From assembly GCA_002376845.1 (NCBI GenBank), contig DFOS01000008.1:3583-67582 (forward strand): a DNA stretch of 64,000 nucleotides, written 5' to 3'. This DNA comes from Bdellovibrionaceae bacterium UBA3535 (GTDB lineage: Bacteria > Bdellovibrionota > Bdellovibrionia > Bdellovibrionales > UBA840). How positions within the stretch are numbered: position 1 is the stretch's first letter; the number at the start of each line of letters is the position of its first letter. The notes beneath the pieces are model-generated. The model saw nothing but the letters and a program-made list of their open reading frames with translations, did not search any database and was not told where the DNA came from. The position numbers and the translations under genes are program-made. Positions 1 to 64,000 of the stretch are shown piece by piece.

Positions 1-4
1 CAAA

Positions 5-1087
5 TTGGACTGTCAATATGCAGGGAAATGCAGTGGTTGCCCTTGGTATGAATTGCCTTATTCCGAGCAGCAGCAGCGTAAAATCAAAGCACTAGAGCCT
101 TATACGGTAGATGCTTTTCACCCAGTGGCTCCCTATGGCCTTAGGGAGAGAATGGACATTTCCTTATTTGAAGGGAAGCTTGGGCTTTATGATTTTGCCA
201 AAAAAGACCTGGTCGACATTCAAGAGTGTCAACAGGTGGTTCCTGAGCTCAATCACTGGATTCATGATTTTCGTAAGCAACTACCACCAGTTCGCTTGGG
301 CTCTTTTCGCTTGCGCATTGGCATCAATGGTCAGCGCGGAATATGGATGGATATTCCTAATGTAGATATTAAAAAGTTGTTAGAAGAAAAGACCTATCTT
401 ATGTCCATGATGAACGAAGGTGTGCATATTGAATTAGGACAAAAACGCAAAGCGCTTTTATTAAAAGGGGAAGAATTAAAGCTGCAAGATGATATTTTTT
501 ACCCTTGGTTTTCTACTTATCAAGGCGAGGATTTTCAACCACTACCATTATTTTCAAAGGTTGGTGATTTTTCACAAAGCGGCCAACAAGCAAATAAAAT
601 AATGATGCAAGTATTATCAAAAATGCTATTCGATCTTCCGGTTCAAAACATAAGCGAGTTGTGCTCTGGTATAGGTAATTTTTCTTTTTTCATGGCCTCT
701 TTAGGCTATGAAGTGGATGCACATGAATGGAACTTAGCAAGTTTAAAGGCTTGTGAGAAAACCTTAGAAACATTCAGTGAAAAGGCGAAAATCAAATTTC
801 ATCGAACCAATATTCATGCGAATAATTTAGAGTTTACCAAGAAGTGGCAGCATACAGATTTGGTGCTTGCAGATCCGCCAAGATCCGGTTTGGGTAAGTT
901 CGTAGACCTATTTGCTAACTATGAGGCTCCAAAGTATTTTATTTATGCTTCTTGCTTTGCCGAAACTTTTAAAAAAGACCTGGAAGCACTAAAGCGCTTT
1001 GGCTACAAGCTAAAGCGCTTAGACTTGGTGGATCAGTTTCCGCAATCTAAACATGTCGAAGCCATTGGGCTTCTACTGCAAGATTAG
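5..1087 (+). CDS. RumA/TrmA-family RNA (uracil-C5)-methyltransferase (5' end may lie beyond the window edge)
   Basis: N-terminal Cys cluster CQYAGKCSGCPW resembles the Fe-S site of RumA-type enzymes. C-terminal SAM-MTase core has LVLADPPRSGLG and YASC motifs. The frame is open to the window edge and the track start is a TTG. Confidence 0.75.
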   Translation: MDCQYAGKCSGCPWYELPYSEQQQRKIKALEPYTVDAFHPVAPYGLRERMDISLFEGKLGLYDFAKKDLVDIQECQQVVPELNHWIHDFRKQLPPVRLGSFRLRIGINGQRGIWMDIPNVDIKKLLEEKTYLMSMMNEGVHIELGQKRKALLLKGEELKLQDDIFYPWFSTYQGEDFQPLPLFSKVGDFSQSGQQANKIMMQVLSKMLFDLPVQNISELCSGIGNFSFFMASLGYEVDAHEWNLASLKACEKTLETFSEKAKIKFHRTNIHANNLEFTKKWQHTDLVLADPPRSGLGKFVDLFANYEAPKYFIYASCFAETFKKDLEALKRFGYKLKRLDLVDQFPQSKHVEAIGLLLQD

Positions 1088-1530
1088 ATGGATGCAGGGA
1101 CAATCTTACCATTTACTTCAATCGCATCTGGTTTTGTCTTTGCTCCCAAGGCAATGTCTGTAGCAAATAGATCCAATGTTAATGCTCTAGTTGATGGGTT
1201 CATCTTTGCTACTGCTGCAAACAAAGAAGTTGTGCGAGGTAGTTTGTTTTGTGCAAACTTTAGAAGTTTCTTTAGATCTGAAAGTCTACTTTTATCCAAA
1301 GCAGTTTTTACTTTTGGGTTTGCTGTTTTTAGTTTTGGAAGTTGAGGGTCTTTTGATTTTCCAAGGGTTCTGGTATCAGCATGGCTTCCACGATTTGGTG
1401 ATTCTAGCTTTGTTTCTAACAAAGCAGGGGGGCGTTTCGGGCTGCTAAGGTGGTCGGGATTAAAGACTCCCTGGGCCATAGCGGGCGAGGATAAGCTTCC
1501 TATCAACAAGATCAAAGTTAAAATTCTCAT
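1084..1530 (-). CDS. hypothetical secreted protein
   Basis: 148-aa ORF with signal peptide MRILTLILLIGSLSSPAMA/QG. No recognisable domain. Confidence 0.5.
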   Translation of the reverse strand: MRILTLILLIGSLSSPAMAQGVFNPDHLSSPKRPPALLETKLESPNRGSHADTRTLGKSKDPQLPKLKTANPKVKTALDKSRLSDLKKLLKFAQNKLPRTTSLFAAVAKMNPSTRALTLDLFATDIALGAKTKPDAIEVNGKIVPASI

Positions 1531-1822
1531 ATTTTCTCCTTTTATTTCTATGTCGATTTAGAATACGAAATGTGTGCCATAAAAAAACAAGTGATTACAG
1601 GTATTTAGAGGTTGCCTCAGGGGTCTTAAAAGAGAATTGTCATTCACCTGACTAAGTCTTGGTCAGCGCTATAAGATGCAATTTGGATATGCCATAAGCA
1701 AAGCTTTGGTAAGACCCGAAAATTACGCTTATCTGCCCCTTATAATAGAAATATTTCTTATATAGCTGCATCACTTCTCTTAAGCCCTCTAAATGTATTA
1801 TTCATCAAGCAGAGAGAGGGGA

Positions 1823-2266
1823 ATGCTTATGAAAATCATCTGTATTATTTTAATGACGATAGGTGTGAAGGCTTATGCGGAAGCCGTTACTTCAAGTAAT
1901 CCTAGCGAGATGCCTGCACTAGAGAGCGAATTCGATGTGGAGAAGGTCTATGCTAACGCCAAACTTCTTACCTCGAGTGCCAATCCTATGGTGGTGGTTT
2001 TGGGGAAATCCGAGAACGCCTTTATTTTAAATGTTCAAGCAAAAGAGACTGTCGTGCCATTTGAGTTGCTACATCCCGAAACGATGGAGTTTTTAGATAT
2101 GCTTTATCAAGCAGAGGGCTATGCCGACTTGCAAATGGCAATAAACTACTACTTGGATTTGAACGATAGCAATATTGTCATTCGTCCAGAAGAGCGCAAT
2201 TTAATGAAGCTATTTGCCTCCATAGTGAATGGCGAGCTTCGCTATCATCGTGTTTATAGTCTTTAA
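1823..2266 (+). CDS. hypothetical secreted protein
   Basis: Purine-rich SD (gagagggg) lies before ATGs at 1823 and 1829. Signal peptide MKIICIILMTIGVKAYA/EA. No recognisable domain. Confidence 0.5.
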   Translation: MLMKIICIILMTIGVKAYAEAVTSSNPSEMPALESEFDVEKVYANAKLLTSSANPMVVVLGKSENAFILNVQAKETVVPFELLHPETMEFLDMLYQAEGYADLQMAINYYLDLNDSNIVIRPEERNLMKLFASIVNGELRYHRVYSL

Positions 2267-2988
2267 TTTTCTTTGAATCGTCCAGGCTCGATGCTATCTA
2301 CCCATTTTTTGTAATTTTGATTGATGGTATCGATGTCTGCGGGCGGATGCACTTCACCAATATGAATGGTGAGTTTGCCGGGCTTTGCAAAGCCTGCACC
2401 TTTAGGCCATAGGTTTTGGGCGTTTTCTAAATATAAAAATAAGATCGGGGTATTGGTTTTTTGCGAAAAAACACTGACTCCTCTTTTAAATTTATGAATG
2501 TAGCCATCTGTAGTTCGAGTGCCTTCTGGAAAAAGTATTAACCAAATTTGCTGAAGCTCAGTTAATAATCGTATGCACAACTTGATAGCGGAGCCGTTCT
2601 TGCCTTTGCGATCAATGGGAATGGCACGAATGCAATGCTTAGAAAAGTATTCTTTCATGGGATTAGAAAAAAAATAGTCCTTTGCTGCAGCAGCATATTG
2701 ACGGTGCCAGTAACGAAGGGGAATGGCTGCCGCAATGCTGATGGCATCTAAGTGTGAAGAGTGATTGGAGATGATTAATAGGCGAGGATGCTTTTCATAG
2801 ATGGCTCGAAAGCTTCCCATCACTTTCAATCGGATATAAAAACGAAAAAATATCTTTTTAAGAAAAAAGGCCCATAACCATTGTACCACTTTTGTTGTGG
2901 TAGTTTGGCTAGGCTCAATCAAGGGTATATGCCTTAAATGACCAGGTAGATGTGACCATTGTTCGTTATCAAATTTCCATTCTTTCAT
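2263..2988 (-). CDS. plsC: 1-acyl-sn-glycerol-3-phosphate acyltransferase family protein
   Basis: HX4D acyltransferase motif (NHSSHLDA) and FPEGTRT motif. Start overlaps the cdsA stop by 1 nt. Confidence 0.8.
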   Translation of the reverse strand: MKEWKFDNEQWSHLPGHLRHIPLIEPSQTTTTKVVQWLWAFFLKKIFFRFYIRLKVMGSFRAIYEKHPRLLIISNHSSHLDAISIAAAIPLRYWHRQYAAAAKDYFFSNPMKEYFSKHCIRAIPIDRKGKNGSAIKLCIRLLTELQQIWLILFPEGTRTTDGYIHKFKRGVSVFSQKTNTPILFLYLENAQNLWPKGAGFAKPGKLTIHIGEVHPPADIDTINQNYKKWVDSIEPGRFKEN

Positions 2989-3917
2989 TACTTCAATAGA
3001 TAATAATCTCTTAGGAGCATGATTGTATAGTAATAGATAGGAGCGACAAAAATCAGTCGATCTATGCGGTCTATAATTCCACCTCTACCAAACACATAGG
3101 CTCCCACATCCTTGACCCCTAAATCGCGCCGTATCACACCCATGGATATATCACCTAAGCCGCCAATCAAACAGGCAATAATTCCAGAGGCTATCCAGTA
3201 GTAATGGTGATCCACTGGAAGAATGTTGCGTATTCCTCTAGCTAAAAGCATGGTACAGACAAAACCGATGATTAATCCTTCCAAACTTCTGCGTGGTGCG
3301 ATTTTTTCAATAAAGTTGATTTTGCCGTAAAGCTTCGACCAAGAAAGTATGATGGTATCATAAAATTCGGTAAGTAGAATGATATAGATAATATAGCGAG
3401 CGCCATGCTCCCATTTCGCAATAAAACCCATATGCAAAAAGGCCCAGCCAATAAATAAAAAGGCAACCAAGCACAGTGAGGTTTTTTGTATCATTTGTTT
3501 GAATTCATTTTTAAGCAGAGGAATCTGAAATAGTAGGCCAAATAATATCATGGGGAGTAGGTTGTATATCCAATAAAGTCCGTAGTGAATGCTTGAAATG
3601 CTTAGTACGGTGGCTATATAGGTGGGCCAAATAAATAATTTGTCGTTATAAACGCCAGTCATTTGAAAGAATTCGCGCATCGCAAGTAAGGCAATTATTC
3701 CAATGAATACAAGGGGAATGGGAGCGGCGAGTCCTAGAATCAAACAAACAATGGGGGCCGCAAATAGCCAAGAAAGATAAATCAGCCAAGCGGTTCGAAA
3801 ATTTAAGTTTTTACGGCGCAGAGGAAAAAGAGCTAGGCCGAAAATCAAAAGGTAAAAGAAAATACCAATGATTGCTTTTTGGTATACTGGATCTAGCCAT
3901 GCCCCCCATAGTTTCAT
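2988..3917 (-). CDS. cdsA: phosphatidate cytidylyltransferase (CDP-diglyceride synthase)
   Basis: Polytopic membrane protein with the C-terminal CTP-transferase signature region GDISMGVIRRDLGVKDVG...GGIIDRIDRLIF. Confidence 0.8.
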   Translation of the reverse strand: MKLWGAWLDPVYQKAIIGIFFYLLIFGLALFPLRRKNLNFRTAWLIYLSWLFAAPIVCLILGLAAPIPLVFIGIIALLAMREFFQMTGVYNDKLFIWPTYIATVLSISSIHYGLYWIYNLLPMILFGLLFQIPLLKNEFKQMIQKTSLCLVAFLFIGWAFLHMGFIAKWEHGARYIIYIILLTEFYDTIILSWSKLYGKINFIEKIAPRRSLEGLIIGFVCTMLLARGIRNILPVDHHYYWIASGIIACLIGGLGDISMGVIRRDLGVKDVGAYVFGRGGIIDRIDRLIFVAPIYYYTIMLLRDYYLLK

Positions 3918-5264
3918 TTATCGCCTAACCTCGATGTTATAATCACTAATCTTCTTATACAGTGAAGAGCGTGAAATTTGCAAGGTTTTGGCAACATCAT
4001 CTATATCGGGCCTATCAGCTAGGGCCATTTCAATGATTTGTTTTTCATGTGAGGATAAGAGTTTATGCAAACCGGATTTCACATCTAGACGAATTGGTTC
4101 TGGATGCTGCTCATTTAGATTAAGGATCTTTGCTACATCCTCAGCCCGTAAAATAGGAAGAGGGGAAGAAAAGCAAAGGTGCTCGAAGACACGTTTGAGT
4201 TCTCGAATATTTCCAGGCCAATCGTAGGCCTTTAATTTTTCTAATGCTTCTGCTGATAGGCGCTTATTGCGGCGTGGTCTTTCTTTTTCTAAAAAATATT
4301 GACTCAATTCTTCGATGTCATCTTTGCGCTGTCTTAAAGGTGGAATGAAAATCTTTTTGCCGTTTAGTCGCCACATTAAATCTTCACGGAACTTTTCTTC
4401 TTGCACCATTTTTTCTAAATTACGATTGGTGGCAGCAATTACGCGCACATTGACTTTCAAAGTATCTTTGGCTCCGACTCGGCGAATTTCACCATCCTCT
4501 AAAAAGCGTAAGAGTTTTGCTTGCAGATTGGTGGGTAAGGCCTCAATTTCATCTAAAAATAAATCGCCGCCATTGGCAGCTTCCGCCAAGCCCATTTTAT
4601 TTTGATCTGCCCCGGTAAAGGAGCCCTTTACATGGCCAAAGACCTCGGACTCAAACAAAGACTCTGGAATGGAGGCAACATTCACTGTAATAAAAGGCGT
4701 GCTGGGACGACCTTGGTGTAAGAGTTTGGCTACTACCTCTTTCCCCGTACCCGACTCTCCTTCAATTAGTATCGGGCCATTTTCTGCGGCAAGCTCTCCA
4801 ATATTACGTTTGATCATTTGTGATATTTTACTTGAGCCAATCCAAGGATCTGTTTTTGTACAGTTCGCTCTTAAAGTGGCATCATTTAACATAAACAGCA
4901 CTTCGATTTTTTCCAGAATCAAGCGAATTTCTTCGGTGGAAAGTGGCTTGGCCAAAAAGCGTGAGGCACCGGCAACCAAGCAGCTTTCCATTAAATCTCG
5001 ATCCAAATCTCCGGAGATGGCAACAATTTCTAAATTGCTTTGTGCCTGGCTAAGATACTTTACGACTTTAAGGCCCTCGGGCTTGGTAATATCCCCGGTG
5101 AGATGCATGTCTACAAAGGCTGCATGGAAAAATTCGCCCTTGGGAATATCTTGCTTGCGTTGTACGCCTAGCATGTCCCATCCTTCGGGTAACGACATGT
5201 GAATCGACTCCAAAATTAGATCATCATCATCTACTACCAATAGTTTGTATTTTCTGTTAGCCAA
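3918..5264 (-). CDS. sigma-54-dependent response regulator (NtrC family)
   Basis: Receiver domain (LLVVDDDD...FVDMHL). AAA+ core with Walker A GESGTGKE, ESEVFGH, GSFTGA and a DEIEAL Walker B region. C-terminal Fis-type HTH (VAKTLQISRSSLYKKI). Confidence 0.9.
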   Translation of the reverse strand: MANRKYKLLVVDDDDLILESIHMSLPEGWDMLGVQRKQDIPKGEFFHAAFVDMHLTGDITKPEGLKVVKYLSQAQSNLEIVAISGDLDRDLMESCLVAGASRFLAKPLSTEEIRLILEKIEVLFMLNDATLRANCTKTDPWIGSSKISQMIKRNIGELAAENGPILIEGESGTGKEVVAKLLHQGRPSTPFITVNVASIPESLFESEVFGHVKGSFTGADQNKMGLAEAANGGDLFLDEIEALPTNLQAKLLRFLEDGEIRRVGAKDTLKVNVRVIAATNRNLEKMVQEEKFREDLMWRLNGKKIFIPPLRQRKDDIEELSQYFLEKERPRRNKRLSAEALEKLKAYDWPGNIRELKRVFEHLCFSSPLPILRAEDVAKILNLNEQHPEPIRLDVKSGLHKLLSSHEKQIIEMALADRPDIDDVAKTLQISRSSLYKKISDYNIEVRR

Positions 5265-5342
5265 GGGATTTCTCCTGTACTTTGATCGTTGGAAAGTTTA
5301 ATTTAATGCTCTGATTATAAAGCAAGCAGCAAGGGAATCTGA

Positions 5343-6536
5343 ATGAAAATCTTGTTATTAGAAAATATTCATAAGGTGGCAAAAGATTTACTCGAACAAG
5401 AGGGGTATGATGTGGATTTGCAGCCGGGTGCACTCAATGAGGGGGACCTAATAGAGGCGGCAAAATCCTATGACTGCATCGGTTTGCGCTCGAAGACCCA
5501 AGTTACTGAGAAAGTGCTGCACGCCAACCCGCATTTATTTGCCGTAGGGGCTTTCTGTATAGGTACCAACCAAATAGATACTAGTAGTGCGGCGAGGCTT
5601 GGAATTCCTGTTTTTAACGCCCCCTATGCCAATACTCGTTCGGTCGCAGAGCTGGTAATCTGTGAAATTATTGGACTGGCTAGGAAAGTCTTTCACTTAA
5701 ATCGACAGGCTCACAAGGGACAATGGCAAAAATCTGCCAAATCCTCCTATGAAGTACGTGGCAAAACCTTGGGAATTGTGGGCTATGGTCATATCGGCTC
5801 CCAAGTAAGTGTCTTGGCTGAAGCAATGGGAATGAATGTGATTTACTATGATATCATCAAAAAACTGCCCCTAGGCAATTCTACACCGGTGGAATCATTG
5901 GAGTGCTTACTTGCGGAATCTGATTTTGTAAGCCTGCATGTGCCTGCGACCGAGCTTACAACAAATATGATTCAAACCAAAGAGCTCAATCTCATGAGAA
6001 AAGGAGCCTATTTGATCAATGCCTCTCGTGGGTCTGTGGTGGATATTGACGCTTTAAATACGGCCATCAGTGAAAAGCATTTAGCCGGCGCTGCCATTGA
6101 TGTTTTTCCTGTGGAGCCAAAAAACAATGAAGAGATATTTCAAAGTCCTCTTCAGGAACAAGAAAATGTGATTTTGACTCCACATATTGGTGGTAGCACA
6201 GAAGAAGCACAAGAGAATATCGGGCGTGAAGTGGCGGATGCTTTTATACGATTTTTAAAAATGGGTTCTACCCAGGCCAGTGTGAATTTTCCGCAAGCGG
6301 ACTTGCCCCTGAAATCTGGTGTTACTCGTATGCTGAACGTTCATAAAAATGTTCCCGGTGTCTTGAGTGAGATCAATAAAATCGTGGCTAGTACAGGGGT
6401 GAACATTAGTTCGCAATACCTGGCTACCAATACAGAAATTGGTTATTTGATTATGGACATCGAAAATGAAGGGGCCAAAGGTTTTAGTGACGAAATTGCC
6501 AAGTTGCCAAATTCGATAAAAACTCGCCTTTTATAA
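5343..6536 (+). CDS. serA: D-3-phosphoglycerate dehydrogenase with C-terminal ACT domain
   Basis: 2-hydroxyacid dehydrogenase fold with NAD motif GIVGYGHIGSQV. The ~400-aa length and ACT-like C-terminus are typical of SerA. Confidence 0.85.
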   Translation: MKILLLENIHKVAKDLLEQEGYDVDLQPGALNEGDLIEAAKSYDCIGLRSKTQVTEKVLHANPHLFAVGAFCIGTNQIDTSSAARLGIPVFNAPYANTRSVAELVICEIIGLARKVFHLNRQAHKGQWQKSAKSSYEVRGKTLGIVGYGHIGSQVSVLAEAMGMNVIYYDIIKKLPLGNSTPVESLECLLAESDFVSLHVPATELTTNMIQTKELNLMRKGAYLINASRGSVVDIDALNTAISEKHLAGAAIDVFPVEPKNNEEIFQSPLQEQENVILTPHIGGSTEEAQENIGREVADAFIRFLKMGSTQASVNFPQADLPLKSGVTRMLNVHKNVPGVLSEINKIVASTGVNISSQYLATNTEIGYLIMDIENEGAKGFSDEIAKLPNSIKTRLL

Positions 6537-7904
6537 GTCAAATATCTTACCTGGGTTTAAAACAAGCTTTGGATCAAAGTGGCGCTTGATTGCGCGCATG
6601 GCCTCAACCTCAGCCGCACTACGAGAAAAAGACAAGTAGGCCTTTTTACTTAATCCCACTCCATGTTCGGCGGAAATACTGCCGCCAAATTCTTGGATTT
6701 TACTAAATAAGCTTTCATCAGATTTTCGGCACTTCTGTAAGAATTGGTCCATCGACATATTTTCTGGCTTCAAAATACTAATATGCAAATTGCCATCACC
6801 GATATGGCCAAACCAAACCACTTCAAATTCTGGGTACTCTTTTTTATAAACCTCATCAATGGAGCGCATAAATTTAGGTACATCGGAAACGCGAACCGAA
6901 ACATCATTTTTATAAGGCGTAGCAAAAGCCAATGATTCCGTGATGTCTTCACGAAGACGCCAAAAGTCTTTGGCTTGTTGTTCGCTTTGGTTAATGACAC
7001 CATCGGATAACCAGCCTTCCTCCAAACACTTTTCAAATGCGGTAAGGATTTCTCCCTCAGTCTCGCTGGATTCTAGTTCCACCTCGCACAATAAATATAT
7101 GGGGCTTTCCGTGGAAAAGGGGCGATTTAGTCCCGTGGACTTAAGCACATACTTCATCGCCAATTCGGTGAACAGTTCGAATGCTGTGATTTGTAAATTG
7201 TGCTGAAAAGTTTTAAATACGTTCATGACGGCATCGAGGTCCATGGCGCCAAGGAGTAAAACCTGTTGCGGTTTGGGTGGGCTGGTGAACTTGATTTCTG
7301 CCTCGGTAATAATACCAAGTGTGCCTTCGCTGCCAATAAACAGATGTCGAAGGTCATAGCCCGTAGCGTTTTTAACTAATGATTGGTTGAGTTTCAGGAC
7401 ATCGCCTTTTCCTGTAACAACTGTTAACGAGCTAACCCAATTGCGCATAAGCCCATAACGCAATACTTTGATGCCGCCAGCATTGGTGGCAATATTTCCT
7501 CCTATATGTGAAGAGCCGCGGGCAGCAAAGTCTACCGGAAAAAAATATCCCTGATCACGGAGGTGATTTTGCAAGTCCTCCGTAATCACTCCAGCCTCCA
7601 CATGTATGGTAGAATCAATTTCGTTGATGCTTCCTATTTGGTTTAACTTTTCTAAACTTAGGACGATTTCTCCGTCCTTGGCCACGGCGCCGCCACTTAA
7701 ACCCGTCCTACCGCCAGAGACCACAATTTTTTTACTTTCTTGATTTGCCCATTTTACTAAGGCCTGCACTTCTTGTGTGTTTTTTGGAAAAACGATGGCT
7801 TCCGGGTTGGGCTCATAGTAGCGCGTCCAATCTTGCCCATAGTTGGTAAGATCCTCTTTGTTCGTGCTAATTTGCTTTGGGTCGATTACTTCTTCAAGAC
7901 GCAT
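6531..7904 (-). CDS. FAD-linked oxidase (GlcD / D-lactate / D-2-hydroxyglutarate dehydrogenase family)
   Basis: FAD_binding_4-type N-terminus (VVSGGRTGLSGGAV) and C-terminal FAD-oxidase domain (SAEHGVGLSKK). Stop codon abuts the serA stop. Confidence 0.8.
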   Translation of the reverse strand: MRLEEVIDPKQISTNKEDLTNYGQDWTRYYEPNPEAIVFPKNTQEVQALVKWANQESKKIVVSGGRTGLSGGAVAKDGEIVLSLEKLNQIGSINEIDSTIHVEAGVITEDLQNHLRDQGYFFPVDFAARGSSHIGGNIATNAGGIKVLRYGLMRNWVSSLTVVTGKGDVLKLNQSLVKNATGYDLRHLFIGSEGTLGIITEAEIKFTSPPKPQQVLLLGAMDLDAVMNVFKTFQHNLQITAFELFTELAMKYVLKSTGLNRPFSTESPIYLLCEVELESSETEGEILTAFEKCLEEGWLSDGVINQSEQQAKDFWRLREDITESLAFATPYKNDVSVRVSDVPKFMRSIDEVYKKEYPEFEVVWFGHIGDGNLHISILKPENMSMDQFLQKCRKSDESLFSKIQEFGGSISAEHGVGLSKKAYLSFSRSAAEVEAMRAIKRHFDPKLVLNPGKIFDL

Positions 7905-8004
7905 GAATTCTCCTGCTATAAAGAAATAGCAAGGATGTTAAAAAAGGCAAGCAATCTTATTGAATGGAGGGAATCTCCAATAAAAGATTCAATATAATAT
8001 TTTT

Positions 8005-8042
8005 ATAAAAAAGGCTCCTTAGTAAATAAGAAGCCTTTTTTG
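8005..8042 (-). terminator. rho-independent terminator after the Hpt/HK/RR operon (bidirectional-looking)
   Basis: Arms are 8011-8020 aaggctcctt and 8028-8037 aagaagcctt (10 bp, 1 mismatch) with a 7-nt loop. A/T runs flank both sides. It lies 6 nt downstream of the Hpt stop on the minus strand. Confidence 0.6.
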
Positions 8043-8043
8043 T

Positions 8044-8334
8044 TTAAGCTGCTTTTTGGATTAAGTCTTCGTAGACTTTATTTAAGCATTTGTGGTGATA
8101 AAGGGCGGATTTCACCCAGTCATTGGCTTTCTGCAAGTCATTTTCAGCTTGCTCAGCACATGTGCTAATATCCACAAAACCATAGGTTTTGCCAGAACCT
8201 TTAATTTGGTGGAACAAACTAATCACAGCTTCTTTATCTTTGCTGTGAATGCGTTTGGATATTTCTTCTAATTTGAATGGAAAAGCATTGATGTAGTCCT
8301 TTTTTAGACCTGCTAATACTTCTTCTATATTCAT
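8044..8334 (-). CDS. Hpt (histidine phosphotransfer) domain protein
   Basis: 96-aa four-helix-type protein with the phospho-His motif HQIKGSGKTYGF. Overlaps the kinase gene stop by 4 nt. Confidence 0.7.
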   Translation of the reverse strand: MNIEEVLAGLKKDYINAFPFKLEEISKRIHSKDKEAVISLFHQIKGSGKTYGFVDISTCAEQAENDLQKANDWVKSALYHHKCLNKVYEDLIQKAA

Positions 8335-9665
8335 GCAACTTGCTCCTTGTCGCCCGATTCTAGTTGCCTAAAATCGTTTAATGTGAAGAAAAACACACTG
8401 CCGTTACCGAGCTCGGATTTCACCCCGATCTCACCGCTATGCGCTTCTACCAATGACTTCGCAATAGATAGACCCAAACCCGTTCCTTTAACAAGCGGGC
8501 GGCCTGGACTATTGGCCTGTCGAAACTTTTGAAAAATGGATTCAATGTGTTGAGGCTCGATACCTGGACCATAGTCCCGGACTTCTATCATGATACATTC
8601 GTTATCGAGCTTTGAAGATAGTTCTACTTTTGCTCCTTCGGGAGAGAATTTAATCGCATTACTAACCAAATTCACTATCACTTGTTTTATTTTATCCTTA
8701 TCTACATAGATTTCAAGGTCTTCTATGTTAGATTTGTATTCGATATTCACATTTGCATTAAGAGATAGACCTTCTAAAGCTTCTTTTGCTCCTTGGATCA
8801 CATCGTCCACCAAATACCAGTCTTTTTCTAGCTCATAGGACTTTGCTTCAATCTTTGCTAAATCCAGCAAGTCATTAATCAGGCGGATCATACGATTGGA
8901 TTCGTCTTCTGCAATCTTTATTAGGTGTTTGATCTTATGCGGAAGCGGAGCAATGCGCTCGGCGCTAATTAGATTTAAAGAACCTTTTATAGAAGTCATG
9001 GGAGTCCTTAATTCATGACTGACAATGTTCATAAATTCAGACTTGGCTTCATCCAACTCTTTTAACTCTTCCATATTACGAATCACTTTCTCTGCCATTA
9101 GTTGAAAGGAGCGATCTAAATTACCAATCTCATTATCTGGAGTATCATTAAAATTGTAGGCATAATGACCATCGATAAAATCGTTGATCTTGCGAGATAG
9201 AGATTGAACAGGGGTTAGAATTTCTTTTTGCAAAAGGGAGAGCACATAGGTCATTGTTAGAATGTTAATTAGAAGAGAGCCTAGATAAGACCACCACATA
9301 AATTTTTCTACTTGCTGTTTCTTTTCGTTAAGGCGCACAAAAAAATCGGCCTCAAATTTTAACCAACTATCAATATTGGCTTGTAGTGTTTTCTCGTTCG
9401 CCGAAGAGTAGGCATCGATAACTTGCTTCATAATTTGTTGTCGGTTTTTGTTTTTTGATAGCTTTCGCACAGTTTGCAGCTGTTTTAGATTATTTTCGCC
9501 TCTAGGTTTGCTGCTGACAAGGCGATAGAAATCAAAATATATATCCTTTTCTAGGGAAATCTGCTTAACCGAAGAAAAGTGTTGATAAGAAAAAAATAGC
9601 AATCCGCAGATACTAAGAGTACATATGGCAAAAAAGAATTGGATCTTTTTTAATAAACTTAGCAT
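8331..9665 (-). CDS. sensor histidine kinase (TM-HAMP-HisKA-HATPase)
   Basis: H-box SHELRTPMTSIKGS; N-box VSNAIKFSPEG; G1 RDYGPGI; G2 GTGLGLSIA. Two predicted TM segments. Confidence 0.9.
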   Translation of the reverse strand: MLSLLKKIQFFFAICTLSICGLLFFSYQHFSSVKQISLEKDIYFDFYRLVSSKPRGENNLKQLQTVRKLSKNKNRQQIMKQVIDAYSSANEKTLQANIDSWLKFEADFFVRLNEKKQQVEKFMWWSYLGSLLINILTMTYVLSLLQKEILTPVQSLSRKINDFIDGHYAYNFNDTPDNEIGNLDRSFQLMAEKVIRNMEELKELDEAKSEFMNIVSHELRTPMTSIKGSLNLISAERIAPLPHKIKHLIKIAEDESNRMIRLINDLLDLAKIEAKSYELEKDWYLVDDVIQGAKEALEGLSLNANVNIEYKSNIEDLEIYVDKDKIKQVIVNLVSNAIKFSPEGAKVELSSKLDNECIMIEVRDYGPGIEPQHIESIFQKFRQANSPGRPLVKGTGLGLSIAKSLVEAHSGEIGVKSELGNGSVFFFTLNDFRQLESGDKEQVA

Positions 9666-10039
9666 GCAATCAATCCACGATCTTTCAAGATGTCAAATAT
9701 TTCATCGCATACACTGATTGGCTCAAATGGTTTGGCTATAACACCAATGGCTCCAAGCTCATAAAAGTGATTAACAGAGGTTTCATCCGTTTTTGCGGTT
9801 AAAAAAATCACGGGCGTTGTTATACCCATAGTTTCTTTGATTTCCTGACAAGCTGTGGCTCCATCTTTTTCTGGCATCATGGCGTCCATAAGAATCAAGT
9901 CGTAGGCTTGTTGTTTAAGCTCATTAATTGCTAGCTGCCCATTTTCCACCGCCGTAACTTTATGATCACCAATTTGCTCAAGCGTAATGGCTAAAATTGT
10001 GGAAATATTTTTATCATCTTCTGCAATCAGGATTCTCAT
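9659..10039 (-). CDS. single-domain response regulator (CheY-like receiver)
   Basis: MRILIAEDD...DLILMDAMMP...KPF receiver signature. 126 aa with no output domain. Confidence 0.85.
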   Translation of the reverse strand: MRILIAEDDKNISTILAITLEQIGDHKVTAVENGQLAINELKQQAYDLILMDAMMPEKDGATACQEIKETMGITTPVIFLTAKTDETSVNHFYELGAIGVIAKPFEPISVCDEIFDILKDRGLIAC

Positions 10040-10048
10040 AACAACCTC

Positions 10049-10744
10049 TTAAGCACTATGCTTTTTTGCACCCTGTAACATCCAGGCGCGTATTTTTTGT
10101 AAGTCTTGCTCTTTCATGCCAATAAACTGCAGTTTGACATGATATTTTCCATTTTCTTCATTCTTTGAACAGTTTAGAACCTTCATAAAGGGTTCTTGAA
10201 TGCCAATTTCTTTGAATATAGCTGTATCTAGTTTTATATTGCGCCCATCGTGCAAGCGTTCCTCGCTCATTACTTCCATGCCCACTTCACTAAGCGTTAA
10301 AATTACAGAGGGCAATCTTAGAAAAGCTTTATTAGAAACATTCGTCTTCGCAATCTCTACACTGGCCACATGCTTTTTGTTTTGTGAGAGAATTTGATTG
10401 ATCTTTTGTGTTAGTAAAAAAGGATCTATCGGCTTGATGATATAATCACTCGCTCCCATGGCTACCGCTCTTTGAATGTCTTCTTTTTCGCGTCTGCCGG
10501 TTAAGAAAGCTACGGGAATATCTTTATGGTTCTTATTTTGTTTTAAAGTTGCCAGTAAGTCATAACCACTATGACGAGGCATATTGGCATCGGTGATTAT
10601 CAAGTCGAAACTTCTTTGATTTAGATGATCCAAAGCCTCCTGTGCATCCTCTGCTACAAATACAAAGTGACCACTGGATGATAAAATTTCAGAGGCTATT
10701 TTTAAAATGTCGATGTCATCATCTACTACGAGTATGCTAGCCAT
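10049..10744 (-). CDS. response regulator with C-terminal PilZ-like domain
   Basis: Receiver (ILVVDDD...DLIITDANMP...KPI). The ~100-aa C-terminal beta-rich domain has LTLSEVGMEV, resembling the PilZ DxSxxG region. No clear RxxxR motif was seen. Confidence 0.55.
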   Translation of the reverse strand: MASILVVDDDIDILKIASEILSSSGHFVFVAEDAQEALDHLNQRSFDLIITDANMPRHSGYDLLATLKQNKNHKDIPVAFLTGRREKEDIQRAVAMGASDYIIKPIDPFLLTQKINQILSQNKKHVASVEIAKTNVSNKAFLRLPSVILTLSEVGMEVMSEERLHDGRNIKLDTAIFKEIGIQEPFMKVLNCSKNEENGKYHVKLQFIGMKEQDLQKIRAWMLQGAKKHSA

Positions 10745-10866
10745 TTAATCTCCCTCTTACTTATCGGTCTGTCTTTTAATAGATTATAGGCCAAGATAAT
10801 AATTGGCCTTTGGTCGGATGTTTAAAATCCATTTATCTTGGATAAAAAGAGTGAGATAATCGAGTG

Positions 10867-11355
10867 ATGGAAAAGGAATGGAAGCTCTTAGTCAGGGCCA
10901 GTCATTGGATGGAGGCTGAGGGTCTGCGTATATATCTAGAAAGTGAAGGCATAGCCTGCAACGTGCCAGAGCGTAGCGTGAGTGGCAGTCTGCACGGTGA
11001 GCCAGACTTAAGGCTAAGTGGTTATTCTGCTGTATCCAGCGGCTTTGATGTTCTGGTGGGGGAAAAGGATTATGATAAGGCGAAGGCCCTATACCAGCTT
11101 TGGCTAGAGAGGCAAAAGCATGAAAATATATCAAGCAATGAAGAAAATCATAAGGACGCAAACTACTATTTGCATCGCTTTTTAGTTGCCTGCATTGGCA
11201 CTTTTTTTGTTCCACCACTCATGCATATGGTGGCCTTGTATGTGGCCTATAAGTATTTAAAAAACAAAGGGCGCATATTGCACCCCAAGTTCTTAACCGG
11301 CATCACATTGTTTGTGATCAATGTGATCGTCTTGTTGGTTTATTTGCAGTTTTAA
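10867..11355 (+). CDS. hypothetical membrane protein with DUF2007-like N-terminal domain
   Basis: N-terminus (LLVRASHWMEAEGLRIYLESEGI) resembles the putative signal-transducing DUF2007 fold. Two C-terminal TM helices. Confidence 0.5.
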   Translation: MEKEWKLLVRASHWMEAEGLRIYLESEGIACNVPERSVSGSLHGEPDLRLSGYSAVSSGFDVLVGEKDYDKAKALYQLWLERQKHENISSNEENHKDANYYLHRFLVACIGTFFVPPLMHMVALYVAYKYLKNKGRILHPKFLTGITLFVINVIVLLVYLQF

Positions 11356-11666
11356 GCTCGAAAGTCTTTTAAACTGTCTTGCAACTCTCCAGATTGATAC
11401 ATTTCTAGTAGAATGTCGCTTCCACCTAATAGTTCTTTTTTGACATAGAGTTGCGGGATCGTTGGCCAGCTACCATATTCTTTAATGCCTTCACGGATTT
11501 CTTGATCTTCAAGTACATCCACAGAATGGAAGCTAACACCGACCTCATTAAGAACGGCAACCGCTCGGGCGGAAAAACCGCACTGCGGAAAACTGGGGTT
11601 TCCCTTCATAAAAAGAGTTACTGGGTTTTTTTCTAAAATTTCATCAATTCTTTCTTTTACGCTCAT
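11352..11666 (-). CDS. grxD: monothiol glutaredoxin (Grx4 family)
   Basis: CGFS active site (PQCGFS), WPTIPQLYV motif, 104 aa. Confidence 0.9.
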   Translation of the reverse strand: MSVKERIDEILEKNPVTLFMKGNPSFPQCGFSARAVAVLNEVGVSFHSVDVLEDQEIREGIKEYGSWPTIPQLYVKKELLGGSDILLEMYQSGELQDSLKDFRA

Positions 11667-11905
11667 TATTCTTCCTTTTTAATTGCTGTATTCAAGCTAA
11701 TAGCGTGCATTTTACCAGAGCGTAGCTCCTCATTAAATAGTGCCATTATCGCTTGATGCTGTTTGACTCGATTAAGACCTGCAAAAGCCTTGGTTTTAAC
11801 ATCAATGTGAATCTTGTAGCCATCGCCATTGGGATCTTCTACATGAACTTCTGCATCGTCAAATCGCTGCTGAATTCGTTGAATGATTTCCTGTTTTGCA
11901 ATCAT
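11666..11905 (-). CDS. bolA: BolA family protein
   Basis: 79-aa protein with a BolA-like sequence (NRVKQHQAI...HAISL). The classic BolA-Grx4 gene pair, with a 1-nt overlap. Confidence 0.75.
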   Translation of the reverse strand: MIAKQEIIQRIQQRFDDAEVHVEDPNGDGYKIHIDVKTKAFAGLNRVKQHQAIMALFNEELRSGKMHAISLNTAIKKEE

Positions 11906-12100
11906 GCCTGTTGGTATAAAAGAAAAACATAAAAAATTCTAGGAAATTGTAAAAAACATCGACAGAAATTGGATGCAAACTAGCATAAATTTTCTGTTTA
12001 AAAAATCGACGAAAACCAAGGGATAAATTCTTAGAATTACTAGAAAAGTCTAAAATTCGTCAGGGAAATGTCGATAGATAAAGGTCTAGTGGAGTTTGTT

Positions 12101-13105
12101 ATGAAAAGAATAATTTCTAGTGCCGCAATTTTTTCCTTAGGTGGTTTTTTTATGATCGCCTACCAGAATTGTGCCGAAATAGATCCCTCCTATGTATACG
12201 ATGATAACGTAATCCATCAACAGCAAAAGCTAGTGGATAACTCCTTTATCGAAATGTCGAATTTAAAAATTCAGCACTCCGCCCTTACCAGTTTTAATGA
12301 GGGATTGGCCTACCAATTGTCAGCAGAGTTTAGGGTAAAATATACCAATCACTTTTTGGGTTTGGAGCCCCGGCTAGAGGATACAGAGCTTTTTGTTTAT
12401 AGCGGCGATAATATGATTTTAACTTTAAATACGGATAAAATTCGTTTGCATCAAAGAGAGTGTTACGAGTCCATAAAAGAAAATGGTAGTACATATTTTG
12501 ATTGTGTATACGAGCTGCAAACCAAACAAGTCTTATCGAGAAACCCGAACTTATTAAAAACAAAGGATTTGCATATTGGTAACCGTGATCAAAAACTTGT
12601 AATCCTATTAGATAAGTATGAAGAAAATCTTGGTGGGAAATCATTTAAAATCAGTGCCATGTATGACAATCAATACACTCCTGTAAAAGAGGCTCCCAAG
12701 CGGATGCTTGCAGAATCACAAGCTAGAAGTGTAAAGAAAGTTAGAAAACAAAAGACAAAAATCACCAAAGTAAAACAGCCGCAAAGAAAAGTGGTTGAAG
12801 TAAAAAAGAAAACACCATTGCCAGAAGGGCTTTTTTGTCACATACAAGTTTTAAACCCACCGCACCTGGAGCTTTTATCGGATGTGAAAAAGGTGGGGGA
12901 GTACTACAGTGATCGCAACAATTGCCGCCAAGTCGCGATTCGTATTTCGCAAAATTACTGTGATCGCTCCCTAATGGGGGAGATCGATTACTCACTTAGT
13001 ATCAAAAATAACCAAGGCGGAAGGGTTCGCGTTCTAAATAAAGAGATCGACAGCATAGACTGCGAGAAAGAAAATTCTCGGGGGCTTGCCCAAAGAAATT
13101 TCTAG
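12101..13105 (+). CDS. hypothetical lipoprotein
   Basis: Signal MKRIISSAAIFSLGGFFMIAYQNC followed by Cys. Central basic patch (KKVRKQKTKITKVKQPQRK). No recognisable domain. Confidence 0.5.
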   Translation: MKRIISSAAIFSLGGFFMIAYQNCAEIDPSYVYDDNVIHQQQKLVDNSFIEMSNLKIQHSALTSFNEGLAYQLSAEFRVKYTNHFLGLEPRLEDTELFVYSGDNMILTLNTDKIRLHQRECYESIKENGSTYFDCVYELQTKQVLSRNPNLLKTKDLHIGNRDQKLVILLDKYEENLGGKSFKISAMYDNQYTPVKEAPKRMLAESQARSVKKVRKQKTKITKVKQPQRKVVEVKKKTPLPEGLFCHIQVLNPPHLELLSDVKKVGEYYSDRNNCRQVAIRISQNYCDRSLMGEIDYSLSIKNNQGGRVRVLNKEIDSIDCEKENSRGLAQRNF

Positions 13106-13137
13106 CTTTTTGCCAAATAATTGCCTATAAAGCCAGC

Positions 13138-13416
13138 ATGGACTATTTCGAGCCGCAAAATCCGGCCTATATAAAGAAAGAGCGAGCCAAGGCCAGGGAG
13201 CTGCGCAAGAGCCAGTGGTGGAAACAGAAATTGGCCACAGGCATCTGTTATTATTGCGAGCAACGCTTCGATAAGGAAGATTTGAATATGGATCATCTGA
13301 TTCCCCTAGTTCGAGGTGGAAAAACTAGCAAATCCAACTGCGTCCTCTCTTGTAAGGCCTGCAATTTCAAGAAAAAGCACAAAACCCCGGTGGACCTTAT
13401 TTTAGAGGAGCTCTAA
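13138..13416 (+). CDS. small free-standing HNH endonuclease
   Basis: 92 aa with zinc-ribbon CYYC...CKAC and HNH core DHLIPLVRGGKTSKSN. Confidence 0.8.
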   Translation: MDYFEPQNPAYIKKERAKARELRKSQWWKQKLATGICYYCEQRFDKEDLNMDHLIPLVRGGKTSKSNCVLSCKACNFKKKHKTPVDLILEEL

Positions 13417-13634
13417 TTTTATGCCAATTTATTGAGCGTTTTATGGGGTGTGGGTTCTGGATGAAGGAAGACATTCCTTGCCTAGAATGACAGATTTTTC
13501 AACATTGGGGCCTCGCTTAATTGCTTAGAATTCAGGTAAATTCTTATTTTTGTTTGGTTTTTTCCGCTTTAGTCTTGCCATAAAGGGACATTCTTCGCTT
13601 AAATAAGCGTAGTTCCAAATCAACGAGGTGAAAC

Positions 13635-15542
13635 TTGGCGCAGCAGACAAAAATTGTATCCAGCTCTACGGCGGAATATTTTGCAAAAAATTTACAGCAG
13701 GTGGGCTTCTCGTCCCCCACAAAAGCCGTGCTTACCACATTGAAAGAGGCGGTGGATAACTCTCTGGATGCTTGTGAAATGGCGGGTATTTTGCCCGAAC
13801 TTACCATTGAGATTAAAAAAATTGGTACCGGCTCACAGAAAAATACCGATTTGATCGAAATATCCGTGGAGGACAATGGGCCAGGGCTTGAGGCCGAGGA
13901 TTTGGCAAAAGTATTTGGCGAGTACTTGGCCTCCTCAAAGTTTGGACGCGGACAATGCTCCCGCGGACAACAAGGGATTGGTATTTCTGCCGCAACCACT
14001 TGGGCGCAGTTGACCAACGCCAAAGGCGTAGTGGTCACCTCGAAAACCAAGCGCATGCGAAAGGCAGTGCAGGGCCTCGTGAATGTTGATATCAAGGGTA
14101 ACAAGGGGATGTTTTTAAATAAAAAAAGCATCGATTGGGATAAAGAGCATGGCCTGAAAGTAGAATTCAAAATTGATGGGCGCATTCAGCTAAATGGTGA
14201 TGGGGGGCTGTTGACCTATCTAGAGGGCACCACCCTTTTAAACCCCCATGTAAAATTTAATTACAAATTGATGGACAATCCTTGGGTAAAGATAGATCGA
14301 GTTAGTAAAGATGTGCCTAGCATTCCGCCGCCAACTGATCCGCACCCGCACACCATGAAGCTGGGTGAGTTTATGACCCATGCACATATCTATGGAAATA
14401 TGAAAGTGGGCAAGTGGCTCAAAACAAGTTTCTCCCGTGTTTCAGAGAACGTTATAAAAAACTTTGTTAAAAACGGTTTAGAAAAAAAGTACCTCAATCA
14501 AACTTTACAAAAACTATCGGACGAAGAGTTTAAAAAGGCCTATACGGCCATTCAAAAAACCGATTTGATGTCACCGAGCACCAAGTCTGTACTGACGGTT
14601 GGAGAGGAGTCCCTAGCAAAAAGTATTCGGCGTATGGGAGAAGTGGATTTTTTCTCAGTAATAACTAGAAAGCCCAAAATATGTGACTTCAAGCCCGTAG
14701 TGGTGGAAGTTGCCATTGCAAGATTTTTAGATCGCGGTGGAGAGCATGACGATCCTGTACGACTTCTGCGCTTTGCGAACCGTGTGCCGCTACAATTCGA
14801 TAAGGGAAATTGCGCCATTACAAAATCCATTGAATCCGTGAACTGGCGCTCCTACGGACTGTCGCAGCCAAAAAATTCTTTGCCGCGCGGACCTTATATT
14901 TTTGCGGTGAGTGTGGTTTCTCCTTTCATTAAATTTAAAAATGCTTCAAAAGAAACGATCGATGCGTCAGACGAGTTGGTGGAGGAGTTGCGCCGAGCCC
15001 TAATGCAGGCGGGACAAAACCTTTCTAGGCATATCAAAAGAGAAGCTAGAGCTGCAGATGTAGAAAGGAAAAAGCAGCACATAGAAAAGTTTGGCCCCAT
15101 TCTTGTGGACACATTGGCGCGCATAGTGAAAGCGCCAGAAAAGAGGCGCAAAAAAGCGCAAGATGGTTTGCATAAGATTTTAGGACGTGACACCAAGGCA
15201 GAAGAGCAAAAGCTAGAGGTTGCCGAACAGCGCTTAATGGATTTAAAAGCAAAACGTTCCCACGTTTTAGAAACAAATGAAGAGGGCGAAGGCGCTAGCC
15301 AAGAGGCTCCAGTCACCGAAGTGAAGGCGAAGAAAAAGAAAACAGCAACGAAAAAGCAGGCTGCGAAGAAAAAAGCAAAAACGGCAAGCAAAAAGAAGGC
15401 CACCAAAAAGAAAACGGCTACAAAAAAGAAAGCTAGTAAAAAGAAAACGGCTACAAAAAAGAAAGCTAGTAAAAAGCAGGCTACTAAGAAAAAGACAAAA
15501 GCTAAGAAGGCCACAAAAAAGAAAACTAAGAGGACTCGATGA
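13635..15542 (+). CDS. top6B: DNA topoisomerase VI subunit B (type IIB, GHKL ATPase) with Lys-rich C-terminal tail
   Basis: Bergerat-fold motifs LKEAVDNSLDA, VEDNGPGL, GQQGIGIS. Alignable by eye to archaeal Top6B through PHPH...ITRKPK...LLRFANRVPLQFD. TTG start preceded by SD gaggtg. ATGA overlap with top6A. Confidence 0.88.
   Translation: MAQQTKIVSSSTAEYFAKNLQQVGFSSPTKAVLTTLKEAVDNSLDACEMAGILPELTIEIKKIGTGSQKNTDLIEISVEDNGPGLEAEDLAKVFGEYLASSKFGRGQCSRGQQGIGISAATTWAQLTNAKGVVVTSKTKRMRKAVQGLVNVDIKGNKGMFLNKKSIDWDKEHGLKVEFKIDGRIQLNGDGGLLTYLEGTTLLNPHVKFNYKLMDNPWVKIDRVSKDVPSIPPPTDPHPHTMKLGEFMTHAHIYGNMKVGKWLKTSFSRVSENVIKNFVKNGLEKKYLNQTLQKLSDEEFKKAYTAIQKTDLMSPSTKSVLTVGEESLAKSIRRMGEVDFFSVITRKPKICDFKPVVVEVAIARFLDRGGEHDDPVRLLRFANRVPLQFDKGNCAITKSIESVNWRSYGLSQPKNSLPRGPYIFAVSVVSPFIKFKNASKETIDASDELVEELRRALMQAGQNLSRHIKREARAADVERKKQHIEKFGPILVDTLARIVKAPEKRRKKAQDGLHKILGRDTKAEEQKLEVAEQRLMDLKAKRSHVLETNEEGEGASQEAPVTEVKAKKKKTATKKQAAKKKAKTASKKKATKKKTATKKKASKKKTATKKKASKKQATKKKTKAKKATKKKTKRTR
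15324..15539 (+). repeat. Lys/Ala/Thr/Ser-rich low-complexity coding repeat (Top6B tail, 72 aa)
   Basis: Sequence is [72 protein letters not shown]. Contains an exact 33-nt tandem duplication at 15408-15440 / 15441-15473 (KKTATKKKASK x2). Confidence 0.9.
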
Positions 15543-16693
15543 AAAAAGCCAGACTCAATCAAGCAGATATAAGCAAAAAATCCAAACTTCTATGCGAAAG
15601 AATGTTGGCCGATCTGGAGCAGGCAAAAAGGCCTGTACTCGAAGCGGTTAAGTGTAGTTTGGACAACTCTTTTTACAAGCCCAGTGTGGGTTACTTAACA
15701 CCTGGAGATAAGCGGGTCCGCACGGAATTAAATGTTTCCAGTGTGCAAAAACTATCGCGAACCGTTTTTATGCTAGAGATTCTTTTGCGCAATTTAGGGA
15801 CTGGCCAAGTGAACACAAAAAGGGAGCTCTACTATATCTCAAAAGGTATGGTGAAGCACAATAAGGAGCTCAAGGTCTTAGATTTTGATGAACAAACCGA
15901 ATCGGATGCAATCATCGACTTTATTTCGGATATGCTCGAGGTATATCGTGAGGAGTTAAATTGCTTTGCCAACGACCGAGGAGGGCAAACCTATTCCAAG
16001 CAATTGATTGTGGAAGAAACTTTACCGAACGGCAAAACGGCAACCATTGATTTAAGCACTTTGGGTACTTCGCCGTTTCAACCTAAGAACAAGCCGCAAA
16101 ATTTAAAACTTAGAAAACGCGGAAAGATTGATTTCGTATTGATCGTGGAATCAGAAGGTACGGCCAATACACTTGTTGCTAACGGCTTTACGGACCGTAA
16201 TAAGTGTATTGTGATTGGTGCTCAGGGGGTTCCCTCCAACGCTGTTCGCGGTTGGGCTCGTACCATTCAAAACCAGTTGGATGTACCCATGTATTTTTTT
16301 GGCGATTTGGATGCCTATACGCTGCAAAATATCTACCGCACATTAAAAGCCGGTAGTGCTGCCAGCCTGATACGAAATAGTGAGTTTTCCGCCCCCTCCG
16401 TGCGCTTTTTAGGGGTTCTACCAGAGGATGTACAGCAATACGATTTGCACTATTACAATGTAACGGAAAAAGATGCTTCCGAGCTGCGATCCATCAAAAA
16501 GGCGCAAGATGCCCTTAAAAATGATCCATTTTTCCAAGACAAGAAAAATAAAAAAATTGCGGCAATTTTGAAATGGTTGGTAAAAGAAAAAAAGCGTTGT
16601 GAACAGCAGGCTTTTTGGATGGTTAACCCGAAAGACCCTGTTACACCTGAAAAAATCATTTTGGATAAAATCAAAAAAGGCGCCTGGGTCTAA
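15539..16693 (+). CDS. top6A: DNA topoisomerase VI subunit A (Spo11/Top6A)
   Basis: Catalytic-Tyr region KRELYYISK. Toprim Glu (LIVESEGTA) and DxD (FFGDLDAYT). The 384-aa size is typical of Top6A. Confidence 0.88.
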   Translation: MKKARLNQADISKKSKLLCERMLADLEQAKRPVLEAVKCSLDNSFYKPSVGYLTPGDKRVRTELNVSSVQKLSRTVFMLEILLRNLGTGQVNTKRELYYISKGMVKHNKELKVLDFDEQTESDAIIDFISDMLEVYREELNCFANDRGGQTYSKQLIVEETLPNGKTATIDLSTLGTSPFQPKNKPQNLKLRKRGKIDFVLIVESEGTANTLVANGFTDRNKCIVIGAQGVPSNAVRGWARTIQNQLDVPMYFFGDLDAYTLQNIYRTLKAGSAASLIRNSEFSAPSVRFLGVLPEDVQQYDLHYYNVTEKDASELRSIKKAQDALKNDPFFQDKKNKKIAAILKWLVKEKKRCEQQAFWMVNPKDPVTPEKIILDKIKKGAWV

Positions 16694-17169
16694 TCAAACT
16701 TGCGTTTTTCGCGCTCCACTCTGGGGCGCTCGGCAAAGTCAAAAAACGAGGGAGGTAGTTTTTCTACCTCACGGCGCATGCGCTCAAGCTCCACCTTTTT
16801 CTTTTCAGCCGCTTCTTTTGCGTTTTTGTCGCGCTCTTTGATGAATTCTTTGCGGTTTTTCTCTTCAGCAATTTGCGCCTGCTTTTGCTGTTCAAGGTAT
16901 TCTTCATAGGCTTTTTGCTCGGCAGCCTTTTGTTCCGCCATTTTTTTGCGCTTTTCTATGATGTATTCTTTTCTGGCCTGCTCTTTTTCCTGTTCGAGTT
17001 TTTCACGTTTTTTTCTTTGCTCTATTTGTGCTCGTTTTTGTTTTTCCTTTTGCTCTACTTTTTGGCGAATGTAATCCGCGTAATTTGGGTCTTCTTGGAA
17101 GCGAATTTCTTCGTCCAAATTTTGGTAGTAGATCTGTGAGAAGCAAAGGCTAAGGAGTAAAAACCACAT
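16690..17169 (-). CDS. hypothetical secreted Lys/Glu/Gln-rich coiled-coil protein
   Basis: Trimmed to the ATG at 17169 (signal-like MWFLLLSLCFSQIYY). About 120 aa of EK-rich heptad-like sequence. Overlaps the top6A stop by 4 nt, tail to tail. Confidence 0.45.
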   Translation of the reverse strand: MWFLLLSLCFSQIYYQNLDEEIRFQEDPNYADYIRQKVEQKEKQKRAQIEQRKKREKLEQEKEQARKEYIIEKRKKMAEQKAAEQKAYEEYLEQQKQAQIAEEKNRKEFIKERDKNAKEAAEKKKVELERMRREVEKLPPSFFDFAERPRVEREKRKFD

Positions 17170-17258
17170 ATGTTTAGTATTGCTTAGAATGTACAAAAAC
17201 CCAACGGATCTGTTAAGTGCAACTGGACGCAGGACTGGCTGACACAGCGCTAATAGCG

Positions 17259-17286
17259 TTGAGACTGAAGGCACTTCTGTTATAAA
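17259..17286 (+). promoter_or_regulatory. candidate sigma-70-type promoter of the aconitase gene
   Basis: TTGAGA (17259-17264), 16-nt spacer, TATAAA (17281-17286), 26 nt upstream of the ATG at 17312, which has SD taggag. Confidence 0.35.
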
Positions 17287-17311
17287 TACTGTACATGATA
17301 TAGGAGATCAG

Positions 17312-19939
17312 ATGGCGATTGAAACAACACCTAAAATGGTAAAATCTGTGTATGCAAATACTCGTAAAAATTTAGATATTATACGCAAGCGCTTAAAGCG
17401 CCCCCTTACGTTGGCAGAAAAAATTCTTTATGGACATTTAAGAGAGCCAAAAACTCAAGATCTTACGCGCGGAAAAAGTTTCTTGATGCTACAGCCAGAT
17501 CGCGTGGCCATGCAAGATGCAACGGCACAGATGGCCTTGTTGCAGTTCATGCTTGCGGGAAAAGAAGAGGCAGCTGTTCCCTCTACCGTGCATTGTGATC
17601 ATTTGATTCGTGCCAACGCGGGTGAAGAAATTGATATGCAAATTGCCATGAGTGAAAACAAAGAGGTATTTGATTTCTTAGAAAGTGTTTCTTCACGCTA
17701 TGGAATTGGCTTTTGGAAGCCAGGTGCTGGCATCATCCATCAGGTGGTTTTAGAAAATTACGCATTTCCAGGTGGTTTGATGATTGGTACAGATTCTCAT
17801 ACGCCTAATGCTGGTGGCTTGGGAATGTGTGCTGTGGGTGTTGGCGGAGCCGATGCCGCGGATGTGATGAGCGGTTTGGCTTGGGAAGTGAAAAACCCAA
17901 AACTTATCGGCGTGCATCTTAAAGGCGAGCTTAGTGGCTGGGCTTCACCTAAAGATGTGATCCTAAAACTATGTGATATCTTAACCGTAAAGGGCGGTAC
18001 CAATTGCATTGTGGAGTATTTTGGTGAAGGTACAGAGTCTTTATCTTGTACAGGTAAGGGCACGATTTGCAATATGGGAGCCGAACTTGGAGCTACTTGT
18101 TCTGTATTTCCTTATGATCACCGTATGGGCGATTATTTAAAAGCTACGAAACGAAAAGATTTAGCGGAAATAGCCAATGCCAATATGGATTTGGTTACTG
18201 CCGATGCGGAAGTATTGGAAAACCCAGAAACTTATTATGATCAGATTATTGAGATTGATTTATCGGGCTTAGAGCCACACTTGGTAGGGCCGCATACCCC
18301 CGATCTTGCCCACAAAATTAGTGATATGGGCGATGATGCCAAAGAGAATGGTTGGGATACGCACCTGTCGGCAGCATTGATCGGCTCTTGTACGAACTCT
18401 TCTTATGAAGATATAGGTCGGGCTGCTGACTTGGTAGAGCAGGCAAAAAGCAAGGGACTAAAAATGAAAACGCCTTTTTATGTTACTCCTGGCTCTATGC
18501 AAATTCATAAAACCATTGAACGTGATGGACAGATGCAGTCCTTTAAGGATGTTGGCGCAGTCGTGTTGGCCAATGCATGTGGACCTTGTATCGGACAATG
18601 GAAGCGAGATGATATTGAAAAAGGTGATGTAAACACCATTGTTACCTCGTTCAATAGAAATTTTCGCGGCAGAAACGATGCCAACCCCGAAACCTTAGGT
18701 TTTATTGGGGGGCCCGAGCTGGTAACCGCTTTAGGTTTTGCTGGGGAGTTGGATTTTAACCCTATGACCGATAGTATACCACTAGAGGATGGCGGGGAAT
18801 TTCGTTTTCAGGCACCGAAAGCACCCGAGTTTCCAGAAAATGGTTTTATTGCCGATGAACAAGGTTATGTAGAACCAAAAGGCGAGGGGGTAGATGTGAA
18901 AGTTTCCCCTGCCTCGGATCGCTTGCAACTGCTTACGCCCTTTCAGCCCTGGAAAGGCAAAGATTTAGAGGATTTGCCTCTATTGCTAAAGGCAAAAGGT
19001 AAGTGTACGACCGATCATATTTCTCCAGCTGGTCCTTGGTTGAAATATCGAGGACATCTAGACAATATTTCGGACAATATGTTCATCGGGGCCGTAAATG
19101 CTTTTACTGATGAAATTGGTACAGTCAATCACCCTATTAGTGGCGATAAAAATCAAAACACATCAAAGGTAGCCCGTGATTTAAAATCAAAAGGCAAACA
19201 ATGGGTAGTAGTTGGTGACGATAACTATGGCGAAGGCAGTTCCCGTGAACATGCAGCAATGAGCCCGAGGTTTTTAGGTGCAGCAGCCGTTATAGTGAAA
19301 TCCTTTGCTCGCATTCATGAAACCAATTTAAAAAAGCAAGGAGTGCTCGCGTTAACCTTTGTTCATCCAGAGGATTACGATAAGGTTCGTGAGGACGATG
19401 CCATTTCGATCAAAGGTTTGAAGGGTTTTGCTCCTGGAAAAAATATGACCATGGTTTTGAGTCATGCCGATGGTTCCAAGGAGGAAATCGAGGTTCAACA
19501 TTCTTATAATAAGGAACAGATTGAGTGGTTCAAGGCTGGCTCGGCGTTGAATGTAATTCGTCAAGGCTTGGACAAGCCTAAAAAGAAAAAGGCTACTAAG
19601 AAGAAGGCGACGAAGAAGAAAGCTACTAAAAAGAAAGCCACCAAGAAGAAGGTAACCAAGAAAAAGGCGACGAAGAAGAAAGCTACAAAGAAAAAGGCCA
19701 CCAAGAAGAAGGCGACGAAGAAGAGAGCTACTAAGAAAAAGGCCACCAAGAAGAAGGTAACCAAGAGGAAGGCGACGAAGAAGAAAGCTACTAAGAAAAA
19801 GGCCACTAAAAAGAAAGCAACCAAGAAGAAAGCCACTAAAAAGAAAGCAACCAAGAAGAAGGCAACCAAGAAGAAGGCAACTAAGAAAAAGGCGACGAAG
19901 AAGAAAGCTATTAGAAATAAAGCCAAACACAAGAAATAA
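17312..19939 (+). CDS. acn: aconitate hydratase (mitochondrial-type, ~755-aa core) fused to a 119-aa poly-(KKKAT) tail
   Basis: Core motifs are [44 protein letters not shown] and [10 protein letters not shown] (Fe-S Cys ligands), plus the swivel domain [15 protein letters not shown]. The tail is in frame with no intervening stop. Confidence 0.92.
19580..19936 (+). repeat. 15-nt-period in-frame tandem repeat encoding ~22 KKKAT-type pentapeptides
   Basis: Hand parse into codons. Units start at 19583 + 15n. A higher-order 105-nt duplication (19598-19702 vs 19703-19807) shows about 7 differences. An exact ~29-30-nt tandem duplication lies around 19802-19860. Confidence 0.95.
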
Positions 19940-20349
19940 GAAAAAAATCAATATCACGTAGGCTCTTGTTATTTAGACGAGAGCTTATGTGATAGAATCA
20001 TCCCTGCACTCCATACGAATGGCCAGTACAGACTATATACAAAAAAACAGAGTCTTTTCGTTGTATACGGTTTATCTTGTATGCAAAAGTTTGGCTTTTT
20101 AAAACCTTAGTCCTGCTTTTTCTATATTTATGAATCATAAGAGTCAGAAAAAACCTTTTATTAGTGTCACCTTTGTTTGCATTAAAAAAAACTAATCAGA
20201 TTTTCAAAGATTTTAGATAATTTCATTTTCAGATCTAAACAAAAAAAATAGTTATAATAAGGACTTACAAAGCGAATAAGACCTATGGCCAGTTGAGAAA
20301 ATTCGGCACAGGTTTTGCTCTTATTTATAAAGATGTAATAGGGGGCAGA

Positions 20350-21354
20350 ATGAAATTTGTGAATCTTCGCTTAATACAAATAGTTTCCATATTTTCTTTA
20401 GTAGGTTGTTCTGGAGACGTGGGCTTTGAAAAAATAGCAGAAGACTCATCTCCGCAAGGTTCAGGCAGTTTTAAAAGTTTTACGGAAGTTTTCTATCAGG
20501 ATTCAGAAGAGCCTATGCTGGACATTCTTGTTATCGTAGACAACTCACCCTCAATGCGTGCAGAGCAAGAAAGGCTAGGAAAGCGAATGCAGAGTTTTAC
20601 GGGACAATTAAGAGATGTTGATTGGCAAATAGCTGTTACGAACACGGATATATCCGATAGCATCCATTCTCTGAAGGGGGCGCTGTTAAGCTTTAATAAT
20701 TCAAATAAAAAATTATTAACGAAATCAGATCCCAACTACAATCAATTGTTTCTAGATGCAGTCGTTATGGAGGAAGCAGCGGATTGTATAGGGGGATGTC
20801 CTAGCACGACAGAGGAGCCGCTTGCAGCGCTTAGCCTGGCGATTCGAAAGAGCACATCGGAGAATAAAGATTTGTTTCGATCAAAAGCAGATTTTGCTGT
20901 GATTGTTATTAGTGATGAAGATGAAAAAAGTAATGGACCAGAGGATGCAACAAAGCCTACCGAAGTTCTATCACTTATGGAAAGTCTTTATCCCAATAAA
21001 ACCTTTACGGTAAATGGGGTCATTATCGAGCCAGGAGATACCGACTGCAAAGATCTGCAAGGAGTTGACGGAAAGTATGGTACTCATGTTGCAGAGTTTG
21101 CCGGACTTACCAATGGTATTACTACAAGTATATGTGCTCCGGACTATGGAGCTGGTTTGGCAGCAATTGGTCAGGGCGCTAGGCGATTGCTGAACTCGGT
21201 AAAGCTAACAAATATGCCGGCAGTAGAATCTGTATCCGTTGCATTTTCGCCTTATCATAAAACTAAGTTTACAGTAGTTGGTAAGACGGTGATCTTTGAT
21301 GTTCCGCCTAAAAAAGGAACTCAGATCCAAGTTAGCTATGACATTCAAAACTAA
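20350..21354 (+). CDS. lipoprotein with von Willebrand factor A-like domain
   Basis: Trimmed to the ATG at 20350. Lipobox SLVGC. MIDAS-like LVIVDNSPSM (DxSxS), plus IVISDEDE. Confidence 0.6.
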   Translation: MKFVNLRLIQIVSIFSLVGCSGDVGFEKIAEDSSPQGSGSFKSFTEVFYQDSEEPMLDILVIVDNSPSMRAEQERLGKRMQSFTGQLRDVDWQIAVTNTDISDSIHSLKGALLSFNNSNKKLLTKSDPNYNQLFLDAVVMEEAADCIGGCPSTTEEPLAALSLAIRKSTSENKDLFRSKADFAVIVISDEDEKSNGPEDATKPTEVLSLMESLYPNKTFTVNGVIIEPGDTDCKDLQGVDGKYGTHVAEFAGLTNGITTSICAPDYGAGLAAIGQGARRLLNSVKLTNMPAVESVSVAFSPYHKTKFTVVGKTVIFDVPPKKGTQIQVSYDIQN

Positions 21355-21402
21355 AAAATTATGAGTTTATGTGCAATCGGCATGTGCTTGTAATTAAAAA
21401 TT

Positions 21403-22248
21403 TTAGTTTGCCGATTCTTTTTCATAAAATTCACTGGCAAATTTTCGAATAATATTTTGTTCGATGATACCTTTAAGATCATAGCGAAGAGGGGTTCTTA
21501 GGTGCAGTTCCACAACATCTTTGTCGGATACATCAATAAATACCTGAGGAGCTAAATCGGGTGCAACGATCCCCTCTTTATCTTCTAAGCGTTTTAAATA
21601 CTTTTTTGCATCATCTAAAAATTCCTTCGTCTCTTCACGAGCTGCGTTCAACAAAATGCTTTCAGCTCTTTGCCAATTGTCTGTATTGGCAATCGGTAAG
21701 CGAATGGTATGTAAAAAATAAGGTGAGGAGGTCGTTTCATTAAAAACGGAATGGGAGAGGAAAAAAGCGTTCGGTATTTTTACAATTCTACCGGTATATT
21801 TTTGAATATTATGCGAGCTACTAACTTCGTATACAGTAGTGCAGAAAAAAGTGTGGTCAATTACATCACCTCGTATGCCATTAATTTCAATGCGATCCCC
21901 CACATCGAATAAGCGATTGCTGGATTTCACTAAGGAGCCTATGGGGTTTGCCAAGGTTTCCTTGAAGGCCAAAACTAGTGCTACCGCAAAAGCCACAATG
22001 GAGAAGGCGAGGGTACGTATTTGTGCTGCCCAAATGATAATTAAGCCTAAAAATATGATGAATATAGAGATGTAGCGGATCTGTACGATCCATTTTCTTC
22101 TTTCATCCTGCTTTCTAATTTTCCAAGAGCTAATTAGTTGTAAAAGTGCATAGCGAATTAACAATATAAAGGCTACATAGATGACCGTAATAATTAGATT
22201 TTCAATTATATTGTCCATATTGAAAATCATTTCATTCATCTTCATCAT
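21403..22248 (-). CDS. mechanosensitive ion channel (MscS family)
   Basis: Three N-terminal TM helices followed by the MscS beta-domain signature FDVGDRIEINGIRGDVIDHTFFCTTV. Confidence 0.8.
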   Translation of the reverse strand: MMKMNEMIFNMDNIIENLIITVIYVAFILLIRYALLQLISSWKIRKQDERRKWIVQIRYISIFIIFLGLIIIWAAQIRTLAFSIVAFAVALVLAFKETLANPIGSLVKSSNRLFDVGDRIEINGIRGDVIDHTFFCTTVYEVSSSHNIQKYTGRIVKIPNAFFLSHSVFNETTSSPYFLHTIRLPIANTDNWQRAESILLNAAREETKEFLDDAKKYLKRLEDKEGIVAPDLAPQVFIDVSDKDVVELHLRTPLRYDLKGIIEQNIIRKFASEFYEKESAN

Positions 22249-22786
22249 GTAGATCCCTTTCTGGTAGCGAAAAATAATACGTAGTTACAATATTCTCATT
22301 TTGCTTAAAAGAGTAAACTTCCAAGCTCGGAAATGCATTATCTTTTTGAAGCCAGTTTTTTACTTGTTCATAAACTTTAATCGGCCCTAATGCGGGAGAG
22401 CCTTTAAAGCTAGCTTGTACTATTTTAGGATATGCCGGAATTTTTAGGAGATGCAATTTCGAAGATTCCTCAATTGCAGGTTTTTTTAAAAATAAACACC
22501 CTGCTTTTGAGCGTAAATCACTCTCCACGGTTTTATTAGGGTCATCATAAAATAGGCCAAAGCTTTGTGTGCACTCGATATTCTGTGCTGCCAATTCTTT
22601 TTCTACTTCATTGATAATAAAAGAAGTTTGTGAATAATTACCTAAAATATTTTTATAAGCTAGATACATTGTAGGGGAGGAATCTACAAAGAACTCCGGC
22701 TCCTTGTAGCCGCCCAAATAAATATAGGTAGCGGTTAAAACTACAACGGTGGCAAAAAAAACGGTCAAAAAAATTGTTTTTAACAT
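22232..22786 (-). CDS. membrane-anchored GyrI-like / SOUL-type small-molecule-binding domain protein
   Basis: N-terminal TM anchor. Body resembles GyrI-like effector-binding proteins (GLFYDDP...RSKAGC). Assignment is tentative. Confidence 0.4.
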   Translation of the reverse strand: MLKTIFLTVFFATVVVLTATYIYLGGYKEPEFFVDSSPTMYLAYKNILGNYSQTSFIINEVEKELAAQNIECTQSFGLFYDDPNKTVESDLRSKAGCLFLKKPAIEESSKLHLLKIPAYPKIVQASFKGSPALGPIKVYEQVKNWLQKDNAFPSLEVYSFKQNENIVTTYYFSLPERDLHDEDE

Positions 22787-22833
22787 AATTCTTTCTTAAT
22801 ATTACAGCCATATAATTGCACTTGGAGATGACA

Positions 22834-23823
22834 ATGGCAAAAGAGAATCTAAGTGAACTAGAGAATTTACTCAATAAAATGATCGAGAACGCTAGTTCCC
22901 GTCGTATATTTTTACAGGTGGCTCCGCTGATGATGGCAGCCTGTGCGGCGCCAGAAAAAACAAGGTACCGAGAAGGCGATAATGCAGGACAGGAAACGGA
23001 GCTAACGGTTGCTGATGAAAAGCGCTTAACTAGCGAAGTCTTGCCGAAGATGCAAAAGGAATACCCGCCTCTTAAGGATTCAGTAGCGCAAGACTATATA
23101 CGTAGCTTGGGACAAAAAATTGTCTACGCCAACGATCTGAACCGCAAACCTTATACATACAATTTCACTCTTGTGGACTCGGAAATGGTCAATGCCTTTG
23201 CCTTGCCGGCGGGAACCATTTTTGTCACCAAACCCTTGTTATTGATGGCCGAAACTGAGGCCGAGCTGGCAGGGGTGATTGGGCATGAAATCGGTCACGT
23301 GGTGGCGCGCCACACGGCGGAGCGCATGGATAAGGCCAAACGCTCGCAAAAACAATCTTTACTTTATACTTTGGGTGGTGGACTGCTTGGTGGAGCATTG
23401 GGTTATGGGGCTAGTAAACTTATTTGCGACAAACGAGATAAAGAATGCATTAAAAGGGCCACTGAGCTAGGGGTTATGGGCGGTGCTGCTGGAGGCCTGC
23501 TCATTCAAAAATATGCATTTATGGCAAATTCTAGAGAGGATGAGATGGAGGCAGATCGGGTGGGTTTTCGTACGGCTTATAAAGCCAATTACTCTAGCCG
23601 TTTTATCGGCAACTTTTACACGCGCCTGCTGGCAATGGAAGAAAAAGCAAAAAGTAGTCGTTCGCGAGTCGAATTGGCGATTGCTGATGCTATGAGTACT
23701 CATCCGCCAAGCCGTGAGCGCGTCGTGCAAATGCGCCAGATGCAGCAAGAGGTAAAGAATAGAAAAAATGCCCTTGTTTCTTCTACGGAATTTGAGCGGC
23801 TGCAAAAGCGCTTAAAATCTTAG
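22834..23823 (+). CDS. M48-family zinc metallopeptidase, predicted Tat-exported lipoprotein
   Basis: HEIGHVVARH zinc motif. Twin-arginine motif SSRRIFLQV followed by lipobox MMAAC. The ATG at 22834 is 7 nt after GGAG. Confidence 0.8.
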   Translation: MAKENLSELENLLNKMIENASSRRIFLQVAPLMMAACAAPEKTRYREGDNAGQETELTVADEKRLTSEVLPKMQKEYPPLKDSVAQDYIRSLGQKIVYANDLNRKPYTYNFTLVDSEMVNAFALPAGTIFVTKPLLLMAETEAELAGVIGHEIGHVVARHTAERMDKAKRSQKQSLLYTLGGGLLGGALGYGASKLICDKRDKECIKRATELGVMGGAAGGLLIQKYAFMANSREDEMEADRVGFRTAYKANYSSRFIGNFYTRLLAMEEKAKSSRSRVELAIADAMSTHPPSRERVVQMRQMQQEVKNRKNALVSSTEFERLQKRLKS

Positions 23824-24494
23824 ATCTCTAGCCAGCTTATTGTGTGATCTTTATAGTGCAAGTTGCCCTCTGCATCGAGGCTCTGCAACTTCGAATCAAA
23901 GTTTTTCACTGCCGTGGTAAGTTCCTCTTGCTCATAAGGCTTTAGTTGTTTTTCACTCAAATCGGACGACTTTATTTTTTGCCAAAAAGTATCTAAAAAG
24001 GCGCACCATTTTTCTTTGGAAATATTTTGATCAAGACAAATGGCGTTTTCCATATTCGGAGTATCTAAGACATTGATACCCACGCCCACAATCAAATAAT
24101 GCCAGTCGCTTTGTACACTCTCCAGCAATAGTCCCGCCAATTTTTTATTATTTAAATAGATATCATTGGGCGCTTTTACGGAGAATTTTTGCTTAAAATT
24201 AGTTTGTAAACTTTCATACAAGAGCAGACCTATTCTTGCCGAGTTAATGGGGGGATAGGCCTTACAGGAGCGAAAACAGATAGAAAGATATAGTGCATTA
24301 CCCTTTGAGCTAGGGGTCCAAGTGTTCTGGCCGCGGCCACGGCCTTGTTTTTGATAGTCACATAGCACAAAATAGGGAAAACTAAATTTTGACAAGTTTT
24401 GTTTGGCAAGTTCATTTGTGCTGGTCATTTCCTCTTGATACAAACAAGCAAGACCTTGCTTCTCACACCAATCTTTTGTCCACAAGCCAATCAT
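23820..24494 (-). CDS. birA: biotin--[acetyl-CoA-carboxylase] ligase (group I, no HTH)
   Basis: GRGRGQNTW biotin-binding motif and KAPNDIYLNNKKLAGLL. Start trimmed to the ATG at 24494, just after the nadC stop. Confidence 0.8.
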   Translation of the reverse strand: MIGLWTKDWCEKQGLACLYQEEMTSTNELAKQNLSKFSFPYFVLCDYQKQGRGRGQNTWTPSSKGNALYLSICFRSCKAYPPINSARIGLLLYESLQTNFKQKFSVKAPNDIYLNNKKLAGLLLESVQSDWHYLIVGVGINVLDTPNMENAICLDQNISKEKWCAFLDTFWQKIKSSDLSEKQLKPYEQEELTTAVKNFDSKLQSLDAEGNLHYKDHTISWLEI

Positions 24495-24495
24495 A

Positions 24496-25350
24496 TTAAT
24501 CCCACTGAAAGAGCAAGCTAAAATCTGCAACGGGAGCTGAGTGGGTTAGTGCGCCAACGCTTATGTAATCAACGCCTAAGTGGGCAACGCTAGCAATGCG
24601 GTCTAAGTTCATATTGCCGCTAGCTTCTGTTTCCACATTATCGGGAATGATTTTTAAAGCTTCCTGAATTTCTTCATTCGACATATTATCTAACATGATT
24701 CGCTCTACTCCACATTTTGTCGCAATTTTTACTTCCTCAAGGTTGGTAACTTCCACCTCAATGGGGCCAGCGTAGCAGGAGCGAATTTGTTTGATCGTAG
24801 CAGCCATGTTTCCGCCAAAGGCGCGAATGTGATTTTCTTTGATAAGTACTGCGTCACTTAAATTTTGCCGGTGGTTTTGTGCTCCGCCATCTTCTACTGC
24901 TTTTTTGGATAGTTGCCTGTAAAGCGGAGTGGTTTTTCTTGTATCCAAAATTTTGCAGCGACTTCCTACGGTCATGTCGACATAGCATCGACTAAGAGAG
25001 GCAATGCCTGAGAGCATTCCTAGAAAATTTAGCGCGGTTCTTTCTGCTTTTAGGCATGAGAGAAGATTGCCCTTAATCTCTGCAACAATTTGCCCCTCGA
25101 GTACTTTGTCACCATCTGTAAAGTGGAAGCGAAAAGCCAGGTCTGGATCGATATATAAGAAGGATTCTTTAAACAAGTCCAAGCCAGAAACGACGAGATC
25201 TTCTTTGGCCACGAGCTTGGCCTTTCCTACCTTGTGTGAAAGACCCAAAGAATCCGTGGTGATGTCACCATCGGGCATGTCCTCCTGGAAGGCTTTTTCT
25301 ATAAAATCAAGAAAAGCGAAATGGTGGTCTTCGAATGTAAGGTATTCCAT
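24496..25350 (-). CDS. nadC: nicotinate-nucleotide pyrophosphorylase (carboxylating)
   Basis: QPRTase family. Motifs are LKAERTALNFL, ILDTRKTTP, IKENH and a C-terminal TIM-barrel (EASGNM...VDYISVGALTHS). Confidence 0.9.
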   Translation of the reverse strand: MEYLTFEDHHFAFLDFIEKAFQEDMPDGDITTDSLGLSHKVGKAKLVAKEDLVVSGLDLFKESFLYIDPDLAFRFHFTDGDKVLEGQIVAEIKGNLLSCLKAERTALNFLGMLSGIASLSRCYVDMTVGSRCKILDTRKTTPLYRQLSKKAVEDGGAQNHRQNLSDAVLIKENHIRAFGGNMAATIKQIRSCYAGPIEVEVTNLEEVKIATKCGVERIMLDNMSNEEIQEALKIIPDNVETEASGNMNLDRIASVAHLGVDYISVGALTHSAPVADFSLLFQWD

Positions 25351-26513
25351 TAAGAATCGGCCTCTTCCGCTACCAAACGATCAATCTCTTTTTGGATCAA
25401 GTCTTTCGCATATTGCGGAACAAGTTCTCGGGCTAATCGTTCGATCACATCTTGGCAATGCTCTCGTACATAGGCTTCAATTTCGGCTTCGGATAGATTG
25501 GCTACTGGCGAATTTTGTCCCTGATTCATTTGAGGGCTAGGTGCGATTTTGGTGTTGGTAGCTGTATCAGGATAGCTATCAGGAATTTCTGGTCTTGCTT
25601 CTTGTGGAACCTCATTGGCTTGTATGTCACTGTTCTCGCTGCGTTGTTTGGTTGGGCTTGCACTTTGTGCCGGAGCGGCAGGTTTTTCTTGTGCCGCCGT
25701 ATCCACTTTCTTTTCTACGGACTCATCTATGGTATTGCCCCACATGATGCTGGAGTCATCAATCTCAATGGGATCTTCCTCGCCGTCCATTTCAAATTCC
25801 CCCAATTCCTCTTTGGGGATATCTAGGGTATACTTGGATAGGCTAGGACTTGAGGCAGAGTCACTACTAGCAGAGACTTCATCCAATTTTCTTGGTTGAA
25901 ATGCATCATCCTCGCTATCATCTTCTTCCAAAAGACTCTCTGCGGAGGGAAGATCTTCAAATTGATCCATGGACCAATTCATCTCTTCTTTGGGCTCTTC
26001 TTGTAGAGCGGGCTCTTGCGCCATATCCTGCTCTGCAGGAATTTGGGTGGGTTCCTCATCCCAATTGATTTCTGGTACATCTAGGTGGGCGGCAATGGGG
26101 TTCGACTGCATACTGGGCACATATTTTAAAATCACATTGCGAAGTGCCTCGGAGTCGAATGGCTTTTCTATCTTGTCTGTGGCTCCGGACTCGGCATATT
26201 TTTGCTCATCAAAGCCCATAAAAGCATTCCACAGCATTATGATGGGGGTATTTGCGGTATTGGGGGCTGCTCGCAGCTCGGAGGCAACTTCGTAGCCACT
26301 CTTTTTTTGCAAGAGAATGTCGACAAATATGATATCGGGCTGAAAGCTTTTTGCCACATCCGCCACATCTGTCCCAAGGTTCACACTGCGGATTTCGACG
26401 CCAAAATCTTGCAAAGTGATTTGCATGACCTTTTTAATGGTTGCACTTTCATCGGCGAGTAAGACGCGTAATGCCATAGATTTAGTATGACGGTTCTTTC
26501 GTATTTCAGTCAA
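25350..26513 (-). CDS. response regulator with Pro/Glu-rich linker and conserved C-terminal helix (RomR-like architecture)
   Basis: Receiver (VLLADESATIKKVM...PDIIFVDILLQKKSGYEV...EKPFDSEAL), then ~200 aa acidic/Pro-rich low complexity, then a helical C-terminus. Architecture and receiver sequence resemble my recollection of Myxococcus RomR. Confidence 0.6.
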   Translation of the reverse strand: MTEIRKNRHTKSMALRVLLADESATIKKVMQITLQDFGVEIRSVNLGTDVADVAKSFQPDIIFVDILLQKKSGYEVASELRAAPNTANTPIIMLWNAFMGFDEQKYAESGATDKIEKPFDSEALRNVILKYVPSMQSNPIAAHLDVPEINWDEEPTQIPAEQDMAQEPALQEEPKEEMNWSMDQFEDLPSAESLLEEDDSEDDAFQPRKLDEVSASSDSASSPSLSKYTLDIPKEELGEFEMDGEEDPIEIDDSSIMWGNTIDESVEKKVDTAAQEKPAAPAQSASPTKQRSENSDIQANEVPQEARPEIPDSYPDTATNTKIAPSPQMNQGQNSPVANLSEAEIEAYVREHCQDVIERLARELVPQYAKDLIQKEIDRLVAEEADS

Positions 26514-26559
26514 CCCAAGGCTGCTTGACCTATTGCGCTACTAGTTCGTAAAATGCTTC

Positions 26560-27639
26560 ATGTTCCAAATCATCGATCGCTATATCATTAAACAATTCCT
26601 AGGATACTTTGCCGGCTCGTTGATTGTGTTTTCCTCCTTGTTTTTAGCTATCGATTTTATGACGAATCTTGCAAAATATTCGGCAAGTGCAGATGTTTTC
26701 CTGGCTTACTATTTGTTGATGACTCCCTCAATCATGTACCAACTCTTGCCCATTGCTTTTATTATGGGGGCAATTTTTACTCTTACAAATTTAAACAAGA
26801 ACAACGAATTGGTGGCCTTATTTTCTAGTGGTATGAGCCTTGCTCGAATCAGTTTGCCAATTTTGTTGAGCGTGGCCTTTATCTCGTTTTTTAGTTTTTT
26901 TATTGCCGATATGGTGATTCCAAAATTGGAGCACAAAAAAGATCAGATTTACTATCATAAAATCAAAAAAAAGCCGTGGTTGATGTCGACGGTTAAGTCC
27001 GACAAGATTTGGTTTCGCTCAGAGAATCGACTTTTCAATTTGCGATCTTTTAGTAGTTCCCAATCAAGTGCACAGGGGCTCACCCTCTATTATTTTGATG
27101 AAGCTTGGAATTTACTGCAAATCATTCGTGCCAAGGACATTGCCATGAAAACCGGGCAATGGTTATTAAAAGATGGTAGTGTTACCGTTTTTGAAGAAAT
27201 CTCTCCCTTTCCCATTGTGAAAAAATTTGCGGAAAAAAGCATTGGGGTTAGCGAGGCTTTTTCGGTACTGGACTCCGACTATTCACAAACGGAGCTCATG
27301 ACCACCGGTCAACTCAGTGAATTTATCGAAAAAAACAAGGCAGCTGGTATTGATACCGTGGAATATGAGGTGAGTTTGCACCAAAAAATTTCCTACGCAT
27401 TTGCCGGGCTGGTATTGGTCTTAATGGGGATTCCCTTCTGCGTTGGCCATGCTCGTAGTGGCTCCTTTGGCAAAAACATTGGGGTCTGCATACTCATTGT
27501 CTTCATCTACTGGGTTTTATATTCTTCCTTTATCAATTTTGGTAAGCACGGAGTATTTCCCCCCTTAATTGCTGCCTGGGCCCCCAATCTACTATTCTTT
27601 GGTTTTGCTATTCACCTGTTGGTACGTGTGAAAAAATAG
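26560..27639 (+). CDS. LPS export ABC transporter permease (LptF/LptG, YjgP/YjgQ family)
   Basis: MFQIIDRYIIKQFLG N-terminus. Six TM segments with a large periplasmic loop, 359 aa. Confidence 0.8.
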   Translation: MFQIIDRYIIKQFLGYFAGSLIVFSSLFLAIDFMTNLAKYSASADVFLAYYLLMTPSIMYQLLPIAFIMGAIFTLTNLNKNNELVALFSSGMSLARISLPILLSVAFISFFSFFIADMVIPKLEHKKDQIYYHKIKKKPWLMSTVKSDKIWFRSENRLFNLRSFSSSQSSAQGLTLYYFDEAWNLLQIIRAKDIAMKTGQWLLKDGSVTVFEEISPFPIVKKFAEKSIGVSEAFSVLDSDYSQTELMTTGQLSEFIEKNKAAGIDTVEYEVSLHQKISYAFAGLVLVLMGIPFCVGHARSGSFGKNIGVCILIVFIYWVLYSSFINFGKHGVFPPLIAAWAPNLLFFGFAIHLLVRVKK

Positions 27640-27716
27640 CCAATTGCTCGTAATTACGGCTTTTTTCTGTTTTTATTCCATAATTTTTGCTAGTATAAAA
27701 GTGTGTAGGAGTGCGC

Positions 27717-28283
27717 ATGACAATACTTGATGTTGTTACATATCCAGATCCTGTTTTGAAAAAGGTGGCAAAAAAAATCGACCTTTTTAATGACGAGCTG
27801 AAAACATTGGCGACCAATATGCTGGAAACCATGTACGAGGCACCAGGGGTGGGCTTGGCTGCCCCCCAGGTGGGACAAAGCATACGTATGATTGTGGTGG
27901 ACACCCGCCCATCTGATGAAAATGGCCCCTATATTTCGGAAAATATGACGGACTTAGAAAAGCAGGCGGATTATCCGCTGGTCATGGTCAATCCCGAGAT
28001 TAAGCAGAAAAAGGGCCATATAAAATGGGAAGAAGGCTGTTTGAGTGTGCCGGGTTATACCGAAGAAGTAGAGCGAGCCGCTTGGGTAGAGGTGCATTAT
28101 CAAGATCTTGACGGCAATCAACATAGCATGGAAGCAGACTCTCTTCTCGGGGTTTGCATACAGCATGAAATCGATCATCTAGATGGAAAGGTCTTCATTG
28201 AGCGACTAAGCCAGCTCAAGTTTGATCGAATACGCAAACAAATTCGTAAATACGGCTATCCAGAAAAAGAAGCTGAGGAATGA
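27717..28283 (+). CDS. def: peptide deformylase
   Basis: Motifs GVGLAAPQ, EGCLSVPG and HEIDHL. ATG at 27717 is 5 nt after AGGAG. Confidence 0.95.
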   Translation: MTILDVVTYPDPVLKKVAKKIDLFNDELKTLATNMLETMYEAPGVGLAAPQVGQSIRMIVVDTRPSDENGPYISENMTDLEKQADYPLVMVNPEIKQKKGHIKWEEGCLSVPGYTEEVERAAWVEVHYQDLDGNQHSMEADSLLGVCIQHEIDHLDGKVFIERLSQLKFDRIRKQIRKYGYPEKEAEE

Positions 28284-29209
28284 GTAAAGTTCGCATTTTG
28301 TTTTTAGGTACAGCGGATTTTGCTGTGCCCGCATTAAAGGCGGCCTTTGAGGATGAGCATTACGAAATAGTAAAGGTCATCACGCAACCAGATCGCCCGG
28401 CGGGTAGAAAACTAGAGATGAAAGCTTCGCCGGTAAAACTTTGTGCTGCAGAGCTTGGGCTGGAAGTCTTGACGCCAGAGAAAATCAATCAGCCAGAAAT
28501 GCTAGAGGAAATCGCCAGCTATAAGGCTGACATTGCGGTCGTAATTGCCTATGGACAAATACTTTCGCAAAAGTTTTTGGATCTTTTTCCCTTTGGCGCC
28601 GTAAATGTACACGGCAGCTTGCTGCCCCGCTGGCGTGGTGCAGCTCCTGTGCAAAGAGCTATAATGGCAGGAGATTCTGTATCGGGCGTTTGTTTGCAGA
28701 AGGTGGTAAAGGAGCTGGATGCGGGCGATGTGCTGGGTGCTAGGCGAGTAGAAATCTCCGAAGAAATGACGGCAAGTGAGCTATATGAAATTCTTAAAGA
28801 GCGCGCTGCGGAACTGATTCATATTGAGTTGATGGACTACATTCGTGGGAACCTTAGTGGTGCTAAGCAAAATCCTGAAGAAGTCACGCACGCGGCAAAG
28901 ATTGGCAAACAAGAAGGTGAGCTCGATTTTTGCAAAACTGCGGAGCAGATTTGGAACACCTATAAAGCTTTAAGTATTTGGCCAGGGGTTTGGACTTTTT
29001 TGAATGGCAAAAAGGTAAAGCTTACGAAGGTAAAAAAAGCATATGCGAAAGGTGAGCCGGGTGATATTATTGAAAACGATAAGCAGTCGTTTTATATCGT
29101 CTGTGGCAAAGGGGCGATTGAGGTCTTGGAGCTGCAGCCGGAGTCAAAGGCGAAGATGAAGGTAAAAGACTTTTTAAACGGATTTTCACTGCCAAAAAAA
29201 GTGGGCTAA
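28280..29209 (+). CDS. fmt: methionyl-tRNA formyltransferase
   Basis: Motifs FLGTADFAVP and NVHGSLLPRWRGAAPVQRAI. ATGA overlap with def. Confidence 0.95.
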   Translation: MSKVRILFLGTADFAVPALKAAFEDEHYEIVKVITQPDRPAGRKLEMKASPVKLCAAELGLEVLTPEKINQPEMLEEIASYKADIAVVIAYGQILSQKFLDLFPFGAVNVHGSLLPRWRGAAPVQRAIMAGDSVSGVCLQKVVKELDAGDVLGARRVEISEEMTASELYEILKERAAELIHIELMDYIRGNLSGAKQNPEEVTHAAKIGKQEGELDFCKTAEQIWNTYKALSIWPGVWTFLNGKKVKLTKVKKAYAKGEPGDIIENDKQSFYIVCGKGAIEVLELQPESKAKMKVKDFLNGFSLPKKVG

Positions 29210-29218
29210 GGAGAGCAA

Positions 29219-29962
29219 ATGTTTTTACTAATGATTTCTCTTGGATTTGCACTAAATGTAAAGCAAGTGATTTTGGATGAGAATATTGTATTGAAGCAAG
29301 ATTGGACCTTCGCGGTAAAATCCAATGCTAGTGCCTACAAGATCAAGAAAAAAGGGCGTCATATTCAAGAAAAGGACGGGCAAGCCCATTATTTTATATC
29401 GCAAAAACATAATCAAAATGCGCGCTCCTTATTTCGAGTGGAGCAGCATACGGGATACAATTTTAAATCCTATAAATATACTTTAGGAAGTGGTGGTAGG
29501 ATTGACGCGGTTACGGTTTGCGAGAAAAATTCAAGAATACGTTTAGATGATGAAGACAATATATTGGTGTGTCAGTACATGGATTATCAGAGCTGTTCTC
29601 ATTTCAAGGGACAAACAGCCAAACAAGCGGCCGTGAAATTAAAGCAATGCCAAGATTTGGCGCAAAAGCTAGCAGGCTATTTTCCAGACGACAAAAAGTA
29701 TGCTAGGCGCACCGAGGATGCCATTGATCAAACGGCCAATGCACTGGATGCTATGGGATTTGACTATGGCAAGGGGGCATTTGCCAGTTTAGTTGCTAGC
29801 GATGATGAGTATCGCAGTCGTACAAGAAAAGACATACTGGCAGATAATATGAAGCATTTGGATTATTTGTACCATTCCATCCATCTTGCTAGTGAAATTT
29901 GCAATACAGTGGGGGATAATGCGCCACCGCGCCAGGCAGCACCAGAGAAGGCTAGCAATTAA
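29219..29962 (+). CDS. hypothetical protein (possible secreted)
   Basis: 247-aa ORF with a hydrophobic N-terminus. No recognisable domain. Confidence 0.45.
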   Translation: MFLLMISLGFALNVKQVILDENIVLKQDWTFAVKSNASAYKIKKKGRHIQEKDGQAHYFISQKHNQNARSLFRVEQHTGYNFKSYKYTLGSGGRIDAVTVCEKNSRIRLDDEDNILVCQYMDYQSCSHFKGQTAKQAAVKLKQCQDLAQKLAGYFPDDKKYARRTEDAIDQTANALDAMGFDYGKGAFASLVASDDEYRSRTRKDILADNMKHLDYLYHSIHLASEICNTVGDNAPPRQAAPEKASN

Positions 29963-30005
29963 TCAAGCTTTCAGTTAATAATACCCTTAGTTTATTGGGG
30001 TATTT

Positions 30006-30677
30006 ATGATCAAAAACAAACGGCAAGCAAAATATATTTCGCCCAGCATTTTGTCGGCAGACTTTACCAATATGAAAAAAGACTTGCTCTCCTGTGAGCG
30101 TGGAGGGGCTAACTTTATTCATATGGATGTTATGGATGGGCATTTTGTACCCAATATTAGTTTTGGTGTGCCGGTGATTCGCTCCTTGCGTGCAGCAAGT
30201 GCTTTGCCATTTGATACGCACCTGATGATCGAGAATCCAGAGCAATATGCTGAGGCTTTTATCGATGCCGGTTCGAATTATCTTACCTTTCATGTTGAAG
30301 CGAGCCAGAATCCTAAGTCTTTATTGCAATTCATTCGCTCTAAGGGGGCCAAGGCTGGTTTGAGTCTAAGGCCGAGCACCCACTTAAAAGAATTGATTCC
30401 TTACTTAAGAGAAGTGGATTTGATTTTGGTGATGACGGTGGAGCCCGGATTTGGTGGCCAAGAATTCATGGAATCGCAACTTGGAAAAATCCAAGAGCTA
30501 CATACTTTAAGAGAAAAGCATGAATTGGAATTTTTTATTTCGGTGGATGGCGGCATCAACCTGCAAACCGGCAGGCTCGCCGTAGATGCAGGGGCAGATT
30601 GCCTTGTAGCAGGCTCCTTTGTTTTTAAAAACAATGCCGTATCGGCACTGCAAGAATTAAGGAATTTACCATTATGA
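30006..30677 (+). CDS. rpe: ribulose-phosphate 3-epimerase
   Basis: Motifs SILSADF, HMDVMDGHFVPN, MTVEPGFGGQ and VDGGI. Confidence 0.95.
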   Translation: MIKNKRQAKYISPSILSADFTNMKKDLLSCERGGANFIHMDVMDGHFVPNISFGVPVIRSLRAASALPFDTHLMIENPEQYAEAFIDAGSNYLTFHVEASQNPKSLLQFIRSKGAKAGLSLRPSTHLKELIPYLREVDLILVMTVEPGFGGQEFMESQLGKIQELHTLREKHELEFFISVDGGINLQTGRLAVDAGADCLVAGSFVFKNNAVSALQELRNLPL

Positions 30678-32197
30678 TAGAGCTGGATGGACAATCGCTG
30701 AATTTAATAAAACTCATGGCCATTGCCGAGGGCGAGAAAGTTGCTCTTAGCAGTGAGGCAAAAAAACGCATTGTCGAGTCGCGCGAGTATATAGAAAAAA
30801 AACTGGCTGGCGAGGATGCGATTTATGGAGTGAATACTGGTTTCGGTGCCTTCTCCTCGGTTCGCATTAGTGATCAAGATATTGAGAAATTGCAGGTAAA
30901 TTTAATTCGCTCGCATTGCACCGGTGTGGGCGATCCGTTCACAAAGGATCAAACCCGCGCCATCATGGCCTTAAGAGCCAACGCTCTAGCCACGGGCCGC
31001 TCGGGCATTCGTTTAGAAACAGTAGAAAAAATTTTAGAATTTTTAAATCATGATATTCTGCCTGTGATTCCGCAGCAGGGGAGTGTGGGAGCCAGCGGCG
31101 ATCTAGCGCCACTATCTCACCTTGCTCTGGCCTTGATTGGTGAGGGCCAAGTGTGGCAGGGGGAGCAGCAGGTTGAAGTCTCCGATATTTTAAAGCAAAA
31201 AAAAATTGAGCCCGTAGTGCTTAAGGCGAAAGAGGGTTTGTCATTGATCAATGGCTGCCAGGTGATGACGGCCGTGGGCATGCTAGCGGTTGGCACGGCC
31301 ATTCGTTTGGCAAAAGCCGTGGATCTTGCCGGAGCCATTACGCTCGAGGCTCTGCAAGGAACACGCGCTGCCTTTGATCCTTTGATTCCGGAAACCAGAA
31401 AACATCCTGGGGAAGCGAAAACCGCCCGCAATTTATTAAAGCTCTTAGGTAGCACCTCGGCCATAGCGGAATCCCATGCCGATTGCTCGCGGGTACAGGA
31501 TGCGTACTCGCTTCGCTGCATGCCCGCCGTTCATGGCGCCGCCAAAGACGCCATTGATCGAGCTTTAGAAACTTTGGAAATAGAAGCCAATTCCTCTACG
31601 GACAATCCGCTCGTATTTGTGAAAGAAGATAAAATTTTATCTTGCGGCAATTTTCATGGTGAGCCCGTGGCCTTTGTTTTGGATTACTTGGGAATTGCCA
31701 TGGCGGCCATGTCGAGCATTGCGGAATGCCGCATTGAAAAGCTTATCAATCCGGCCATGAGTGGGCTTCCGGCCTTTTTGGCCAAAGATGGCGGATTGAA
31801 CTCGGGTATGATGATCGTGCAAGTCTCTGCTGCCTCACTCGTTAGCGAGAACAAAATTTTGGCACATCCAGCAAGCGTGGATTCTATACCTACTTCAGCA
31901 GACAAAGAAGACCATGTAAGTATGGGCACCATTGCTGCAAGAAAATTGCAAAGCATCATTCGTAATGCCGAGAACATTGTGGCCATGGAGCTGCTTTGTG
32001 CGACGCAGGCCTTGGATTTTCTAAAGCCGCTAGAGCCCGCCGCCGGAGTCAAAGCGGCCTATGATCGTATTAGAAAAGAAGTGTCTTTTGCTGAGGAAGA
32101 CCGAGTCTTTGCCAAAGACATTGAGACCATCAAAGAGATTTTACGCGGGGATTTGATGGATGTGGTGGAGAAGGCAAGCGGTAGCTTGGAATACTAA
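30674..32197 (+). CDS. hutH: histidine ammonia-lyase
   Basis: MIO-forming GSVGASGDLAPLSH motif. 507 aa. ATGA overlap with rpe. Confidence 0.93.
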   Translation: MIELDGQSLNLIKLMAIAEGEKVALSSEAKKRIVESREYIEKKLAGEDAIYGVNTGFGAFSSVRISDQDIEKLQVNLIRSHCTGVGDPFTKDQTRAIMALRANALATGRSGIRLETVEKILEFLNHDILPVIPQQGSVGASGDLAPLSHLALALIGEGQVWQGEQQVEVSDILKQKKIEPVVLKAKEGLSLINGCQVMTAVGMLAVGTAIRLAKAVDLAGAITLEALQGTRAAFDPLIPETRKHPGEAKTARNLLKLLGSTSAIAESHADCSRVQDAYSLRCMPAVHGAAKDAIDRALETLEIEANSSTDNPLVFVKEDKILSCGNFHGEPVAFVLDYLGIAMAAMSSIAECRIEKLINPAMSGLPAFLAKDGGLNSGMMIVQVSAASLVSENKILAHPASVDSIPTSADKEDHVSMGTIAARKLQSIIRNAENIVAMELLCATQALDFLKPLEPAAGVKAAYDRIRKEVSFAEEDRVFAKDIETIKEILRGDLMDVVEKASGSLEY

Positions 32198-32432
32198 TTA
32201 TTCCGTTACCCAGACAAACGCCGGATAAAAAATCTTTAAGATCGAAATAAATCTACAAGCAAGACTGGTAGCGTCTTTGCAAAAGAAAAGGCTGCTACCC
32301 ACTTGCAGAGACCTTTTGGCCCTTTTTCAACACTAGTTTAAAGGGGGTTCGATATGGATAGTAAAAGTTATTATCTTTATCGGCAGAAAATGACGCTATT
32401 TAAGTTTTTAGCGTTTAGCAACAATAAAAAAA

Positions 32433-32462
32433 GCTCTTACAAAGTAAGAGCCTTTTTTATTT
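32433..32462. terminator. bidirectional rho-independent terminator between convergent hutH and the fibre gene
   Basis: Perfect 8-bp stem gctcttac (32433-32440) / gtaagagc (32444-32451) with a 3-nt loop. An A-run lies upstream and a T-run downstream. Confidence 0.75.
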
Positions 32463-32478
32463 TGTAGATAGTTGAATT

Positions 32479-34953
32479 TTATTTCATACCAAGATGCGCT
32501 TTGATGGCTTCAATCTCTTTTTTCAATTCGGCATTTTCTTTTTCTAAAGCTTTTACCTTATGACTCATTTCCACAACAGCCTTTAGTTGATAGAGCTGAA
32601 AACTCACGCCATAGCGAATACGCTTATAACCATTTTCATCGGTAACCACCATCTCAGGAAAAATCTTCTCGAGCTCCTGCGCAATCAAGCCTACTTCATG
32701 TCCTTCGCGTCCATGAATATGTTGGTTCTCTTTTTTCCAGTCGTATTCAACAACATTGATCTGCGATACTTTGTCGAGGGTGGATTCGATAGGGGAGATG
32801 TTTTCTTTGAAGCGGACGTCGGATACGCATGTACCTGTTTGTGGCGTCATACCATCATCAACTATACAATCATATACTTGCACATCATTGTTTGCTAACA
32901 AAGACATAGTTGGAAATCCATCAAGCCCATGTTTGAAAGTTATATCTCCATTATCCATTACGTTAATATCCCAATTTTCGGGACTAAAATTGTTTACTAG
33001 CTTTAAAGATGTTTCTGACTGACTTATTGTATGAACTTCAAGACTAGCAATTGGAGCATTAGTCCCAATCCCCAATTTACTGCCTGGATTGGGGAGAAAT
33101 AGTTCGCCAGTTGAAATGTCTCCTTCCATTAGTATGTTAGCACCACTTCCCAAAAGGAATCTATCATTCAGAGGGCCAGGCTCCGTATCATAGACATTAT
33201 ATCCTATAACAACATTATTGTTCCCGCTTGAAGCATCTCTATAGGCGTTAGCACCTATCAATACATTTCCAGATCCCTCAACGTTCCCGCCAGCTCTATA
33301 TCCTAAAGCAGTATTATTATTAAAAGTAGTTAAATATTGCAGAGAACCAAATCCTATAGCAGTATTCATCCCTCCTGATGTAATGGAGCTAATAGAGTTA
33401 CTGCCTAAAGCTGAGTTATAGCTTCCTGTAGTAATGGTACTGCCTGTTGCAAACCCAACACCAGTGTTATGGGTACCGGTGGGCAAATAATCAGTACCAA
33501 TAATCATGTTGTTCCCGCTGAATGAAGCGTCAGTTAGGCTGTCTATAGTGCCGCCGCCGCCACCAGGTGTACCACACACAAATTGATTCATGGCTGAATT
33601 CCATTGAAGAGCATCTGCGCCAGTACAATCAGTGCCTCCTCCTAGACCTCCAATTGAGGCGTCCATAAAAAGGTCATTAACAAAATTGTGAACAGATTGT
33701 TCGGAAGGTATCACATCTGTCGCCATCCCGAGCCCGCCAGTTTGGACACCAGTAATTGTGTTTCCGCCAATAGTCACATTTCCAGAAAATGTGGCGTTGC
33801 CGGTAGTAGTAAGCACACCAGTGAGACTTAGGTCGCCAGCTATATTAACAATCGATGCAGAATTAGAAATTATTGAATCTTCTAGGCCGTTTCCACCAGA
33901 ATTGATTCTAGGAATCTTACCCACAGTACCAGAGATTCCAGCTCCAGTTTGGTCCGTTTCGCAGCCAAATGCAGTGCCAGTCCAAGTAAGAAAACTACCT
34001 GCCTCACAAATGCCACTATCTATACTCAGGTTCGCAGCACCTGATGCCGCTCCTCCACTTAAGCCATTACCTGCAGTAACATCGGTGATATCGCCAACAC
34101 TAGAATCACATGCCCAAGTACTGGGTCCTTTCATTAATACTTGACCTGTAGTACACAAGGCATCATCTAGCTCTGCAAGACCTACTGTATCAGCTTGTAA
34201 AGTAGTTACACCGGTGTTACTCAATTCAATATCGCCGGTAATATCTACAGCTGAGGCTGTACCGGCATTGCCCACATATACATAGCTATCAGTTAGCGCT
34301 GTAGGCAAACCACCACCGCCAGTTTCATCTGTCTCACAGTCAAAGTTCGTACCATTCCAAGTAATTTTATTTCCGGTACCGGAACAGGAAGCAATATTAG
34401 AGGTATCAATAGAAGCGTTTAATACACCACCTGTTAATGAACCTACAATTCCATTTCCTGGAGTGAATGTGTGAGCAAAATCATTAGCTGATTTATCACC
34501 TAGTCTGTTTGCCATCATTGCCATGGGCACGGACTGAATGGGCTGTTTTGGTAGTGTCTCAATATTAGTTTGGTCATTGAAGGTAATTTCAATTAAAAAA
34601 GGTTCACCTGGGTTGTAAGAGGCCGAACAAGATGCTTCCCCTAATATTCCACTTTTGTAAAAGTAATTTTCTAAAAAACCGTTGCTAAAAGTGTTAGGAG
34701 AAGAGCCCTTACCAATATCTAGATAAAAAGCACCGTTACTTGTACTTAAATCATTGTCTAGATGCTGTTCTTCATATATTTTACAATCACCATCAATATC
34801 ATAAAGAGCAACGGTGATGTCGACATCAGGTGCTGTTATAGGGCTGCCACCTAAATCAGTTAAGACTCCGCTATAAGTGAATCCCCATTGTTGCTGTGCA
34901 TGGGCTGTGCCCATAAAAATAAAAAATAGAAAAAACGTACAAAGAGTTTTCAT
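32479..34953 (-). CDS. secreted tail-fibre-like protein with C-terminal peptidase-S74 intramolecular-chaperone domain
   Basis: Trimmed to the ATG at 34953 (signal MKTLCTFFLFFIFMGTAHA/QQ). Four Cys-bracketed C-x(n)-W-x(n)-C modules. Gly/Asn/Ser-rich Hep_Hag-like repeats (NSALGSNS...NTAIGFGS...NTALGYRAG...NVLIGANA...NVVIGYNV). C-terminus SDVRFKENI...VVEYDWK...GLIAQELEKIFPEMV followed by a coiled coil. Confidence 0.8.
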   Translation of the reverse strand: MKTLCTFFLFFIFMGTAHAQQQWGFTYSGVLTDLGGSPITAPDVDITVALYDIDGDCKIYEEQHLDNDLSTSNGAFYLDIGKGSSPNTFSNGFLENYFYKSGILGEASCSASYNPGEPFLIEITFNDQTNIETLPKQPIQSVPMAMMANRLGDKSANDFAHTFTPGNGIVGSLTGGVLNASIDTSNIASCSGTGNKITWNGTNFDCETDETGGGGLPTALTDSYVYVGNAGTASAVDITGDIELSNTGVTTLQADTVGLAELDDALCTTGQVLMKGPSTWACDSSVGDITDVTAGNGLSGGAASGAANLSIDSGICEAGSFLTWTGTAFGCETDQTGAGISGTVGKIPRINSGGNGLEDSIISNSASIVNIAGDLSLTGVLTTTGNATFSGNVTIGGNTITGVQTGGLGMATDVIPSEQSVHNFVNDLFMDASIGGLGGGTDCTGADALQWNSAMNQFVCGTPGGGGGTIDSLTDASFSGNNMIIGTDYLPTGTHNTGVGFATGSTITTGSYNSALGSNSISSITSGGMNTAIGFGSLQYLTTFNNNTALGYRAGGNVEGSGNVLIGANAYRDASSGNNNVVIGYNVYDTEPGPLNDRFLLGSGANILMEGDISTGELFLPNPGSKLGIGTNAPIASLEVHTISQSETSLKLVNNFSPENWDINVMDNGDITFKHGLDGFPTMSLLANNDVQVYDCIVDDGMTPQTGTCVSDVRFKENISPIESTLDKVSQINVVEYDWKKENQHIHGREGHEVGLIAQELEKIFPEMVVTDENGYKRIRYGVSFQLYQLKAVVEMSHKVKALEKENAELKKEIEAIKAHLGMK
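32482..32823 (-). other. predicted auto-cleaving intramolecular chaperone (peptidase S74) domain of the fibre protein
   Basis: The last 114 aa start at Ser750 of the 863-aa ORF numbering, within CVS-DVRFKENI. This matches the S-D-x-R-x-K cleavage motif of endosialidase-type tail-spike chaperone domains. Confidence 0.65.
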
Positions 34954-34954
34954 T

Positions 34955-35653
34955 TTATAACCCCTTAATTTTAAAATGTGTGGTGCCATCGACACCAGAT
35001 TTAGAAATACTTGATCCAATATTACTATTTTTAATACTAAAATCTGTGGAGCCAGGTACATTGCCACCACCAGCTAGAACTTCGCCATTGCGGGGCCCAC
35101 TAGGTGCGGTGCCATCATCCAAACACGTCGGAGGCGCCCCAATCGAGCTGGCCACATGATTTGCTAAACCCGGAAAGCTCGCATTGATTTCCACCGTGAT
35201 TTCCGGGGCATCAAAATTAATGCCATTGGCTTGTCCTATTAAATATACTTCATTAAGTTCACCATTATTTAAGCCAGCCGAGGCTCGGCAACCTGTGCCT
35301 AAAGGCTGTAAGTGTAAATATACTTTTATGTCGCGGGCAGCGCCTCTTGGAGCCAAGATTTCAATATTACCACCAGCGGGAACATAGCCTTGAAATAAAC
35401 CTTGCTCCGGTGAGCACGTATTCGCTGGAGCACTAATCAAATCGGGCGCCGTAATGTTTACGCCAAAGCAGTAATCATAGCCAACCGGAAAGGCGCTCAT
35501 GGAACCAACAACCTTACCTTGCAACTGTTGCTGAGTAGGAGCTTTGATCACGAGCTTAGATTTTGTTTCATCTTCAAAGAAACGTGAACAAGCTGTGGTG
35601 AAAACCAGCAGCGTAATAAGCCCTAAAGTTTTAAAAATACCAAAGATTTGCAT
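34955..35653 (-). CDS. hypothetical lipoprotein co-oriented with, and 1 nt upstream of, the fibre gene
   Basis: Signal plus lipobox LLVFTTAC. Cys-containing beta-rich body with a Gly-rich C-terminus. The start region reads GTG-TTG-ATG, and the ATG at 35653 was chosen. Confidence 0.55.
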   Translation of the reverse strand: MQIFGIFKTLGLITLLVFTTACSRFFEDETKSKLVIKAPTQQQLQGKVVGSMSAFPVGYDYCFGVNITAPDLISAPANTCSPEQGLFQGYVPAGGNIEILAPRGAARDIKVYLHLQPLGTGCRASAGLNNGELNEVYLIGQANGINFDAPEITVEINASFPGLANHVASSIGAPPTCLDDGTAPSGPRNGEVLAGGGNVPGSTDFSIKNSNIGSSISKSGVDGTTHFKIKGL

Positions 35654-35734
35654 CAACACTACTTCGGTAGAGTCGAGAAAAATCTAAAGACATGCATCGT
35701 GATCTTTGTAAAAAAAAATGTATCGGAATGATCG

Positions 35735-35763
35735 ATTGTAAGGGAGGAGTTAAGGCAGTTCAA
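35735..35763 (-). promoter_or_regulatory. near-consensus sigma-70-type promoter of the lipoprotein/fibre cassette
   Basis: On the minus strand: TTGAAC (35763-35758), 17-nt spacer, TACAAT (35740-35735). It lies ~80 nt upstream of the ATG at 35653 and just downstream of the GST stop. Confidence 0.5.
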
Positions 35764-35793
35764 AGTTGATACAATATTGCCAGTATCAATCTG

Positions 35794-36408
35794 CTACATC
35801 TGTTGAATTAATGCTTTGGCCCTCTCAAAAGAAGACAAGGACTTCATATCTTTCACATAGCTTTTTAACCGAGCGTTCGTTAGTAGCTGTAAATGGCTGG
35901 CCCAATTTAGGGTTTGGGCAACAAATAGATCGGCCATATGGTATTCATCCCCGATTAAATATTTTTGTTGCTGTAGACATTCCGCTAGTACCTTTTCGTT
36001 CTTTGCAAAATCCTGCTTGGGGCCTTTTTTGGCATCCTCGGAGCGTAGCTCTTCCGGGTAGACGTGCGTATGCTTGGCAATCGTCCAAGGCGCTTGCTCT
36101 AGCTCGGACAAACACCAAAACATCCACTGATCATTTAGCGCTCGCTCTTTAGACCCCTCTTTGGGCAGAAGCTTTTGCTCGCCTGCCAGATTACAGATGT
36201 AATAGGCAATCGCCGCTGATTCAAAAAGCAAAAAGTCACCATCTTTAAGCGCCGGTACTTTGCCGTTGGGATTGATCTTGCGGAAATCTTCGCTATGAGA
36301 TTCTTGTCCGGGTTTTACCGGATGCATTTTGTAAGGCATAGCTAGTTCTTCGAGTAGCCAATAAATGCGAAAAGCTCTTGTGCCAGGTGCTCCGTAGATT
36401 TCAATCAT
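35794..36408 (-). CDS. glutathione S-transferase family protein
   Basis: 204 aa. N-terminal thioredoxin-like GST region (KINPNGKVPALKDGDFLLFESAAI) and a helical C-terminal domain. Confidence 0.75.
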   Translation of the reverse strand: MIEIYGAPGTRAFRIYWLLEELAMPYKMHPVKPGQESHSEDFRKINPNGKVPALKDGDFLLFESAAIAYYICNLAGEQKLLPKEGSKERALNDQWMFWCLSELEQAPWTIAKHTHVYPEELRSEDAKKGPKQDFAKNEKVLAECLQQQKYLIGDEYHMADLFVAQTLNWASHLQLLTNARLKSYVKDMKSLSSFERAKALIQQM

Positions 36409-36607
36409 GTGCCGATCTTAAAATTGCTTTTGCAATCTGGCTAGCAAAATTTTATTTTGCGTTATGTGCAAAAAAGATTGACGACTTTTTTGCGCCAGCA
36501 GTTTCTTGCCTGTTTGAAAAATAACGAATTCGGAATGATTTTTCTATCTCGATCATGTCTTTTTTCGTCAGCACCTTTGTTAATAGCTTCAAATGACATA
36601 TCTTATT

Positions 36608-37468
36608 TACTTTAAGCAGTGATAAAAAATGGCATTTAAAAACCTGTGTTATAAAAGATTTCGGAGGTACACATGCTGCAAGACTTGCAAAATTTGGTAT
36701 GGATGGAAAAGAAAATCACCGCCGAGATATTAGAAAAACTGCAAGTGGTCTACGACCAGAAAGACTTTGCTGGCTATAGCAATTTATTTGAATATATGGT
36801 CAAGGGCTTGGGCTATTCCGAGGCTACGGCCAGTTTGCGTCAATCCTGTTTGCGCCTACTACGTGAAATGCCGGAGCTAAAAGACAAAGTTAGAGAAGGC
36901 AAACTCAGCTATACAACCATAGCGCGCTCCTACAAATTCATCAAAGAGCAACCTACTGCGAAAAAGCGAGCGACTTTAAGCAGTCTCGAAAATCAATCCT
37001 CTCGAAAAGCTCTTGAGATATTAGAAAAGCAATCACCAGCTCCCGAGATTCAGGTGCAAAAGCGCCATTATCAAGATAGGGTGCGTTTAACGATCGATCT
37101 AAGCCACGAAGAGTATGAAAAACTGCAAAGACTGAAGGCTTTAAGCAGCCATCGCTACGGCTCTTATGAGGAGCTCATAAAATCTTTCATTGCTAAAGCG
37201 CATAAAAAATATGAAGACGATGACTTTAAGCAGTCACGCTCGAAAAACCCACGTTATATCTCGCAAAGATTACGCAACCATCTACTTAAGCAGGCAAATT
37301 ATCGCTGCCAAAAGGCGGGCTGCACGCAGGATCATCATTTGCAGATCGATCATATTCAGCCGGTAGCTAGGGGCGGGCAAGCCACAGCAGAGAATTTGCA
37401 GGTTTTATGCTTTTATCATAACCAACAAAAGGCTTGTCATTAAACCGTGCATTTTCTACTTTAAGCAG
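36608..37468 (+). repeat. dispersed array of six copies of CTTTAAGCAG (five exact, one CTTAAGCAG) in and around the HNH gene
   Basis: Exact 10-mers at 36610, 36974, 37139, 37224 and 37459, and a variant ending at 37293. The outermost copies extend to a 12-nt direct repeat TACTTTAAGCAG (36608-36619 and 37457-37468). Confidence 0.85.
36673..37443 (+). CDS. HNH endonuclease domain protein (long N-terminal helical domain, DUF222-like)
   Basis: C-terminal HNH core CQKAGC...[32 protein letters not shown] cggagg lies before the ATG. The N-terminal family assignment is tentative. Confidence 0.75.
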
Positions 37469-37481
37469 CATAGGAGGCAGT

Positions 37482-39128
37482 ATGCGTAATATTCACAGCC
37501 CGACGGGGGACAAATTACATTGCAAGGGTTGGTTGCAAGAGGCGGCCTATCGAATGATTCAAAACAATCTCGATCCTGCGGTAGCAGAAAAACCAGAAGA
37601 TCTTATCGTTTATGGCGGCATCGGAAAAGCCGCGCGCAATTGGCCTTCTTATGAAAAAATACTAGAAGCTTTAACTACTTTAGAAAATAACGAGACCTTA
37701 TTGGTTCAATCGGGAAAGCCCATCGGCATCATTCAAAGTCATGAAGATGCACCAAGAGTTTTGATTGCCAATTCCAATTTGGTGGGGAATTGGGCGAATT
37801 GGGATCATTTTCATGAACTCGATAAAAAGGGCCTGATGATGTATGGGCAAATGACCGCAGGTTCATGGATTTACATTGGCTCGCAAGGAATCGTGCAAGG
37901 CACTTATGAGACCTTTGTGGAATGTGGCAATCGCTATTTTGGTGGCGACTTGAAAGGCAAAACCATTCTGACAGCGGGCCTTGGCGGTATGGGCGGTGCG
38001 CAGCCGCTGGCAGGAGTTTTTGCAGGCGCCACCGTCTTGGCAGTAGAAATTGATCCCGAAAGAATTCAAAAGCGACTTGCCACACGCTATATCGATGAAG
38101 TAGCCGACAATCTTGATGATGCCCTTGCAAGGGTAGAGAAATACCGCAAAGCCGGAGAAGCTAAGTCCATTGCACTAGAAGGAAATATGGCGGATGTCAT
38201 CCACCAGTTGATTGATAAAGGCTTTCAACCCGACATTTTGACCGACCAAACTTCCGCCCACGATCCGCTCAACGGTTACATTCCCTCCGGTTACTCTTTA
38301 GAAGAGGCCGCCAAATTACGAAACGAAAACCCAGATCTTTACGAACAAAAATCCATCGCCTCCATGGCCAAACATGTAGAGGGCATGTTGAAAATGCAAA
38401 AGCAAGGCGCCAAAACCTTTGATTACGGCAACAACATTCGCGCCCGTGCGGTAGAGGGCGGCTGCGAAAATGCCTTTGATATTCCTGGCTTTGTGCCTGA
38501 GTTTATAAGACCTTTATTTTGTAAAGGCTCGGGGCCCTTTCGCTGGGTAGCACTCTCGGGTGATCCTGCTGACATTAAGGTTACGGATGATTGCTTGCGC
38601 GAGCTTTTTCCTGAAAAAAAGAATCTTCTCCGCTGGCTGGATATGGCCGAAGAGCGCATTGCCTATCAAGGTTTGCCGGCACGAATTTGTTGGCTCGAAT
38701 ATGGCGAGCGCGCCAAAGCGGGTTTGGCCTTCAATCAATTGGTGAAAGAGGGAAAAGTCAAAGCTCCGATTGTCATTGGCAGGGATCATTTGGATTGCGG
38801 ATCGGTTGCCTCTCCCAACCGAGAGACCGAGGCGATGAAAGATGGCTCGGATGCCGTAGCGGACTGGCCGATTTTAAATGCTTTAGTAAATACCGCTTGC
38901 GGCGCTACCTGGGTGAGTTTTCACCACGGCGGCGGTGTGGGCATGGGCTATTCGCTGCATGCTGGACAAGTCATCGTTGCCGACGGTAGCGAGAAAGCGG
39001 CGCAGAGATTGGAGCGTGTTTTAACCGCCGATCCTGGCATGGGCCTTTTTCGACATATTGATGCGGGCTACGAAGAGGCCGAAAAAATTGGTAAAGAGCG
39101 CGGCTTGAAATCTTTGTGGTACAAATAA
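37482..39128 (+). CDS. hutU: urocanate hydratase
   Basis: Trimmed to the ATG at 37482 (SD aggagg at 37471-37476). Motifs [14 protein letters not shown] and [18 protein letters not shown]. Confidence 0.95.
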
Positions 39129-40346
39129 ATGAAACTATTTAAAAATATATCTACACTTTATACTTTAAAATCTGCCGCAAAAAAATCGGGAAAAAATCTT
39201 ACAGCAAAAGATTTGAGCCCGATGAAGAATGCCGCCATGCTAGTGGATAACAAAGGCCGCATTGAGTGGATCGGCAAATCCAGCGCAGCTCCTCGCAAAA
39301 TAAAAAAAGTTATCGACTTAAAAGGGAAAAATGTTTTTCCCGCCTTCATCGATTGTCATAGTCATTTGGTCTTTGCTGGCAATCGGGCAAAAGAATTTGA
39401 GCTACGCAATCAAGGGGCGAGCTACCAAGAGATTGCCAAAGCCGGGGGCGGGATTTTGAATACCGTGAAGCAAACCCGTAAAGCCTCAAAAAAAGATTTG
39501 GCAATTCTAGCGCAAGAACGGGTGAATTGCTTTCTGCGCCAAGGGGTAACGACCATTGAGTCCAAAAGCGGCTACGGTTTGAACTTTAAACATGAAAAAA
39601 AATTATTGGAAGTGAACCAGGAATTAAAAAAGGCGCGCATCATTTCAACTTACCTAGGTCCCCATGCAAAGTCCCCCGATTATAAAAGCTTAGATGAATA
39701 TATGCAGGCAATTTTGCAGCATGATTTGGAAAAGGTCTTTCGTAAAGGCCTAACTTGCCGGGCGGATATTTTTGTTGAGAAGGGCTATTTTACCAAAGAG
39801 CATTTGAAAAAATATTTGGCTAAAGCAAGAGAATTAAAAATGCATGTCACCATTCATGCTGACCAGATGTCCTCCACAGAAATTGTCGATCTTGCCATTG
39901 AAAATAAAGTAAAATCGCTGGATCATTTGGTCTACATTCAAGAAAAGGAAATCAAGCCGCTAGCCCAATCAGAGGTAACAGCGGTAATGCTACCCACAGC
40001 TGAAAAATACATTCATATTCCCTATCCACCAGCGCGCAAGCTTTTGGATCAAGGCTGCCGAGTGGCTTTGGCTACAGATTTTAATCCGGGCTCTTCGCCA
40101 ACCCAGGACCTATCCTTTCTTGGAGTGCTCGCACGATTGGATTTAAAAATGCTGCAACATGAAGTCTTTGCTGCCATGAGCCTAAATGCTGCCCATGCTT
40201 TGGGGCTTGAAAAAGATTTGGGCTCTTTGGAGGTTGGAAAGTATGCCGATTTTTTTATCTCAGAGGCCGACTTAGAGGATTTCTTTTACGGTGTGGGAAG
40301 ACACCCGGTGGAAAAGGTTTACCGCGAGGGCAAGCCTGTTAAATAG
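39129..40346 (+). CDS. hutI: imidazolonepropionase
   Basis: Amidohydrolase metal ligands FIDCHSHLVF, HADQ and ATDFNPGS. Directly abuts the hutU stop. Confidence 0.92.
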   Translation: MKLFKNISTLYTLKSAAKKSGKNLTAKDLSPMKNAAMLVDNKGRIEWIGKSSAAPRKIKKVIDLKGKNVFPAFIDCHSHLVFAGNRAKEFELRNQGASYQEIAKAGGGILNTVKQTRKASKKDLAILAQERVNCFLRQGVTTIESKSGYGLNFKHEKKLLEVNQELKKARIISTYLGPHAKSPDYKSLDEYMQAILQHDLEKVFRKGLTCRADIFVEKGYFTKEHLKKYLAKARELKMHVTIHADQMSSTEIVDLAIENKVKSLDHLVYIQEKEIKPLAQSEVTAVMLPTAEKYIHIPYPPARKLLDQGCRVALATDFNPGSSPTQDLSFLGVLARLDLKMLQHEVFAAMSLNAAHALGLEKDLGSLEVGKYADFFISEADLEDFFYGVGRHPVEKVYREGKPVK

Positions 40347-40362
40347 CTGAAAACATTTGAGT

Positions 40363-40391
40363 TTGCTAAAAGCTTAGGCGTGTGGTACAAT
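40363..40391 (+). promoter_or_regulatory. near-consensus sigma-70-type promoter of the HTH/NTase pair
   Basis: TTGCTA (40363-40368), 17-nt spacer, TACAAT (40386-40391). This places the transcription start downstream of the track's GTG at 40382, which favours the ATG at 40418 (GGAG 7 nt upstream). Confidence 0.5.
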
Positions 40392-40417
40392 ATAATATAC
40401 CAAAATGGAGTATTATA

Positions 40418-40987
40418 ATGTACCATTTTTATTTTCCAATAAAGGCGTTTCTTAAAAAAAACAGATTATCAGAAAGAGCCTTAAGCGAGACTCTTCAAAT
40501 CGCTCGGGGTACCATACGTAGCATTCTATTGAAAAAAGATAGCTTAAGTCTAAACAGCATTAAGTCTGTCGCAAATTATTTTGGCCATGAGGCGAGTTTG
40601 GTGACTTATCCCAAAAACCATCGACCTGAGTCCTCCAGTCTTGCCATCAGTATGAAAATTCAAAAAGATGGCGTAGATTCTTGGAAAATCCATTTAATGG
40701 ATATGGTGGATGAGTTTCGTAAAAGCCTTGATATGCGGCTATTTCTTTTGCCACCCAGTCAAGAATGCCCGGAGCGAATTCAGGCGATGATAGCTTCTAC
40801 CGTGCTTTTTTTATGTCAAGAAGCAGATGTGACGGCGCCGGATTGGGCACACGAAGTTCACTATCTTTCTCAGCCCTGGTTCGTTGCTGAAGTGGAGTCT
40901 TTAAAAGCCTTTGCTTTGCTTGAGTCTCCTTTGAGCTTTCGCCGTAATAATATCTTTGTGCAAAACAACTTTTTGGAGAGGGCTTGA
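40418..40987 (+). CDS. XRE-type HTH protein with uncharacterised C-terminal domain
   Basis: N-terminal HTH (LSERALSETLQIARGTIRSILLKK...IKSVANYFG). ~120-aa C-terminal domain ending in FRRNNIFVQNNFLERA. Stop is immediately followed by the GTG of the next gene. Confidence 0.6.
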   Translation: MYHFYFPIKAFLKKNRLSERALSETLQIARGTIRSILLKKDSLSLNSIKSVANYFGHEASLVTYPKNHRPESSSLAISMKIQKDGVDSWKIHLMDMVDEFRKSLDMRLFLLPPSQECPERIQAMIASTVLFLCQEADVTAPDWAHEVHYLSQPWFVAEVESLKAFALLESPLSFRRNNIFVQNNFLERA

Positions 40988-41494
40988 GTGTTAGAGCAAA
41001 AACAAATAAAAAAACTTTTTTATAAGTTAAATGCAAAGCTCAAAGCAAATAATGAAAAAGGCGAAATTGGCATTGTAGGCGGAGCCGTGATGTGTCTTGT
41101 ATACAATGCAAGAGCCTCAACGAAAGATGTAGATGCCATTTTCGAGCCTGCAAAAATAATTAGGGACTTGGCTGTTGAAATTGCGAAAGAGGAGGGCTTG
41201 CCAGAGGATTGGCTAAATGATGGCGCTAAATCCTTTATACAACCGTACTTTCAGCGGGAGCAAGTTTTAGATCTTAGTCATTTACGGGTTTGGGCTCCAG
41301 ACGCTAGATATATGCTCGCAATGAAGTGCATTAGTGCAAGATTTGATACAAGTGATAAGGATGATGTGATTTTTTTATTGAAAAATCTTGAGCTTAAAAA
41401 GGCAGAAGATGTTTATTCAATTATAGAAAGTTATTATCCTAGAAATGAAATCCCAGCAAAAACCAAATTTTTTATTGAAGAAATATTGGCTTAA
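40988..41494 (+). CDS. minimal nucleotidyltransferase-fold protein (AbiEii/DUF6036-like)
   Basis: IGIVGGAVMCLVYNARASTKDVDAIF fits the GG..L....R.S.D(I/V)D pattern of pol-beta-superfamily NTases of the AbiEii/DUF1814 and DUF6036 type. 168 aa, GTG start. Confidence 0.55.
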   Translation: MLEQKQIKKLFYKLNAKLKANNEKGEIGIVGGAVMCLVYNARASTKDVDAIFEPAKIIRDLAVEIAKEEGLPEDWLNDGAKSFIQPYFQREQVLDLSHLRVWAPDARYMLAMKCISARFDTSDKDDVIFLLKNLELKKAEDVYSIIESYYPRNEIPAKTKFFIEEILA

Positions 41495-42045
41495 TTTAAA
41501 ACATCTTCTATCATCTTTTGAATGCGCTCGGACTTCCAGTCCTGCAAGCCTTGCGACTCAAAAACAATTTCATGGTCTGCGTTTAGTAAAAAATTGGTGG
41601 GCAGTCTGCTAACCATTAATTTGTCGGCACTAGCCTTCGAAAAATCATAATAGGTGGGAAAGGCGATGTTCTTACTTTCCCAGAAACGTTTTACAAAGGG
41701 GTAGGCTTCATCGCCGTTGTCATCCAAATTGATGGCAAGGATTTCCAAACCATCGCTGGAGTATTTTTCATAGAGTTTTTGGAAGTCAGGAAGTTCTATC
41801 AAACAGGGGGCGCACCAAGAGGCCCAGAAACTTACCAAAACGGCCTTGCCCTTTACTTGCTCCAGTTCTTTGGCATGCCCTTTTTTATCGTAAAAAGTAA
41901 AGTTGGGTAGGCTGGTGCCCGAGGTGGAGGCGGGATTTACAATCTTAGCCGCTTGGTATTGCTCGTGCACATAAAAACAAAGTAGTGAAAAGCAAAATAC
42001 AAATGCAAAAATGGAAAGAAAAAACTTATGTTTGTGATTCACCAT
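41491..42045 (-). CDS. TlpA/ResA-like periplasmic thiol:disulfide oxidoreductase
   Basis: N-terminal membrane anchor and thioredoxin-fold motif FWASWCAPC. Confidence 0.85.
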   Translation of the reverse strand: MVNHKHKFFLSIFAFVFCFSLLCFYVHEQYQAAKIVNPASTSGTSLPNFTFYDKKGHAKELEQVKGKAVLVSFWASWCAPCLIELPDFQKLYEKYSSDGLEILAINLDDNGDEAYPFVKRFWESKNIAFPTYYDFSKASADKLMVSRLPTNFLLNADHEIVFESQGLQDWKSERIQKMIEDVLN

Positions 42046-42068
42046 TTTAGAGTGTTACAATCTCATAC

Positions 42069-42284
42069 ATGAGTCAATCAAAACAGAGCGGGCAAACCGC
42101 TGTGGAATACATTCTACTCTTAACCGTTGCGGTCACCATCGCCTTTATCATCGTCTCACAAATGGTTTCACGCAGTGATGGCGATGAGGGTTTTTTAATA
42201 AAGGCCTGGCAACAGATGTTAACGACAATGGGTGAAGATTATGCGGATGTTGTCAGTGAGGATCCGCCGGCTGAGGCGCCTTAA
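42069..42284 (+). CDS. Flp/Fap-family type IVb pilin-like protein
   Basis: 71 aa. SGQTAVEYILLLTVAVTIAFIIV matches the G/xxxxEY class-III signal and hydrophobic stem of Flp pilins. Confidence 0.55.
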   Translation: MSQSKQSGQTAVEYILLLTVAVTIAFIIVSQMVSRSDGDEGFLIKAWQQMLTTMGEDYADVVSEDPPAEAP

Positions 42285-43063
42285 TAAAGCCCTTTAACAT
42301 ATACATATTCGCGCTTTTTTAATTCTTCCAAAATCGCCAACTGCATTTTCTCTCGAATTTCCGCGGTAATTTCATGTACAAGGTCCACCCGGTTGGCAGC
42401 ACTTGGTTTATAGGGAAGATGGATAGGTTCTAAAAACTTGATCTTCCATTTGGCGGGCAGGGGCAGAATATTCAGCGGCAGAGGCAAGACCGTGCCGCGC
42501 AAAAACTTGCTCAGCTTTAACTTCGATAGATTAATATGGGTCTCTTCGGCACCAATAATAATGGCGGGAATGATGGGTTTTTGTGTCGTCAGTGCCATGC
42601 GAACAAAGCCACGTTTAAATTCTTGCAAGGTATAGCGGTCTTTACTGGGTTTGAAATTGCCATTCTCTCCCTCGGGGAAGAGTACGGCAATTTCCCCCTG
42701 ATTTAAGATTTTAAGCCCATTCTCTCGCGTAGCTTCAATAAAACCCATTTTCTTTGCCGGGATCGCCGTAGTTTGTGTCAGAAACCATAGGTGATGGGTA
42801 AGAACCTTGGGGATGCGGCCGCTTTTTTGAAATATTTCATGACCCAAAATGACCGCATCAAAGCCGGAAAAACCAGAATGGTTGGGGGTAATGATGGCGC
42901 TTCCTCTTCGCGGAATATGCTCAGCACCCTCGACCTCTACCCGTAAATATTTAGTTAGCAGCTCCACCAACATATTAGGAAGTACTCGGTAAAAGAGTAC
43001 ATTGCTGGGAACACGCGCAAGGTCCTCTAATTGTTCACTGGCTTTATCAAAGAAATTTAACAT
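42281..43063 (-). CDS. lysophospholipid / glycerol-3-phosphate acyltransferase family protein
   Basis: HX4D-type motif PNHSGFSGFDA and FPEGENG. A second PlsC-like paralogue in the window. Confidence 0.7.
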   Translation of the reverse strand: MLNFFDKASEQLEDLARVPSNVLFYRVLPNMLVELLTKYLRVEVEGAEHIPRRGSAIITPNHSGFSGFDAVILGHEIFQKSGRIPKVLTHHLWFLTQTTAIPAKKMGFIEATRENGLKILNQGEIAVLFPEGENGNFKPSKDRYTLQEFKRGFVRMALTTQKPIIPAIIIGAEETHINLSKLKLSKFLRGTVLPLPLNILPLPAKWKIKFLEPIHLPYKPSAANRVDLVHEITAEIREKMQLAILEELKKREYVYVKGLY

Positions 43064-43197
43064 GCAAACGATTCTAAGTAATCTGTAGGCAAATAGCTAC
43101 GAAATATTTAGAGCTTACGCAATTCTATCCAAAGGTCACGCAAAGAAAAGCGTTGGCAGAAAATGCTACAAGACGTATTTTGTGGGGAGGAGGACTT

Positions 43198-44703
43198 ATG
43201 CGCCAGTTTATATTAGCGATCGATCAAGGCACAACGGGAACTACAGCGGCCATTGTCAATGAGCAAGGAGACATTCTTGCAAAAGTAAACCGGGAGTACC
43301 CACAGATCTACCCGAAGGCCGGCTGGGTGGAGCATGATTTAAAAGATATCTGGGATTCCGTTGCTTATACTGTAGACCATGTGATTACCAAGGCGAAAGA
43401 ACATGGTTTAAAAAGCCGAAGTGAAATCGCCTGCATAGGTATAACCAATCAAAGAGAAACTGTAGCGCTATGGGATAAAAAAACCTCGGAGCCCATCCAT
43501 AATGCCATTGTATGGCAGTGTCGCCGGACGGCGGACTTTTGTAAAAAGCATAAGAAAAAAGAAAAATGGCTAAGAAAGAAAACAGGTCTAGTTTTAGATC
43601 CGTATTTTTCTGCAACAAAAGTTCGTTGGCTGCTGGAGAACGTAAACCATGCCCGTAAGAAAGCGAAGGCAGGCTTATTGGCCATGGGAACCATGGACAC
43701 CTATTTACTATGGCGCCTCACAAATGGTGAGGTGCATGCAACGGATGTTACCAATGCCTCTAGGACTGCGTTGATGAATTTAAAACATTTGCAGTGGGAT
43801 TCGGAGCTGTTGGACTTTTTTTCTGTGCCGGAGGAGATCTTGCCGGAGATTCGCCCCTCAAGTGGTGTCTTTGGCTTAACCAACGGACTTAGCTTTCTGC
43901 CTGATGGTATTCCCATTGCCGGCATTGCCGGGGACCAACAGTCCGCTCTTTTTGGGCAAACCTGTTTTAAAAAAGGCGATGCCAAGTGCACATTTGGTAC
44001 GGGCTCCTTTTTGCTAATGAATACGGGAGATACACTGGTGCAGTCAAAAAGTGGACTGCTGACCACCGTTGCCTGGCAATTAGATGACAAAAAACCAGTT
44101 TATTCCCTGGAAGGTTCGGCCTTTATATGCGGGGCTGCGGTGCAGTGGCTAAGGGATAATTTAGGTTTTATTCAAGAAAGCGCACAGGTAGAAGAATTGG
44201 CGGCTGCCGTCGAGGATGCGGATGGCGTGGAGTTTGTTCCCAGCTTTACGGGACTTGGGGCACCTTATTGGCAGCCCGAGGCCAGAGCAATGCTTTGTGG
44301 AATGACCCGTGGAACCAACCGTCACCATATTGCTAGGGCTTGTCTAGAAGGGATGGCGCTACAAAATGTAGATCTATTAAAGGCCATGCAAAAAGATTTG
44401 GACAAAAAAATGAATTCTCTAAAAGTAGATGGCGGGGCAGTGGCCAACGATCTTTTGATGCAAATTCAATCGGATTTTCTTGGCGCTAAAGTGGTACGTC
44501 CCTCACAGATTGAAACTACGGTATTGGGGGCTGCGTTTTTGGCAGGGCTTGCAGTGGGTGTTTGGTCCTCCACCAAAGACATTGAAAGTGTTTGGAAGCA
44601 AGACAAGATCTTTTGTCCGCAATATACCGAGAAAAAAAGAAAGGATCGCTTGCACCGGTGGCATCGAGCCATCAAGAGTGTTAGTACTTTTGCCAAATCG
44701 TAA
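43198..44703 (+). CDS. glpK: glycerol kinase
   Basis: Trimmed to the ATG at 43198 (SD ggaggagg). Motifs ILAIDQGTTGTTA, GITNQRETV and GDQQSALFGQ. Confidence 0.95.
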   Translation: MRQFILAIDQGTTGTTAAIVNEQGDILAKVNREYPQIYPKAGWVEHDLKDIWDSVAYTVDHVITKAKEHGLKSRSEIACIGITNQRETVALWDKKTSEPIHNAIVWQCRRTADFCKKHKKKEKWLRKKTGLVLDPYFSATKVRWLLENVNHARKKAKAGLLAMGTMDTYLLWRLTNGEVHATDVTNASRTALMNLKHLQWDSELLDFFSVPEEILPEIRPSSGVFGLTNGLSFLPDGIPIAGIAGDQQSALFGQTCFKKGDAKCTFGTGSFLLMNTGDTLVQSKSGLLTTVAWQLDDKKPVYSLEGSAFICGAAVQWLRDNLGFIQESAQVEELAAAVEDADGVEFVPSFTGLGAPYWQPEARAMLCGMTRGTNRHHIARACLEGMALQNVDLLKAMQKDLDKKMNSLKVDGGAVANDLLMQIQSDFLGAKVVRPSQIETTVLGAAFLAGLAVGVWSSTKDIESVWKQDKIFCPQYTEKKRKDRLHRWHRAIKSVSTFAKS

Positions 44704-44712
44704 GAGGTAAAA

Positions 44713-45303
44713 GTGAGTGATTTTATAGCCTGTTTTATCCCCGTTTTTGTGGCCGTGAATGTCCTGGGCATCTTGCCGTCCTTTATGGCCATGACCAACG
44801 ACTTGTCGGTTCACGCGCGGAAAAGAATTACCGCTCAGGCTTGTGCTACAGCCATGGTGGTCGGGCTTGTTTTTGTTTTTTTGGGTAAAAGTATTTTTAA
44901 CTTTTTGGGAATTACCATTGCAGATTTTCAAATTGCTGGTGGTGTGCTGTTGTTTTTATTTGCTTTGCGCGACTTGAACAAAGGTCATGAGGGGCGACGC
45001 GTACTAAGTGATAGTGACGAGGATGTTGGCATTGTACCAATAGGTATGCCCCTTATCGCGGGTCCCGGAGTCTTAACCACAGTGCTTGTGCTTGAGGGCA
45101 AATATGGTTTTCTTCTTACGAGTTTGAACTTATTGATTAATATTGGAATCGTTTATCTAGTTTTTCTCAACTCACAACATATTTTAAAGTTGATGGGAAA
45201 ATCTGGTGCCACGGCATTCGGCAAGGTCTTTTCTATCTTTCTAGCGGCCATCGGAATTAGTTTGATCCGATCGGGCATTTTGGCCTTCGTGGAAAAATTA
45301 TGA
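44713..45303 (+). CDS. MarC-family (UPF0056) integral membrane protein
   Basis: 196 aa with six TM segments and the PIGMPLIAGPG motif. GTG start. Confidence 0.75.
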   Translation: MSDFIACFIPVFVAVNVLGILPSFMAMTNDLSVHARKRITAQACATAMVVGLVFVFLGKSIFNFLGITIADFQIAGGVLLFLFALRDLNKGHEGRRVLSDSDEDVGIVPIGMPLIAGPGVLTTVLVLEGKYGFLLTSLNLLINIGIVYLVFLNSQHILKLMGKSGATAFGKVFSIFLAAIGISLIRSGILAFVEKL

Positions 45304-46361
45304 ATTCCTTAAGAGAAGTGAAAACGCAAATGCACTTTGCCTCAGACAACAATTCTGGAGCTTTGCCGGAAATCATGCAGGCTATGAATGATTGCAATCG
45401 CGGTCATGTTCCTTCTTATGGTGAAGATGAGTTCACAAAACTAGCCAATGCAGAAATGCAAAAAGCCTTTGGTAAGTGCGACATTTATTATATGTTCAAT
45501 GGTACTGCCGCCAATGTTGTGGCCTTAAAGTCCTTGCTGCAGCCTTATGAAGCGGTCATTTGTAGTGACGTTTCACATTTGCAAAATGATGAGTGTGGGG
45601 CACCCGAAGCGAATATTGGCTGTAAGCTGCTTTTATGTGAAACCACCGACGGTAAGCTCAGTCCCCAAAGCATTGAAGAAAAATTGCTGCGCTTAGGTGA
45701 TACTCACCATGTGCAAGCAAAAGTGATCTCGATCACTCAGCCCACGGAATATGGCACCACATATACATTGGAAGAACTGCAAAAACTTCGAGATTTTGCC
45801 AAAGCAAAGAATCTTTATCTTCATATGGATGGCTCGCGTTTGCCAAATGCCACGATTCATCTGAATTGTGATTTAAAAGAAGTGGTGGCCGGCTTTGATA
45901 TTATTTCTTTGGGCGGCACTAAGAATGGTTTGGCAGGGGCTGAAGCCATTTTAAGTTTCTTACCGGAAAAGAAGGATCACTTACGATATTTACGCAAACA
46001 AAGCATGCAGCTAGCAGGCAAGATGCGCTTTGTTTCCTCGCAGTTTTACGCATGGTTAGTAAATGATTTATGGCAAGATACTGCTCGGCATGTATGTGGT
46101 CTTGCGCAAGAGCTTGCCGCAAAGCTTGCGGATCTGCCCGAAGTTGAAATTACACAAAAAGTTCAGTCCAATGCGGTCTTTGCAAAAATGCCCAGAGAAG
46201 TGATCAAAGAAGTTCGTAAAAAATATTTTTTTTACGTTTGGAATGAAAAAACTTGGGAAGTTCGCTTGATGATCAGCTTTGATACTAAGGCTGAGGATGT
46301 GGACGGCTTTGTGCAGGCGGTGAAACAATCTTTGTCAAAGCATGTACCCACTCATCGCTAG
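45300..46361 (+). CDS. ltaE: low-specificity L-threonine aldolase
   Basis: N-terminal FASDNNSG and a PLP-fold body with GGTKNG (Lys) motif. ATGA overlap with the marC-like gene. Confidence 0.8.
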   Translation: MNSLREVKTQMHFASDNNSGALPEIMQAMNDCNRGHVPSYGEDEFTKLANAEMQKAFGKCDIYYMFNGTAANVVALKSLLQPYEAVICSDVSHLQNDECGAPEANIGCKLLLCETTDGKLSPQSIEEKLLRLGDTHHVQAKVISITQPTEYGTTYTLEELQKLRDFAKAKNLYLHMDGSRLPNATIHLNCDLKEVVAGFDIISLGGTKNGLAGAEAILSFLPEKKDHLRYLRKQSMQLAGKMRFVSSQFYAWLVNDLWQDTARHVCGLAQELAAKLADLPEVEITQKVQSNAVFAKMPREVIKEVRKKYFFYVWNEKTWEVRLMISFDTKAEDVDGFVQAVKQSLSKHVPTHR

Positions 46362-47313
46362 CATTTAGGCAAGGTGCCACAAACAATTCTTTGCCGCCAT
46401 GTTCTTCAAAAGTCTCTTTTAATCCCATGCTTAGCTCTTCTATGGTTTCAATGCAGTCGGCTACAAAGGCAGGCGAAAAAACTGCTACAGACTTCACACC
46501 CTGCTTAGCTAGCTCTATGACGGTGTCCTCAGTGTAGGGCTTTACCCATTCGGTGGGGCCAAGGCGAGATTGAAAGCAAATGGTGTAATTTTCTATTCCC
46601 ATCTTTTTGGCGATGGCTACGGCTGTTTTTTTACATTGGGAGACATAACAATTTTTGTTTTGTTCACATTCGATAAAGCAGCAGTTTTCTTTGACCATGC
46701 AATGGCCTTTGCCTTCACCGCGCATTACATCCTTTTTGGGGAGACCGTGAAAAGAAAATAAATAGTGATCAAAGTTTTTATGCGGCAATGAGGTTTCGTA
46801 TACCTGCTTGGAAGCTTCCAGATAATCTTCATGGAAATAAAAGGCGCCAAGGATCTTGGTTTGAATATGCGGATAGCTTTGCATGACTTCTTGAAACTTT
46901 TTAATTGCAGAGCCAGTGGTTGCCTTGGCAAATTGCGGATACAGTGGTAGAAAGTGAATTTCTTCAACACCCTCTTTTGCGAGCTCGGCCACTTTGCTGG
47001 CAATGCTTGGCTTACCATAACGCATGCAAAAATCCACACGCCAGCCATCTAGAGCGCTTTGCAATTTTGCCGTCAAATCCTCTGTGTGTAGCATTAGGGG
47101 GGAGCCGCGCTCGGTCCATACTTTCTGGTAATTTTTGGCTGATTCGTATTTACGTCTAGGCACAATGATAAGATTGACCAAAAACCAGCGAATCGGATAG
47201 GGAATGGTGATCACATCCTCATCCATCAAGAATTCTTTTAAATAGCGAGCCAAGGCTTCCGGCTCCGGAGCATCAGGGGTGCCTAGGTTATTTAGCAAAA
47301 GGGCTTTTTTCAT
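46285..47313 (-). CDS. hemH: ferrochelatase
   Basis: Trimmed to the ATG at 47313 (MKKALLLNNLGTPDAP). Motifs LPLYPQFA, FSFHGLP and FVADCIETIEEL. The 3' end overlaps ltaE by 77 nt. Confidence 0.9.
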   Translation of the reverse strand: MKKALLLNNLGTPDAPEPEALARYLKEFLMDEDVITIPYPIRWFLVNLIIVPRRKYESAKNYQKVWTERGSPLMLHTEDLTAKLQSALDGWRVDFCMRYGKPSIASKVAELAKEGVEEIHFLPLYPQFAKATTGSAIKKFQEVMQSYPHIQTKILGAFYFHEDYLEASKQVYETSLPHKNFDHYLFSFHGLPKKDVMRGEGKGHCMVKENCCFIECEQNKNCYVSQCKKTAVAIAKKMGIENYTICFQSRLGPTEWVKPYTEDTVIELAKQGVKSVAVFSPAFVADCIETIEELSMGLKETFEEHGGKELFVAPCLNASDEWVHALTKIVSPPAQSRPHPQP

Positions 47314-47436
47314 GTATATTGGTACGTATAATTGTCGGGGTTTATTAGCAAAGAAAAAGGTGCGGCCCACTATATTTTTTACCTGTTACTTCGCCCATGT
47401 AACAATATATTACATTGCTCCTTGTGCTATTAGAAG

Positions 47437-48216
47437 GTGCATTGTAATACAGCATGCATGGATGGTCAGGGGCTATTTCGAGATTTTTTAATGACTTATA
47501 TGAGCGATTTGCAGCAAAGCAATCCCTCTTATTCAATGCGAGCGTTTGCTAAAAAATGCTCTGTTCACCCCGCTGTCATCTCGGAGATATTCAGTGGAAA
47601 ACGCAAGGTGTCCACATCGTATGCAAAAAAAATCTTAGAGAACTTAATGATCGACCCCATTAAGCAAGAGCAATTAATTACTTGTTTTGATGATAAGTCT
47701 AGTTCCGAAGATATAAAGTTCAAGCAATTACGAGCTGATCAATACTTTGTTGTGGCGGACCCGATTTATTATTCACTCCTATCATTATTTGATACTCGCA
47801 AGCCTCCCGAACAGCCAGATGAAATAGCGAAGCGTTTAGGCGTCTCGACTTGGAGGGTGGAGCAGGCCATAGAGAGGCTCATTCGACTAGGATTTATTAA
47901 AAAGCATAAAAGTAGCTATAAAAATGTCAGCGAGCCGCTTACAACTACAGAAGATATCGCCAATTCTTCTTTAAAGAAACGTCACGAAAATAATTTAAGA
48001 GCAGCGTTAGAATCACTTTACTCAGATCCAGTTGATGAACGCGATTTTTCTTTTATTACTATGGCAATAGATCCTGACAAAATACCTAAAGCAAAAAAAA
48101 TGATTCGAAAGTTTAAACGAGAACTGGCTAAGGAGCTAGAATCAGGAAATCAAGCAGAAGTTTATGAATTATCTATACAATTATTTCCTCGCTCAAAAAA
48201 AGGAGAGCTAACATGA
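47437..48216 (+). CDS. DUF4423 / TIGR02147-like putative HTH regulator (start uncertain: GTG 47437 or ATG 47458)
   Basis: N-terminus FRDFLMTYMSDLQQSNPSYSMRAFAKKCSVHPAVISEIFSGKRKVS matches my recollection of the TIGR02147 family N-terminal HTH-like region. ATGA overlap with the next gene. Confidence 0.55.
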   Translation: MHCNTACMDGQGLFRDFLMTYMSDLQQSNPSYSMRAFAKKCSVHPAVISEIFSGKRKVSTSYAKKILENLMIDPIKQEQLITCFDDKSSSEDIKFKQLRADQYFVVADPIYYSLLSLFDTRKPPEQPDEIAKRLGVSTWRVEQAIERLIRLGFIKKHKSSYKNVSEPLTTTEDIANSSLKKRHENNLRAALESLYSDPVDERDFSFITMAIDPDKIPKAKKMIRKFKRELAKELESGNQAEVYELSIQLFPRSKKGELT

Positions 48217-50246
48217 AGTATATTATTCTAACCATTACTCAGCTGTTCGTTGTAAGTATGTATGCGTTTGCTGCAAATGAAGGTGGAAATGGGGATTACT
48301 GCGAACAACAAGATTCTATATGTGAGCGAGTGTATTTTGAGGCCTCCAGTAGACATCCTTTGCAAGATAAACTGCTTCAATTAATACGAAGCGCGAAGAT
48401 GCCCAATTACTTAAAAGATGAAATGCTTCGAGATTTACGAGAAACGCTTGTTATTTATAGTGGAGAAGAAATCAGTGTCAAAGATCTACGTTCAAGATAT
48501 GAGAAGCAGGTTACTTCTGTAACCACTAGCGAGGAATTTGATAAGGATGGTAATTTAGTAAAGAAAACAGTTACCACAAAAGAAGATTACCATGAGATTC
48601 TGCCTAAACTAGGAATATTTATACATGGTCCAATAGGTTATAAAGTCGGTGATGAGGAGAACGTTTTTGTAAGAGCGATTACAGAGACAAAACCCATTCC
48701 AAAAGTCATTTATTTTAAGCGCTTCTTAGATTCTATGACAGAGCGCGAGTTAATACAGTTAGTTCTACATGAGCAAGGGCATAGGTTAAAATACTTTAAA
48801 CATAGAGAAGACGAAAGAGCCGTTGAAGGTTGGGCTAATACCATGTCACAGTACCTATTTTCTGAAATTAGCTACGAGGATTTTAAGCAAGATTTAAAAG
48901 CCTTGGGATTTAGATTTGAGACTAGACTTGAGTTTCCGAATCAAAAATATTTAAAGGATAATATTTTTTACTCAGATATCGAGGTAGTTCTTTTTCCCGA
49001 TGATATCATAAACACTGCTATCACTCGTGATCAGTCTTTTCTAGTCGAAGTCGCCGCGAAAGTGTTTGAGAGTTATCCGAGTTTAAAGGGACGTAATCAA
49101 ATACTTCGCATCCGAGGCGAGGTAGAGAGCGCTATAAGATTTTTTGATCAAATAAAAAGGGGTAATGGTGCTACAAGTATAAAATTAAGGGTTACTTATA
49201 CTAAAAAGCTTATAGGGGAAAGTAACAGCTCCTTGTCTACGGAGCAGAGCATTGACTTTATAAGTATGTCAACTTTAGAAATGGAGCAACTAGAGCAGCA
49301 GATTAGTGGTATTACAGAGCCATTTAACTTCTACTTTGATTTTCTAATTGTCGACAAGCATAAATGGGTGCTGCAAAAAAATAAAGAGGAAATGAAGCAT
49401 GTTGTTTTGTATTTGGCCAGTCAATTTGTTGATAGGATTCGAAAAGGGCTGGAGCTTAAGCCTTACGTATACCAAAATATTAACAAAGCATTATATAATA
49501 GAAGTATAACGATTGATTTTTCTGATAAGTGGAATATCAAATATGCTATCGATGAAGATGAAGATGAAGATGAAGATGAAGACGGTAAGTACAGTTTTGA
49601 AAAAATAGAGATTTTTATTGATCAAGATAGCCCCATGGAGGAGCAAGCAGATAAAATATTATCAGCTTTTTTTGAAGAAATAGAGGGGCATTTTGCAGAG
49701 GCTGGGCGTAAAGCAAAGGCTGCTGCAGCCAATAAAAAGTTGCATGAGTATTTTGCGCGTGGTTCAGCGGAAGCTTTGGTGGTGAATATGGATCATCCTG
49801 ATGAGGATTTGCGCTACTATAAAGATGCATTAGCAGAAACAAATTATATTGACTACGCTATGTGTATCCACAGAACTATGCAAGCTAAAAAAATACCAGA
49901 CTTTAAAGTTCACTTGGAGACTAGTAATGATAATTTAGATACTATTTCATATGAATTATATGAAAATAATTTGTATCTGTACATTTCTAGAAATATTTTT
50001 AATGATAAAACTCTTAAGCGAATTTCCAGAGATGTCTTGATTTCTGATAATCTACTTTTTAGGCATCATGAGTTATATTACAAGCGAATTCTTAAAGTAA
50101 ATAGTTATAGTATTACAATGAATGAAAGTAGTTACTCCGAAGTCAGTTTTACATATCGTCCATATTTTCAAGAGTGGAAGATAGATTTTACTATAGCTAT
50201 ATCGGAAAGTTTCGATTTATGTGAGGAGGTCGCTACCTCAAAGTAG
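48213..50246 (+). CDS. hypothetical secreted 677-aa protein with HExxH motif and poly-Asp/Glu tract
   Basis: Signal MKYIILTITQLFVVSMYAFA/AN, LVLHEQGHRL (HExxH), and acidic run IDEDEDEDEDEDGKY. Visibly AT-richer DNA. No family recognised. Confidence 0.6.
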   Translation: MKYIILTITQLFVVSMYAFAANEGGNGDYCEQQDSICERVYFEASSRHPLQDKLLQLIRSAKMPNYLKDEMLRDLRETLVIYSGEEISVKDLRSRYEKQVTSVTTSEEFDKDGNLVKKTVTTKEDYHEILPKLGIFIHGPIGYKVGDEENVFVRAITETKPIPKVIYFKRFLDSMTERELIQLVLHEQGHRLKYFKHREDERAVEGWANTMSQYLFSEISYEDFKQDLKALGFRFETRLEFPNQKYLKDNIFYSDIEVVLFPDDIINTAITRDQSFLVEVAAKVFESYPSLKGRNQILRIRGEVESAIRFFDQIKRGNGATSIKLRVTYTKKLIGESNSSLSTEQSIDFISMSTLEMEQLEQQISGITEPFNFYFDFLIVDKHKWVLQKNKEEMKHVVLYLASQFVDRIRKGLELKPYVYQNINKALYNRSITIDFSDKWNIKYAIDEDEDEDEDEDGKYSFEKIEIFIDQDSPMEEQADKILSAFFEEIEGHFAEAGRKAKAAAANKKLHEYFARGSAEALVVNMDHPDEDLRYYKDALAETNYIDYAMCIHRTMQAKKIPDFKVHLETSNDNLDTISYELYENNLYLYISRNIFNDKTLKRISRDVLISDNLLFRHHELYYKRILKVNSYSITMNESSYSEVSFTYRPYFQEWKIDFTIAISESFDLCEEVATSK

Positions 50247-50352
50247 TTGTAACTAGTGTCTTAGGGTGTTTATACCTGTTGTCGCCCTTATTTTCTAGGG
50301 GCGGTGGAGTGTCGAAAGTTTAAGACTAGCTCGTAGAAGCTCTGCTTAATTT

Positions 50353-51783
50353 TTAAAGATCAAGATCTCTACTTTTATTCTTTGGTCGCGGACGTTTCTG
50401 AAACAGCGACCTTAAATCACGAACGTGAGAGATCCAATGAATATTGGCCAAATCTTTTTTGTCTAGATCTTGCAAATGTCGTTTGTTGGACTTGGGCATA
50501 TAAAACTTTTTATATCCTAGCTTTTTAGCCTCCTGTAACCGCACTTCTGCAAAGGGGACCGCTCGAATTTCACCTGTAAGTCCGATCTCGCCAAAAAAGC
50601 AGGAGCCTTCTTGCAGGCACTGATTGCCTTCGGAGGACATAATGGCTGCAACGATGGCAAGATCGGCAGCAGGCTCTTCGATTTTTAAGCCACCCACCAC
50701 ATTGGCAAAGACATCTTGGTTGGAAAATTGCAAATTTAAATACTTTTCTAAGACCGCCAAAAGCAAATGTAAACGATTGTGCGACAAGCCAATGCTCGTG
50801 CGGCGGGGAATGTTCAACGGCGTAAAGGAAACCAGGGATTGGATTTCGCAGAGAAAAGGGCGTTGTCCTTCCATGCAGGCAAAGACCGCTGAGCCCATGG
50901 TGTCCACTTCGTGCTTTTCTAAAAACATTTCAGAGGGATTGCTTACTTCTTCTAGGCCTGAGCCCAACATTTGAAAAACACCCAATTGGTTGGCGGGACC
51001 AAAACGGTTTTTTAAGGAGCGCAAAAGACGAAACTGGTAATTGGTATCGCCTTCAAAAGACAAGACTGTGTCTACCATATGTTCCAAAACCTTTGGCCCT
51101 GCAAGATTGCCATCTTTGGTTACGTGCCCAATCAAAACCACAGCAATATTTTTGTTTTTTGCTAACATCATCAATTGTCCCGCACATTCTCGAACTTGTG
51201 ATACCGAGCCAGGGGCCGAGGTAATGTCAGGCAGATAAATTGTTTGAATGGAATCGACAATCAAAACCCGCGGTTGTTTTTCATTGGTCAAATTGGTGAT
51301 GCTTTGTAAATTGTTGATCGAGGAAACCTCAACCAAATCTGAAGAGACGCCCAAGCGTTGTGCCCGCAGGGCCGTTTGATCCACACTTTCTTCAGCCGAA
51401 ACATAAAGGCAAGGGATTTTGTTTTTTGCCAAACCGCCAACCATTTGTAATAGCAAGGTGGACTTGCCTATGCCTGGATCTCCACCTAGTAAGGTAAAGC
51501 TACCAGGAACCAATCCGCCGCCTAGCACTCGGTCTAGCTCTTCGTAATTGGTAGACCATCTTTGTACACGTTGCTCCGTTACCTTTTCACTTAGTTTAAT
51601 GGCCTGCGCCTTCTTTTTTTCGGCACCAATGGCCCAGCCGCGCGCGTCTTTTGCTTCTGGCTGAAAAGTTTCTTCCACAATGGTGTTCCATTGATTACAT
51701 TCAGAGCACTTACCTTGCCACTTGGGAAACTGAGCACCGCAACTTTGGCACGAATATACAGATTTGGTCTTCATTTTTGGCAT
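50353..51783 (-). CDS. radA: DNA repair protein RadA/Sms
   Basis: N-terminal zinc finger CQSCGAQFPKWQGKCSECNQWNT, Walker A GDPGIGKST, KNRFG motif and Lon-like C-terminus. Confidence 0.95.
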   Translation of the reverse strand: MPKMKTKSVYSCQSCGAQFPKWQGKCSECNQWNTIVEETFQPEAKDARGWAIGAEKKKAQAIKLSEKVTEQRVQRWSTNYEELDRVLGGGLVPGSFTLLGGDPGIGKSTLLLQMVGGLAKNKIPCLYVSAEESVDQTALRAQRLGVSSDLVEVSSINNLQSITNLTNEKQPRVLIVDSIQTIYLPDITSAPGSVSQVRECAGQLMMLAKNKNIAVVLIGHVTKDGNLAGPKVLEHMVDTVLSFEGDTNYQFRLLRSLKNRFGPANQLGVFQMLGSGLEEVSNPSEMFLEKHEVDTMGSAVFACMEGQRPFLCEIQSLVSFTPLNIPRRTSIGLSHNRLHLLLAVLEKYLNLQFSNQDVFANVVGGLKIEEPAADLAIVAAIMSSEGNQCLQEGSCFFGEIGLTGEIRAVPFAEVRLQEAKKLGYKKFYMPKSNKRHLQDLDKKDLANIHWISHVRDLRSLFQKRPRPKNKSRDLDL

Positions 51784-51806
51784 AAAACTTTGCTATCATT
51801 TTTATA

Positions 51807-54218
51807 ATGAGCATTCAATGGAAAAGCCTCCTACTCATAGCGCTATTTTTTTCTGCCCGGCTAGATGCAAGTCTAGTGGACGAGTTTCGTAGTCTACATC
51901 AAAAAAATGCAGCGATTTCGGATTATGACGAAATCGAAACCAAGCTTTTTAAAGAACTACCTTCGGAAAGGTCTTTGTTGCATTTTGCTTTTGGTAAATT
52001 GCACTTCCAAGCGGGCAATCAGGAGAAAGCGCAGCAACATTTTTCTGAAAGCCTTCGCTTGGGTACAAGTCTTGATCAAATTGCTAGTTTGGATTTGGCT
52101 CGCTCCTACATAGCTACCGATAAAATTCCAGCGGCAAAGGTGGAGTTGAACAAGGTCATTCAGAAGCGATCTTATTTAAAGAAACAAGCACAGTTGGAGC
52201 TTGCTGGTATTCATATGAAGAATGGGCATCATATATCGGCGCGCCGACTTTATCGCTATTTAGAAAGACGCATGCGGCGGGACGAGCGTTATCCTGAAAT
52301 ACTGTGGAATCTAGCAAAGATTGAATTGAATTCGAAGCGGTCCTATCGGGCTTGTCGTTGGGTTCGAAAACTTTACTCTCGTAAACCCGAATATGAAAAA
52401 CTGGCGCATTGGTCGCTGGACCCAAAGAGCATTCAAATCGGTGATCGTAAGGTGAATTGCAATATCAGTCGCTCGCATAAGAAAAAACGCATTCGTCGTT
52501 TTATTTTGGCGGGCATGAGTGATCGCGCGAAAAAAGAAATTGATGATTATGTAGAGAAGTATCGAAATAAATATACCTATGAGAGCCATTTGCTAAGTGC
52601 CTACTATCTTGTGCAAGAGGGTTATCCGAAAGAAGCTTTTCAAATTTTATTGCCTTACTATCCCTCGTATCAAAACGATTTGGATTTTCTCACGCAATTT
52701 GCCAAGGCTAGTGTGCGTGCCGGCGAGTATCAAGCTGCGGTGGGGGCCTACTACAAAGCGCATAGTATACGGCAACGCTCTCGCCAAGGCAGATTCGCCC
52801 TCTATCAAGCCGCGTTTTTAAGTTACCAGTTTCAGGACTATGACGGTGCTACACGTAAGTTTGAAGAGTTCGTAAAGAAGTATCGACGCTCAGGTTTGGC
52901 TAGACAGGCCCGTCAACATTTGGCCTGGTTGAAGTATTTGAAAAAGGATTATGAAGGAGCTCTGGCTGCCTACAAGGATCTACGGCGTTACGGCTACATT
53001 GGTCGAAGCAAGCAGACCAAGTATTGGAAGGCAATGAGTTACTATCATCTGGATGATAAGGAGCAGGCAAAAAAAATTCTGAATTCACTAATCAATGAAA
53101 AGTCTCCTACCTATTACTCTGTCTTGGCCAAGGCCAGATTGTTGGAAATGGGGGAGAGCATTGTCGAGCGCCAACTGGCACAAGCCGATGAAGAAAGTGA
53201 AGCGGAAATCCTTAATAACAATGATGGCATCGTTAGTGAAGCGGAGGAGAGCGAAGAAACGGTGGCAAAAATGGAAGAACTCTTAGAAAAAGAAGAAGAA
53301 GCCAAAGAAGATGCGGCAGATGCAGCGTTGGATCCAGTAGCAGAGCCCAATGGCCTAGCGGTTCTTAAAGCGCCTGAAGATAAAAAAGTAGAAGATGTTA
53401 TTTTGGTGGAGGAGTTTTCCACCTCGAGTGCTAACAAGGCTTTTCGCCGTGCTGATGATTTAATACGACTTGGCTTTTTTGATTTGGCAAGATGGGAGCT
53501 CTTTCAGGTAGAAAAGTATGCCAAAAAAGACAATGAGCGAAAAAAACTCATTCAACAATACGAAAAAATCCAAGCCTATCACCGTTCCCTCCATATAGCG
53601 CATCATCGATTTATTCGAGATCGCATCAAGTATGGTATTGATGGCGTATCGGGTTTATGGAAAAGTGCTTACCCGCAAGCTTTTAAAGACGTGGTGGAGA
53701 AAGAGGCTAGTCGAAAAGATTTAGACCCTTACTTTGTTTGGTCCATTATGCGGGCAGAAAGTCATTTTCGTGTGGATGCCGAATCGCCAGTGGGAGCACA
53801 AGGCTTGATGCAGTTGATGCCTTATACGGCAGTGAAGATTGCCAAAAAAGCAGGAGAGCCAAGCCCCAGTGTTGGGGATTTGCGAAAGCCAGCGGTCAAT
53901 ATCAGCCTTGGCACTGCATATCTAAACCGCTTGATGAATATTTTTAATCGCTCCATGCCTCTTGTGGCAGCAGGTTACAATGCAGGTCCCCACCGAGTGA
54001 AAACATGGGCCAAAAACTTTGGCAATCTTAGTTTTGATGAATTTATTGAGCACATTCCCTTTGTCGAGACGAGAAACTATGTGAAAAAAGCTATCAAAAA
54101 CCACTATATTTATCATCGTCTCTATGAAAAACCAAAGGCCGATGCCTATGTTTGGTTAACAAAAAACCTTCCCTATAGCTTCGATGGCCCTGCTCCTGCA
54201 CGGGAAAATTGGCAATAA
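51807..54218 (+). CDS. slt: soluble lytic murein transglycosylase (Slt70-like; TPR/superhelical N-domain plus SLT domain)
   Basis: Signal peptide and a long helical-repeat region. C-terminal SLT motifs MRAESHF, GAQGLMQLMP and AAGYNAGP. Confidence 0.85.
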   Translation: MSIQWKSLLLIALFFSARLDASLVDEFRSLHQKNAAISDYDEIETKLFKELPSERSLLHFAFGKLHFQAGNQEKAQQHFSESLRLGTSLDQIASLDLARSYIATDKIPAAKVELNKVIQKRSYLKKQAQLELAGIHMKNGHHISARRLYRYLERRMRRDERYPEILWNLAKIELNSKRSYRACRWVRKLYSRKPEYEKLAHWSLDPKSIQIGDRKVNCNISRSHKKKRIRRFILAGMSDRAKKEIDDYVEKYRNKYTYESHLLSAYYLVQEGYPKEAFQILLPYYPSYQNDLDFLTQFAKASVRAGEYQAAVGAYYKAHSIRQRSRQGRFALYQAAFLSYQFQDYDGATRKFEEFVKKYRRSGLARQARQHLAWLKYLKKDYEGALAAYKDLRRYGYIGRSKQTKYWKAMSYYHLDDKEQAKKILNSLINEKSPTYYSVLAKARLLEMGESIVERQLAQADEESEAEILNNNDGIVSEAEESEETVAKMEELLEKEEEAKEDAADAALDPVAEPNGLAVLKAPEDKKVEDVILVEEFSTSSANKAFRRADDLIRLGFFDLARWELFQVEKYAKKDNERKKLIQQYEKIQAYHRSLHIAHHRFIRDRIKYGIDGVSGLWKSAYPQAFKDVVEKEASRKDLDPYFVWSIMRAESHFRVDAESPVGAQGLMQLMPYTAVKIAKKAGEPSPSVGDLRKPAVNISLGTAYLNRLMNIFNRSMPLVAAGYNAGPHRVKTWAKNFGNLSFDEFIEHIPFVETRNYVKKAIKNHYIYHRLYEKPKADAYVWLTKNLPYSFDGPAPARENWQ

Positions 54219-54342
54219 TCTAAGCACAAAACCGGTGGCAAAAAGTATCTGGTTCTAACTACTTAGGTCATTTTGCCCCCTATTTGCTTTTGGTTTGACT
54301 GCCCCAACCCCTTCTTATATTTCAAGTACATCAGGAGGGATT

Positions 54343-55929
54343 ATGAGATCCATATTATTGATCATCGTAGGCGCATTTTTAAGCATTTCGTGCACAAAAA
54401 AGAGTAGCAAAATTGAATATGGTTTGGACTTAAACGAAACTTTAAGGGTTACGGTTTTAACCGAGCCACCTACATTGGATCATAACAAATCCACTGATAC
54501 GACTTCTTCAAAAATTTTATACAATATCATGGCGGGTTTAACTGCGTACAACTACGAAGACCCAGAGTTAAGTTTGTTGCCCGGTTTGGCTGAATCCTGG
54601 TCTTCTTCCAAGGATGCCAAAGAGTGGACTTTTAGGCTGCGAAAAGATGTGAAGTGGACCGATGGAGTACCCTTTAAAGCCCAGCAAGTGAAAGACGGAT
54701 GGTTGCGTTTGCTAGATCCTAAGACGGCATCCGAATATGCCTATTTTCTACATGGAATTAAAAACGCACAAGACTACAATATGGGGAAAACGAAAGATCC
54801 CAATGATGTAGGCATTACGGTTGTGGATGACCACACCATCAAAGTCGAACTAGAAGAAACGATGAGCTACTTTCCTTACCTTATGACTCATCCCTCAACT
54901 TACCCTGTGCGTTTGGATGTCATTCAAAAACATGGCGACAATTGGACAGAACCTGAAAATATCCAAGGCTTAGGGCCCTATACTTTAAAGGTTTGGGATC
55001 ACGACAAGGCGCTTGTGCTAGAAAGAAATCCCAATTTTTATGGTAAGCCCGCAGCGATTAAGAATGTGATTGTTTATATTATCAATGAGCTTTCTACCGC
55101 GATCAATTTGTTTGATGCAGGCAAATTGGATTCAGTGGATGAGCTGCCGAAGTCTGAATTGGCGGCATTAAAAAACCGTCCGGAGTACAAGTACCATTCT
55201 TTTCTGATATTGCAGTATTACGGTTTTAATGTAGAGCAAGAACCATTTGATAACGAAAATTTTCGTAAGGCCATTGCTCATGCCATTGATAAAACCGAAA
55301 TCATAAAAGTTTTAGGCGGTAATGATATCGCCATGAATTCTTGGGTGCCAGCGGGTATGTTTGGCTATGAGCCTGATATGGGTTTGCAGTTTGATGTGGA
55401 AAAAGCCAAAGAATACTTAGCGAAGGCAGGCTATGATTCTGAGGAGAAATTGCCGAAAATTGCTCTGGCATTTAACACCAACGAAAACCATCAAAAGGTT
55501 GCAGAGAATGTTCAAGCACAGCTAAAAAAGAATCTTGGCATTACGATGGAAGTTAAAAATGAAGAGTGGAAGGTTTACCTGGCAAACCTAAAGGCCAATA
55601 AACATGGTATGTACCGTATGGGGTGGGTAGCAGATTATCCAGATCCTGATAACTTTTTAAATTTGATGACCTCATATTCGCAGAACAACCGTTCGCGTTG
55701 GAAGAACAAAGACTACGACAAACTCGTGGAGCAGGCGGCTGCGGAGCTAGACAAGCAAAAACGTAAGGACCTTTACCGAGAGGCGCAAAAAATCCTCTTA
55801 GAGCAAGACACGCCTGTGATTCCTTTGTTTACATCGGTACACCACTTATTAGTTGGCGATCGTGTTGAGAACTATCCCATGAACGTATTGAACAATCTAG
55901 AATTTAAAAATGTTAGGTTGAAGCAATAG
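54343..55929 (+). CDS. ABC transporter substrate-binding lipoprotein, family 5 (oligopeptide/dipeptide type)
   Basis: Trimmed to the ATG at 54343 (SD aggagg). Lipobox LSISC. Family-5 SBP features (GLAESW...WTFRLRKDVKWTDG; GWVADYPDPDNFL). Confidence 0.85.
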   Translation: MRSILLIIVGAFLSISCTKKSSKIEYGLDLNETLRVTVLTEPPTLDHNKSTDTTSSKILYNIMAGLTAYNYEDPELSLLPGLAESWSSSKDAKEWTFRLRKDVKWTDGVPFKAQQVKDGWLRLLDPKTASEYAYFLHGIKNAQDYNMGKTKDPNDVGITVVDDHTIKVELEETMSYFPYLMTHPSTYPVRLDVIQKHGDNWTEPENIQGLGPYTLKVWDHDKALVLERNPNFYGKPAAIKNVIVYIINELSTAINLFDAGKLDSVDELPKSELAALKNRPEYKYHSFLILQYYGFNVEQEPFDNENFRKAIAHAIDKTEIIKVLGGNDIAMNSWVPAGMFGYEPDMGLQFDVEKAKEYLAKAGYDSEEKLPKIALAFNTNENHQKVAENVQAQLKKNLGITMEVKNEEWKVYLANLKANKHGMYRMGWVADYPDPDNFLNLMTSYSQNNRSRWKNKDYDKLVEQAAAELDKQKRKDLYREAQKILLEQDTPVIPLFTSVHHLLVGDRVENYPMNVLNNLEFKNVRLKQ

Positions 55930-57003
55930 ATGGGTAAAATACTAGGTCTTCTCTGTCTATTTTTTGTAATTACAAGTGTAATTATTGATCTTGGTCAGTT
56001 AGAGGGCCTAATCACAAGTATCAACTTGTATGCTTGCCTTCTTGTGTTCACAGCGACCTTTGTTTATATCATCGTGACACAAGGCCTTTCACGATATGTT
56101 ATCAAAAGAACTTTGGAAGCTTTGGCGACAATTTTTATAATTGCCACCATTACTTTCTTAGTCTTGCGAATCATTCCGGGGGGGCCATTTGATACCGATA
56201 AGGTTCTGCCTCCCGAAATTATGGCGAATATTAATGCCAAATACAATTTAGACAAACCGCTTTGGCATCAATACTTCCTTTATATAGGCGGCATATTCCA
56301 AGGCGATCTAGGGCAGTCCTACAAATTCATTGGGCGTGATGTGAGTGAAATCATTGCCGAGTCTTTTCCCAACTCATTTAAATTGGGATTCTATTCTTTG
56401 TTGCTTGCCTATCTAGTTGGAATTCCCCTGGGACTTTATGCTGCAGCCAAACACAATTCCTGGTGGGATTCGTTTTTTATGTTTTTGGCCAACTCTGGGG
56501 TTGCCGTGCCAAGCTTTTTGGTGGCTCCTGTTTTGATCATAATATTTTCTTACAATCTTCGCTGGTTTCCGCCGGCACTTTGGAATGGACCAGAGTATTA
56601 TATCCTACCGGTTCTGACTCTTGGTGTGCGTCCCTCCTCGGTGATAGCCAGGCTTACTCGCTCGAGTGTTTTGGATGTGATTCGCTCCGATTTTATTCGT
56701 ACAGCGAAATCCAAGGGATTGTCGGAGCGTGTGGTTCTATACAAACATGTGCTTAGAAATTCTTTGATACCTGTCTTAACCATATCAGGCCCATTAATCG
56801 CCGGTTTGCTTTCAGGAACTTTTATTGTGGAGCATATATTTGCCGTCCCAGGAATGGGGAAGCATTTTATTCAATCGGTAACCAATCGTGATTATCCATT
56901 GATTCTAGGGCTAACACTTCTTTACTCTGCTATTTTGGTCTTTGCCAATCTCTTAGTGGATTTATTGTATGCGATTGTTGATCCAAGGATTAAGCTATCA
57001 TGA
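55930..57003 (+). CDS. ABC transporter permease (OppB/DppB type) with ~50-aa N-terminal extension
   Basis: RYVIKRTLEAL start-of-family motif lies at ~aa 55. EAA-loop region TAKSKGLSERVVLYKHVLRN. Confidence 0.85.
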   Translation: MGKILGLLCLFFVITSVIIDLGQLEGLITSINLYACLLVFTATFVYIIVTQGLSRYVIKRTLEALATIFIIATITFLVLRIIPGGPFDTDKVLPPEIMANINAKYNLDKPLWHQYFLYIGGIFQGDLGQSYKFIGRDVSEIIAESFPNSFKLGFYSLLLAYLVGIPLGLYAAAKHNSWWDSFFMFLANSGVAVPSFLVAPVLIIIFSYNLRWFPPALWNGPEYYILPVLTLGVRPSSVIARLTRSSVLDVIRSDFIRTAKSKGLSERVVLYKHVLRNSLIPVLTISGPLIAGLLSGTFIVEHIFAVPGMGKHFIQSVTNRDYPLILGLTLLYSAILVFANLLVDLLYAIVDPRIKLS

Positions 57004-57878
57004 GTTCAAGTAATAATCTTTATATCGAAGGTCTAAAACGAATGCAGAAAAATCGCGGGGCGATGATTTCTGCCTACATCATTTTGTTTATGTCCTTTGT
57101 GGCTATTTTTGCCGATGCTTTGGCGCCATTTCCTTTTTACGAGCAGGATGTAGACAATATGTTTCAATCATTTGGCTGGCCCCATGTGCTAGGTACGGAT
57201 GGCTTGGGCCGGGATATGTTTTCAAGAATCATTCATGGTGCGCAAGTGTCTATGGCGGTGGGCTTTTTTACTTCTTTAACCTCACTAGTAATTGGCACTG
57301 TTTATGGTGCTGCCTCTGGCTGGTTTGGCGGCTGGATCGATAGTGTAATGATGCGGGTTGTGGATATTATTTTGGCCATTCCTACATTGGTTTTGCTTAT
57401 TTTGGTCATGGTAATTTTTGATTCTTTTACCATTATCGAAAATCAAAAATACAATGCCATTGCAGGTATCTTTTTTGCTTTAAGTTTTGTGGGTTGGGTC
57501 GGGATTGCTAGGATCGTGCGTGGACAAGTATTGCAAACAAAAGAAATGGTCTATGTGGAAGCAGCAAAATCCTTGGGTGTATCTTCCTCGCATATTGTGT
57601 TTAAGCACATTTTACCCAATATTTTAGGGCCCATCATTGTCACACTTACTTTTCAAATACCAGCGAACATACTATTTGAATCCTTTCTAAGTTTTATTGG
57701 ATTGGGATTGCAACCGCCATATTCCTCCTGGGGAGTTTTGGCCAACGATGGTTGGCGTGCCATTCGTACCTATCCCCACCTGATCATTACACCGGGAATA
57801 GCGCTCTATCTAACCATCATGTCTTTTAATCTATTAGGCGATGGGCTCCGAGACGCCTTTGATCCAAAACTGAAATAG
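57000..57878 (+). CDS. ABC transporter permease (OppC/DppC type)
   Basis: Motifs HVLGTDGLGRD and EAAKSLGVSSSHIVFKHILPN. ATGA overlap with the preceding permease. Confidence 0.85.
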   Translation: MSSSNNLYIEGLKRMQKNRGAMISAYIILFMSFVAIFADALAPFPFYEQDVDNMFQSFGWPHVLGTDGLGRDMFSRIIHGAQVSMAVGFFTSLTSLVIGTVYGAASGWFGGWIDSVMMRVVDIILAIPTLVLLILVMVIFDSFTIIENQKYNAIAGIFFALSFVGWVGIARIVRGQVLQTKEMVYVEAAKSLGVSSSHIVFKHILPNILGPIIVTLTFQIPANILFESFLSFIGLGLQPPYSSWGVLANDGWRAIRTYPHLIITPGIALYLTIMSFNLLGDGLRDAFDPKLK

Positions 57879-57879
57879 T

Positions 57880-58551
57880 TTAACGACTAGCCAATTGCTG
57901 CATTTTGGATTGGTAGCTACGAATCCGAGATAGATAGTTTTTTATCCTATGACTACCGCAGCGCTGGATTTTTGAGACTTTGCCGTATCTATGCATATGT
58001 CTTCTAACCTTTTCTATTCCACATAAATGAATCAAAGCCGCCATTTTTTCTTTATTTCGGTATTCAGGGAAACGGTTCACCCAGTAATTAAGATATGCAC
58101 TGGTTAGGTATATGGAATCATAGGAGGATAGGCGCATGCGAAAGCGATTCCAGAAGCAATTTCCTCTTATTGCTTTGCCATTCTCCCAGCAATATTTTTT
58201 CATCTCCTTCATGGTTCCTTGGGTGATTTGGTACAAGCCAAGGGCTGAAGAAGCTGGATGAAATATGCGATAGATTTCACGGCTCAGATTAACTTGCCAA
58301 TAAACCGTGGCCCAGGGATTGCCAGCGCTCTCACTTTGTGCCAAGGCGGCAAGAAAGCTGGCAGATAGCTGCGGGCTGGCATATTTTTGAAAGTCGGCCT
58401 GATATTCTTGCCATGTATGGTAGGGTACTTTTTTGAATTGCTTGGAGATCGGGTGGAGTATTTGCCAGGGCTTTTCATAAATTGCGTAGCCAATGTTGGC
58501 AACAAATAGAGTGATTAAGGAATAAAATAGCAATCGAGATAGTATCTTCAT
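57880..58551 (-). CDS. membrane-anchored SLT-domain lytic transglycosylase-like protein
   Basis: N-terminal TM anchor. AQSESAGNPWA (catalytic Glu-Ser), LGLYQIT and TSAYLNY resemble family-1 LT motifs. Confidence 0.55.
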   Translation of the reverse strand: MKILSRLLFYSLITLFVANIGYAIYEKPWQILHPISKQFKKVPYHTWQEYQADFQKYASPQLSASFLAALAQSESAGNPWATVYWQVNLSREIYRIFHPASSALGLYQITQGTMKEMKKYCWENGKAIRGNCFWNRFRMRLSSYDSIYLTSAYLNYWVNRFPEYRNKEKMAALIHLCGIEKVRRHMHRYGKVSKIQRCGSHRIKNYLSRIRSYQSKMQQLASR

Positions 58552-59315
58552 TACTTAAATTGAAAGATGTGAACACTAATTCGGTGGCGAATGTCTAAAT
58601 CCTCATTCGGAATGTCCGCGAGCATACTTTTCATATCATCTTCAAAGTCTACAAGCTTCGACTTAGACAGTGTACCAGAGATGTAGTTACTGGCTTTTAG
58701 GCGGCCAATCCACTCATCTTTATTGTAATGAATCTGTTCATCGTAAAAAAACATGGCCTTCACAAAAAGTAGCGGCTGTGACCACGCTGGTTGTGCATAA
58801 ACTTGTCCGTGAAAATCATAGTGCTCCCAACGTGTATTGTAGCGCAATACGATTTCATCGCTTTTCTTGGCTACAATGTCCAATCGTGGCAAGCGGCGTA
58901 TTTCACTATTGACTAAAACCCCACCTGGAGCAATTAGGCGTTTGGCTTCAATTAAAAACTGAGGAATTTGAAAGTGTTTTAAGGCCTGATGTACAAAGAT
59001 TACGTCATAAGAGTGATTGTCCAATGGCATTTCCTCTGCGGGCATGCATTGGTAGTCGACTTCGACGCCTTCTTTTGCCGCCAGCAGGCGAGCCTCATCA
59101 ATATAGTCTTGGCTAATATCCACTGCCGTGACTCGGCAGCCTTGCTTGGCAAAGTAATTGGCCAGTTTGCCATCGCCACAGCCGACCACCAAAATATTTT
59201 GATCGGAGTGTCCCACATCTAGAGATTTTAATTTATAAAAGTAAGACTCTGGTGGGAGTTTCTTATAGCGAATGGAATATTCAATGGAGTTCTGCCAATT
59301 CAAGTTGTCTGCCAT
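58551..59315 (-). CDS. class I SAM-dependent methyltransferase
   Basis: Motif I is ILVVGCGDGKLANYFAKQGCRVTAVDIS, with the post-I acidic residue. 254 aa. Confidence 0.75.
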   Translation of the reverse strand: MADNLNWQNSIEYSIRYKKLPPESYFYKLKSLDVGHSDQNILVVGCGDGKLANYFAKQGCRVTAVDISQDYIDEARLLAAKEGVEVDYQCMPAEEMPLDNHSYDVIFVHQALKHFQIPQFLIEAKRLIAPGGVLVNSEIRRLPRLDIVAKKSDEIVLRYNTRWEHYDFHGQVYAQPAWSQPLLFVKAMFFYDEQIHYNKDEWIGRLKASNYISGTLSKSKLVDFEDDMKSMLADIPNEDLDIRHRISVHIFQFK

Positions 59316-59380
59316 ATCCTATATTCTAGCGGAATCCAAATTCGGCTCAAGGCCGGTAGCGACCTACGTATAGTGCTTTT

Positions 59381-60478
59381 TTATACATTGAAGCGAAAAA
59401 GCATCACATCTCCATCTTGGACCAGGTATTCCTTCCCCTCGGAGCGGTATTTTCCAGCTTCTTTGATGGCAGCCTCCGACTTCAGCTCAAAAAGATCATT
59501 GCAATGATAGGTCTCTGCCCGGATAAAGCCTTTTTCAAAATCACTATGAATGACACCGGCAGCCTCGGGCGCCTTCATGCCATTTTTAATGGTCCAGGCT
59601 CGAACCTCTTTTTCTCCAGCTGTAAAATAAGTGGCTAGACCTAGGAGCTTGTAAGCAGCACGAATCAGGCGATGGAGTCCAGGCTCACTTACGCCTAAGC
59701 TTTCTAGATATTCCTTTTGCTCCTCCAGTTCTAGCTGTGCGATCTCTGCTTCAAGGGTGCCGCATATCATGATGGTTTGATTGCCCTCTTCTGTGGCCCT
59801 TGTTTGAACCTGTTGAACGAAATCATTGCCACTAGCAAGATCTTCTTCGGCAACATTGCAGACATAGAGCACGGCCTTAGTGGTTAGAAGATGCATGTCT
59901 TTAAGTAACTTTTCTTCGTCCTCATTTTCTGGTTTTACTGTACGAGCGGGAAGTCCCTCATCGAGAGCCTTTAGGATTTTTTGGCTAAACTCAAGATCCG
60001 TTTTGGCTTTCTTATCTCCCGATTTGGCAACCTTTTCCAATTTACTAAGCCGTTTGTTGAGTGATTCCATATCACTAAGCATGAGTTCGGTATTGATGAC
60101 ATCCATATCTCGCACTGGATCCACACTGCCTTCTACATGTATGACATTCTCATCTTCAAAGCAACGAACCACATGCAAGATGGCATCGACTTGCCGAATA
60201 TTTCCTAGAAATTGATTGCCCAGCCCTTCACCCTTGGAGGCTCCCGCTACCAAGCCAGCAATGTCGACAAATTCCATCGCAGTGGGAATGGTGGTTTTCG
60301 GTTTGATCAGGGAAGAGATTTGCTCTAGGCGCTCATCGGGCACTTGCACCACTCCGACATTGGGATCAATCGTACAAAAAGGGTAGTTTGCGGCCTCTGC
60401 CGGTGCGTTGGTGAGTGCTTTAAAAAGAGTGGATTTACCAACATTGGGTAGTCCAACAATTCCACATTGTAATGCCAT
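59381..60478 (-). CDS. ychF: redox-regulated ribosome-binding ATPase YchF
   Basis: G1 [25 protein letters not shown] and a C-terminal TGS-like domain. 365 aa. Confidence 0.95.
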
Positions 60479-61050
60479 TAAGTGCTCCGTTTGTTGTGGT
60501 GATTACCAGCATAGGTGTAGCCTTTTTTTACAAACGCCACAACTGCATCTTCTAGATCATTTAAAAGATGATCTTGTAATAAGTCCTGTTGTTTATCATC
60601 AAAGTTTTTTAAAACATAATCACTGGGGGCTTGTTTGCCGTTAGGTCTGCCAATACCGATTTTTAAGCGGGCATAATCTTGCGTGCCTAGTTTTGCATGA
60701 ATGTCCTTGATACCATTGTTGCCGCCAGCTCCACGATTTTTTTGAAAGCGGTAGCAACCAAATTCGGTGTCGAGGTCATCGTGCAAAACCAAAAGATCTT
60801 CGGTTGGAATTTTATAATACTGCATGAGTGCTTGAGTGGGGCCGCCTGATAGATTCATATAGGTTTGTGGTTTGGCCAGTAGCACGCTTTCACCTTCTAT
60901 ATTTAGGCGACTTATCAGCGCTTTTTTTTCTGAGCGAAATGGACCACCATCAAAGCTTTCATTTAGCGCATCGATCAATATAAAACCAATATTATGGCGG
61001 TTTAACGCGTATTCTGCTCCAGGATTTCCAAGACCTACGATTAATTTCAT
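60478..61050 (-). CDS. pth: peptidyl-tRNA hydrolase
   Basis: Motifs MKLIVGLGNPG, RHNIGF and HDDLD. 1-nt TAATG overlap with ychF. Confidence 0.95.
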   Translation of the reverse strand: MKLIVGLGNPGAEYALNRHNIGFILIDALNESFDGGPFRSEKKALISRLNIEGESVLLAKPQTYMNLSGGPTQALMQYYKIPTEDLLVLHDDLDTEFGCYRFQKNRGAGGNNGIKDIHAKLGTQDYARLKIGIGRPNGKQAPSDYVLKNFDDKQQDLLQDHLLNDLEDAVVAFVKKGYTYAGNHHNKRST

Positions 61051-61080
61051 AAAAAAAAGGCAAGGTCGAAATGCCTTGCC
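61051..61080 (-). terminator. hairpin plus U-tract between L25/Ctc and pth (terminator/attenuator)
   Basis: On the minus strand, stem ggcaagg (61080-61074) / ccttgcc (61065-61059) with an 8-nt loop. Eight T (61058-61051) follow and run straight into the pth ATG. Confidence 0.55.
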
Positions 61081-61103
61081 CTTCCTCCTTTTAGCCCTAG
61101 AGG

Positions 61104-61793
61104 CTATTCTTTGTTCTCGCCCTCTGCAGCTTGCTTCTCGCTGGCTTCTGCGGCTTCACCTTCGGCGGCGCCTGCATCAGCTCCTTCAGCCACTGCATCC
61201 ATTGTGCCCTCTGCTGTTGAAGGCTCAAGATCCACTTCGCGAATCTCAGAAACGGTGGCCAAGGTTATATCACTTGTGAGTATTGTAACTCCTTCGGGAA
61301 CTTTTAACTGCGAAACGTGTAGGGAATCACCGATCTGCATCTCTGAGATATCGTGGGTAATTTTAGAAGGAATGTCCTTTGGTAAACATTCGATCTCCAC
61401 GCTAGTGTGGGGAGTGCTAAGTACCCCGCCGTCTTTCACACCTTGCGGCTCTCCTGTAAGCTCGATTTGCACATCGATATAAATAGTTTGGCCTGCGGTA
61501 ATCGCATAAAAATCCACATGGGTAGGCTTGTGATTTACAGGGTGAAAAATAATATCTTTGATCATCACCTGTTTGCCATCCAAGTTCTTTTCTTTGGATT
61601 TTAAAATAAAAATAGGGTTGTCACTGATGATATTGCGATACTTATCGATATATTTATTTTCTACTGCAATGGCCGTGTTGTCGGTGTCCCCACCATAAAC
61701 CACTGCGGGTGCCCATTGTTCACGGCGAAGTACACGCGATGCATGTTTTCCTACGTCTCTTGTTTTGACTTCTAAAGTGTAATCTTTTGCCAT
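61104..61793 (-). CDS. rplY: 50S ribosomal protein L25 / general stress protein Ctc, with acidic Ala/Glu-rich tail
   Basis: Long-form L25 with the Ctc N-domain (GKHASRVLRREQWAPAVVYG). Sits in the conserved prs-ctc-pth order. Confidence 0.9.
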   Translation of the reverse strand: MAKDYTLEVKTRDVGKHASRVLRREQWAPAVVYGGDTDNTAIAVENKYIDKYRNIISDNPIFILKSKEKNLDGKQVMIKDIIFHPVNHKPTHVDFYAITAGQTIYIDVQIELTGEPQGVKDGGVLSTPHTSVEIECLPKDIPSKITHDISEMQIGDSLHVSQLKVPEGVTILTSDITLATVSEIREVDLEPSTAEGTMDAVAEGADAGAAEGEAAEASEKQAAEGENKE

Positions 61794-61805
61794 AACTCCT
61801 CTTTC

Positions 61806-62750
61806 CTACGTAAACATGGCACTAACGGATTCATTACCATGAATTCTTAAAATTGTTTGCGCTACAACTGGTGCCACACTCACCACTTCTACTTTCGAGC
61901 AAGCCTGCGCATTTTCTCTTAAGGGGATCGTGTCTGTAACCAGAATTTTCTCAATCTGGCTTTCTGTGATCCGGCTTATGGCGGGCCCCGAAAATAGGGG
62001 ATGTGTAGCAACTGCAAAAACCTTTTTTGCCCCATTTTTTATCAGACTGTCAACCGCTTCTGTAAGAGTTCCAGCCGTATCAATCATGTCATCTACGATG
62101 ATGGCATTTTTACCACTAACATCCCCGATAACATGGTAGGCCTTGGCCTCATTTGGCCCGCTGCGTCGCTTGTCCACAATGGCAATGGAACAGTCTATGC
62201 GCTTAGCAAAAGCGCGGGTTCTTTCCACGCCGCCGGCATCTGGGCTCACGGCAATAAAATCATCCCCATAGCCGTAGGCTTCCCGCCAACGCCTGGCGAG
62301 GGTAGGAATGGCGTAAATATGATCGACGGGGATATTAAAAAAACCGGCAATTTGGCCCGCGTGCAAGTCTACGGATAGCACTCTGGTAGCGCCGGCAGTG
62401 GTGAGTAGATCCGCCACCAATTTGGCAGAGATCGGGGAGCGAGGTGCCACCTTGCGGTCCTGACGGGCGTAACCATAATAGGGCATCACGGCAGTAATGC
62501 GTTTGGCCGACGCACGCTTTAGAGCGTCCATGACCACAAAGGTTTCCATATAGTTTTCGTTTGTAGGATTACAAGTGGATTGAATAAAAAAGACATCTGC
62601 ACCGCGCACATTGGTCTGTACTTCGGCCTGTACCTCGCCATCGGCGAATCTTTTTAGTAGTATGGGGCTTAGTTCTGAGCCGGCCTCCTTTGCAACATCT
62701 TCGGCAAACTTTTGATTGGAATTTCCGGAGAAAAAAAGTACCTGGCTCAT
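61806..62750 (-). CDS. prs: ribose-phosphate pyrophosphokinase
   Basis: Trimmed to the ATG at 62750 (MSQVLFFSGNSN). Motifs DLHAGQIAGFF, PRPP loop IIVDDMIDTAGT and YGYARQDRK. Confidence 0.95.
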   Translation of the reverse strand: MSQVLFFSGNSNQKFAEDVAKEAGSELSPILLKRFADGEVQAEVQTNVRGADVFFIQSTCNPTNENYMETFVVMDALKRASAKRITAVMPYYGYARQDRKVAPRSPISAKLVADLLTTAGATRVLSVDLHAGQIAGFFNIPVDHIYAIPTLARRWREAYGYGDDFIAVSPDAGGVERTRAFAKRIDCSIAIVDKRRSGPNEAKAYHVIGDVSGKNAIIVDDMIDTAGTLTEAVDSLIKNGAKKVFAVATHPLFSGPAISRITESQIEKILVTDTIPLRENAQACSKVEVVSVAPVVAQTILRIHGNESVSAMFT

Positions 62751-62934
62751 CGTGTGCCATAGATAACGAATCTTGCCTTTTTTGTCTATGTTAAATGTTT
62801 TTCTTTTCTCCTGATTAGAGGATTTTCGAAAACGCCTTTTCCTTAAGCGATTGTGCAAAAACTCCTATGCTTTTGGCTTCAATGTGGGGATCTTTACTTG
62901 ATTCTACCCTTTAAAGCCGTTTTAATGTGCGGCA

Positions 62935-63945
62935 ATGGCAGCTGATAAAGATCTACAAAAACTTCCCAAAGACTTGGCCCTGAAAATCCATGATTTGATG
63001 GTAAAATCGCGTGTGCTAGAGGAACGTTGCATTCGTCTTTACAAGATGGGGGATGCCTTCTTTTGGATTGGCGGCGCCGGCGAGGAAGCCTTTGGTGTAC
63101 CCCTCGGACTGTTGGTCAACAAGGGGCAGGGATTGAACCATGATTGGTTGCACCTACACTACCGCTGTACGCCCACTCTTGTTGCCATGGGCATGCCGAT
63201 GATTGACAGCATCCGTTTGATCATGAACCGAGCCACCGATGTTTCCACGGGTGGAAGAAATTTTTCTTCGCACTACGCTTATCCAAAGTGGAATGTGGCA
63301 CCGGTGACTTCGCCGATTGAAGTGCAGTATTCCATTGCCATAGGTACGGCATGGGCTCAGCACCGTGAGAAAGCAAAAGGCATTAGTATCGTGACCGGCG
63401 GTGATGCGGGTACTGCAGAAGGGGATTTTGCCACTTCTTTGGTTTGGTCCTCGCGCAAGGGCAACGAGTTGCCGCTCTATTGTATTGTTACAAATAATAA
63501 ATGGGGAATTTCTACTGCCTATGATGGCCAACATGGCGAAGAAAAAATCGCCGATCGTGGCAAGGCCTTTGGTATGAAAACACAGTATGTGAATGGCAAT
63601 GATGTGGTGGAGTCCTATCTTAAGTTGCAAGAGGGTATGGATTACATCCGTAAAACTGGCAAGCCCATCTTGGGTGAGTTTTTGGTTTCTCGTCTCTATG
63701 GTCACTCTTCTGCTTCGGGAGCTAATTTTGCCAAAGATGAGGTGGATCCGATTAAGGAATTTGAACAGCGTCTTATCAAGGCCGGCTACATAAGTGAAAA
63801 AGCAGCCCAGAAAATGTGGGAAGATTATTTAAAAGAAAGCCAAGAGCTGGCAGCAAAAGTGCGCAAAGAGCAGGGGCCAGAGGCCGAATCGGTATGGGAT
63901 CATATCTATGCCAATAATGAAAATGCCGATTGGAGGAAGTTCTAA
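62935..63945 (+). CDS. 2-oxoacid (pyruvate/branched-chain) dehydrogenase E1 component, alpha subunit
   Basis: TPP-binding motif GGDAGTAEGDF...IVTNNKWGIST. 336 aa. Confidence 0.85.
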   Translation: MAADKDLQKLPKDLALKIHDLMVKSRVLEERCIRLYKMGDAFFWIGGAGEEAFGVPLGLLVNKGQGLNHDWLHLHYRCTPTLVAMGMPMIDSIRLIMNRATDVSTGGRNFSSHYAYPKWNVAPVTSPIEVQYSIAIGTAWAQHREKAKGISIVTGGDAGTAEGDFATSLVWSSRKGNELPLYCIVTNNKWGISTAYDGQHGEEKIADRGKAFGMKTQYVNGNDVVESYLKLQEGMDYIRKTGKPILGEFLVSRLYGHSSASGANFAKDEVDPIKEFEQRLIKAGYISEKAAQKMWEDYLKESQELAAKVRKEQGPEAESVWDHIYANNENADWRKF

Positions 63946-64000
63946 TGGCGAATATGGCTCAAGCCATTCGTATGGCACTTCACTACGCAGAAAAAAACTT
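63945..64000 (+). CDS. 2-oxoacid dehydrogenase E1 beta subunit (5' fragment, runs off the window)
   Basis: ATG overlaps the alpha-subunit stop (TAATG). MANMAQAIRMALHYAEKN resembles the E1-beta N-terminus. Only 18 codons are visible. Confidence 0.6.
   Translation, partial: MANMAQAIRMALHYAEKN

What the first reader, a model, noticed from the sequence alone, without database searches (positions are those of the whole stretch)
13138..16693. Archaeal-type topoisomerase VI operon in a bacterial chromosome, preceded by a free-standing HNH nuclease
Seen in the sequence:
- A translationally coupled (ATGA overlap) gene pair has clear Top6B motifs: GHKL ATPase EAVDNSLDA / VEDNGPGL / GQQGIG, and transducer ...ITRKPK...LLRFANRVPLQFD.
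- Top6A motifs are also clear: Tyr region RELYYISK, Toprim E in IVESEG, and DxD in GDLDAY.
- A 92-aa HNH gene sits 219 nt upstream in the same orientation.

Established knowledge: type IIB Topo VI is the archaeal/plant enzyme and occurs only sporadically in bacteria. Its role there, alongside gyrase and Topo IV, is essentially unstudied.

Inference: this is either a horizontally acquired decatenase or a lineage-specific replacement. The upstream HNH gene could be a hitch-hiking selfish nuclease or a functional partner.
Basis: partly seen in the sequence, partly recalled or inferred. Interest (0 to 1): 0.7.

Follow-up and report, generated by a model that had tools for sequence, protein, structure and literature searches.

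The report
Bdellovibrio-type topoisomerase VI operon, known
The window carries an intact topoisomerase VI gene pair (B then A subunit) in a marine Bdellovibrio-like bacterium, but the enzyme is already documented in Bdellovibrio and conserved across that order, and the small HNH gene upstream is a conserved housekeeping-type neighbour rather than a selfish element.

Summary
HNH (13138-13416), top6B (13635-15542) and top6A (15539-16693, ATGA overlap) are intact, same-strand genes.

The window comes from a marine Bdellovibrionales bacterium, matching Tara Oceans and NCBI contigs. Topo VI is not sporadic in this order: the genome scan found 253 stretches encoding relatives, and all 80 loci kept are Bdellovibrionales at 71-85% Top6A identity in conserved synteny. 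Published work already lists B. bacteriovorus Topo VI (Bd2864) and reports gyrase present and Topo IV absent. The pair is therefore most likely the vertically inherited decatenase of the lineage.

The HNH protein belongs to the Gmet_0936 family (PDB 4H9D), a weak nicking enzyme proposed to act in repair. It lies upstream on the same strand in 54 of 66 informative loci. Unrelated genes often separate it from top6B. In other phyla it sits beside folC and UvrD, and two other bacterial Topo VI loci have no HNH. It is neither selfish nor a proven partner.

Two lineage-specific details may be new. The basic KGRR DNA-sensing loop of archaeal Top6B is replaced by an invariant LNG[DE]GG. Top6B also ends in a disordered lysine-rich tail.

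The parts
13138..13416 (+). Free-standing HNH (HNN-type, zinc-bound) nuclease gene, 92 aa, of the Gmet_0936/GmeHNHE family. Zinc ligands are C37, C40, C72 and C75. Catalytic residues are H53, N67 and N76.
   Evidence: Pfam HNH_5 4e-14. PDB 4H9D E 8e-29 over 79 residues. Key residues are at least 95% conserved in 52 Bdellovibrionales orthologues. Upstream of top6B on the same strand in 54 of 66 loci.
13417..13634 (+). Intergenic region of 218 nt between HNH and top6B. It holds a candidate top6BA promoter, TTGCCA (13575-13580), N18, TTAAAT (13599-13604), and the ribosome-binding site GAGGTG (13625-13630). No terminator-like hairpin lies on the + strand.
   Evidence: Sequence read. No + strand terminator or consensus promoter was reported here. 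The region is poorly conserved among relatives, and only the TTGCCA-N18-TTAA element is shared with the closest relative L002. The promoter assignment is inference.
13635..15542 (+). top6B, the Topo VI B subunit (635 aa). It contains a GHKL ATPase, an H2TH domain, a transducer with a long stalk helix, and a disordered tail.
   Evidence: NF003218 513 bits (cut-off 274), TIGR01052 393.8 bits (cut-off 380.7), Topo-VIb_trans 2.8e-46. PDB 2Q2E_B E 6e-78. AF2 model plus Foldseek: the top 16 hits are all Topo VI-B.
13743..13772 (+). Bergerat N-box KEAVDNSLDA (aa 37-46), with general base E38 and Mg/ATP ligand N42.
   Evidence: Aligned to S. shibatae E38/N42. E38 and N42 are invariant in alignment A1.
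14190..14207 (+). Loop LNGDGG (aa 186-191), which occupies the position of the M. mazei KGRR T-segment-sensing loop (K186, R188, R189). It carries no basic residue here.
   Evidence: Gapless HMMER alignment. The motif is invariant as LNG[DE][GA]G in the great majority of 72 Bdellovibrionales Top6B, with Q for N in a few. It holds 0 K/R in 11 of 12 Bdello-type representatives, while 87 of 128 other representatives have 2 or more. The functional importance of KGRR comes from PMC5922973.
14574..15068 (+). Transducer domain (aa 314-478), including the WKxY motif W404-R-S-Y407 and switch lysine K439.
   Evidence: Pfam PF09239 covers 314-478. W404, Y407 and K439 are invariant in A1. FKNASKET[IV] is conserved in 72 of 72 sequences.
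15267..15539 (+). Disordered C-terminal tail (aa 545-635). The last 75 aa (15315-15539) hold 38 K, 2 R and 1 acidic residue, in imperfect KKKxT(A) repeats.
   Evidence: pLDDT about 30 with no secondary structure. Composition. Imperfect 15-33 nt tandem repeats. Most relatives have a variable acidic-then-basic tail.
15539..16693 (+). top6A, the Topo VI A subunit (384 aa), with a winged-helix (CAP) domain carrying R95/Y99 and a Toprim domain carrying E204, D256 and D258. Its start overlaps the top6B stop (ATGA).
   Evidence: Pfam TP6A_N 6e-15 and Toprim 3e-39. PDB 1D3Y E 6e-37 with catalytic residues aligned. These residues are conserved in 80 of 80 loci. Overlap read.

Best explanation
top6B-top6A is a translationally coupled operon for a functional type IIB topoisomerase, an A2B2 Topo VI. 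ATP-driven dimerisation of the Top6B GHKL domains captures one DNA duplex. That duplex passes through a transient double-strand break made by Top6A Tyr99 together with the Toprim Mg2+ site.

The pair is a vertically inherited core gene set of the order Bdellovibrionales. It most likely serves as the cell's dedicated decatenase and relaxase, taking the place of Topo IV, which is reported absent from B. bacteriovorus.

The upstream HNH gene encodes a Gmet_0936-type zinc-bound HNN nuclease, a weak nicking enzyme thought to act in DNA repair. It is a long-standing syntenic neighbour with no demonstrated mechanistic tie to Topo VI.

Shown here: gene integrity, family membership, catalytic residues, fold, synteny and distribution. 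Inferred: enzymatic activity, the decatenase role, independence of HNH, and DNA tethering by the lysine-rich Top6B tail.
For: - Family and fold: both Top6B NCBIfam equivalog models score above cut-off, and all Pfam domains score above gathering threshold. All catalytic residues align to solved Topo VI structures. The Top6A residues are 80/80 conserved and the Top6B motifs nearly invariant in 72 sequences. The AF2 model matches Topo VI-B with TM 0.7-0.85.
- Vertical inheritance: 253 stretches encode relatives, and all 80 loci kept are Bdellovibrionales at 71-85% Top6A identity. The bolA-grx / HNH / top6B / top6A (/ acn) neighbourhood is conserved. GC content is 0.41-0.44, as in the rest of the window.
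- Role: Allen & Maxwell 2024 list B. bacteriovorus with GyrA/GyrB but not among the seven species that also have ParC/ParE. They argue that Topo VI supplies the decatenase where Topo IV is missing. Topo VI is a preferential decatenase according to the abstract of PMC8837201.
- HNH: 4H9D E 8e-29, with its biochemistry described in PMC3765158. Orthologues are intact. Homologues in other phyla sit by folC and UvrD with no Topo VI. Acidobacteriota and Anaerohalosphaeraceae Topo VI loci have no HNH. In B. bacteriovorus strains, adhesin-like genes lie directly upstream of top6B.
Against: - No activity data exist for any bacterial Topo VI.
- Absence of Topo IV was taken from the literature for B. bacteriovorus. 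It was not verified for this organism, since only 64 kb were available and no gyrase or Topo IV gene lies in them.
- Top6A scores 397 bits against NF003335, slightly below that model's 424-bit cut-off.
- The KGRR loop is required for strand passage in M. mazei Topo VI and is non-basic here. The enzyme may therefore sense DNA crossings differently, or be less active, than the archaeal model.
- HNH is on the same strand in 54 of 66 loci, sometimes only 40-66 nt upstream. No terminator lies between the genes in the window. Co-transcription and a functional link therefore cannot be excluded.
Confidence: 0.87

Rival explanations
1. HNH is a dedicated accessory factor of bacterial Topo VI, co-transcribed with top6BA. 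For example, it might nick next to trapped 5'-phosphotyrosyl Top6A-DNA adducts to release them, as Mre11 does for Spo11.
For: The same-strand upstream position is kept in 54 of 66 Bdellovibrionales loci, 38 of them within 500 bp and some 40-66 nt away. No terminator-like hairpin lies in the 218-nt gap. The Gmet_0936 authors suggested the enzyme needs a partner protein to be recruited to DNA.
Against: - The adjacency is interrupted by 0.6-4 kb in 16 loci, and HNH is absent from the flank in 12.
- In B. bacteriovorus the genes directly upstream of top6B are Ig-domain or Gp38-like adhesins.
- The same HNH family at 57-60% identity sits next to folC and UvrD in genomes with no neighbouring Topo VI.
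- Two Topo VI loci of other bacterial phyla lack HNH.
- The intergenic sequence is not conserved.
Confidence: 0.1
2. HNH is a selfish or homing endonuclease, or a remnant of a restriction or defence system, that hitch-hiked next to the operon.
For: HNH domains are common in homing endonucleases, Cas9, PtuB and restriction enzymes. Weak domain-level hits to these were obtained.
Against: - The hits cover only the roughly 50-70-aa HNH core of much larger proteins. No PtuA-like ATPase, methylase or intron/intein context is present.
- The gene is at a fixed chromosomal position across an order. It diverges 48-64%, in step with its neighbours, and its active-site and zinc residues are conserved.
- Its closest characterised relative is a chromosomal protein from Geobacter.
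Confidence: 0.02
3. The Topo VI pair is a recent horizontal acquisition, an island, in this particular genome.
For: Topo VI is of archaeal type. Published trees place bacterial Topo VI inside archaeal clades, implying ancient transfers.
Against: - There is no compositional anomaly.
- Synteny is conserved across the order.
- The nearest non-Bdellovibrionales Top6B is only 39% identical, against 55-75% within the clade.
- No tRNA or other Rfam-listed RNA gene lies in the window, and no mobility gene lies among the ORFs read between 10 and 20 kb.
Confidence: 0.02
4. The pair is a Spo11/Top6BL-like break-forming machine rather than a strand-passage topoisomerase.
For: The KGRR loop, which is needed for strand passage in M. 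mazei, is lost.
Against: All ATPase motifs, the switch lysine, the WKxY motif and the H2TH domain are retained and invariant. Meiotic Top6BL-type partners are typically degenerate in these elements (own knowledge). Both Top6B NCBIfam equivalog models are passed.
Confidence: 0.02

Closest known systems
Bdellovibrio bacteriovorus topoisomerase VI (Bd2864 and adjacent subunit gene), as listed by Allen & Maxwell 2024 (PMC11302465) and a 2023 FEMS Microbiol Rev review on the B. bacteriovorus chromosome (PMC11318664)
   Same: Orthologous gene pair. Top6A is about 74% and Top6B about 70% identical to B. bacteriovorus strains. Gene order is the same, and so are all motifs, including the LNG[DE]GG loop and a basic C-terminal end.
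   Different: The window protein has a much longer and more lysine-rich tail: 38 K in the last 75 aa, against about 10 in B. bacteriovorus. HNH is directly adjacent here, whereas several B. bacteriovorus strains have adhesin-like genes directly upstream of top6B.
Methanosarcina mazei Topo VI (PDB 2Q2E, 9O0G), the mechanistic model for type IIB topoisomerases
   Same: Same domain architecture and fold: Top6B E 6e-78 with TM about 0.7, and Top6A E 4.5e-23. The catalytic Tyr, Toprim acidic residues, ATPase motifs, WKxY motif and switch Lys are all present.
   Different: Only about 30% identity. The KGRR loop is replaced by LNGD(GG). The M. mazei C-terminal domain is replaced by a helical extension plus a disordered polylysine tail.
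Gmet_0936 / GmeHNHE of Geobacter metallireducens (PDB 4H9D; PMC3765158)
   Same: E 8e-29 over 79 residues. Same size class, same two CxxC zinc sites and the same H-N-N catalytic residues.
   Different: Different genomic context. Related homologues from other phyla sit next to folC and UvrD, not Topo VI. The biological function of the family is unknown.
Lysine-repeat C-terminal tail of actinobacterial topoisomerase I (Streptomyces TopA; PMC5714199)
   Same: A topoisomerase ending in lysine repeats. [quoted passage not shown] Bdellovibrio also grows as a multi-chromosome filament.
   Different: Unrelated enzyme class (type IA versus type IIB). The analogy is functional only and is untested here.

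Membership tests
Topo VI subunit B (type IIB topoisomerase ATPase subunit) | GHKL/Bergerat ATP-binding motifs: N-box ExxxN, DxGxG, GxxGxG | tested here: met
   KE38AVDN42SLDA, VEDNGPG and GQQGIG align to S. shibatae and M. mazei. They are invariant in 51- and 72-sequence alignments.
Topo VI subunit B (type IIB topoisomerase ATPase subunit) | H2TH domain plus transducer domain with switch lysine, and curated family model scores | tested here: met
   PF09239 2.8e-46. NF003218 513 bits > 274. TIGR01052 393.8 bits > 380.7. K439 is aligned to S. shibatae K427.
Topo VI subunit B (type IIB topoisomerase ATPase subunit) | Three-dimensional fold of Topo VI-B | tested here: met
   AF2 model with pLDDT 83-96 over most of residues 20-540. 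The 16 best PDB matches are Topo VI-B chains, E 1e-47 to 1e-35, TM 0.6-0.85.
Topo VI subunit B (type IIB topoisomerase ATPase subunit) | Conserved DNA-sensing elements described for M. mazei: Stalk/WKxY and the basic KGRR loop | tested here: inconclusive
   WKxY is present (W404-R-S-Y407). The KGRR position reads LNGD, with no basic residue, across the whole order. The loop is a functional element of the model enzyme, not a formal family criterion. 41 of 128 other representatives also have 1 or fewer K/R there.
Topo VI subunit B (type IIB topoisomerase ATPase subunit) | ATP-dependent strand passage (relaxation or decatenation) with subunit A | not testable with these tools
   Requires purified enzyme.
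Topo VI subunit A / Spo11 family | Winged-helix (CAP) domain with catalytic Tyr and preceding Arg | tested here: met
   R95-E-L-Y-Y99 is aligned to M. jannaschii R99/Y103. Conserved in 80 of 80 loci. PF04406 55 bits > 26.
Topo VI subunit A / Spo11 family | Toprim domain with metal-binding Glu and DxD | tested here: met
   E204, D256 and D258 are aligned to E197, D249 and D251. Conserved in 80 of 80 loci. PF21180 135 bits > 24.
Topo VI subunit A / Spo11 family | NCBIfam equivalog cut-off | tested here: inconclusive
   The best model, NF003335, scores 397 bits against a 424-bit cut-off, just below. Coverage is full length (residues 3-381).
Gmet_0936-type stand-alone HNH (HNN) nuclease | Beta-beta-alpha-Me core with catalytic H...N...N and two CxxC zinc ligand pairs in a protein of about 90-130 aa | tested here: met
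   C37/C40, H53, N67, C72/C75 and N76 correspond to Gmet_0936 C38/C41, the catalytic His, N68, C73/C76 and N77. They are at least 95% conserved in 52 orthologues.
Gmet_0936-type stand-alone HNH (HNN) nuclease | Mn2+-dependent nicking of (damaged) DNA | not testable with these tools
   Known only for the Geobacter protein.
Homing / selfish HNH endonuclease | Sporadic distribution, or intron, intein or mobile-element context | tested here: not met
   Fixed syntenic position in 54 of 66 loci, with no mobile context.
Anti-phage defence nuclease (Septu PtuB, restriction enzymes) | Full-length match and presence of the partner gene (PtuA ATPase, methylase) | tested here: not met
   PADLOC hits cover only the HNH core of larger proteins. 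Neighbours have no PADLOC hits.

The most novel reading that the evidence does not exclude
Bdellovibrionales Topo VI may be a mechanistic variant of the archaeal enzyme.

- It has replaced the basic KGRR T-segment-sensing loop, essential in M. mazei, with an invariant acidic or neutral LNG[DE]GG loop.
- It carries a disordered polycationic C-terminal tail of up to about 75 residues, half of them lysine in this organism.
- The tail could tether the enzyme to DNA or the nucleoid and change how it finds crossings. That would adapt it to unlinking the many chromosome copies made in the predatory filament.
- The conserved upstream HNH nuclease could be an accessory factor.
Probability: 0.15. Interest if true: 0.5.

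Novelty: already known. Interest (0 to 1): 0.22.

Why it matters
As found, it matters little. Standard annotation pipelines would name both subunits. The presence of Topo VI in Bdellovibrio, with Topo IV absent, is already published.

Its value lies in context. No bacterial Topo VI has been characterised biochemically or genetically. Bdellovibrionales are a tractable lineage in which Topo VI appears to be the only non-gyrase type II enzyme, and cells must unlink many chromosome copies before synchronous septation.

Two order-wide sequence differences are noted here: loss of the KGRR loop and a variable basic tail. They give concrete mutagenesis targets if someone takes up that enzyme.

Tried and rejected
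- Recent island or HGT: rejected on composition, order-wide synteny, and the absence of tRNA or other Rfam-listed RNA genes in the window and of mobility genes among the ORFs read between 10 and 20 kb.
- Selfish or defence HNH: rejected. PADLOC and NCBIfam hits are domain-level only, and the orthologues are intact and positionally fixed.
- HNH as a universal Topo VI partner: tested from both directions. Three HNH homologues outside the order and two Topo VI loci of other phyla showed no co-localisation.
- Compensation idea (tail gained because loop lost): there is no cross-lineage support. The few non-Bdellovibrionales Top6B with basic tails, such as P0142 and P0200, keep basic residues in the loop.
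- Conserved regulatory element in the HNH-top6B spacer: the alignment of seven spacers shows almost no conservation.
- The closest outgroup Top6B (P0127, 39% identity) was examined for an adjacent Top6A or HNH. Neither was recognisable.

Full report
**Observation.** They are HNH at 13138-13416 (92 aa), top6B at 13635-15542 (635 aa) and top6A at 15539-16693 (384 aa). top6B starts at a TTG, 4 nt after a GAGGTG ribosome-binding site. Its TGA stop overlaps the top6A ATG as ATGA. The HNH-top6B spacer is 218 nt.

Profile searches are unambiguous.
- Top6B hits Topo-VIb_trans (2.8e-46) and HATPase_c. It passes two NCBIfam equivalog models: NF003218 at 513 bits against a 274-bit cut-off, and TIGR01052 at 393.8 against 380.7.
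- Top6A hits TP6A_N and the Top6A/Spo11 Toprim domain above Pfam thresholds. It scores 397 bits on NF003335, just under that model's 424-bit cut-off.
- HNH hits HNH_5, HNH and HNH_4.

**Catalytic integrity.** Alignment to solved structures puts every essential residue in place.
- In Top6A, R95 and Y99 (RELYY) match M. jannaschii R99 and Y103. E204 matches E197. D256 and D258 match D249 and D251.
- In Top6B, E38 and N42 form the N-box. GQQGIG, the switch lysine K439 and the WKxY motif (W404-R-S-Y407) are all present.
- The Top6A residues are conserved in 80 of 80 related loci. The Top6B motifs are conserved in 72 of 72 relatives, with only conservative variation in the N-box and WKxY motifs.
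- An AlphaFold2 model built on a 51-sequence alignment is confident over most of residues 20-540. Its 16 best PDB matches are Topo VI-B chains (E 1e-47 to 1e-35). GyrB and ParE follow at about 1e-12.

**Whose genome, and how unusual.**
- Exact matches to the window's proteins come from Tara Oceans station 132 surface water and from an NCBI contig of 677,539 bp. Tara already tags Top6B as COG1389/K03167.
- A scan of one genome per species found 253 stretches encoding relatives of Top6A. All 80 loci kept are Bdellovibrionales, Pseudobdellovibrionaceae or loosely labelled MAGs. They include complete B. bacteriovorus chromosomes, at 71-85% identity.
- The neighbourhood recurs: bolA-grx on the minus strand, then HNH, top6B, top6A, often followed by aconitase.
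- GC content across the genes (0.41-0.44) equals that of the window. No tRNA or other Rfam-listed RNA gene lies in the window.
- In a library of 1.84 billion representatives, the Bdellovibrionales Top6B cluster sits at 55-75% identity. The next protein is at 39%.

The pair is therefore an old, vertically inherited core feature of the order, not a sporadic island.

**What is already published.**
- A 2023 review of the B. bacteriovorus chromosome names topoisomerase VI (Bd2864) as an archaeal/plant-type enzyme of this bacterium.
- Allen & Maxwell 2024 list B. bacteriovorus (Pseudobdellovibrionaceae) among 17 bacterial families with Topo VI.
- They find GyrA and GyrB in all of those families. ParC and ParE occur only in seven species of Pseudomonadota and Terrabacteria, not in Bdellovibrionota.
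- They argue that Topo VI supplies the specialised decatenase where Topo IV is missing.
- They also state that the role of bacterial Topo VI still needs experimental work.

The annotation stands and the novelty falls.

**The HNH gene.**
- Its closest characterised relative is Gmet_0936 of Geobacter metallireducens (PDB 4H9D, E 8e-29 over 79 residues).
- That protein is a dimeric, zinc-bound HNN nuclease with weak Mn2+-dependent, sequence-nonspecific nicking activity. It prefers acid- or heat-damaged DNA. Its authors propose a repair role and a need for a partner, and its biological function is unknown.
- The window protein keeps the four zinc cysteines (C37, C40, C72, C75) and H53, N67 and N76. 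These are at least 95% conserved in 52 Bdellovibrionales orthologues.
- Of 66 loci with at least 700 bp upstream of top6B, HNH lies upstream on the same strand in 54. It is within 500 bp in 38, some only 40-66 nt away. It is 0.6-4 kb away in 16 and absent from the flank in 12, including three Bdellovibrio genomes.
- In B. bacteriovorus strains kdesi (L059) and Bd5 (L075), the genes directly upstream of top6B encode Ig-domain or Gp38-like adhesins. top6BA must therefore be expressed without HNH there.
- Outside the order, homologues at 57-60% identity sit next to folC and a UvrD-type helicase, with no Topo VI nearby. In one case the gene overlaps folC by 4 nt.
- Topo VI loci of an Acidobacteriota and an Anaerohalosphaeraceae genome have no HNH neighbour.
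- PADLOC gives only domain-level hits, and no partner gene is present.

HNH is thus a conserved chromosomal gene in long-standing synteny. It is not a selfish element. A dedicated partnership with Topo VI is possible but unsupported, and I put it at about 0.1.

**Mechanism (inferred from the family).** Two Top6B subunits dimerise on ATP and trap a T-segment. Two Top6A subunits cleave the G-segment through Y99 with Mg2+ bound at E204, D256 and D258. The T-segment then passes through the break and the break is resealed. Topo VI is a preferential decatenase according to the abstract of PMC8837201. In a lineage with gyrase but no Topo IV, the enzyme most likely unlinks replicated chromosomes and relaxes positive supercoils. 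Bdellovibrio replicates several chromosome copies in one filament before synchronous division, so the demand for decatenation is plausibly high. That link is my inference.

**Lineage-specific details that may be new.**
1. *The KGRR loop.*
 - The M. mazei loop (K186, R188, R189) lines the T-segment cavity. Its neutralisation or charge reversal abolishes strand passage.
 - It aligns without gaps to L186-N-G-D189 in the window protein.
 - The motif LNG[DE][GA]G is nearly invariant in 72 Bdellovibrionales sequences.
 - Among the library representatives, 11 of 12 Bdello-type loops have no K/R. By contrast, 87 of 128 others have two or more.
2. *The C-terminal tail.*
 - After the stalk helix, Top6B ends in a 91-residue segment predicted to be disordered (pLDDT about 30).
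 - Its last 75 residues hold 38 Lys and 2 Arg.
 - Most relatives have a shorter acidic-then-basic tail.
 - Across about 780 kb of related loci, long ORFs ending in strongly lysine-rich 40-mers are almost only Top6B (14 loci plus the window) and, in this sublineage, aconitase.
 - A precedent exists. Lysine repeats at the C-terminus of Streptomyces TopA stabilise DNA binding and confer the processivity needed in multigenomic hyphae.
 - I found no cross-lineage correlation between tail gain and loop loss. A compensation model is therefore speculative.

**Verdict.** The annotation is correct. The claims of rarity and of a selfish nuclease are not supported. The finding is an ordinary, already documented feature of Bdellovibrionales, with minor undescribed sequence peculiarities that would interest only someone setting out to characterise a bacterial Topo VI.

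Noticed in passing
window 17312-19939 (+); tail 19574-19936: The mitochondrial-type aconitase (TIGR01340, 1112 bits) carries a 121-aa C-terminal (KKKAT)n tail of about 21 repeats. Ala and Thr codons are spread over 3-4 synonymous codons each, so the repeat is kept at the peptide level rather than by recent slippage. The identical 875-aa protein occurs in five independent sources. Among relatives, only the closest one (L002) has such a tail, with a different unit (KKKAPS). All 15 other complete aconitases end at the core.
   Followed up: partly
window 14190-14207 (Top6B aa 186-191): The basic KGRR loop that M. mazei Topo VI needs for strand passage is replaced by LNGDGG. This replacement is nearly invariant across 72 Bdellovibrionales Top6B.
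   Followed up: yes
L085 (Logan SRR33677528 contig, 23 kb), Top6B-like gene at 5001-6659: The closest non-Bdellovibrionales relative of the window Top6B (P0127, 39% identity) lies in a phage- or mobile-element-like context, with RecA, a DnaB-type helicase, a DEAD helicase and many orphan ORFs. No recognisable Top6A is adjacent. The 391-aa upstream ORF has no Pfam hit and no similarity to Top6A.
   Followed up: partly
L081 6001-6303, L082 6001-6312, L084 6001-6303: Outside Bdellovibrionales, Gmet_0936-type HNH genes recur next to folC (a 4-nt overlap in L082) and a UvrD-type helicase. This may hint at the family's real functional context in DNA repair.
   Followed up: no
L059 69-608 (-), B. bacteriovorus strain kdesi, about 3.6 kb upstream of top6B: A 179-aa pentapeptide-repeat protein lies here. 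Proteins of this kind (Qnr, MfpA) are DNA mimics that bind type IIA topoisomerases (own knowledge). It is probably a coincidence.
   Followed up: no
window 12068-13105 (+) and 16690-17274 (-): Two ORFs without any Pfam or NCBIfam hit flank the cluster. One is a 345-aa protein with a lysine-rich middle segment, shared only with L002 at 36% identity. The other is a 194-aa E/K-rich, probably coiled-coil protein on the opposite strand, which abuts the top6A stop.
   Followed up: no
window 32479-35070 (-): An 863-aa protein with a C-terminal Peptidase_S74 domain, the intramolecular chaperone of endosialidase or tail-fibre type. It is a phage-tail-fibre-like protein in a predatory bacterium.
   Followed up: no
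window 13575-13604: A candidate sigma-70-like promoter for top6BA: TTGCCA, N18, TTAAAT, ending 30 nt upstream of the TTG start. It is shared only with the closest relative L002 and was not reported by the consensus scan.
   Followed up: partly

Follow-up and report, generated by a model that had tools for sequence, protein, structure and literature searches.

Lysine-rich tails have been described in actinobacteria on TopA, Ku, HupB/Hlp/HupS and the sigma factor HrdB. These tails are terminal, low-complexity, Lys/Ala-rich, fast-evolving and acid-free, they were added to ordinary folded proteins, and they evolved repeatedly in proteins unrelated to each other. DNA binding or its modulation has been shown experimentally for such tails (PMC7398561, PMC3553676, PMC5676037), with lysine repeats conferring or modulating it in TopA, Ku and Hlp/HupB (PMC7398561, PMC3553676). 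The Ku tail of M. smegmatis had the opposite effect to an added affinity, since DNA was bound less tightly with it (PMC3553676). Polycationic short-period repeats of Lys, Ala and Thr (or Pro) are also found in two stand-alone structural or regulatory proteins, chlamydial Hc2 (PF07382) and Pseudomonas AlgP. Hc2 acts in a biphasic life cycle, where it condenses the nucleoid. AlgP has been associated with polyP granules (PMC9239181).

Aconitases, in turn, are known to moonlight on nucleic acids. IRP1 and the bacterial apo-aconitases (AcnA/AcnB) bind RNA sequence-specifically via the opened active-site cleft, which requires loss of the cluster. Yeast mitochondrial Aco1, a bifunctional TCA enzyme, binds mtDNA and stabilises or protects it independently of catalysis (PMC7463775, citing Chen et al. 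2005 and 2007). Aco1 is not known to have a polycationic tail and binds DNA through the folded protein. In Caulobacter, aconitase is recruited to a nucleic-acid-rich compartment, the RNA degradosome and BR-bodies (PMC4245959, PMC9882336), by protein-protein contact with RNase E.

Here we describe lysine-repeat tails, known on bacterial DNA-acting proteins, that recur selectively on a central metabolic enzyme, aconitase. The host is a marine predatory-type bacterium of the Bdellovibrionales, a group that stands out for its histones and for the extreme compactness of its nucleoid. In the 64,000-nucleotide stretch of its DNA analysed here (the window), we found the aconitase gene at 17312..19939 on the + strand (2628 nt), a single 875-aa frame that passes from core to tail without a stop. 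A Shine-Dalgarno-like AGGAG, read directly from the sequence, lies 5 nt before the ATG (17302..17306, +), and the frame ends with the stop codon TAA (19937..19939, +). The initial annotation had reported this ORF with an intact core, its Fe-S cysteines and a 119-aa tail, and all of these details hold.

The core (residues 1-756; 17312..19579, +) was assigned as a four-domain, mitochondrial-type aconitate hydratase from TIGR01340, Pfam, PDB 1aco and AF2. It passed the equivalog cut-off of TIGR01340 (aconitase_mito) with 1111.6 bits against 825.35, and the match at residues 14-749 spans model positions 1-745 of 745. Pfam placed PF00330 (Aconitase) at 36-478 (E = 1e-139) and PF00694 (Aconitase_C, the C-terminal swivel domain) at 557-684 (E = 8e-37) on the same chain. 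Residues 17-751 align with 1aco, the bovine/pig mitochondrial aconitase, at 1004 bits, and the core also aligns end to end with 7acn and related PDB entries. The first [4Fe-4S] ligand is Cys360 (18389..18391, +; pig Cys358), and the second and third lie in Cys423-Gly-Pro-Cys426 (18578..18589, +; pig Cys421/Cys424), as identified from the 1aco alignment and from 40 orthologues, in which Cys360 is invariant. The active-site motifs, including GEGSSREH, are present, and the motifs bearing the substrate-binding Arg/Ser/His/Asp residues, GSSREH among them, are conserved relative to 1aco and invariant in the 40 orthologues. In the AF2 model most 10-residue blocks of the core are confident (pLDDT 75-97), with dips to 52-67 in loops that also hold sub-50 segments. 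Judged from these sequence comparisons, the gene product is an intact mitochondrial-type aconitase, predicted to be catalytically competent, in which the swivel domain ends at the native C-terminus and runs on into the tail.

The score against TIGR01341 (AcnA/IRP) was 241.7 bits for a cut-off of 945, so the protein does not belong to the AcnA/IRP1 subfamily. The initial annotation had cited both IRP1/apo-aconitases and yeast Aco1 as moonlighting precedents. The Aco1 precedent stands, since this enzyme is of the same mitochondrial type (TIGR01340), whereas IRP1 and the apo-aconitases come from another subfamily, and a non-specific tail implies no RNA binding of the cleft type. Unlike in Aco1, an appended module would serve here for attachment, and unlike in Caulobacter, that module would be a covalent polycation.

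The tail (residues 757-875, 119 aa; 19580..19936, +) consists of one K, 22 KKKAT-type pentapeptides and RNKAKHKK. The pentapeptides are 17 KKKAT, 2 KKKVT, 1 KKRAT, 1 KRKAT and 1 KKKAI. With 69 K, 3 R, no D or E and a remainder of mainly A and T, the tail has a net charge of +72 (61% K+R). Tandem Repeats Finder counted 21.5 copies at period 15, together with a higher-order period of 105 nt (score 490), and the repetitiveness exceeds chance. AF2, run on a 40-sequence alignment, gave residues 755-875 a pLDDT of ~26 without helix or strand, and the tail is thus predicted to be intrinsically disordered. Its position at the extreme C-terminus and its composition are those of a lysine-repeat tail (at least 35-40% Lys, Ala/Thr/Ser/Pro-rich, essentially acid-free), a functional class, like histone-H1-like tails in general, and not a homology family.

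In the sequence features and repeated origin listed above, the aconitase tail resembles the actinobacterial ones. However, the actinobacterial carriers are all DNA-binding proteins, whereas this tail sits on an enzyme of the TCA cycle. The actinobacterial repeats are of the PAKKA/AKKA type in GC-rich genomes, while KKKAT x22 occurs in a Bdellovibrionales genome of 42% GC, is unusually regular and has a higher charge density. The tail also shares the repeat character of Hc2 and AlgP, but it is an enzyme fusion. Searched alone against Pfam, the aconitase tail and a second tail described below (on Topo VI-B) matched no family at E <= 10, HC2 (PF07382) included, and the whole aconitase gave no HC2 match at E <= 0.01. 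Homology to HC2 can therefore not be claimed, and the likeness to Hc2 and to the C-terminal domain of histone H1 is compositional. Other KKKAT-type proteins match HC2 weakly.

Short-read assemblies are error-prone at repeats, and the tail could in principle be a sequencing, assembly or annotation artefact, or be removed to leave a tail-less mature enzyme. We found the identical 2628-nt gene, with 0 mismatches, in ENA ERZ908576, NCBI GCA_001372055.1 and Logan SRR5324454. The longest exact repeat within the tail is 29 nt, below typical assembly k-mers. Four independently produced assemblies thus agree exactly, which together with the short internal repeats argues against an assembly artefact. 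The frame is continuous, with no stop or frameshift at ~19577, where one would have contradicted the initial annotation. Moreover, the codon-level signatures of selection described next require translation of the tail. The tail might still be cleaved off after translation, but taken together we regard artefact or removal as extremely improbable.

To describe selection on the tail, we compared its repeat units. The units come in 16 variants at the DNA level but in only 5 at the peptide level, and of the codon differences between them 551 are synonymous and 103 non-synonymous. Among three 35-codon blocks, pN/pS was 0.018-0.073 at a pS of 0.33-0.75, a near-saturated synonymous divergence. Lysine is encoded by AAG in 70% of cases in the tail versus 32% in the core (Fisher p = 3.5e-5). 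A-runs in the tail reach a length of 5 at most, where ~10 would be expected (P < 1e-4 under core codon usage). This low pN/pS (0.02-0.07) and a codon choice that avoids A-runs indicate, at the sequence level, that the tail is maintained by selection.

We then determined how common such tails are. Of 120 aconitases, 9 had a lysine tail, compared with 3 among the 621 other ORFs of related loci (p = 8e-6), and one of these three is a truncated Topo VI-B. In the source genome the census covered ~85 ORFs (the window and a scaffold extension), with tails on 2 of 63 ORFs in the window, aconitase and Topo VI-B, and on 0 of 23 further ORFs of the same scaffold. Across these ~85 ORFs, the tail is not a general low-complexity appendage of the genome, the outcome that the initial annotation had named as a reason for doubt.

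The second tailed ORF of the window is the gene of topoisomerase VI subunit B (13635..15542, +; 635 aa), 1.8 kb upstream of the aconitase gene. Pfam identified HATPase_c and Topo-VIb_trans in the identical gene in L001. By translation, the last ~72 residues (nt ~15324-15539, +) form a lysine tail with KKKAT-like repeats. The adjoining topoisomerase VI subunit A (15539..16693, +; 384 aa; Pfam TP6A_N and TOP6A-Spo11_Toprim) has no tail. Most Bdellovibrionales Topo VI-B orthologues have lysine-rich C-ends. As Topo VI-B bears the same kind of tail, the module is a device of the lineage and not an invention of aconitase. A recent copying of the Topo VI-B tail onto aconitase was considered and rejected, the longest exact match shared by the two being 15 nt.

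Where KKKAT-like repeats occur in public proteins, the fusion partner is often a WGR, HMG-box, RecQ, GntR, HTH, SWIB or Toprim_C domain. They also occur on non-DNA enzymes (among them a cytidylyltransferase, a glycosyltransferase and a PQQ propeller), so a lysine tail alone is no proof of a DNA role. A word-indexed homology search with the tail only gave 126 candidates, mostly small SWIB-domain proteins; because low-complexity words are poorly indexed, this list is unfit as a survey.

Among other Bdellovibrionales aconitases, at least 10 carry lysine-rich tails, 3 at the C-terminus and 7 at the N-terminus. The cores of the C-terminally tailed relatives P0002, L004 and L056 are 72-77% identical to that of the window protein, and their tail sequences differ, being non-repetitive, KKKAPS and KKKxx, respectively. 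The N-terminal tails are 57-109 aa long with net charges of +24 to +51, and their carriers occupy three separate places on a neighbor-joining (NJ) tree. None of these 7 orthologues (0/7) has a Met at the canonical start, which means that the N-terminal extension must be translated. Based on a rough NJ tree of the aconitases, these sequences suggest at least 4 gains of lysine tails. Such repeated gain at either terminus is what would be expected of a position-independent electrostatic tether. We found no described tailed aconitase in the literature, nor anything relevant on lysine-rich tails in Bdellovibrio; the earlier impression that no tailed aconitase had been described is thus borne out for publications but not for databases, given these orthologues with comparable tails.

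About 92% of the orthologues, including the B. bacteriovorus-like ones, have no tail at all, and the function of the tail is thus dispensable in the lineage. P0003, with a core 76% identical to that of the window protein, is tail-less yet nested inside the C-tail clade. Tailed and untailed orthologues at ~70-76% identity, with tails at either end, provide a clean natural experiment on what tethering of a TCA enzyme to nucleoid or RNA would achieve. We also considered whether the tails compensate for acidic cores. Only the window protein shows such a core (-22), and the group difference was not significant (p = 0.085), so this idea was rejected.

The absence of the tail from most orthologues would also fit a functionless, tolerated coding microsatellite grown via replication slippage or unequal recombination. 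The higher-order 105-nt period points the same way, as do perfect 18-nt repeats in L004, which break its assembly and indicate ongoing expansion. However, a tolerated microsatellite is hard to reconcile with the low pN/pS at near-saturated synonymous divergence and with a codon arrangement that steers clear of slippery A-runs. C-terminal tails are present in the four C-tailed relatives with cores ~25% different, N-terminal tails were gained independently in three further lineages, and such tails are scarce on other ORFs. Taken together, we regard this explanation as very unlikely. Should the tail do no more than change solubility, or play no part in binding, it would remain a well-documented case of a near-perfect coding repeat under strong purifying selection.

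By analogy, we propose for the tail the role of a polycationic tether, similar to histone H1 and Hc2, that anchors aconitase to a cellular polyanion, with nucleic acid the most probable one, and we put the probability of this reading at roughly 45%, a little below even odds. A tether is suggested because the tail is selected, recurrent, selective for aconitase and predicted to be disordered. Nucleic acid is the favored target because the other nearby tailed protein, Topo VI-B, acts on DNA, and because KKKAT-like repeats elsewhere often accompany DNA-related domains. For binding partner, localisation and physiological consequence, we infer the following. The tail would act as a sequence-independent electrostatic tether that holds aconitase on the polyanion, with nucleoid DNA as the first candidate and RNA as the second. 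The tethered enzyme would be located within or at the surface of the compact nucleoid that characterises these bacteria, and it may itself aid charge neutralisation and compaction of the DNA. In attack-phase Bdellovibrio, the nucleoid is so compact that free proteins are excluded (PMC8445325).

A polycation of +72 would also bind RNA, ribosomes, polyphosphate or anionic lipids, targets among which sequence alone cannot discriminate. The tail might tether the enzyme to a polyanion other than nucleic acid, placing aconitase near polyP or the respiratory chain. Its charge and composition suit polyP or acidic lipids equally well, gains at either terminus are compatible with any electrostatic target, and AlgP, the protein at polyP granules, is likewise a histone-H1-like lysine-repeat protein. 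We nevertheless consider such a target rather unlikely: the tails nearby are on Topo VI-B, a protein acting on DNA, and on a pair of uncharacterised ORFs, the surroundings of the locus contain no gene for polyP metabolism or a CHAD protein, and the tail lacks any hydrophobic or amphipathic element suited to membrane insertion.

Association with RNA-dependent condensates or ribonucleoproteins, instead of tethering to the chromosome, has a similarly low probability in our estimate. The Caulobacter degradosome and BR-bodies include aconitase (PMC4245959, PMC9882336), lysine-rich disordered regions promote RNA-dependent compaction, as in snoRNPs (PMC11528048), and the predicted disorder of our tail agrees with such a role. 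However, the recruitment in Caulobacter goes via RNase E and not via an aconitase tail, the locus has no linked RNase E or degradosome gene, and Topo VI-B, the neighbour known to be tailed, works on DNA.

Returning to the tether on nucleic acid, the repeated gain suggests that attachment of aconitase to nucleic acid was advantageous enough to evolve several times, by the simplest route. The tailed aconitases add candidate chromatin components for the Bdellovibrionales. Clearly less probable than the general tether, though more so than either rival target, is that aconitase in several Bdellovibrionales lineages is a true nucleoid-associated (chromatin) protein, by means of a convergent H1-like polycation at either terminus. 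If so, it would help to neutralise and compact an unusually dense nucleoid and would link TCA, iron or redox status to the state of the chromosome, which would parallel in bacteria, in hard-wired form, what Aco1 does on the mtDNA of yeast.

Finally, we scanned 16600-20400 for promoters and terminators. Promoter-like sites were no more numerous than in shuffled sequences, and no + strand terminator followed the aconitase stop. On the minus strand, the 'terminators' called within the tail arise from the repeat itself. Likewise, the minus-strand ORFs 19352..19957 and 19561..19932 are not genes but Phe/Leu-rich antisense shadows of the lysine repeat.

The aconitase gene (17312..19939, + strand) is a single, uninterrupted ORF of 875 aa, and an AGGAG sequence lies 5 nt 5' of its ATG on the same strand. 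Residues 1-756 matched the NCBIfam model TIGR01340 (aconitase_mito) at 1111.6 bits (cut-off 825), and Pfam placed Aconitase at residues 36-478 and Aconitase_C at 557-684. Solved structures of bovine/pig mitochondrial aconitase, 1aco and 7acn among them, aligned to residues 17-751 at ~1004 bits. In the structure alignment, the cluster ligands Cys360, Cys423 and Cys426 correspond to pig 358, 421 and 424, and the catalytic motifs are also conserved; neither cysteines nor motifs vary among 40 orthologues. By every sequence criterion, the core is a complete mitochondrial-type aconitase, and the enzyme would appear to be active. The initial annotation had cited IRP1 and bacterial apo-aconitases as precedents. 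Since the protein is not of the AcnA/IRP type (241 bits vs 945), this analogy is functional at best. AlphaFold2, run with a 40-sequence alignment, modelled the core confidently (pLDDT 75-97 in most 10-residue blocks), with dips to 52-67 in loops that also hold sub-50 segments.

The pig enzyme stops 4 residues past the aligned part, indicating that the native C-terminus is precisely where the tail begins. The tail (residues 757-875, nt 19580-19936, + strand) consists of one K, 22 pentapeptides and RNKAKHKK, followed by TAA; translation thus reproduced the initial description. The pentapeptides comprise 17 KKKAT, 2 KKKVT, 1 KKRAT, 1 KRKAT and 1 KKKAI. With 69 K, 3 R and zero D/E, the net charge is +72. 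TRF detected a 15-nt period in 21.5 copies, together with a higher-order period of 105 nt. In the same AlphaFold2 model, residues 755-875 have a pLDDT of ~26 and lack secondary structure, so the tail is predicted to be intrinsically disordered. The window core (17312-19579) is unusually acidic (net charge -22 vs -7.5 on average in 112 untailed orthologues), a peculiarity of this protein that other tailed orthologues do not share; the tail might fold back onto it.

An assembly artefact, or removal of the tail by processing, is very improbable. The identical 2628-nt gene occurs with 0 mismatches in contigs of three other assemblies (ENA ERZ908576, from Tara run ERR599142; NCBI GCA_001372055.1; Logan SRR5324454), and the window is part of a 677,539-bp Tara Oceans scaffold. 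The longest exact repeat within the tail is 29 nt, making short-read collapse or expansion unlikely.

We then considered whether the tail is a neutral repeat. The 22 units encode 5 peptide sequences from 16 different DNA sequences, with each of the four Ala and four Thr codons represented, and codon differences between unit pairs are 551 synonymous vs 103 non-synonymous. When the 105-nt period's three 35-codon blocks were compared as paralogues, pS was 0.33-0.75 and pN 0.012-0.036 (ratio 0.018-0.073). Lys codon usage also differs, with 38 AAA/18 AAG in the core vs 21 AAA/48 AAG in the tail (Fisher p = 3.5e-5). No A-run in the tail exceeds 5 nt, whereas the longest would be expected to reach ~10 under core codon usage (P < 1e-4) and ~8 with the tail's own codons shuffled (P = 0.0175). 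Avoidance of slippery poly(A) would be sensible only if it matters that the tail is transcribed and translated faithfully. These patterns indicate that the tail is translated and selected, and we regard neutrality as very unlikely.

All of the closest homologues (69-76% identity) come from Bdellovibrionales or Pseudobdellovibrionaceae MAGs. Across the order, the genes run HNH, Topo VI-B, Topo VI-A, small gene, aconitase; this conserved synteny indicates that the window aconitase is the orthologous housekeeping enzyme. We surveyed extensions among orthologues, as had been proposed, and found C-terminal lysine tails in four relatives including the window protein. The other three, with cores 72-77% identical to it, are P0002 (62 aa, non-repetitive, net charge +32), L056 (104 aa, KKKxx units) and L004 (from a close genome relative; KKKAPS hexapeptides in perfect 18-nt units, 12283-12383). 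The L004 contig stops inside the repeat; tails of this kind are probably cut short or lost in assemblies, so that databases undercount them. Seven orthologues (P0042, P0076, P0062, P0063, P0072, P0112, L037) carry N-terminal tails of 57-109 aa with net charges of +24 to +51. In 7/7, another residue stands where the canonical start Met would be (FAIETTP, GVIETTP and the like), so the extension must be translated. In a rough neighbour-joining tree of the cores, tailed proteins occupy four places: the C-tail clade, in which untailed P0003 is nested; P0042 with P0076; P0062/63/72/112; and L037 alone. At least 4 tail gains are indicated, and acquisition by aconitase appears to be recurrent and position-independent.

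Such tails are not a general appendage in the ORFs sampled, a possibility that the initial annotation had left open. Long lysine tails occur on 2/63 window ORFs, 0/23 further ORFs along the same scaffold and 3/621 non-aconitase, non-Topo VI-B ORFs of related loci (one of the three is a truncated Topo VI-B), vs 9/120 aconitases at the protein level (Fisher p = 8e-6 against the 3/621). The second tailed window protein is Topo VI-B (13635..15542, + strand), whose last ~72 residues are lysine-rich repeats (~15324-15539). Thus, a neighbouring DNA-acting enzyme carries the same device. The two tails have at most 15 nt of exact DNA in common and are therefore not recent copies of each other. Topo VI-B orthologues mostly have shorter lysine-rich ends, resembling the lysine repeats of actinobacterial TopA. 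Across Bdellovibrionales these C-ends are highly variable and low-complexity; some are Thr-rich, and one (related locus L025) has TTKKMAD/TTKKQAD repeats.

Searching 1.84 billion representatives in full with HMMER, with the tail as query, returned 527 proteins at E <= 0.001. True KKKAT-like matches were fused to WGR, HMG-box, RecQ helicase, GntR, HTH, SUKH/SMI1, DUF4272, DUF4912, YjbR, PQQ propeller, cytidylyltransferase and glycosyltransferase domains, and a word-indexed search added SWIB and Toprim_C proteins. The module is often, but not only, on DNA-related proteins, and this variety of fusions points to a generic, convergent polycation. Pfam HC2 matches several of these proteins at sub-threshold scores, but not the aconitase tail. 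By composition, position and predicted disorder, the tail falls in the H1-like lysine-repeat functional class, outside any homology family.

By analogy, polycations of this kind would bind polyanions non-specifically. Association of the tail with RNA or a condensate, with the Caulobacter degradosome as precedent (PMC4245959, PMC9882336), is unlikely, and a polyP or membrane target, for which AlgP is the precedent (PMC9239181), is about equally so. Lysine-rich polycations of TopA, Ku and Hlp/HupB act on DNA (PMC7398561, PMC3553676). Yeast Aco1 belongs to the same aconitase subfamily as the window protein, and it is an mtDNA nucleoid protein independently of catalysis (PMC7463775). Free proteins are shut out of the exceptionally compact Bdellovibrio nucleoid (PMC8445325). 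Taken together, the tail's traits, recurrence and rarity, the Topo VI-B neighbour, these precedents and the compact nucleoid lead us to favour the tail as a putative electrostatic tether of aconitase to nucleic acid, with the nucleoid as the likeliest target (probability roughly 0.45).

Searches of the literature turned up neither a tailed aconitase of this kind nor any lysine-tailed metabolic enzyme from Bdellovibrionota. The lysine-repeat module is already known; what is unexpected is aconitase as its carrier, with repeated recruitment. The tailed aconitase is mechanistically not unprecedented, but it should surprise those who work on bacterial chromatin or on moonlighting enzymes, and it can be tested directly.

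The dnaX-type -1 slippery site is A-AAA-AAG, and nt 19583-19936 (+) hold many near-matches (G-AAA-AAG, T-AAA-AAG). Both alternative frames meet stops within ~35 codons, so rare frameshifting, which is speculative here, would give shorter, Arg-rich ends. Minus-strand ORFs across the tail were rejected as genes, being Phe/Leu-rich antisense shadows.

Topo VI is uncommon in bacteria. At 13138-16693 (also in L001, a copy of the window genome, and related loci L039 and L040), this type IIB topoisomerase (B + A) adjoins a small HNH-domain gene; in those Bdellovibrionales loci for which gene tables were inspected, the group keeps its synteny with the aconitase gene. The interval from Topo VI-A to aconitase contains a 194-aa ORF (16690-17274, - strand; 159 aa as called in L001) with a hydrophobic N-terminus, a long Lys/Glu/Gln-rich, probably coiled-coil region and no Pfam match. 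Genes similar in size and position occur in the window-genome copies L001 and L003 and at the P0002 locus. Pfam likewise has no match for a 345-aa ORF (12068-13105, + strand), which contains a basic stretch in its interior, VKKVRKQKTKITKVKQPQRKVVEVKKKTPL; its L004 homologue has a similar internal lysine-rich linker. In related loci, the 144-aa L024 ORF (13985-14419, +; N-terminal AKKAAKKVTKK-type segment) and the 230-aa L007 ORF (8139-8831, -; C-terminal KKSAKKKKTAK tail) are candidate stand-alone H1-like proteins. The 677-kb scaffold of the window also bears a complete rRNA operon (16S, two tRNAs, 23S, 5S; L042 14787-20027) ~4-10 kb past the window's left end, and its 16S could give a precise placement of the organism.

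Follow-up and report, generated by a model that had tools for sequence, protein, structure and literature searches.

Phage tail fibres and spikes of the S74 type include the L-shaped tail fibre pb1 of T5, the K1F endosialidase, and the distal subunits of T4-like long tail fibres, and S74 chaperone domains drive trimerisation. Predatory Bdellovibrio-type bacteria grip their prey with mosaic adhesive trimer (MAT) fibres, a Bdellovibrio family whose members are homotrimeric from end to end and bind prey epitopes from the surface of the predator (Caulton 2024, PMC10769870). The definition of this family includes a conserved beta-rich N-domain of ~130 aa located right after the signal peptide, its S74 subgroup is defined by an S74 module with SDxxxK, a capping-loop consensus (V-G-G/N-pi-x-x-P-x-x-x-L) lies near the tip, and S782 of Bd3182 serves as the reference for S74 cleavage (Caulton 2024, PMC10769870). 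The same study leaves the surface element bound by the MAT N-domain unidentified and the route of MAT fibres across the outer membrane unexplained, and it mentions no lipoprotein (PMC10769870).

The window analysed here is a stretch of 64,000 nt from Bdellovibrionaceae bacterium UBA3535. With some reserve, we favour the interpretation that the locus under study is a chromosomal two-gene operon encoding a MAT fibre and a dedicated partner lipoprotein acting as its outer-membrane dock. As in the MAT proteins of strain HD100, in particular the S74 subgroup (e.g. Bd3182, PMC10769870), the fibre is ordered as signal peptide, beta-rich N-domain, long fibre, and S74 module with SDxxxK; the gene is likewise chromosomal and without prophage context. 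A motif of the VGIGT..P...L type resembles the printed capping-loop consensus inexactly, and a FliA-type attack-phase promoter is likely. Unlike these proteins, the fibre originates from an uncultured marine lineage (metagenomic, Tara station 132) that almost certainly belongs to the Bdellovibrionota, is shorter (824 aa versus typically ~1000 aa), has a shaft with four Cys-bracketed modules plus a Gly/Asn repeat block, and has as its partner a conserved lipoprotein encoded upstream, of which no mention was found in the MAT literature searched. Its N-domain was ~23-34% identical to those of the other MAT-like fibres retrieved.

Layout, context and promoter candidates of the gene pair

The gene pair and its borders comprised the following features:

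32423-32461, strand "." (bidirectional): intrinsic terminator common to the convergent hutH gene, a hairpin with flanking A-run and U-run
32479-34953, minus strand: 824-aa MAT-family fibre gene, S74 subgroup (ORF; Bdello_MAT_N, NCBIfam; S74, Pfam; PHROG)
34955-35653, minus strand: 232-aa lipoprotein gene of a MAT-partner family without existing name (ORF)
35662-35688, minus strand: FliA (sigma-28)-type attack-phase promoter candidate; -35 TTTAG at 35688-35684, N16, -10 CCGAAG at 35667-35662
35735-35763, minus strand: sigma-70-like hexamers TTGAAC-17-TACAAT, 9/12 match, put forward in the original prediction

The lipoprotein gene is followed by the gene for the secreted fibre after a gap of 1 nt (TAA-A-ATG), and an AAGGGG Shine-Dalgarno sequence precedes the fibre ATG. 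The terminator hairpin was strong (-20.1 kcal/mol, z=-7.06), with 0/200 shuffles equally good. According to the Pfam content of all called genes, no phage structural, packaging, or integration genes were present in the 64-kb window, and no tRNA genes, no paralogue, and no GC anomaly were found there; the neighbours were housekeeping genes, including hutH, hutU, hutI, rpe, fmt, def, and GST. The original prediction had described a two-gene minus-strand unit with a bidirectional terminator on its 3' side and no phage genes nearby, and all three points held, the last across the whole 64 kb. Its observations on the ORFs, S74 domain, Cys modules, terminator, and context stood, whereas those on a unique N-domain, Hep_Hag repeats, and the promoter were incorrect or lacked support.

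For Bdellovibrio, the FliA attack-phase consensus is TTAAG-N16-CCGATA (Karunker 2013, PMC3627812). The FliA-type candidate in the window is an imperfect fit to it (4/5 in the -35 and 4/6 in the -10 element), and TTWAG-N16-CCGAWR had a single match on both strands of the 64-kb window, with 0.34 expected. The syntenic locus L003 keeps the block as TTTAG-N16-CCGATA, and a FliA-type motif was detected upstream of the lipoprotein gene in 7 of the 11 distinct cassettes, the spacer always being 16 nt (binomial P~2e-8). The near-consensus promoter proposed originally, TTGAAC-17-TACAAT, exists, but sites of its 9/12 grade occurred at chance level (10 found versus 11.2 expected in 4.6 kb), and its TACAAT -10 was not conserved at L003. 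Judged by sequence, the sigma-28-type site is the better candidate. Its 3' edge lies 8 nt ahead of the lipoprotein ATG, so that a leaderless or near-leaderless mRNA is predicted. FliA would probably drive both genes from such a near-leaderless transcript, and translation of the fibre would probably be coupled to that of the lipoprotein. Since the GST gene (35794-36408) lies just upstream on the cassette's strand, read-through from it may occur.

Domain architecture of the fibre

All features of the fibre lie on the minus strand:

34897-34953, minus strand: Sec signal peptide, aa 1-19, MKTLCTFFLFFIFMGTAHA then QQQ (AHA / Q), by sequence inspection
34471-34896, minus strand: MAT N-terminal domain, aa 20-161, with a Cys57/Cys109 pair (NCBIfam NF053851.1)
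33574-34386, minus strand: fibre shaft with four Cys-bracketed modules (sequence)
34336-34386, minus strand: Cys module 1, C190-C206
34108-34155, minus strand: Cys module 2, C267-C282
33961-34008, minus strand: Cys module 3, C316-C331
33574-33627, minus strand: Cys module 4, C443-C460
33154-33486, minus strand: Gly/Asn-rich repeats of the N-T-A-x-G type, aa ~490-600 (PHROG 6002, 4636)
33034-33075, minus strand: capping-loop-like motif LGIGTNAPIASLEV, aa 627-640, resembling the published consensus inexactly
32482-32823, minus strand: S74 intramolecular chaperone/protease, aa 711-824 (Pfam PF13884, SDxxxK motif)
32806-32823, minus strand: catalytic motif SDVRFK (S711-D-V-R-F-K716), SDxxxK type
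aa 785-824: C-terminal coiled coil of the S74 region

The N-terminal domain, which follows a predicted Sec-type signal peptide and had been called unique, corresponds to the known MAT N-domain: the curated model NF053851.1 (Bdello_MAT_N) matched aa 10-161 with 78.8 bits (curated cutoff 60, E=3.9e-22), the alignment spanning profile positions 2-159 of 162. In BLASTP, the domain matched a Pseudobdellovibrio "tail fiber domain-containing protein" (E=2e-12) and a Bdellovibrionales fibre (2e-11). The AF2 model of the domain was all-beta but of poor confidence (pLDDT 60). Because the N-terminal domain passes the curated model, the fibre is, on sequence grounds, very probably a new S74-type member of the MAT family. 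The original prediction of a domesticated fibre displayed by the cell, akin to the chimeric fibres of Bdellovibrio, therefore gains from the N-domain match, the SDxxxK motif, and the lack of prophage context, and its word "analogous" understated the relationship. The named relatives of both genes all belonged to Bdellovibrionota MAGs, except one labelled "Pseudomonadota bacterium".

At the other end of the protein, the predicted endosialidase-type chaperone was confirmed by Peptidase_S74 (PF13884) on aa 711-769 (E=1.9e-17, 63.7 bits versus a cutoff of 22). By analogy with S782 of Bd3182, auto-cleavage is predicted just before S711, and trimerisation of the fibre is implied by the S74 chaperone. 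Sequence matches in the PDB comprised 8jov (putative tail fibre protein), 7dc3 (ICA domain of MyRF), and 6f45 (distal subunit of a long tail fibre). The segment LGIGTNAPIASL at aa 627-638 shares the G..P...L register with the capping-loop consensus, the fit being inexact. All four Cys-bracketed modules noticed previously were located, and comparable C-x14-16-C modules were seen in other MAT-like fibres (P0038, L003, L017).

The distal part of the fibre resembles phage proteins. Like phage S74 fibres, it combines a C-terminal intramolecular chaperone/protease with an adjacent beta-helical region, as indicated by Pfam, PHROG, and PDB sequence matches, and the S74 domain together with the many PHROG tail-fibre matches, restricted to aa ~446-821 (the C-terminal 45%), could suggest a prophage remnant, that is, an orphan tail fibre with a phage lipoprotein of, for example, superinfection-exclusion or lysis-associated function. 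This origin is very improbable. The fibre lacks the virion-attachment N-terminus and the phage neighbours of phage S74 fibres, having instead a Sec signal and the cellular MAT N-domain. Besides the phage-free, tRNA-free surroundings of normal GC, pattern scans of IMG/VR detected neither the MAT N-domain nor the lipoprotein, and the lipoprotein fold had no significant match among viral structures (best E=0.03). Moreover, a second, diverged genome carries the cassette at the equivalent chromosomal site adjoining hutU, with a lipoprotein 54% identical to that of the window.

The Gly/Asn-rich repeats are real, and matched virion structural and tail spike proteins (PHROG 6002 and 4636, E~1e-12 to 1e-13); their earlier description as Hep_Hag/YadA-head-like failed at the level of Pfam, as neither YadA_head nor Hep_Hag was found on the whole fibre (E<=0.1) or the isolated repeat segment (E<=10). 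The fibre shares with YadA/Hep_Hag autotransporters the Gly/Asn-rich head-like repeats and probably the nature of an obligate trimeric surface adhesin. That it is itself such a trimeric autotransporter, as the NTAxG-type repeats, the JGI label of trimeric autotransporter adhesin on homologues with comparable repeats, and a weak YadA_head match in one cassette fibre might suggest, is hardly conceivable: the C-terminus is an S74 domain in place of the YadA anchor, and the identity was refuted at the level of the defining domains, with neither the anchor beta-barrel nor YadA_head/Hep_Hag present. Without a beta-barrel anchor, attachment to the cell must use another element, for which the separate lipoprotein is a candidate.

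The upstream lipoprotein family and its linkage to MAT fibres

Three parts of the lipoprotein were distinguished:

35588-35653, minus strand: lipoprotein signal peptide and lipobox Cys22 (…LLVFTTA-C-S), by alignment and inspection
35114-35566, minus strand: beta-sandwich core, aa 30-180, with cysteines C62, C80, C122, and C177 (AF2 model)
34958-35101, minus strand: conserved C-terminal tail, aa 185-232, with three short strand-like motifs (column statistics, 105 members)

Searches against Pfam, NCBIfam, PHROG, and PADLOC returned no match to the lipoprotein. Its family comprises 344 representative clusters at E<=1e-3, 197 of them at E<=1e-10. Lipidation is predicted: Cys22 follows a hydrophobic leader in at least 90% of the 105 aligned members, with an atypical residue (T) at position -3 in the window's protein, and a lipobox-like leader was present in 123 of 150 family representatives, the +2 residue being mostly S, T, or Q. 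The core was modelled by AF2 with a mean pLDDT of 82 (core blocks 85-97), and its four cysteines were invariant across the 105 sequences. Foldseek against the PDB gave nothing significant (best E=0.11, TM 0.24). A type V pilin or fimbrial lipoprotein fold was rejected, since FimA (6jzj) and the fimbrial assembly protein 3r4r were insignificant (E 0.2-0.3, TM 0.23-0.27, ~0.25) and sequence similarity was lacking; the type V pilins FimA/Mfa of Bacteroidota and surface-exposed lipoproteins offer a working analogy only, with a lipidated beta-sandwich and a C-terminal strand region disordered until partner pairing.

The tail (family consensus GFR[IV]S.G -> [TS]G.G[YF][KR]L.[GA]R[VI]G -> L[TS]G.G[YF]K[LI]K) had a pLDDT <50 in the monomer AF2 model. 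Of the 114 short members, 104 carry this tail, and 34 of the 36 longer, fused members lack it; by sequence it is specific to the stand-alone form. In addition, the core forms the N-terminus of giant lipoproteins with Calx-beta, RCC1, Kelch, Ig-like, or beta-helix domains, a position consistent with a base module close to the membrane that serves surface display.

Gene linkage was counted over the distinct family loci with downstream sequence (n=11, B. bacteriovorus HD100 not among them), and in 11/11 the lipoprotein gene lay immediately upstream of a MAT-N fibre gene. The two genes were spaced by about -14 to +26 nt (10 loci) or by <=90 nt (L004). The genomic contexts were unrelated (hut genes, methylcrotonyl-CoA carboxylase, lexA, PBP1, patatin/OEP, mur genes), and the fibres, 529 to 1361 aa long, ended in S74 or non-S74 tips; with tips varying and pairing constant, the linkage follows the conserved N-domain and not the tip. 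The linked lipoproteins were 18-54% identical to that of the window, and the reading frames overlapped or nearly abutted. This adjacency in all 11 loci, in differing contexts, at such identities and with near-abutting frames, rules out chance or residual synteny, and strongly supports the originally suggested functional tie between the two proteins.

The lipoprotein is accordingly likely to be a functional partner of the fibre. Mere operon sharing without a direct functional tie, for example with the lipoprotein as a separate surface protein from the attack-phase regulon, is improbable in view of the same adjacency, contexts, divergence, and frames. Operon sharing alone would nevertheless agree with two points, namely that the mirror-tree correlation was weak and not significant (Mantel r=0.275, p=0.11, n=10), and that some MAT genes have no such lipoprotein. 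Among MAT genes, P0025 of Pseudobdellovibrio, identified by a route that did not involve the lipoprotein, is preceded by ppk and lacks a partner lipoprotein, and P0038 has an unrelated 98-aa lipoprotein in place of the partner family, so that the partner is not universal. The top 150 representatives of the family included no fusion of the lipoprotein with a MAT N-domain.

Proposed role of the lipoprotein in fibre display

We infer that the fibre trimerises, is cleaved, is displayed at the surface, and binds prey. It would be exported by Sec and trimerise under the control of the C-terminal S74 chaperone, which would cleave itself off before Ser711 to leave a fibre of ~690 residues. The conserved N-domain would then reside at the cell surface, while the distal, phage-like region, consisting of the Gly/Asn repeats and a beta-helix tip, would contact glycans on the prey surface. 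The lipoprotein, which combines a lipid anchor, a beta-sandwich stabilised by disulphides, and a conserved tail predicted to be disordered alone, would dock the MAT N-domain at the outer membrane, its tail folding onto the fibre base.

That the lipoprotein is specifically the anchor is put forward tentatively, surface exposure being assumed and physical contact deduced. It may instead be a dedicated but transient factor in assembly or export, working in the periplasm or at the outer membrane as a chaperone, an usher, or a helper in surface translocation. The 11/11 linkage fits this equally well, the crossing of the outer membrane by MAT fibres lacks an explanation (Caulton 2024, PMC10769870), and a tail modelled as disordered alone would suit a chaperone that binds an unfolded or partly folded substrate. 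We consider such a factor rather unlikely, because large multi-domain lipoproteins of surface type carry the core permanently at their N-terminus, an arrangement for which a structural base is the better fit, and because S74 already supplies the trimerisation chaperone of this fibre.

Returning to the anchor, the MAT N-domain and S74 were already known, and the new element is the lipoprotein. Its family could be the cell-side component bound by the MAT N-domain, or the factor responsible for bringing the fibre to the surface, with the Cys-stabilised beta-sandwich as a general base that is covalent in giant lipoproteins and non-covalent with MAT via the tail; we hold this to be plausible, at somewhat short of even chances. 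If true, Bdellovibrionota would have in this beta-sandwich a general, lipid-anchored base on which proteins are displayed at the surface: covalently linked in the giant lipoproteins with RCC1, Kelch, or Calx-beta domains, and non-covalently joined to MAT fibres through the three-motif C-terminal tail.

Genomic setting and layout of the cassette

Both open reading frames of the proposed two-gene minus-strand unit were confirmed, and the perfect bidirectional terminator predicted downstream of it was borne out.

34955-35653, minus strand: lipoprotein, 232 aa
32479-34953, minus strand: secreted fibre protein, 824 aa
32423-32461: terminator hairpin with a perfect stem, an A-run on one flank and a U-run on the other, 18 nt beyond the fibre stop codon

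The lipoprotein gene ends with TAA, and the fibre start codon, preceded by an AAGGGG ribosome-binding site, lies 1 base further on. The hairpin (-20.1 kcal/mol, z = -7.1) is located between the cassette and the convergent hutH gene.

Precomputed Pfam annotations, covering all called genes of the 64-kb window, showed housekeeping genes, including rpe, hutH, hutU, hutI, fmt, def, lptF/G, aconitase, glutathione S-transferase (GST) and HNH genes, an opp transporter, ribosomal protein L25, and prs. Genes for capsid, terminase, baseplate, tail tube, and integrase were all missing from the 64 kb, as the original prediction had stated, and this context makes a prophage remnant very unlikely. Neither tRNA genes nor Rfam matches were found in the window, no GC anomaly was seen at the cassette, and no paralogue of the fibre or lipoprotein gene was present within the window. 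In a PADLOC search for defence systems, neither cassette protein was matched. The window sequence comes from a marine surface metagenome (Tara station 132) and also occurs on a 677-kb contig of an NCBI assembly.

Several other features of the window were recorded. The histidine-utilization genes (30674-40346) are not contiguous: a minus-strand block comprising the fibre, lipoprotein, and GST genes separates hutH from hutU and hutI. Two HNH endonuclease genes were found, at 36673-37443 (+) and approximately 13138-13416 (+). The former encodes 256 aa with a weak DUF222-like N-terminus and weak PADLOC matches to type II restriction endonucleases, and overlaps the start of hutU. This HNH gene and the GST gene stand between the cassette and hutU, and both are absent from the syntenic site in the related locus L003. 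Genes for Topo VI-like subunits B (HATPase_c and Topo-VIb_trans) and A (TP6A_N/Spo11 Toprim) are adjacent at 13635-16693 (+) in this bacterial genome. GC content reached a low of 0.355 at 48000-50250, where a 677-aa ORF (48213-50246) with no Pfam match lies downstream of an HTH/DUF4423 gene.

The fibre as a mosaic adhesive trimer

Pfam identified a single domain in the fibre, Peptidase_S74 (S74; aa 711-769, E = 1.9e-17), with the catalytic SDxxxK motif present as SDVRFK (aa 711-716), which confirmed the C-terminal chaperone domain of the original prediction. PHROG tail-fibre, baseplate, and tail-spike families matched only the C-terminal ~45% of the protein. The four Cys-bracketed modules were also real (aa 190-206, 267-282, 316-331, and 443-460). 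The Gly/Asn repeats were found at approximately 490-600, but their assignment as Hep_Hag/YadA-head-like was not upheld, since Pfam detected neither Hep_Hag nor YadA_head in the protein, nor did it do so when the repeats were searched alone at E ≤ 10. The repeats resembled phage tail-spike families and proteins labelled by JGI as trimeric autotransporter adhesins. A YadA-type adhesin was ruled out, as its defining domains are missing.

The N-terminal domain, previously described as unique, corresponded to a known one. The curated NCBI model NF053851.1 (Bdello_MAT_N, mosaic adhesive trimer family chimeric fiber protein) covered aa 10-161 of the fibre with nearly full profile coverage and a score of 78.8 bits (cutoff 60; E = 3.9e-22). 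The model also recognized the fibres of L007 and L017, both related cassettes. In pairwise BLAST, this domain was similar to a Pseudobdellovibrio "tail fiber domain-containing protein" (E = 2e-12) and to a fibre from a Bdellovibrionales MAG (E = 2e-11). Structure prediction of the N-domain from a three-sequence alignment gave a pLDDT of 60, which was too poor for a fold search.

By definition, mosaic adhesive trimers (MATs) are trimeric fibres that combine a signal peptide and a conserved, beta-rich N-domain (~130 aa) with a tip that varies; of the 21 MATs of strain HD100, 13 end in S74 with SDxxxK (Caulton 2024, PMC10769870). The window fibre shares with HD100 members the signal peptide, the N-domain, and S74 with SDxxxK. 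On the basis of these sequence-level features, the fibre is assigned to the known family as a new S74-type member. We infer that it trimerizes, is cleaved, and is displayed at the surface. The original view of a domesticated, cell-displayed fibre akin to the Bdellovibrio chimeric fibres was supported by the curated N-domain match and S74, and the earlier observations as a whole were largely correct. Taken alone, the fibre adds one more, unremarkable member to a family already described.

The partner lipoprotein and its linkage to MAT genes

The lipoprotein had no match in Pfam, PHROGs, NCBIfam, or PADLOC, and a word-indexed protein search returned only the query itself. When 1.84 billion cluster representatives were scanned exhaustively with HMMER, 344 relatives were detected at E ≤ 1e-3, including 197 at E ≤ 1e-10. 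In a 105-member alignment, C62, C80, C122, and C177 were invariant and the lipobox Cys was nearly so. AlphaFold, run on this alignment, confidently predicted a beta-sandwich core (mean pLDDT 82, core blocks 85-97). The final ~45 residues had pLDDT <50; this tail was nevertheless conserved and contained three short strand-like motifs, in order GFR[IV]S.G, [TS]G.G[YF][KR]L.[GA]R[VI]G, and L[TS]G.G[YF]K[LI]K. Foldseek gave no significant match to the PDB (best E = 0.11, TM 0.24) or to viral models (best E = 0.03). A new lipoprotein domain family, currently without a database entry, could be defined.

Among the top 150 representatives, 114 were short (≤262 aa), and the tail was present in 104 of them; the remaining 36 were longer, with the tail absent in 34. 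In the long members, the lipidated core forms the N-terminus of proteins reaching 1456 aa and is followed by passenger domains such as Calx-beta, RCC1, Kelch, HYDIN-type Ig, and beta-helix. Giant metagenomic lipoproteins with the core as N-terminal module included P0105, P0107, P0129, P0139, P0143, P0145, P0152, P0171, and P0188. A separate subfamily of ~330-345 aa possesses the core and lacks the tail; in the single contig retrieved for it, the sequence stops at this gene.

Related loci were collected by a scan of GTDB genomes, which returned five (four labelled Bdellovibrionota and one only "Pseudomonadota bacterium"), by exact-protein look-ups of diverse family members, and by a metagenome scan that started from the fibre N-domain. 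All ORFs in these loci were scored against lipoprotein and N-domain HMMs. Downstream sequence was present at 11 distinct loci (the window, L003, L004, L005, L006/7, L009, L011, L012, L013, L017, and L024), and in every one the next gene after that of the lipoprotein, on the same strand, encoded a signal peptide and a MAT N-domain. The two genes lay about -14 to +26 nt apart in ten cases; in L004 the distance was ≤90 nt. N-domain E-values of fibres outside the training set ranged from 1e-31 to 1e-57. Since MAT genes constitute ~1% of a genome, this adjacency cannot be due to chance, and the proposed functional tie between the lipoprotein and the fibre, probably co-transcribed, gained strong support from the linkage.

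The lipoproteins of the linked loci were only 18-54% identical to that of the window, their flanking genes varied, and the fibres ranged from 529 to 1361 aa. S74 tips were found in the window and L007, and non-S74 tips in L005, L009, L012, L013, L017, and L024. Because tips and flanking genes vary while the N-domain is constant, the linkage tracks the invariant N-domain and not the tip or the neighbourhood. The L003 cassette adjoins hutU, as in the window, and its lipoprotein was 54% identical to the window counterpart, compared with only 34% for the fibre N-domain. The shared syntenic site must therefore be an old one, at which the fibre changes more quickly than the lipoprotein, by divergence or by replacement.

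The partner is not universal among MAT genes. Upstream of P0025, an S74-type MAT of Pseudobdellovibrio, lies ppk and no gene for such a lipoprotein. P0038, a high-GC MAT-like gene, is preceded by a gene for an unrelated 98-aa lipoprotein, an arrangement suggesting that, in other lineages, MAT-like fibres may be partnered by different lipoproteins. P0038 (L023, 1120-2777) encodes a 454-aa MAT N-domain protein with three Cys-bracketed modules and overlaps the 98-aa lipoprotein gene by 4 nt. Few loci were recovered by the genome and metagenome scans, which relied on narrow patterns, and the fraction of MAT genes with the lipoprotein is accordingly a weak and biased estimate. In viral contigs, scans with narrow peptide patterns detected neither the lipoprotein nor the N-domain.

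Promoter and proposed role of the lipoprotein

The sigma-70-like promoter proposed earlier (TTGAAC-17-TACAAT) found little support: its 9/12 match occurs at chance-level frequency in the region, and the -10 element is not conserved in L003. Alignment of the upstream regions of the window and L003 revealed a separate conserved block resembling the B. bacteriovorus consensus for FliA (sigma-28) promoters of the attack phase, TTAAG-N16-CCGATA. Of 140 attack-phase promoters, 92 carry this consensus, among them those of "cell-surface anchors" (Karunker 2013, PMC3627812).

35688-35662, minus strand: candidate FliA (sigma-28)-type site TTTAG-N16-CCGAAG, an imperfect match to the consensus
L003, 4504-4530: candidate FliA-type promoter
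L004, 5973-5999: candidate FliA-type promoter
L012, 375-401: candidate FliA-type promoter
L017, 4965-4991: candidate FliA-type promoter

The pattern TTWAG-N16-CCGAWR occurred only at this site on both strands of the 64 kb (0.34 expected). In 7 of the 11 cassettes, a relaxed motif, always with a 16-nt spacer, lay a short distance upstream of the lipoprotein gene (background 0.035 per 180 nt; binomial P ~2e-8). Where the start codon is clear (five loci), 7-10 nt separate the end of the -10 box from the ATG, so a leaderless or near-leaderless transcript is predicted. At the motif level, these data support the cassette being an autonomous attack-phase transcription unit. The lipoprotein and the putative sigma-28-type promoter together define a MAT cassette variant; this conserved, database-orphan partner and its promoter are what is added to the described family.

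Because it heads giant multi-domain lipoproteins, the core appears to act as a base close to the membrane that carries large passengers of extracellular type. The stand-alone lipoprotein has, in place of the passenger, the short conserved tail, which is predicted not to fold alone and may capture the MAT N-domain non-covalently. This is the simplest reading of its role, and by it the lipoprotein would be the dock that "awaits further study" (Caulton 2024, PMC10769870). A role in fibre assembly or export instead of docking would fit the same data. Divergence of the lipoprotein and the N-domain was not significantly correlated in a mirror-tree test (r = 0.275, p = 0.11), and no Rosetta-stone fusion of the core to a MAT N-domain was found among 150 representatives, in which the fusions seen involved other surface domains.

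For the recognition of a broad prey range by predatory bacteria, MAT fibres are at present the leading candidates, and how they are held at or delivered to the predator surface was stated as an open point in the founding paper (Caulton 2024, PMC10769870). In the searchable literature, MATs have never been connected with a lipoprotein. The lipoprotein is a candidate for the missing cell-side component of the MAT system and, as it tracks the N-domain and not the variable tip, a concrete one that is testable by genetics and structure. It could be of use in annotating MAT cassettes in metagenomes and in engineering fibre display in "living antibiotic" strains.
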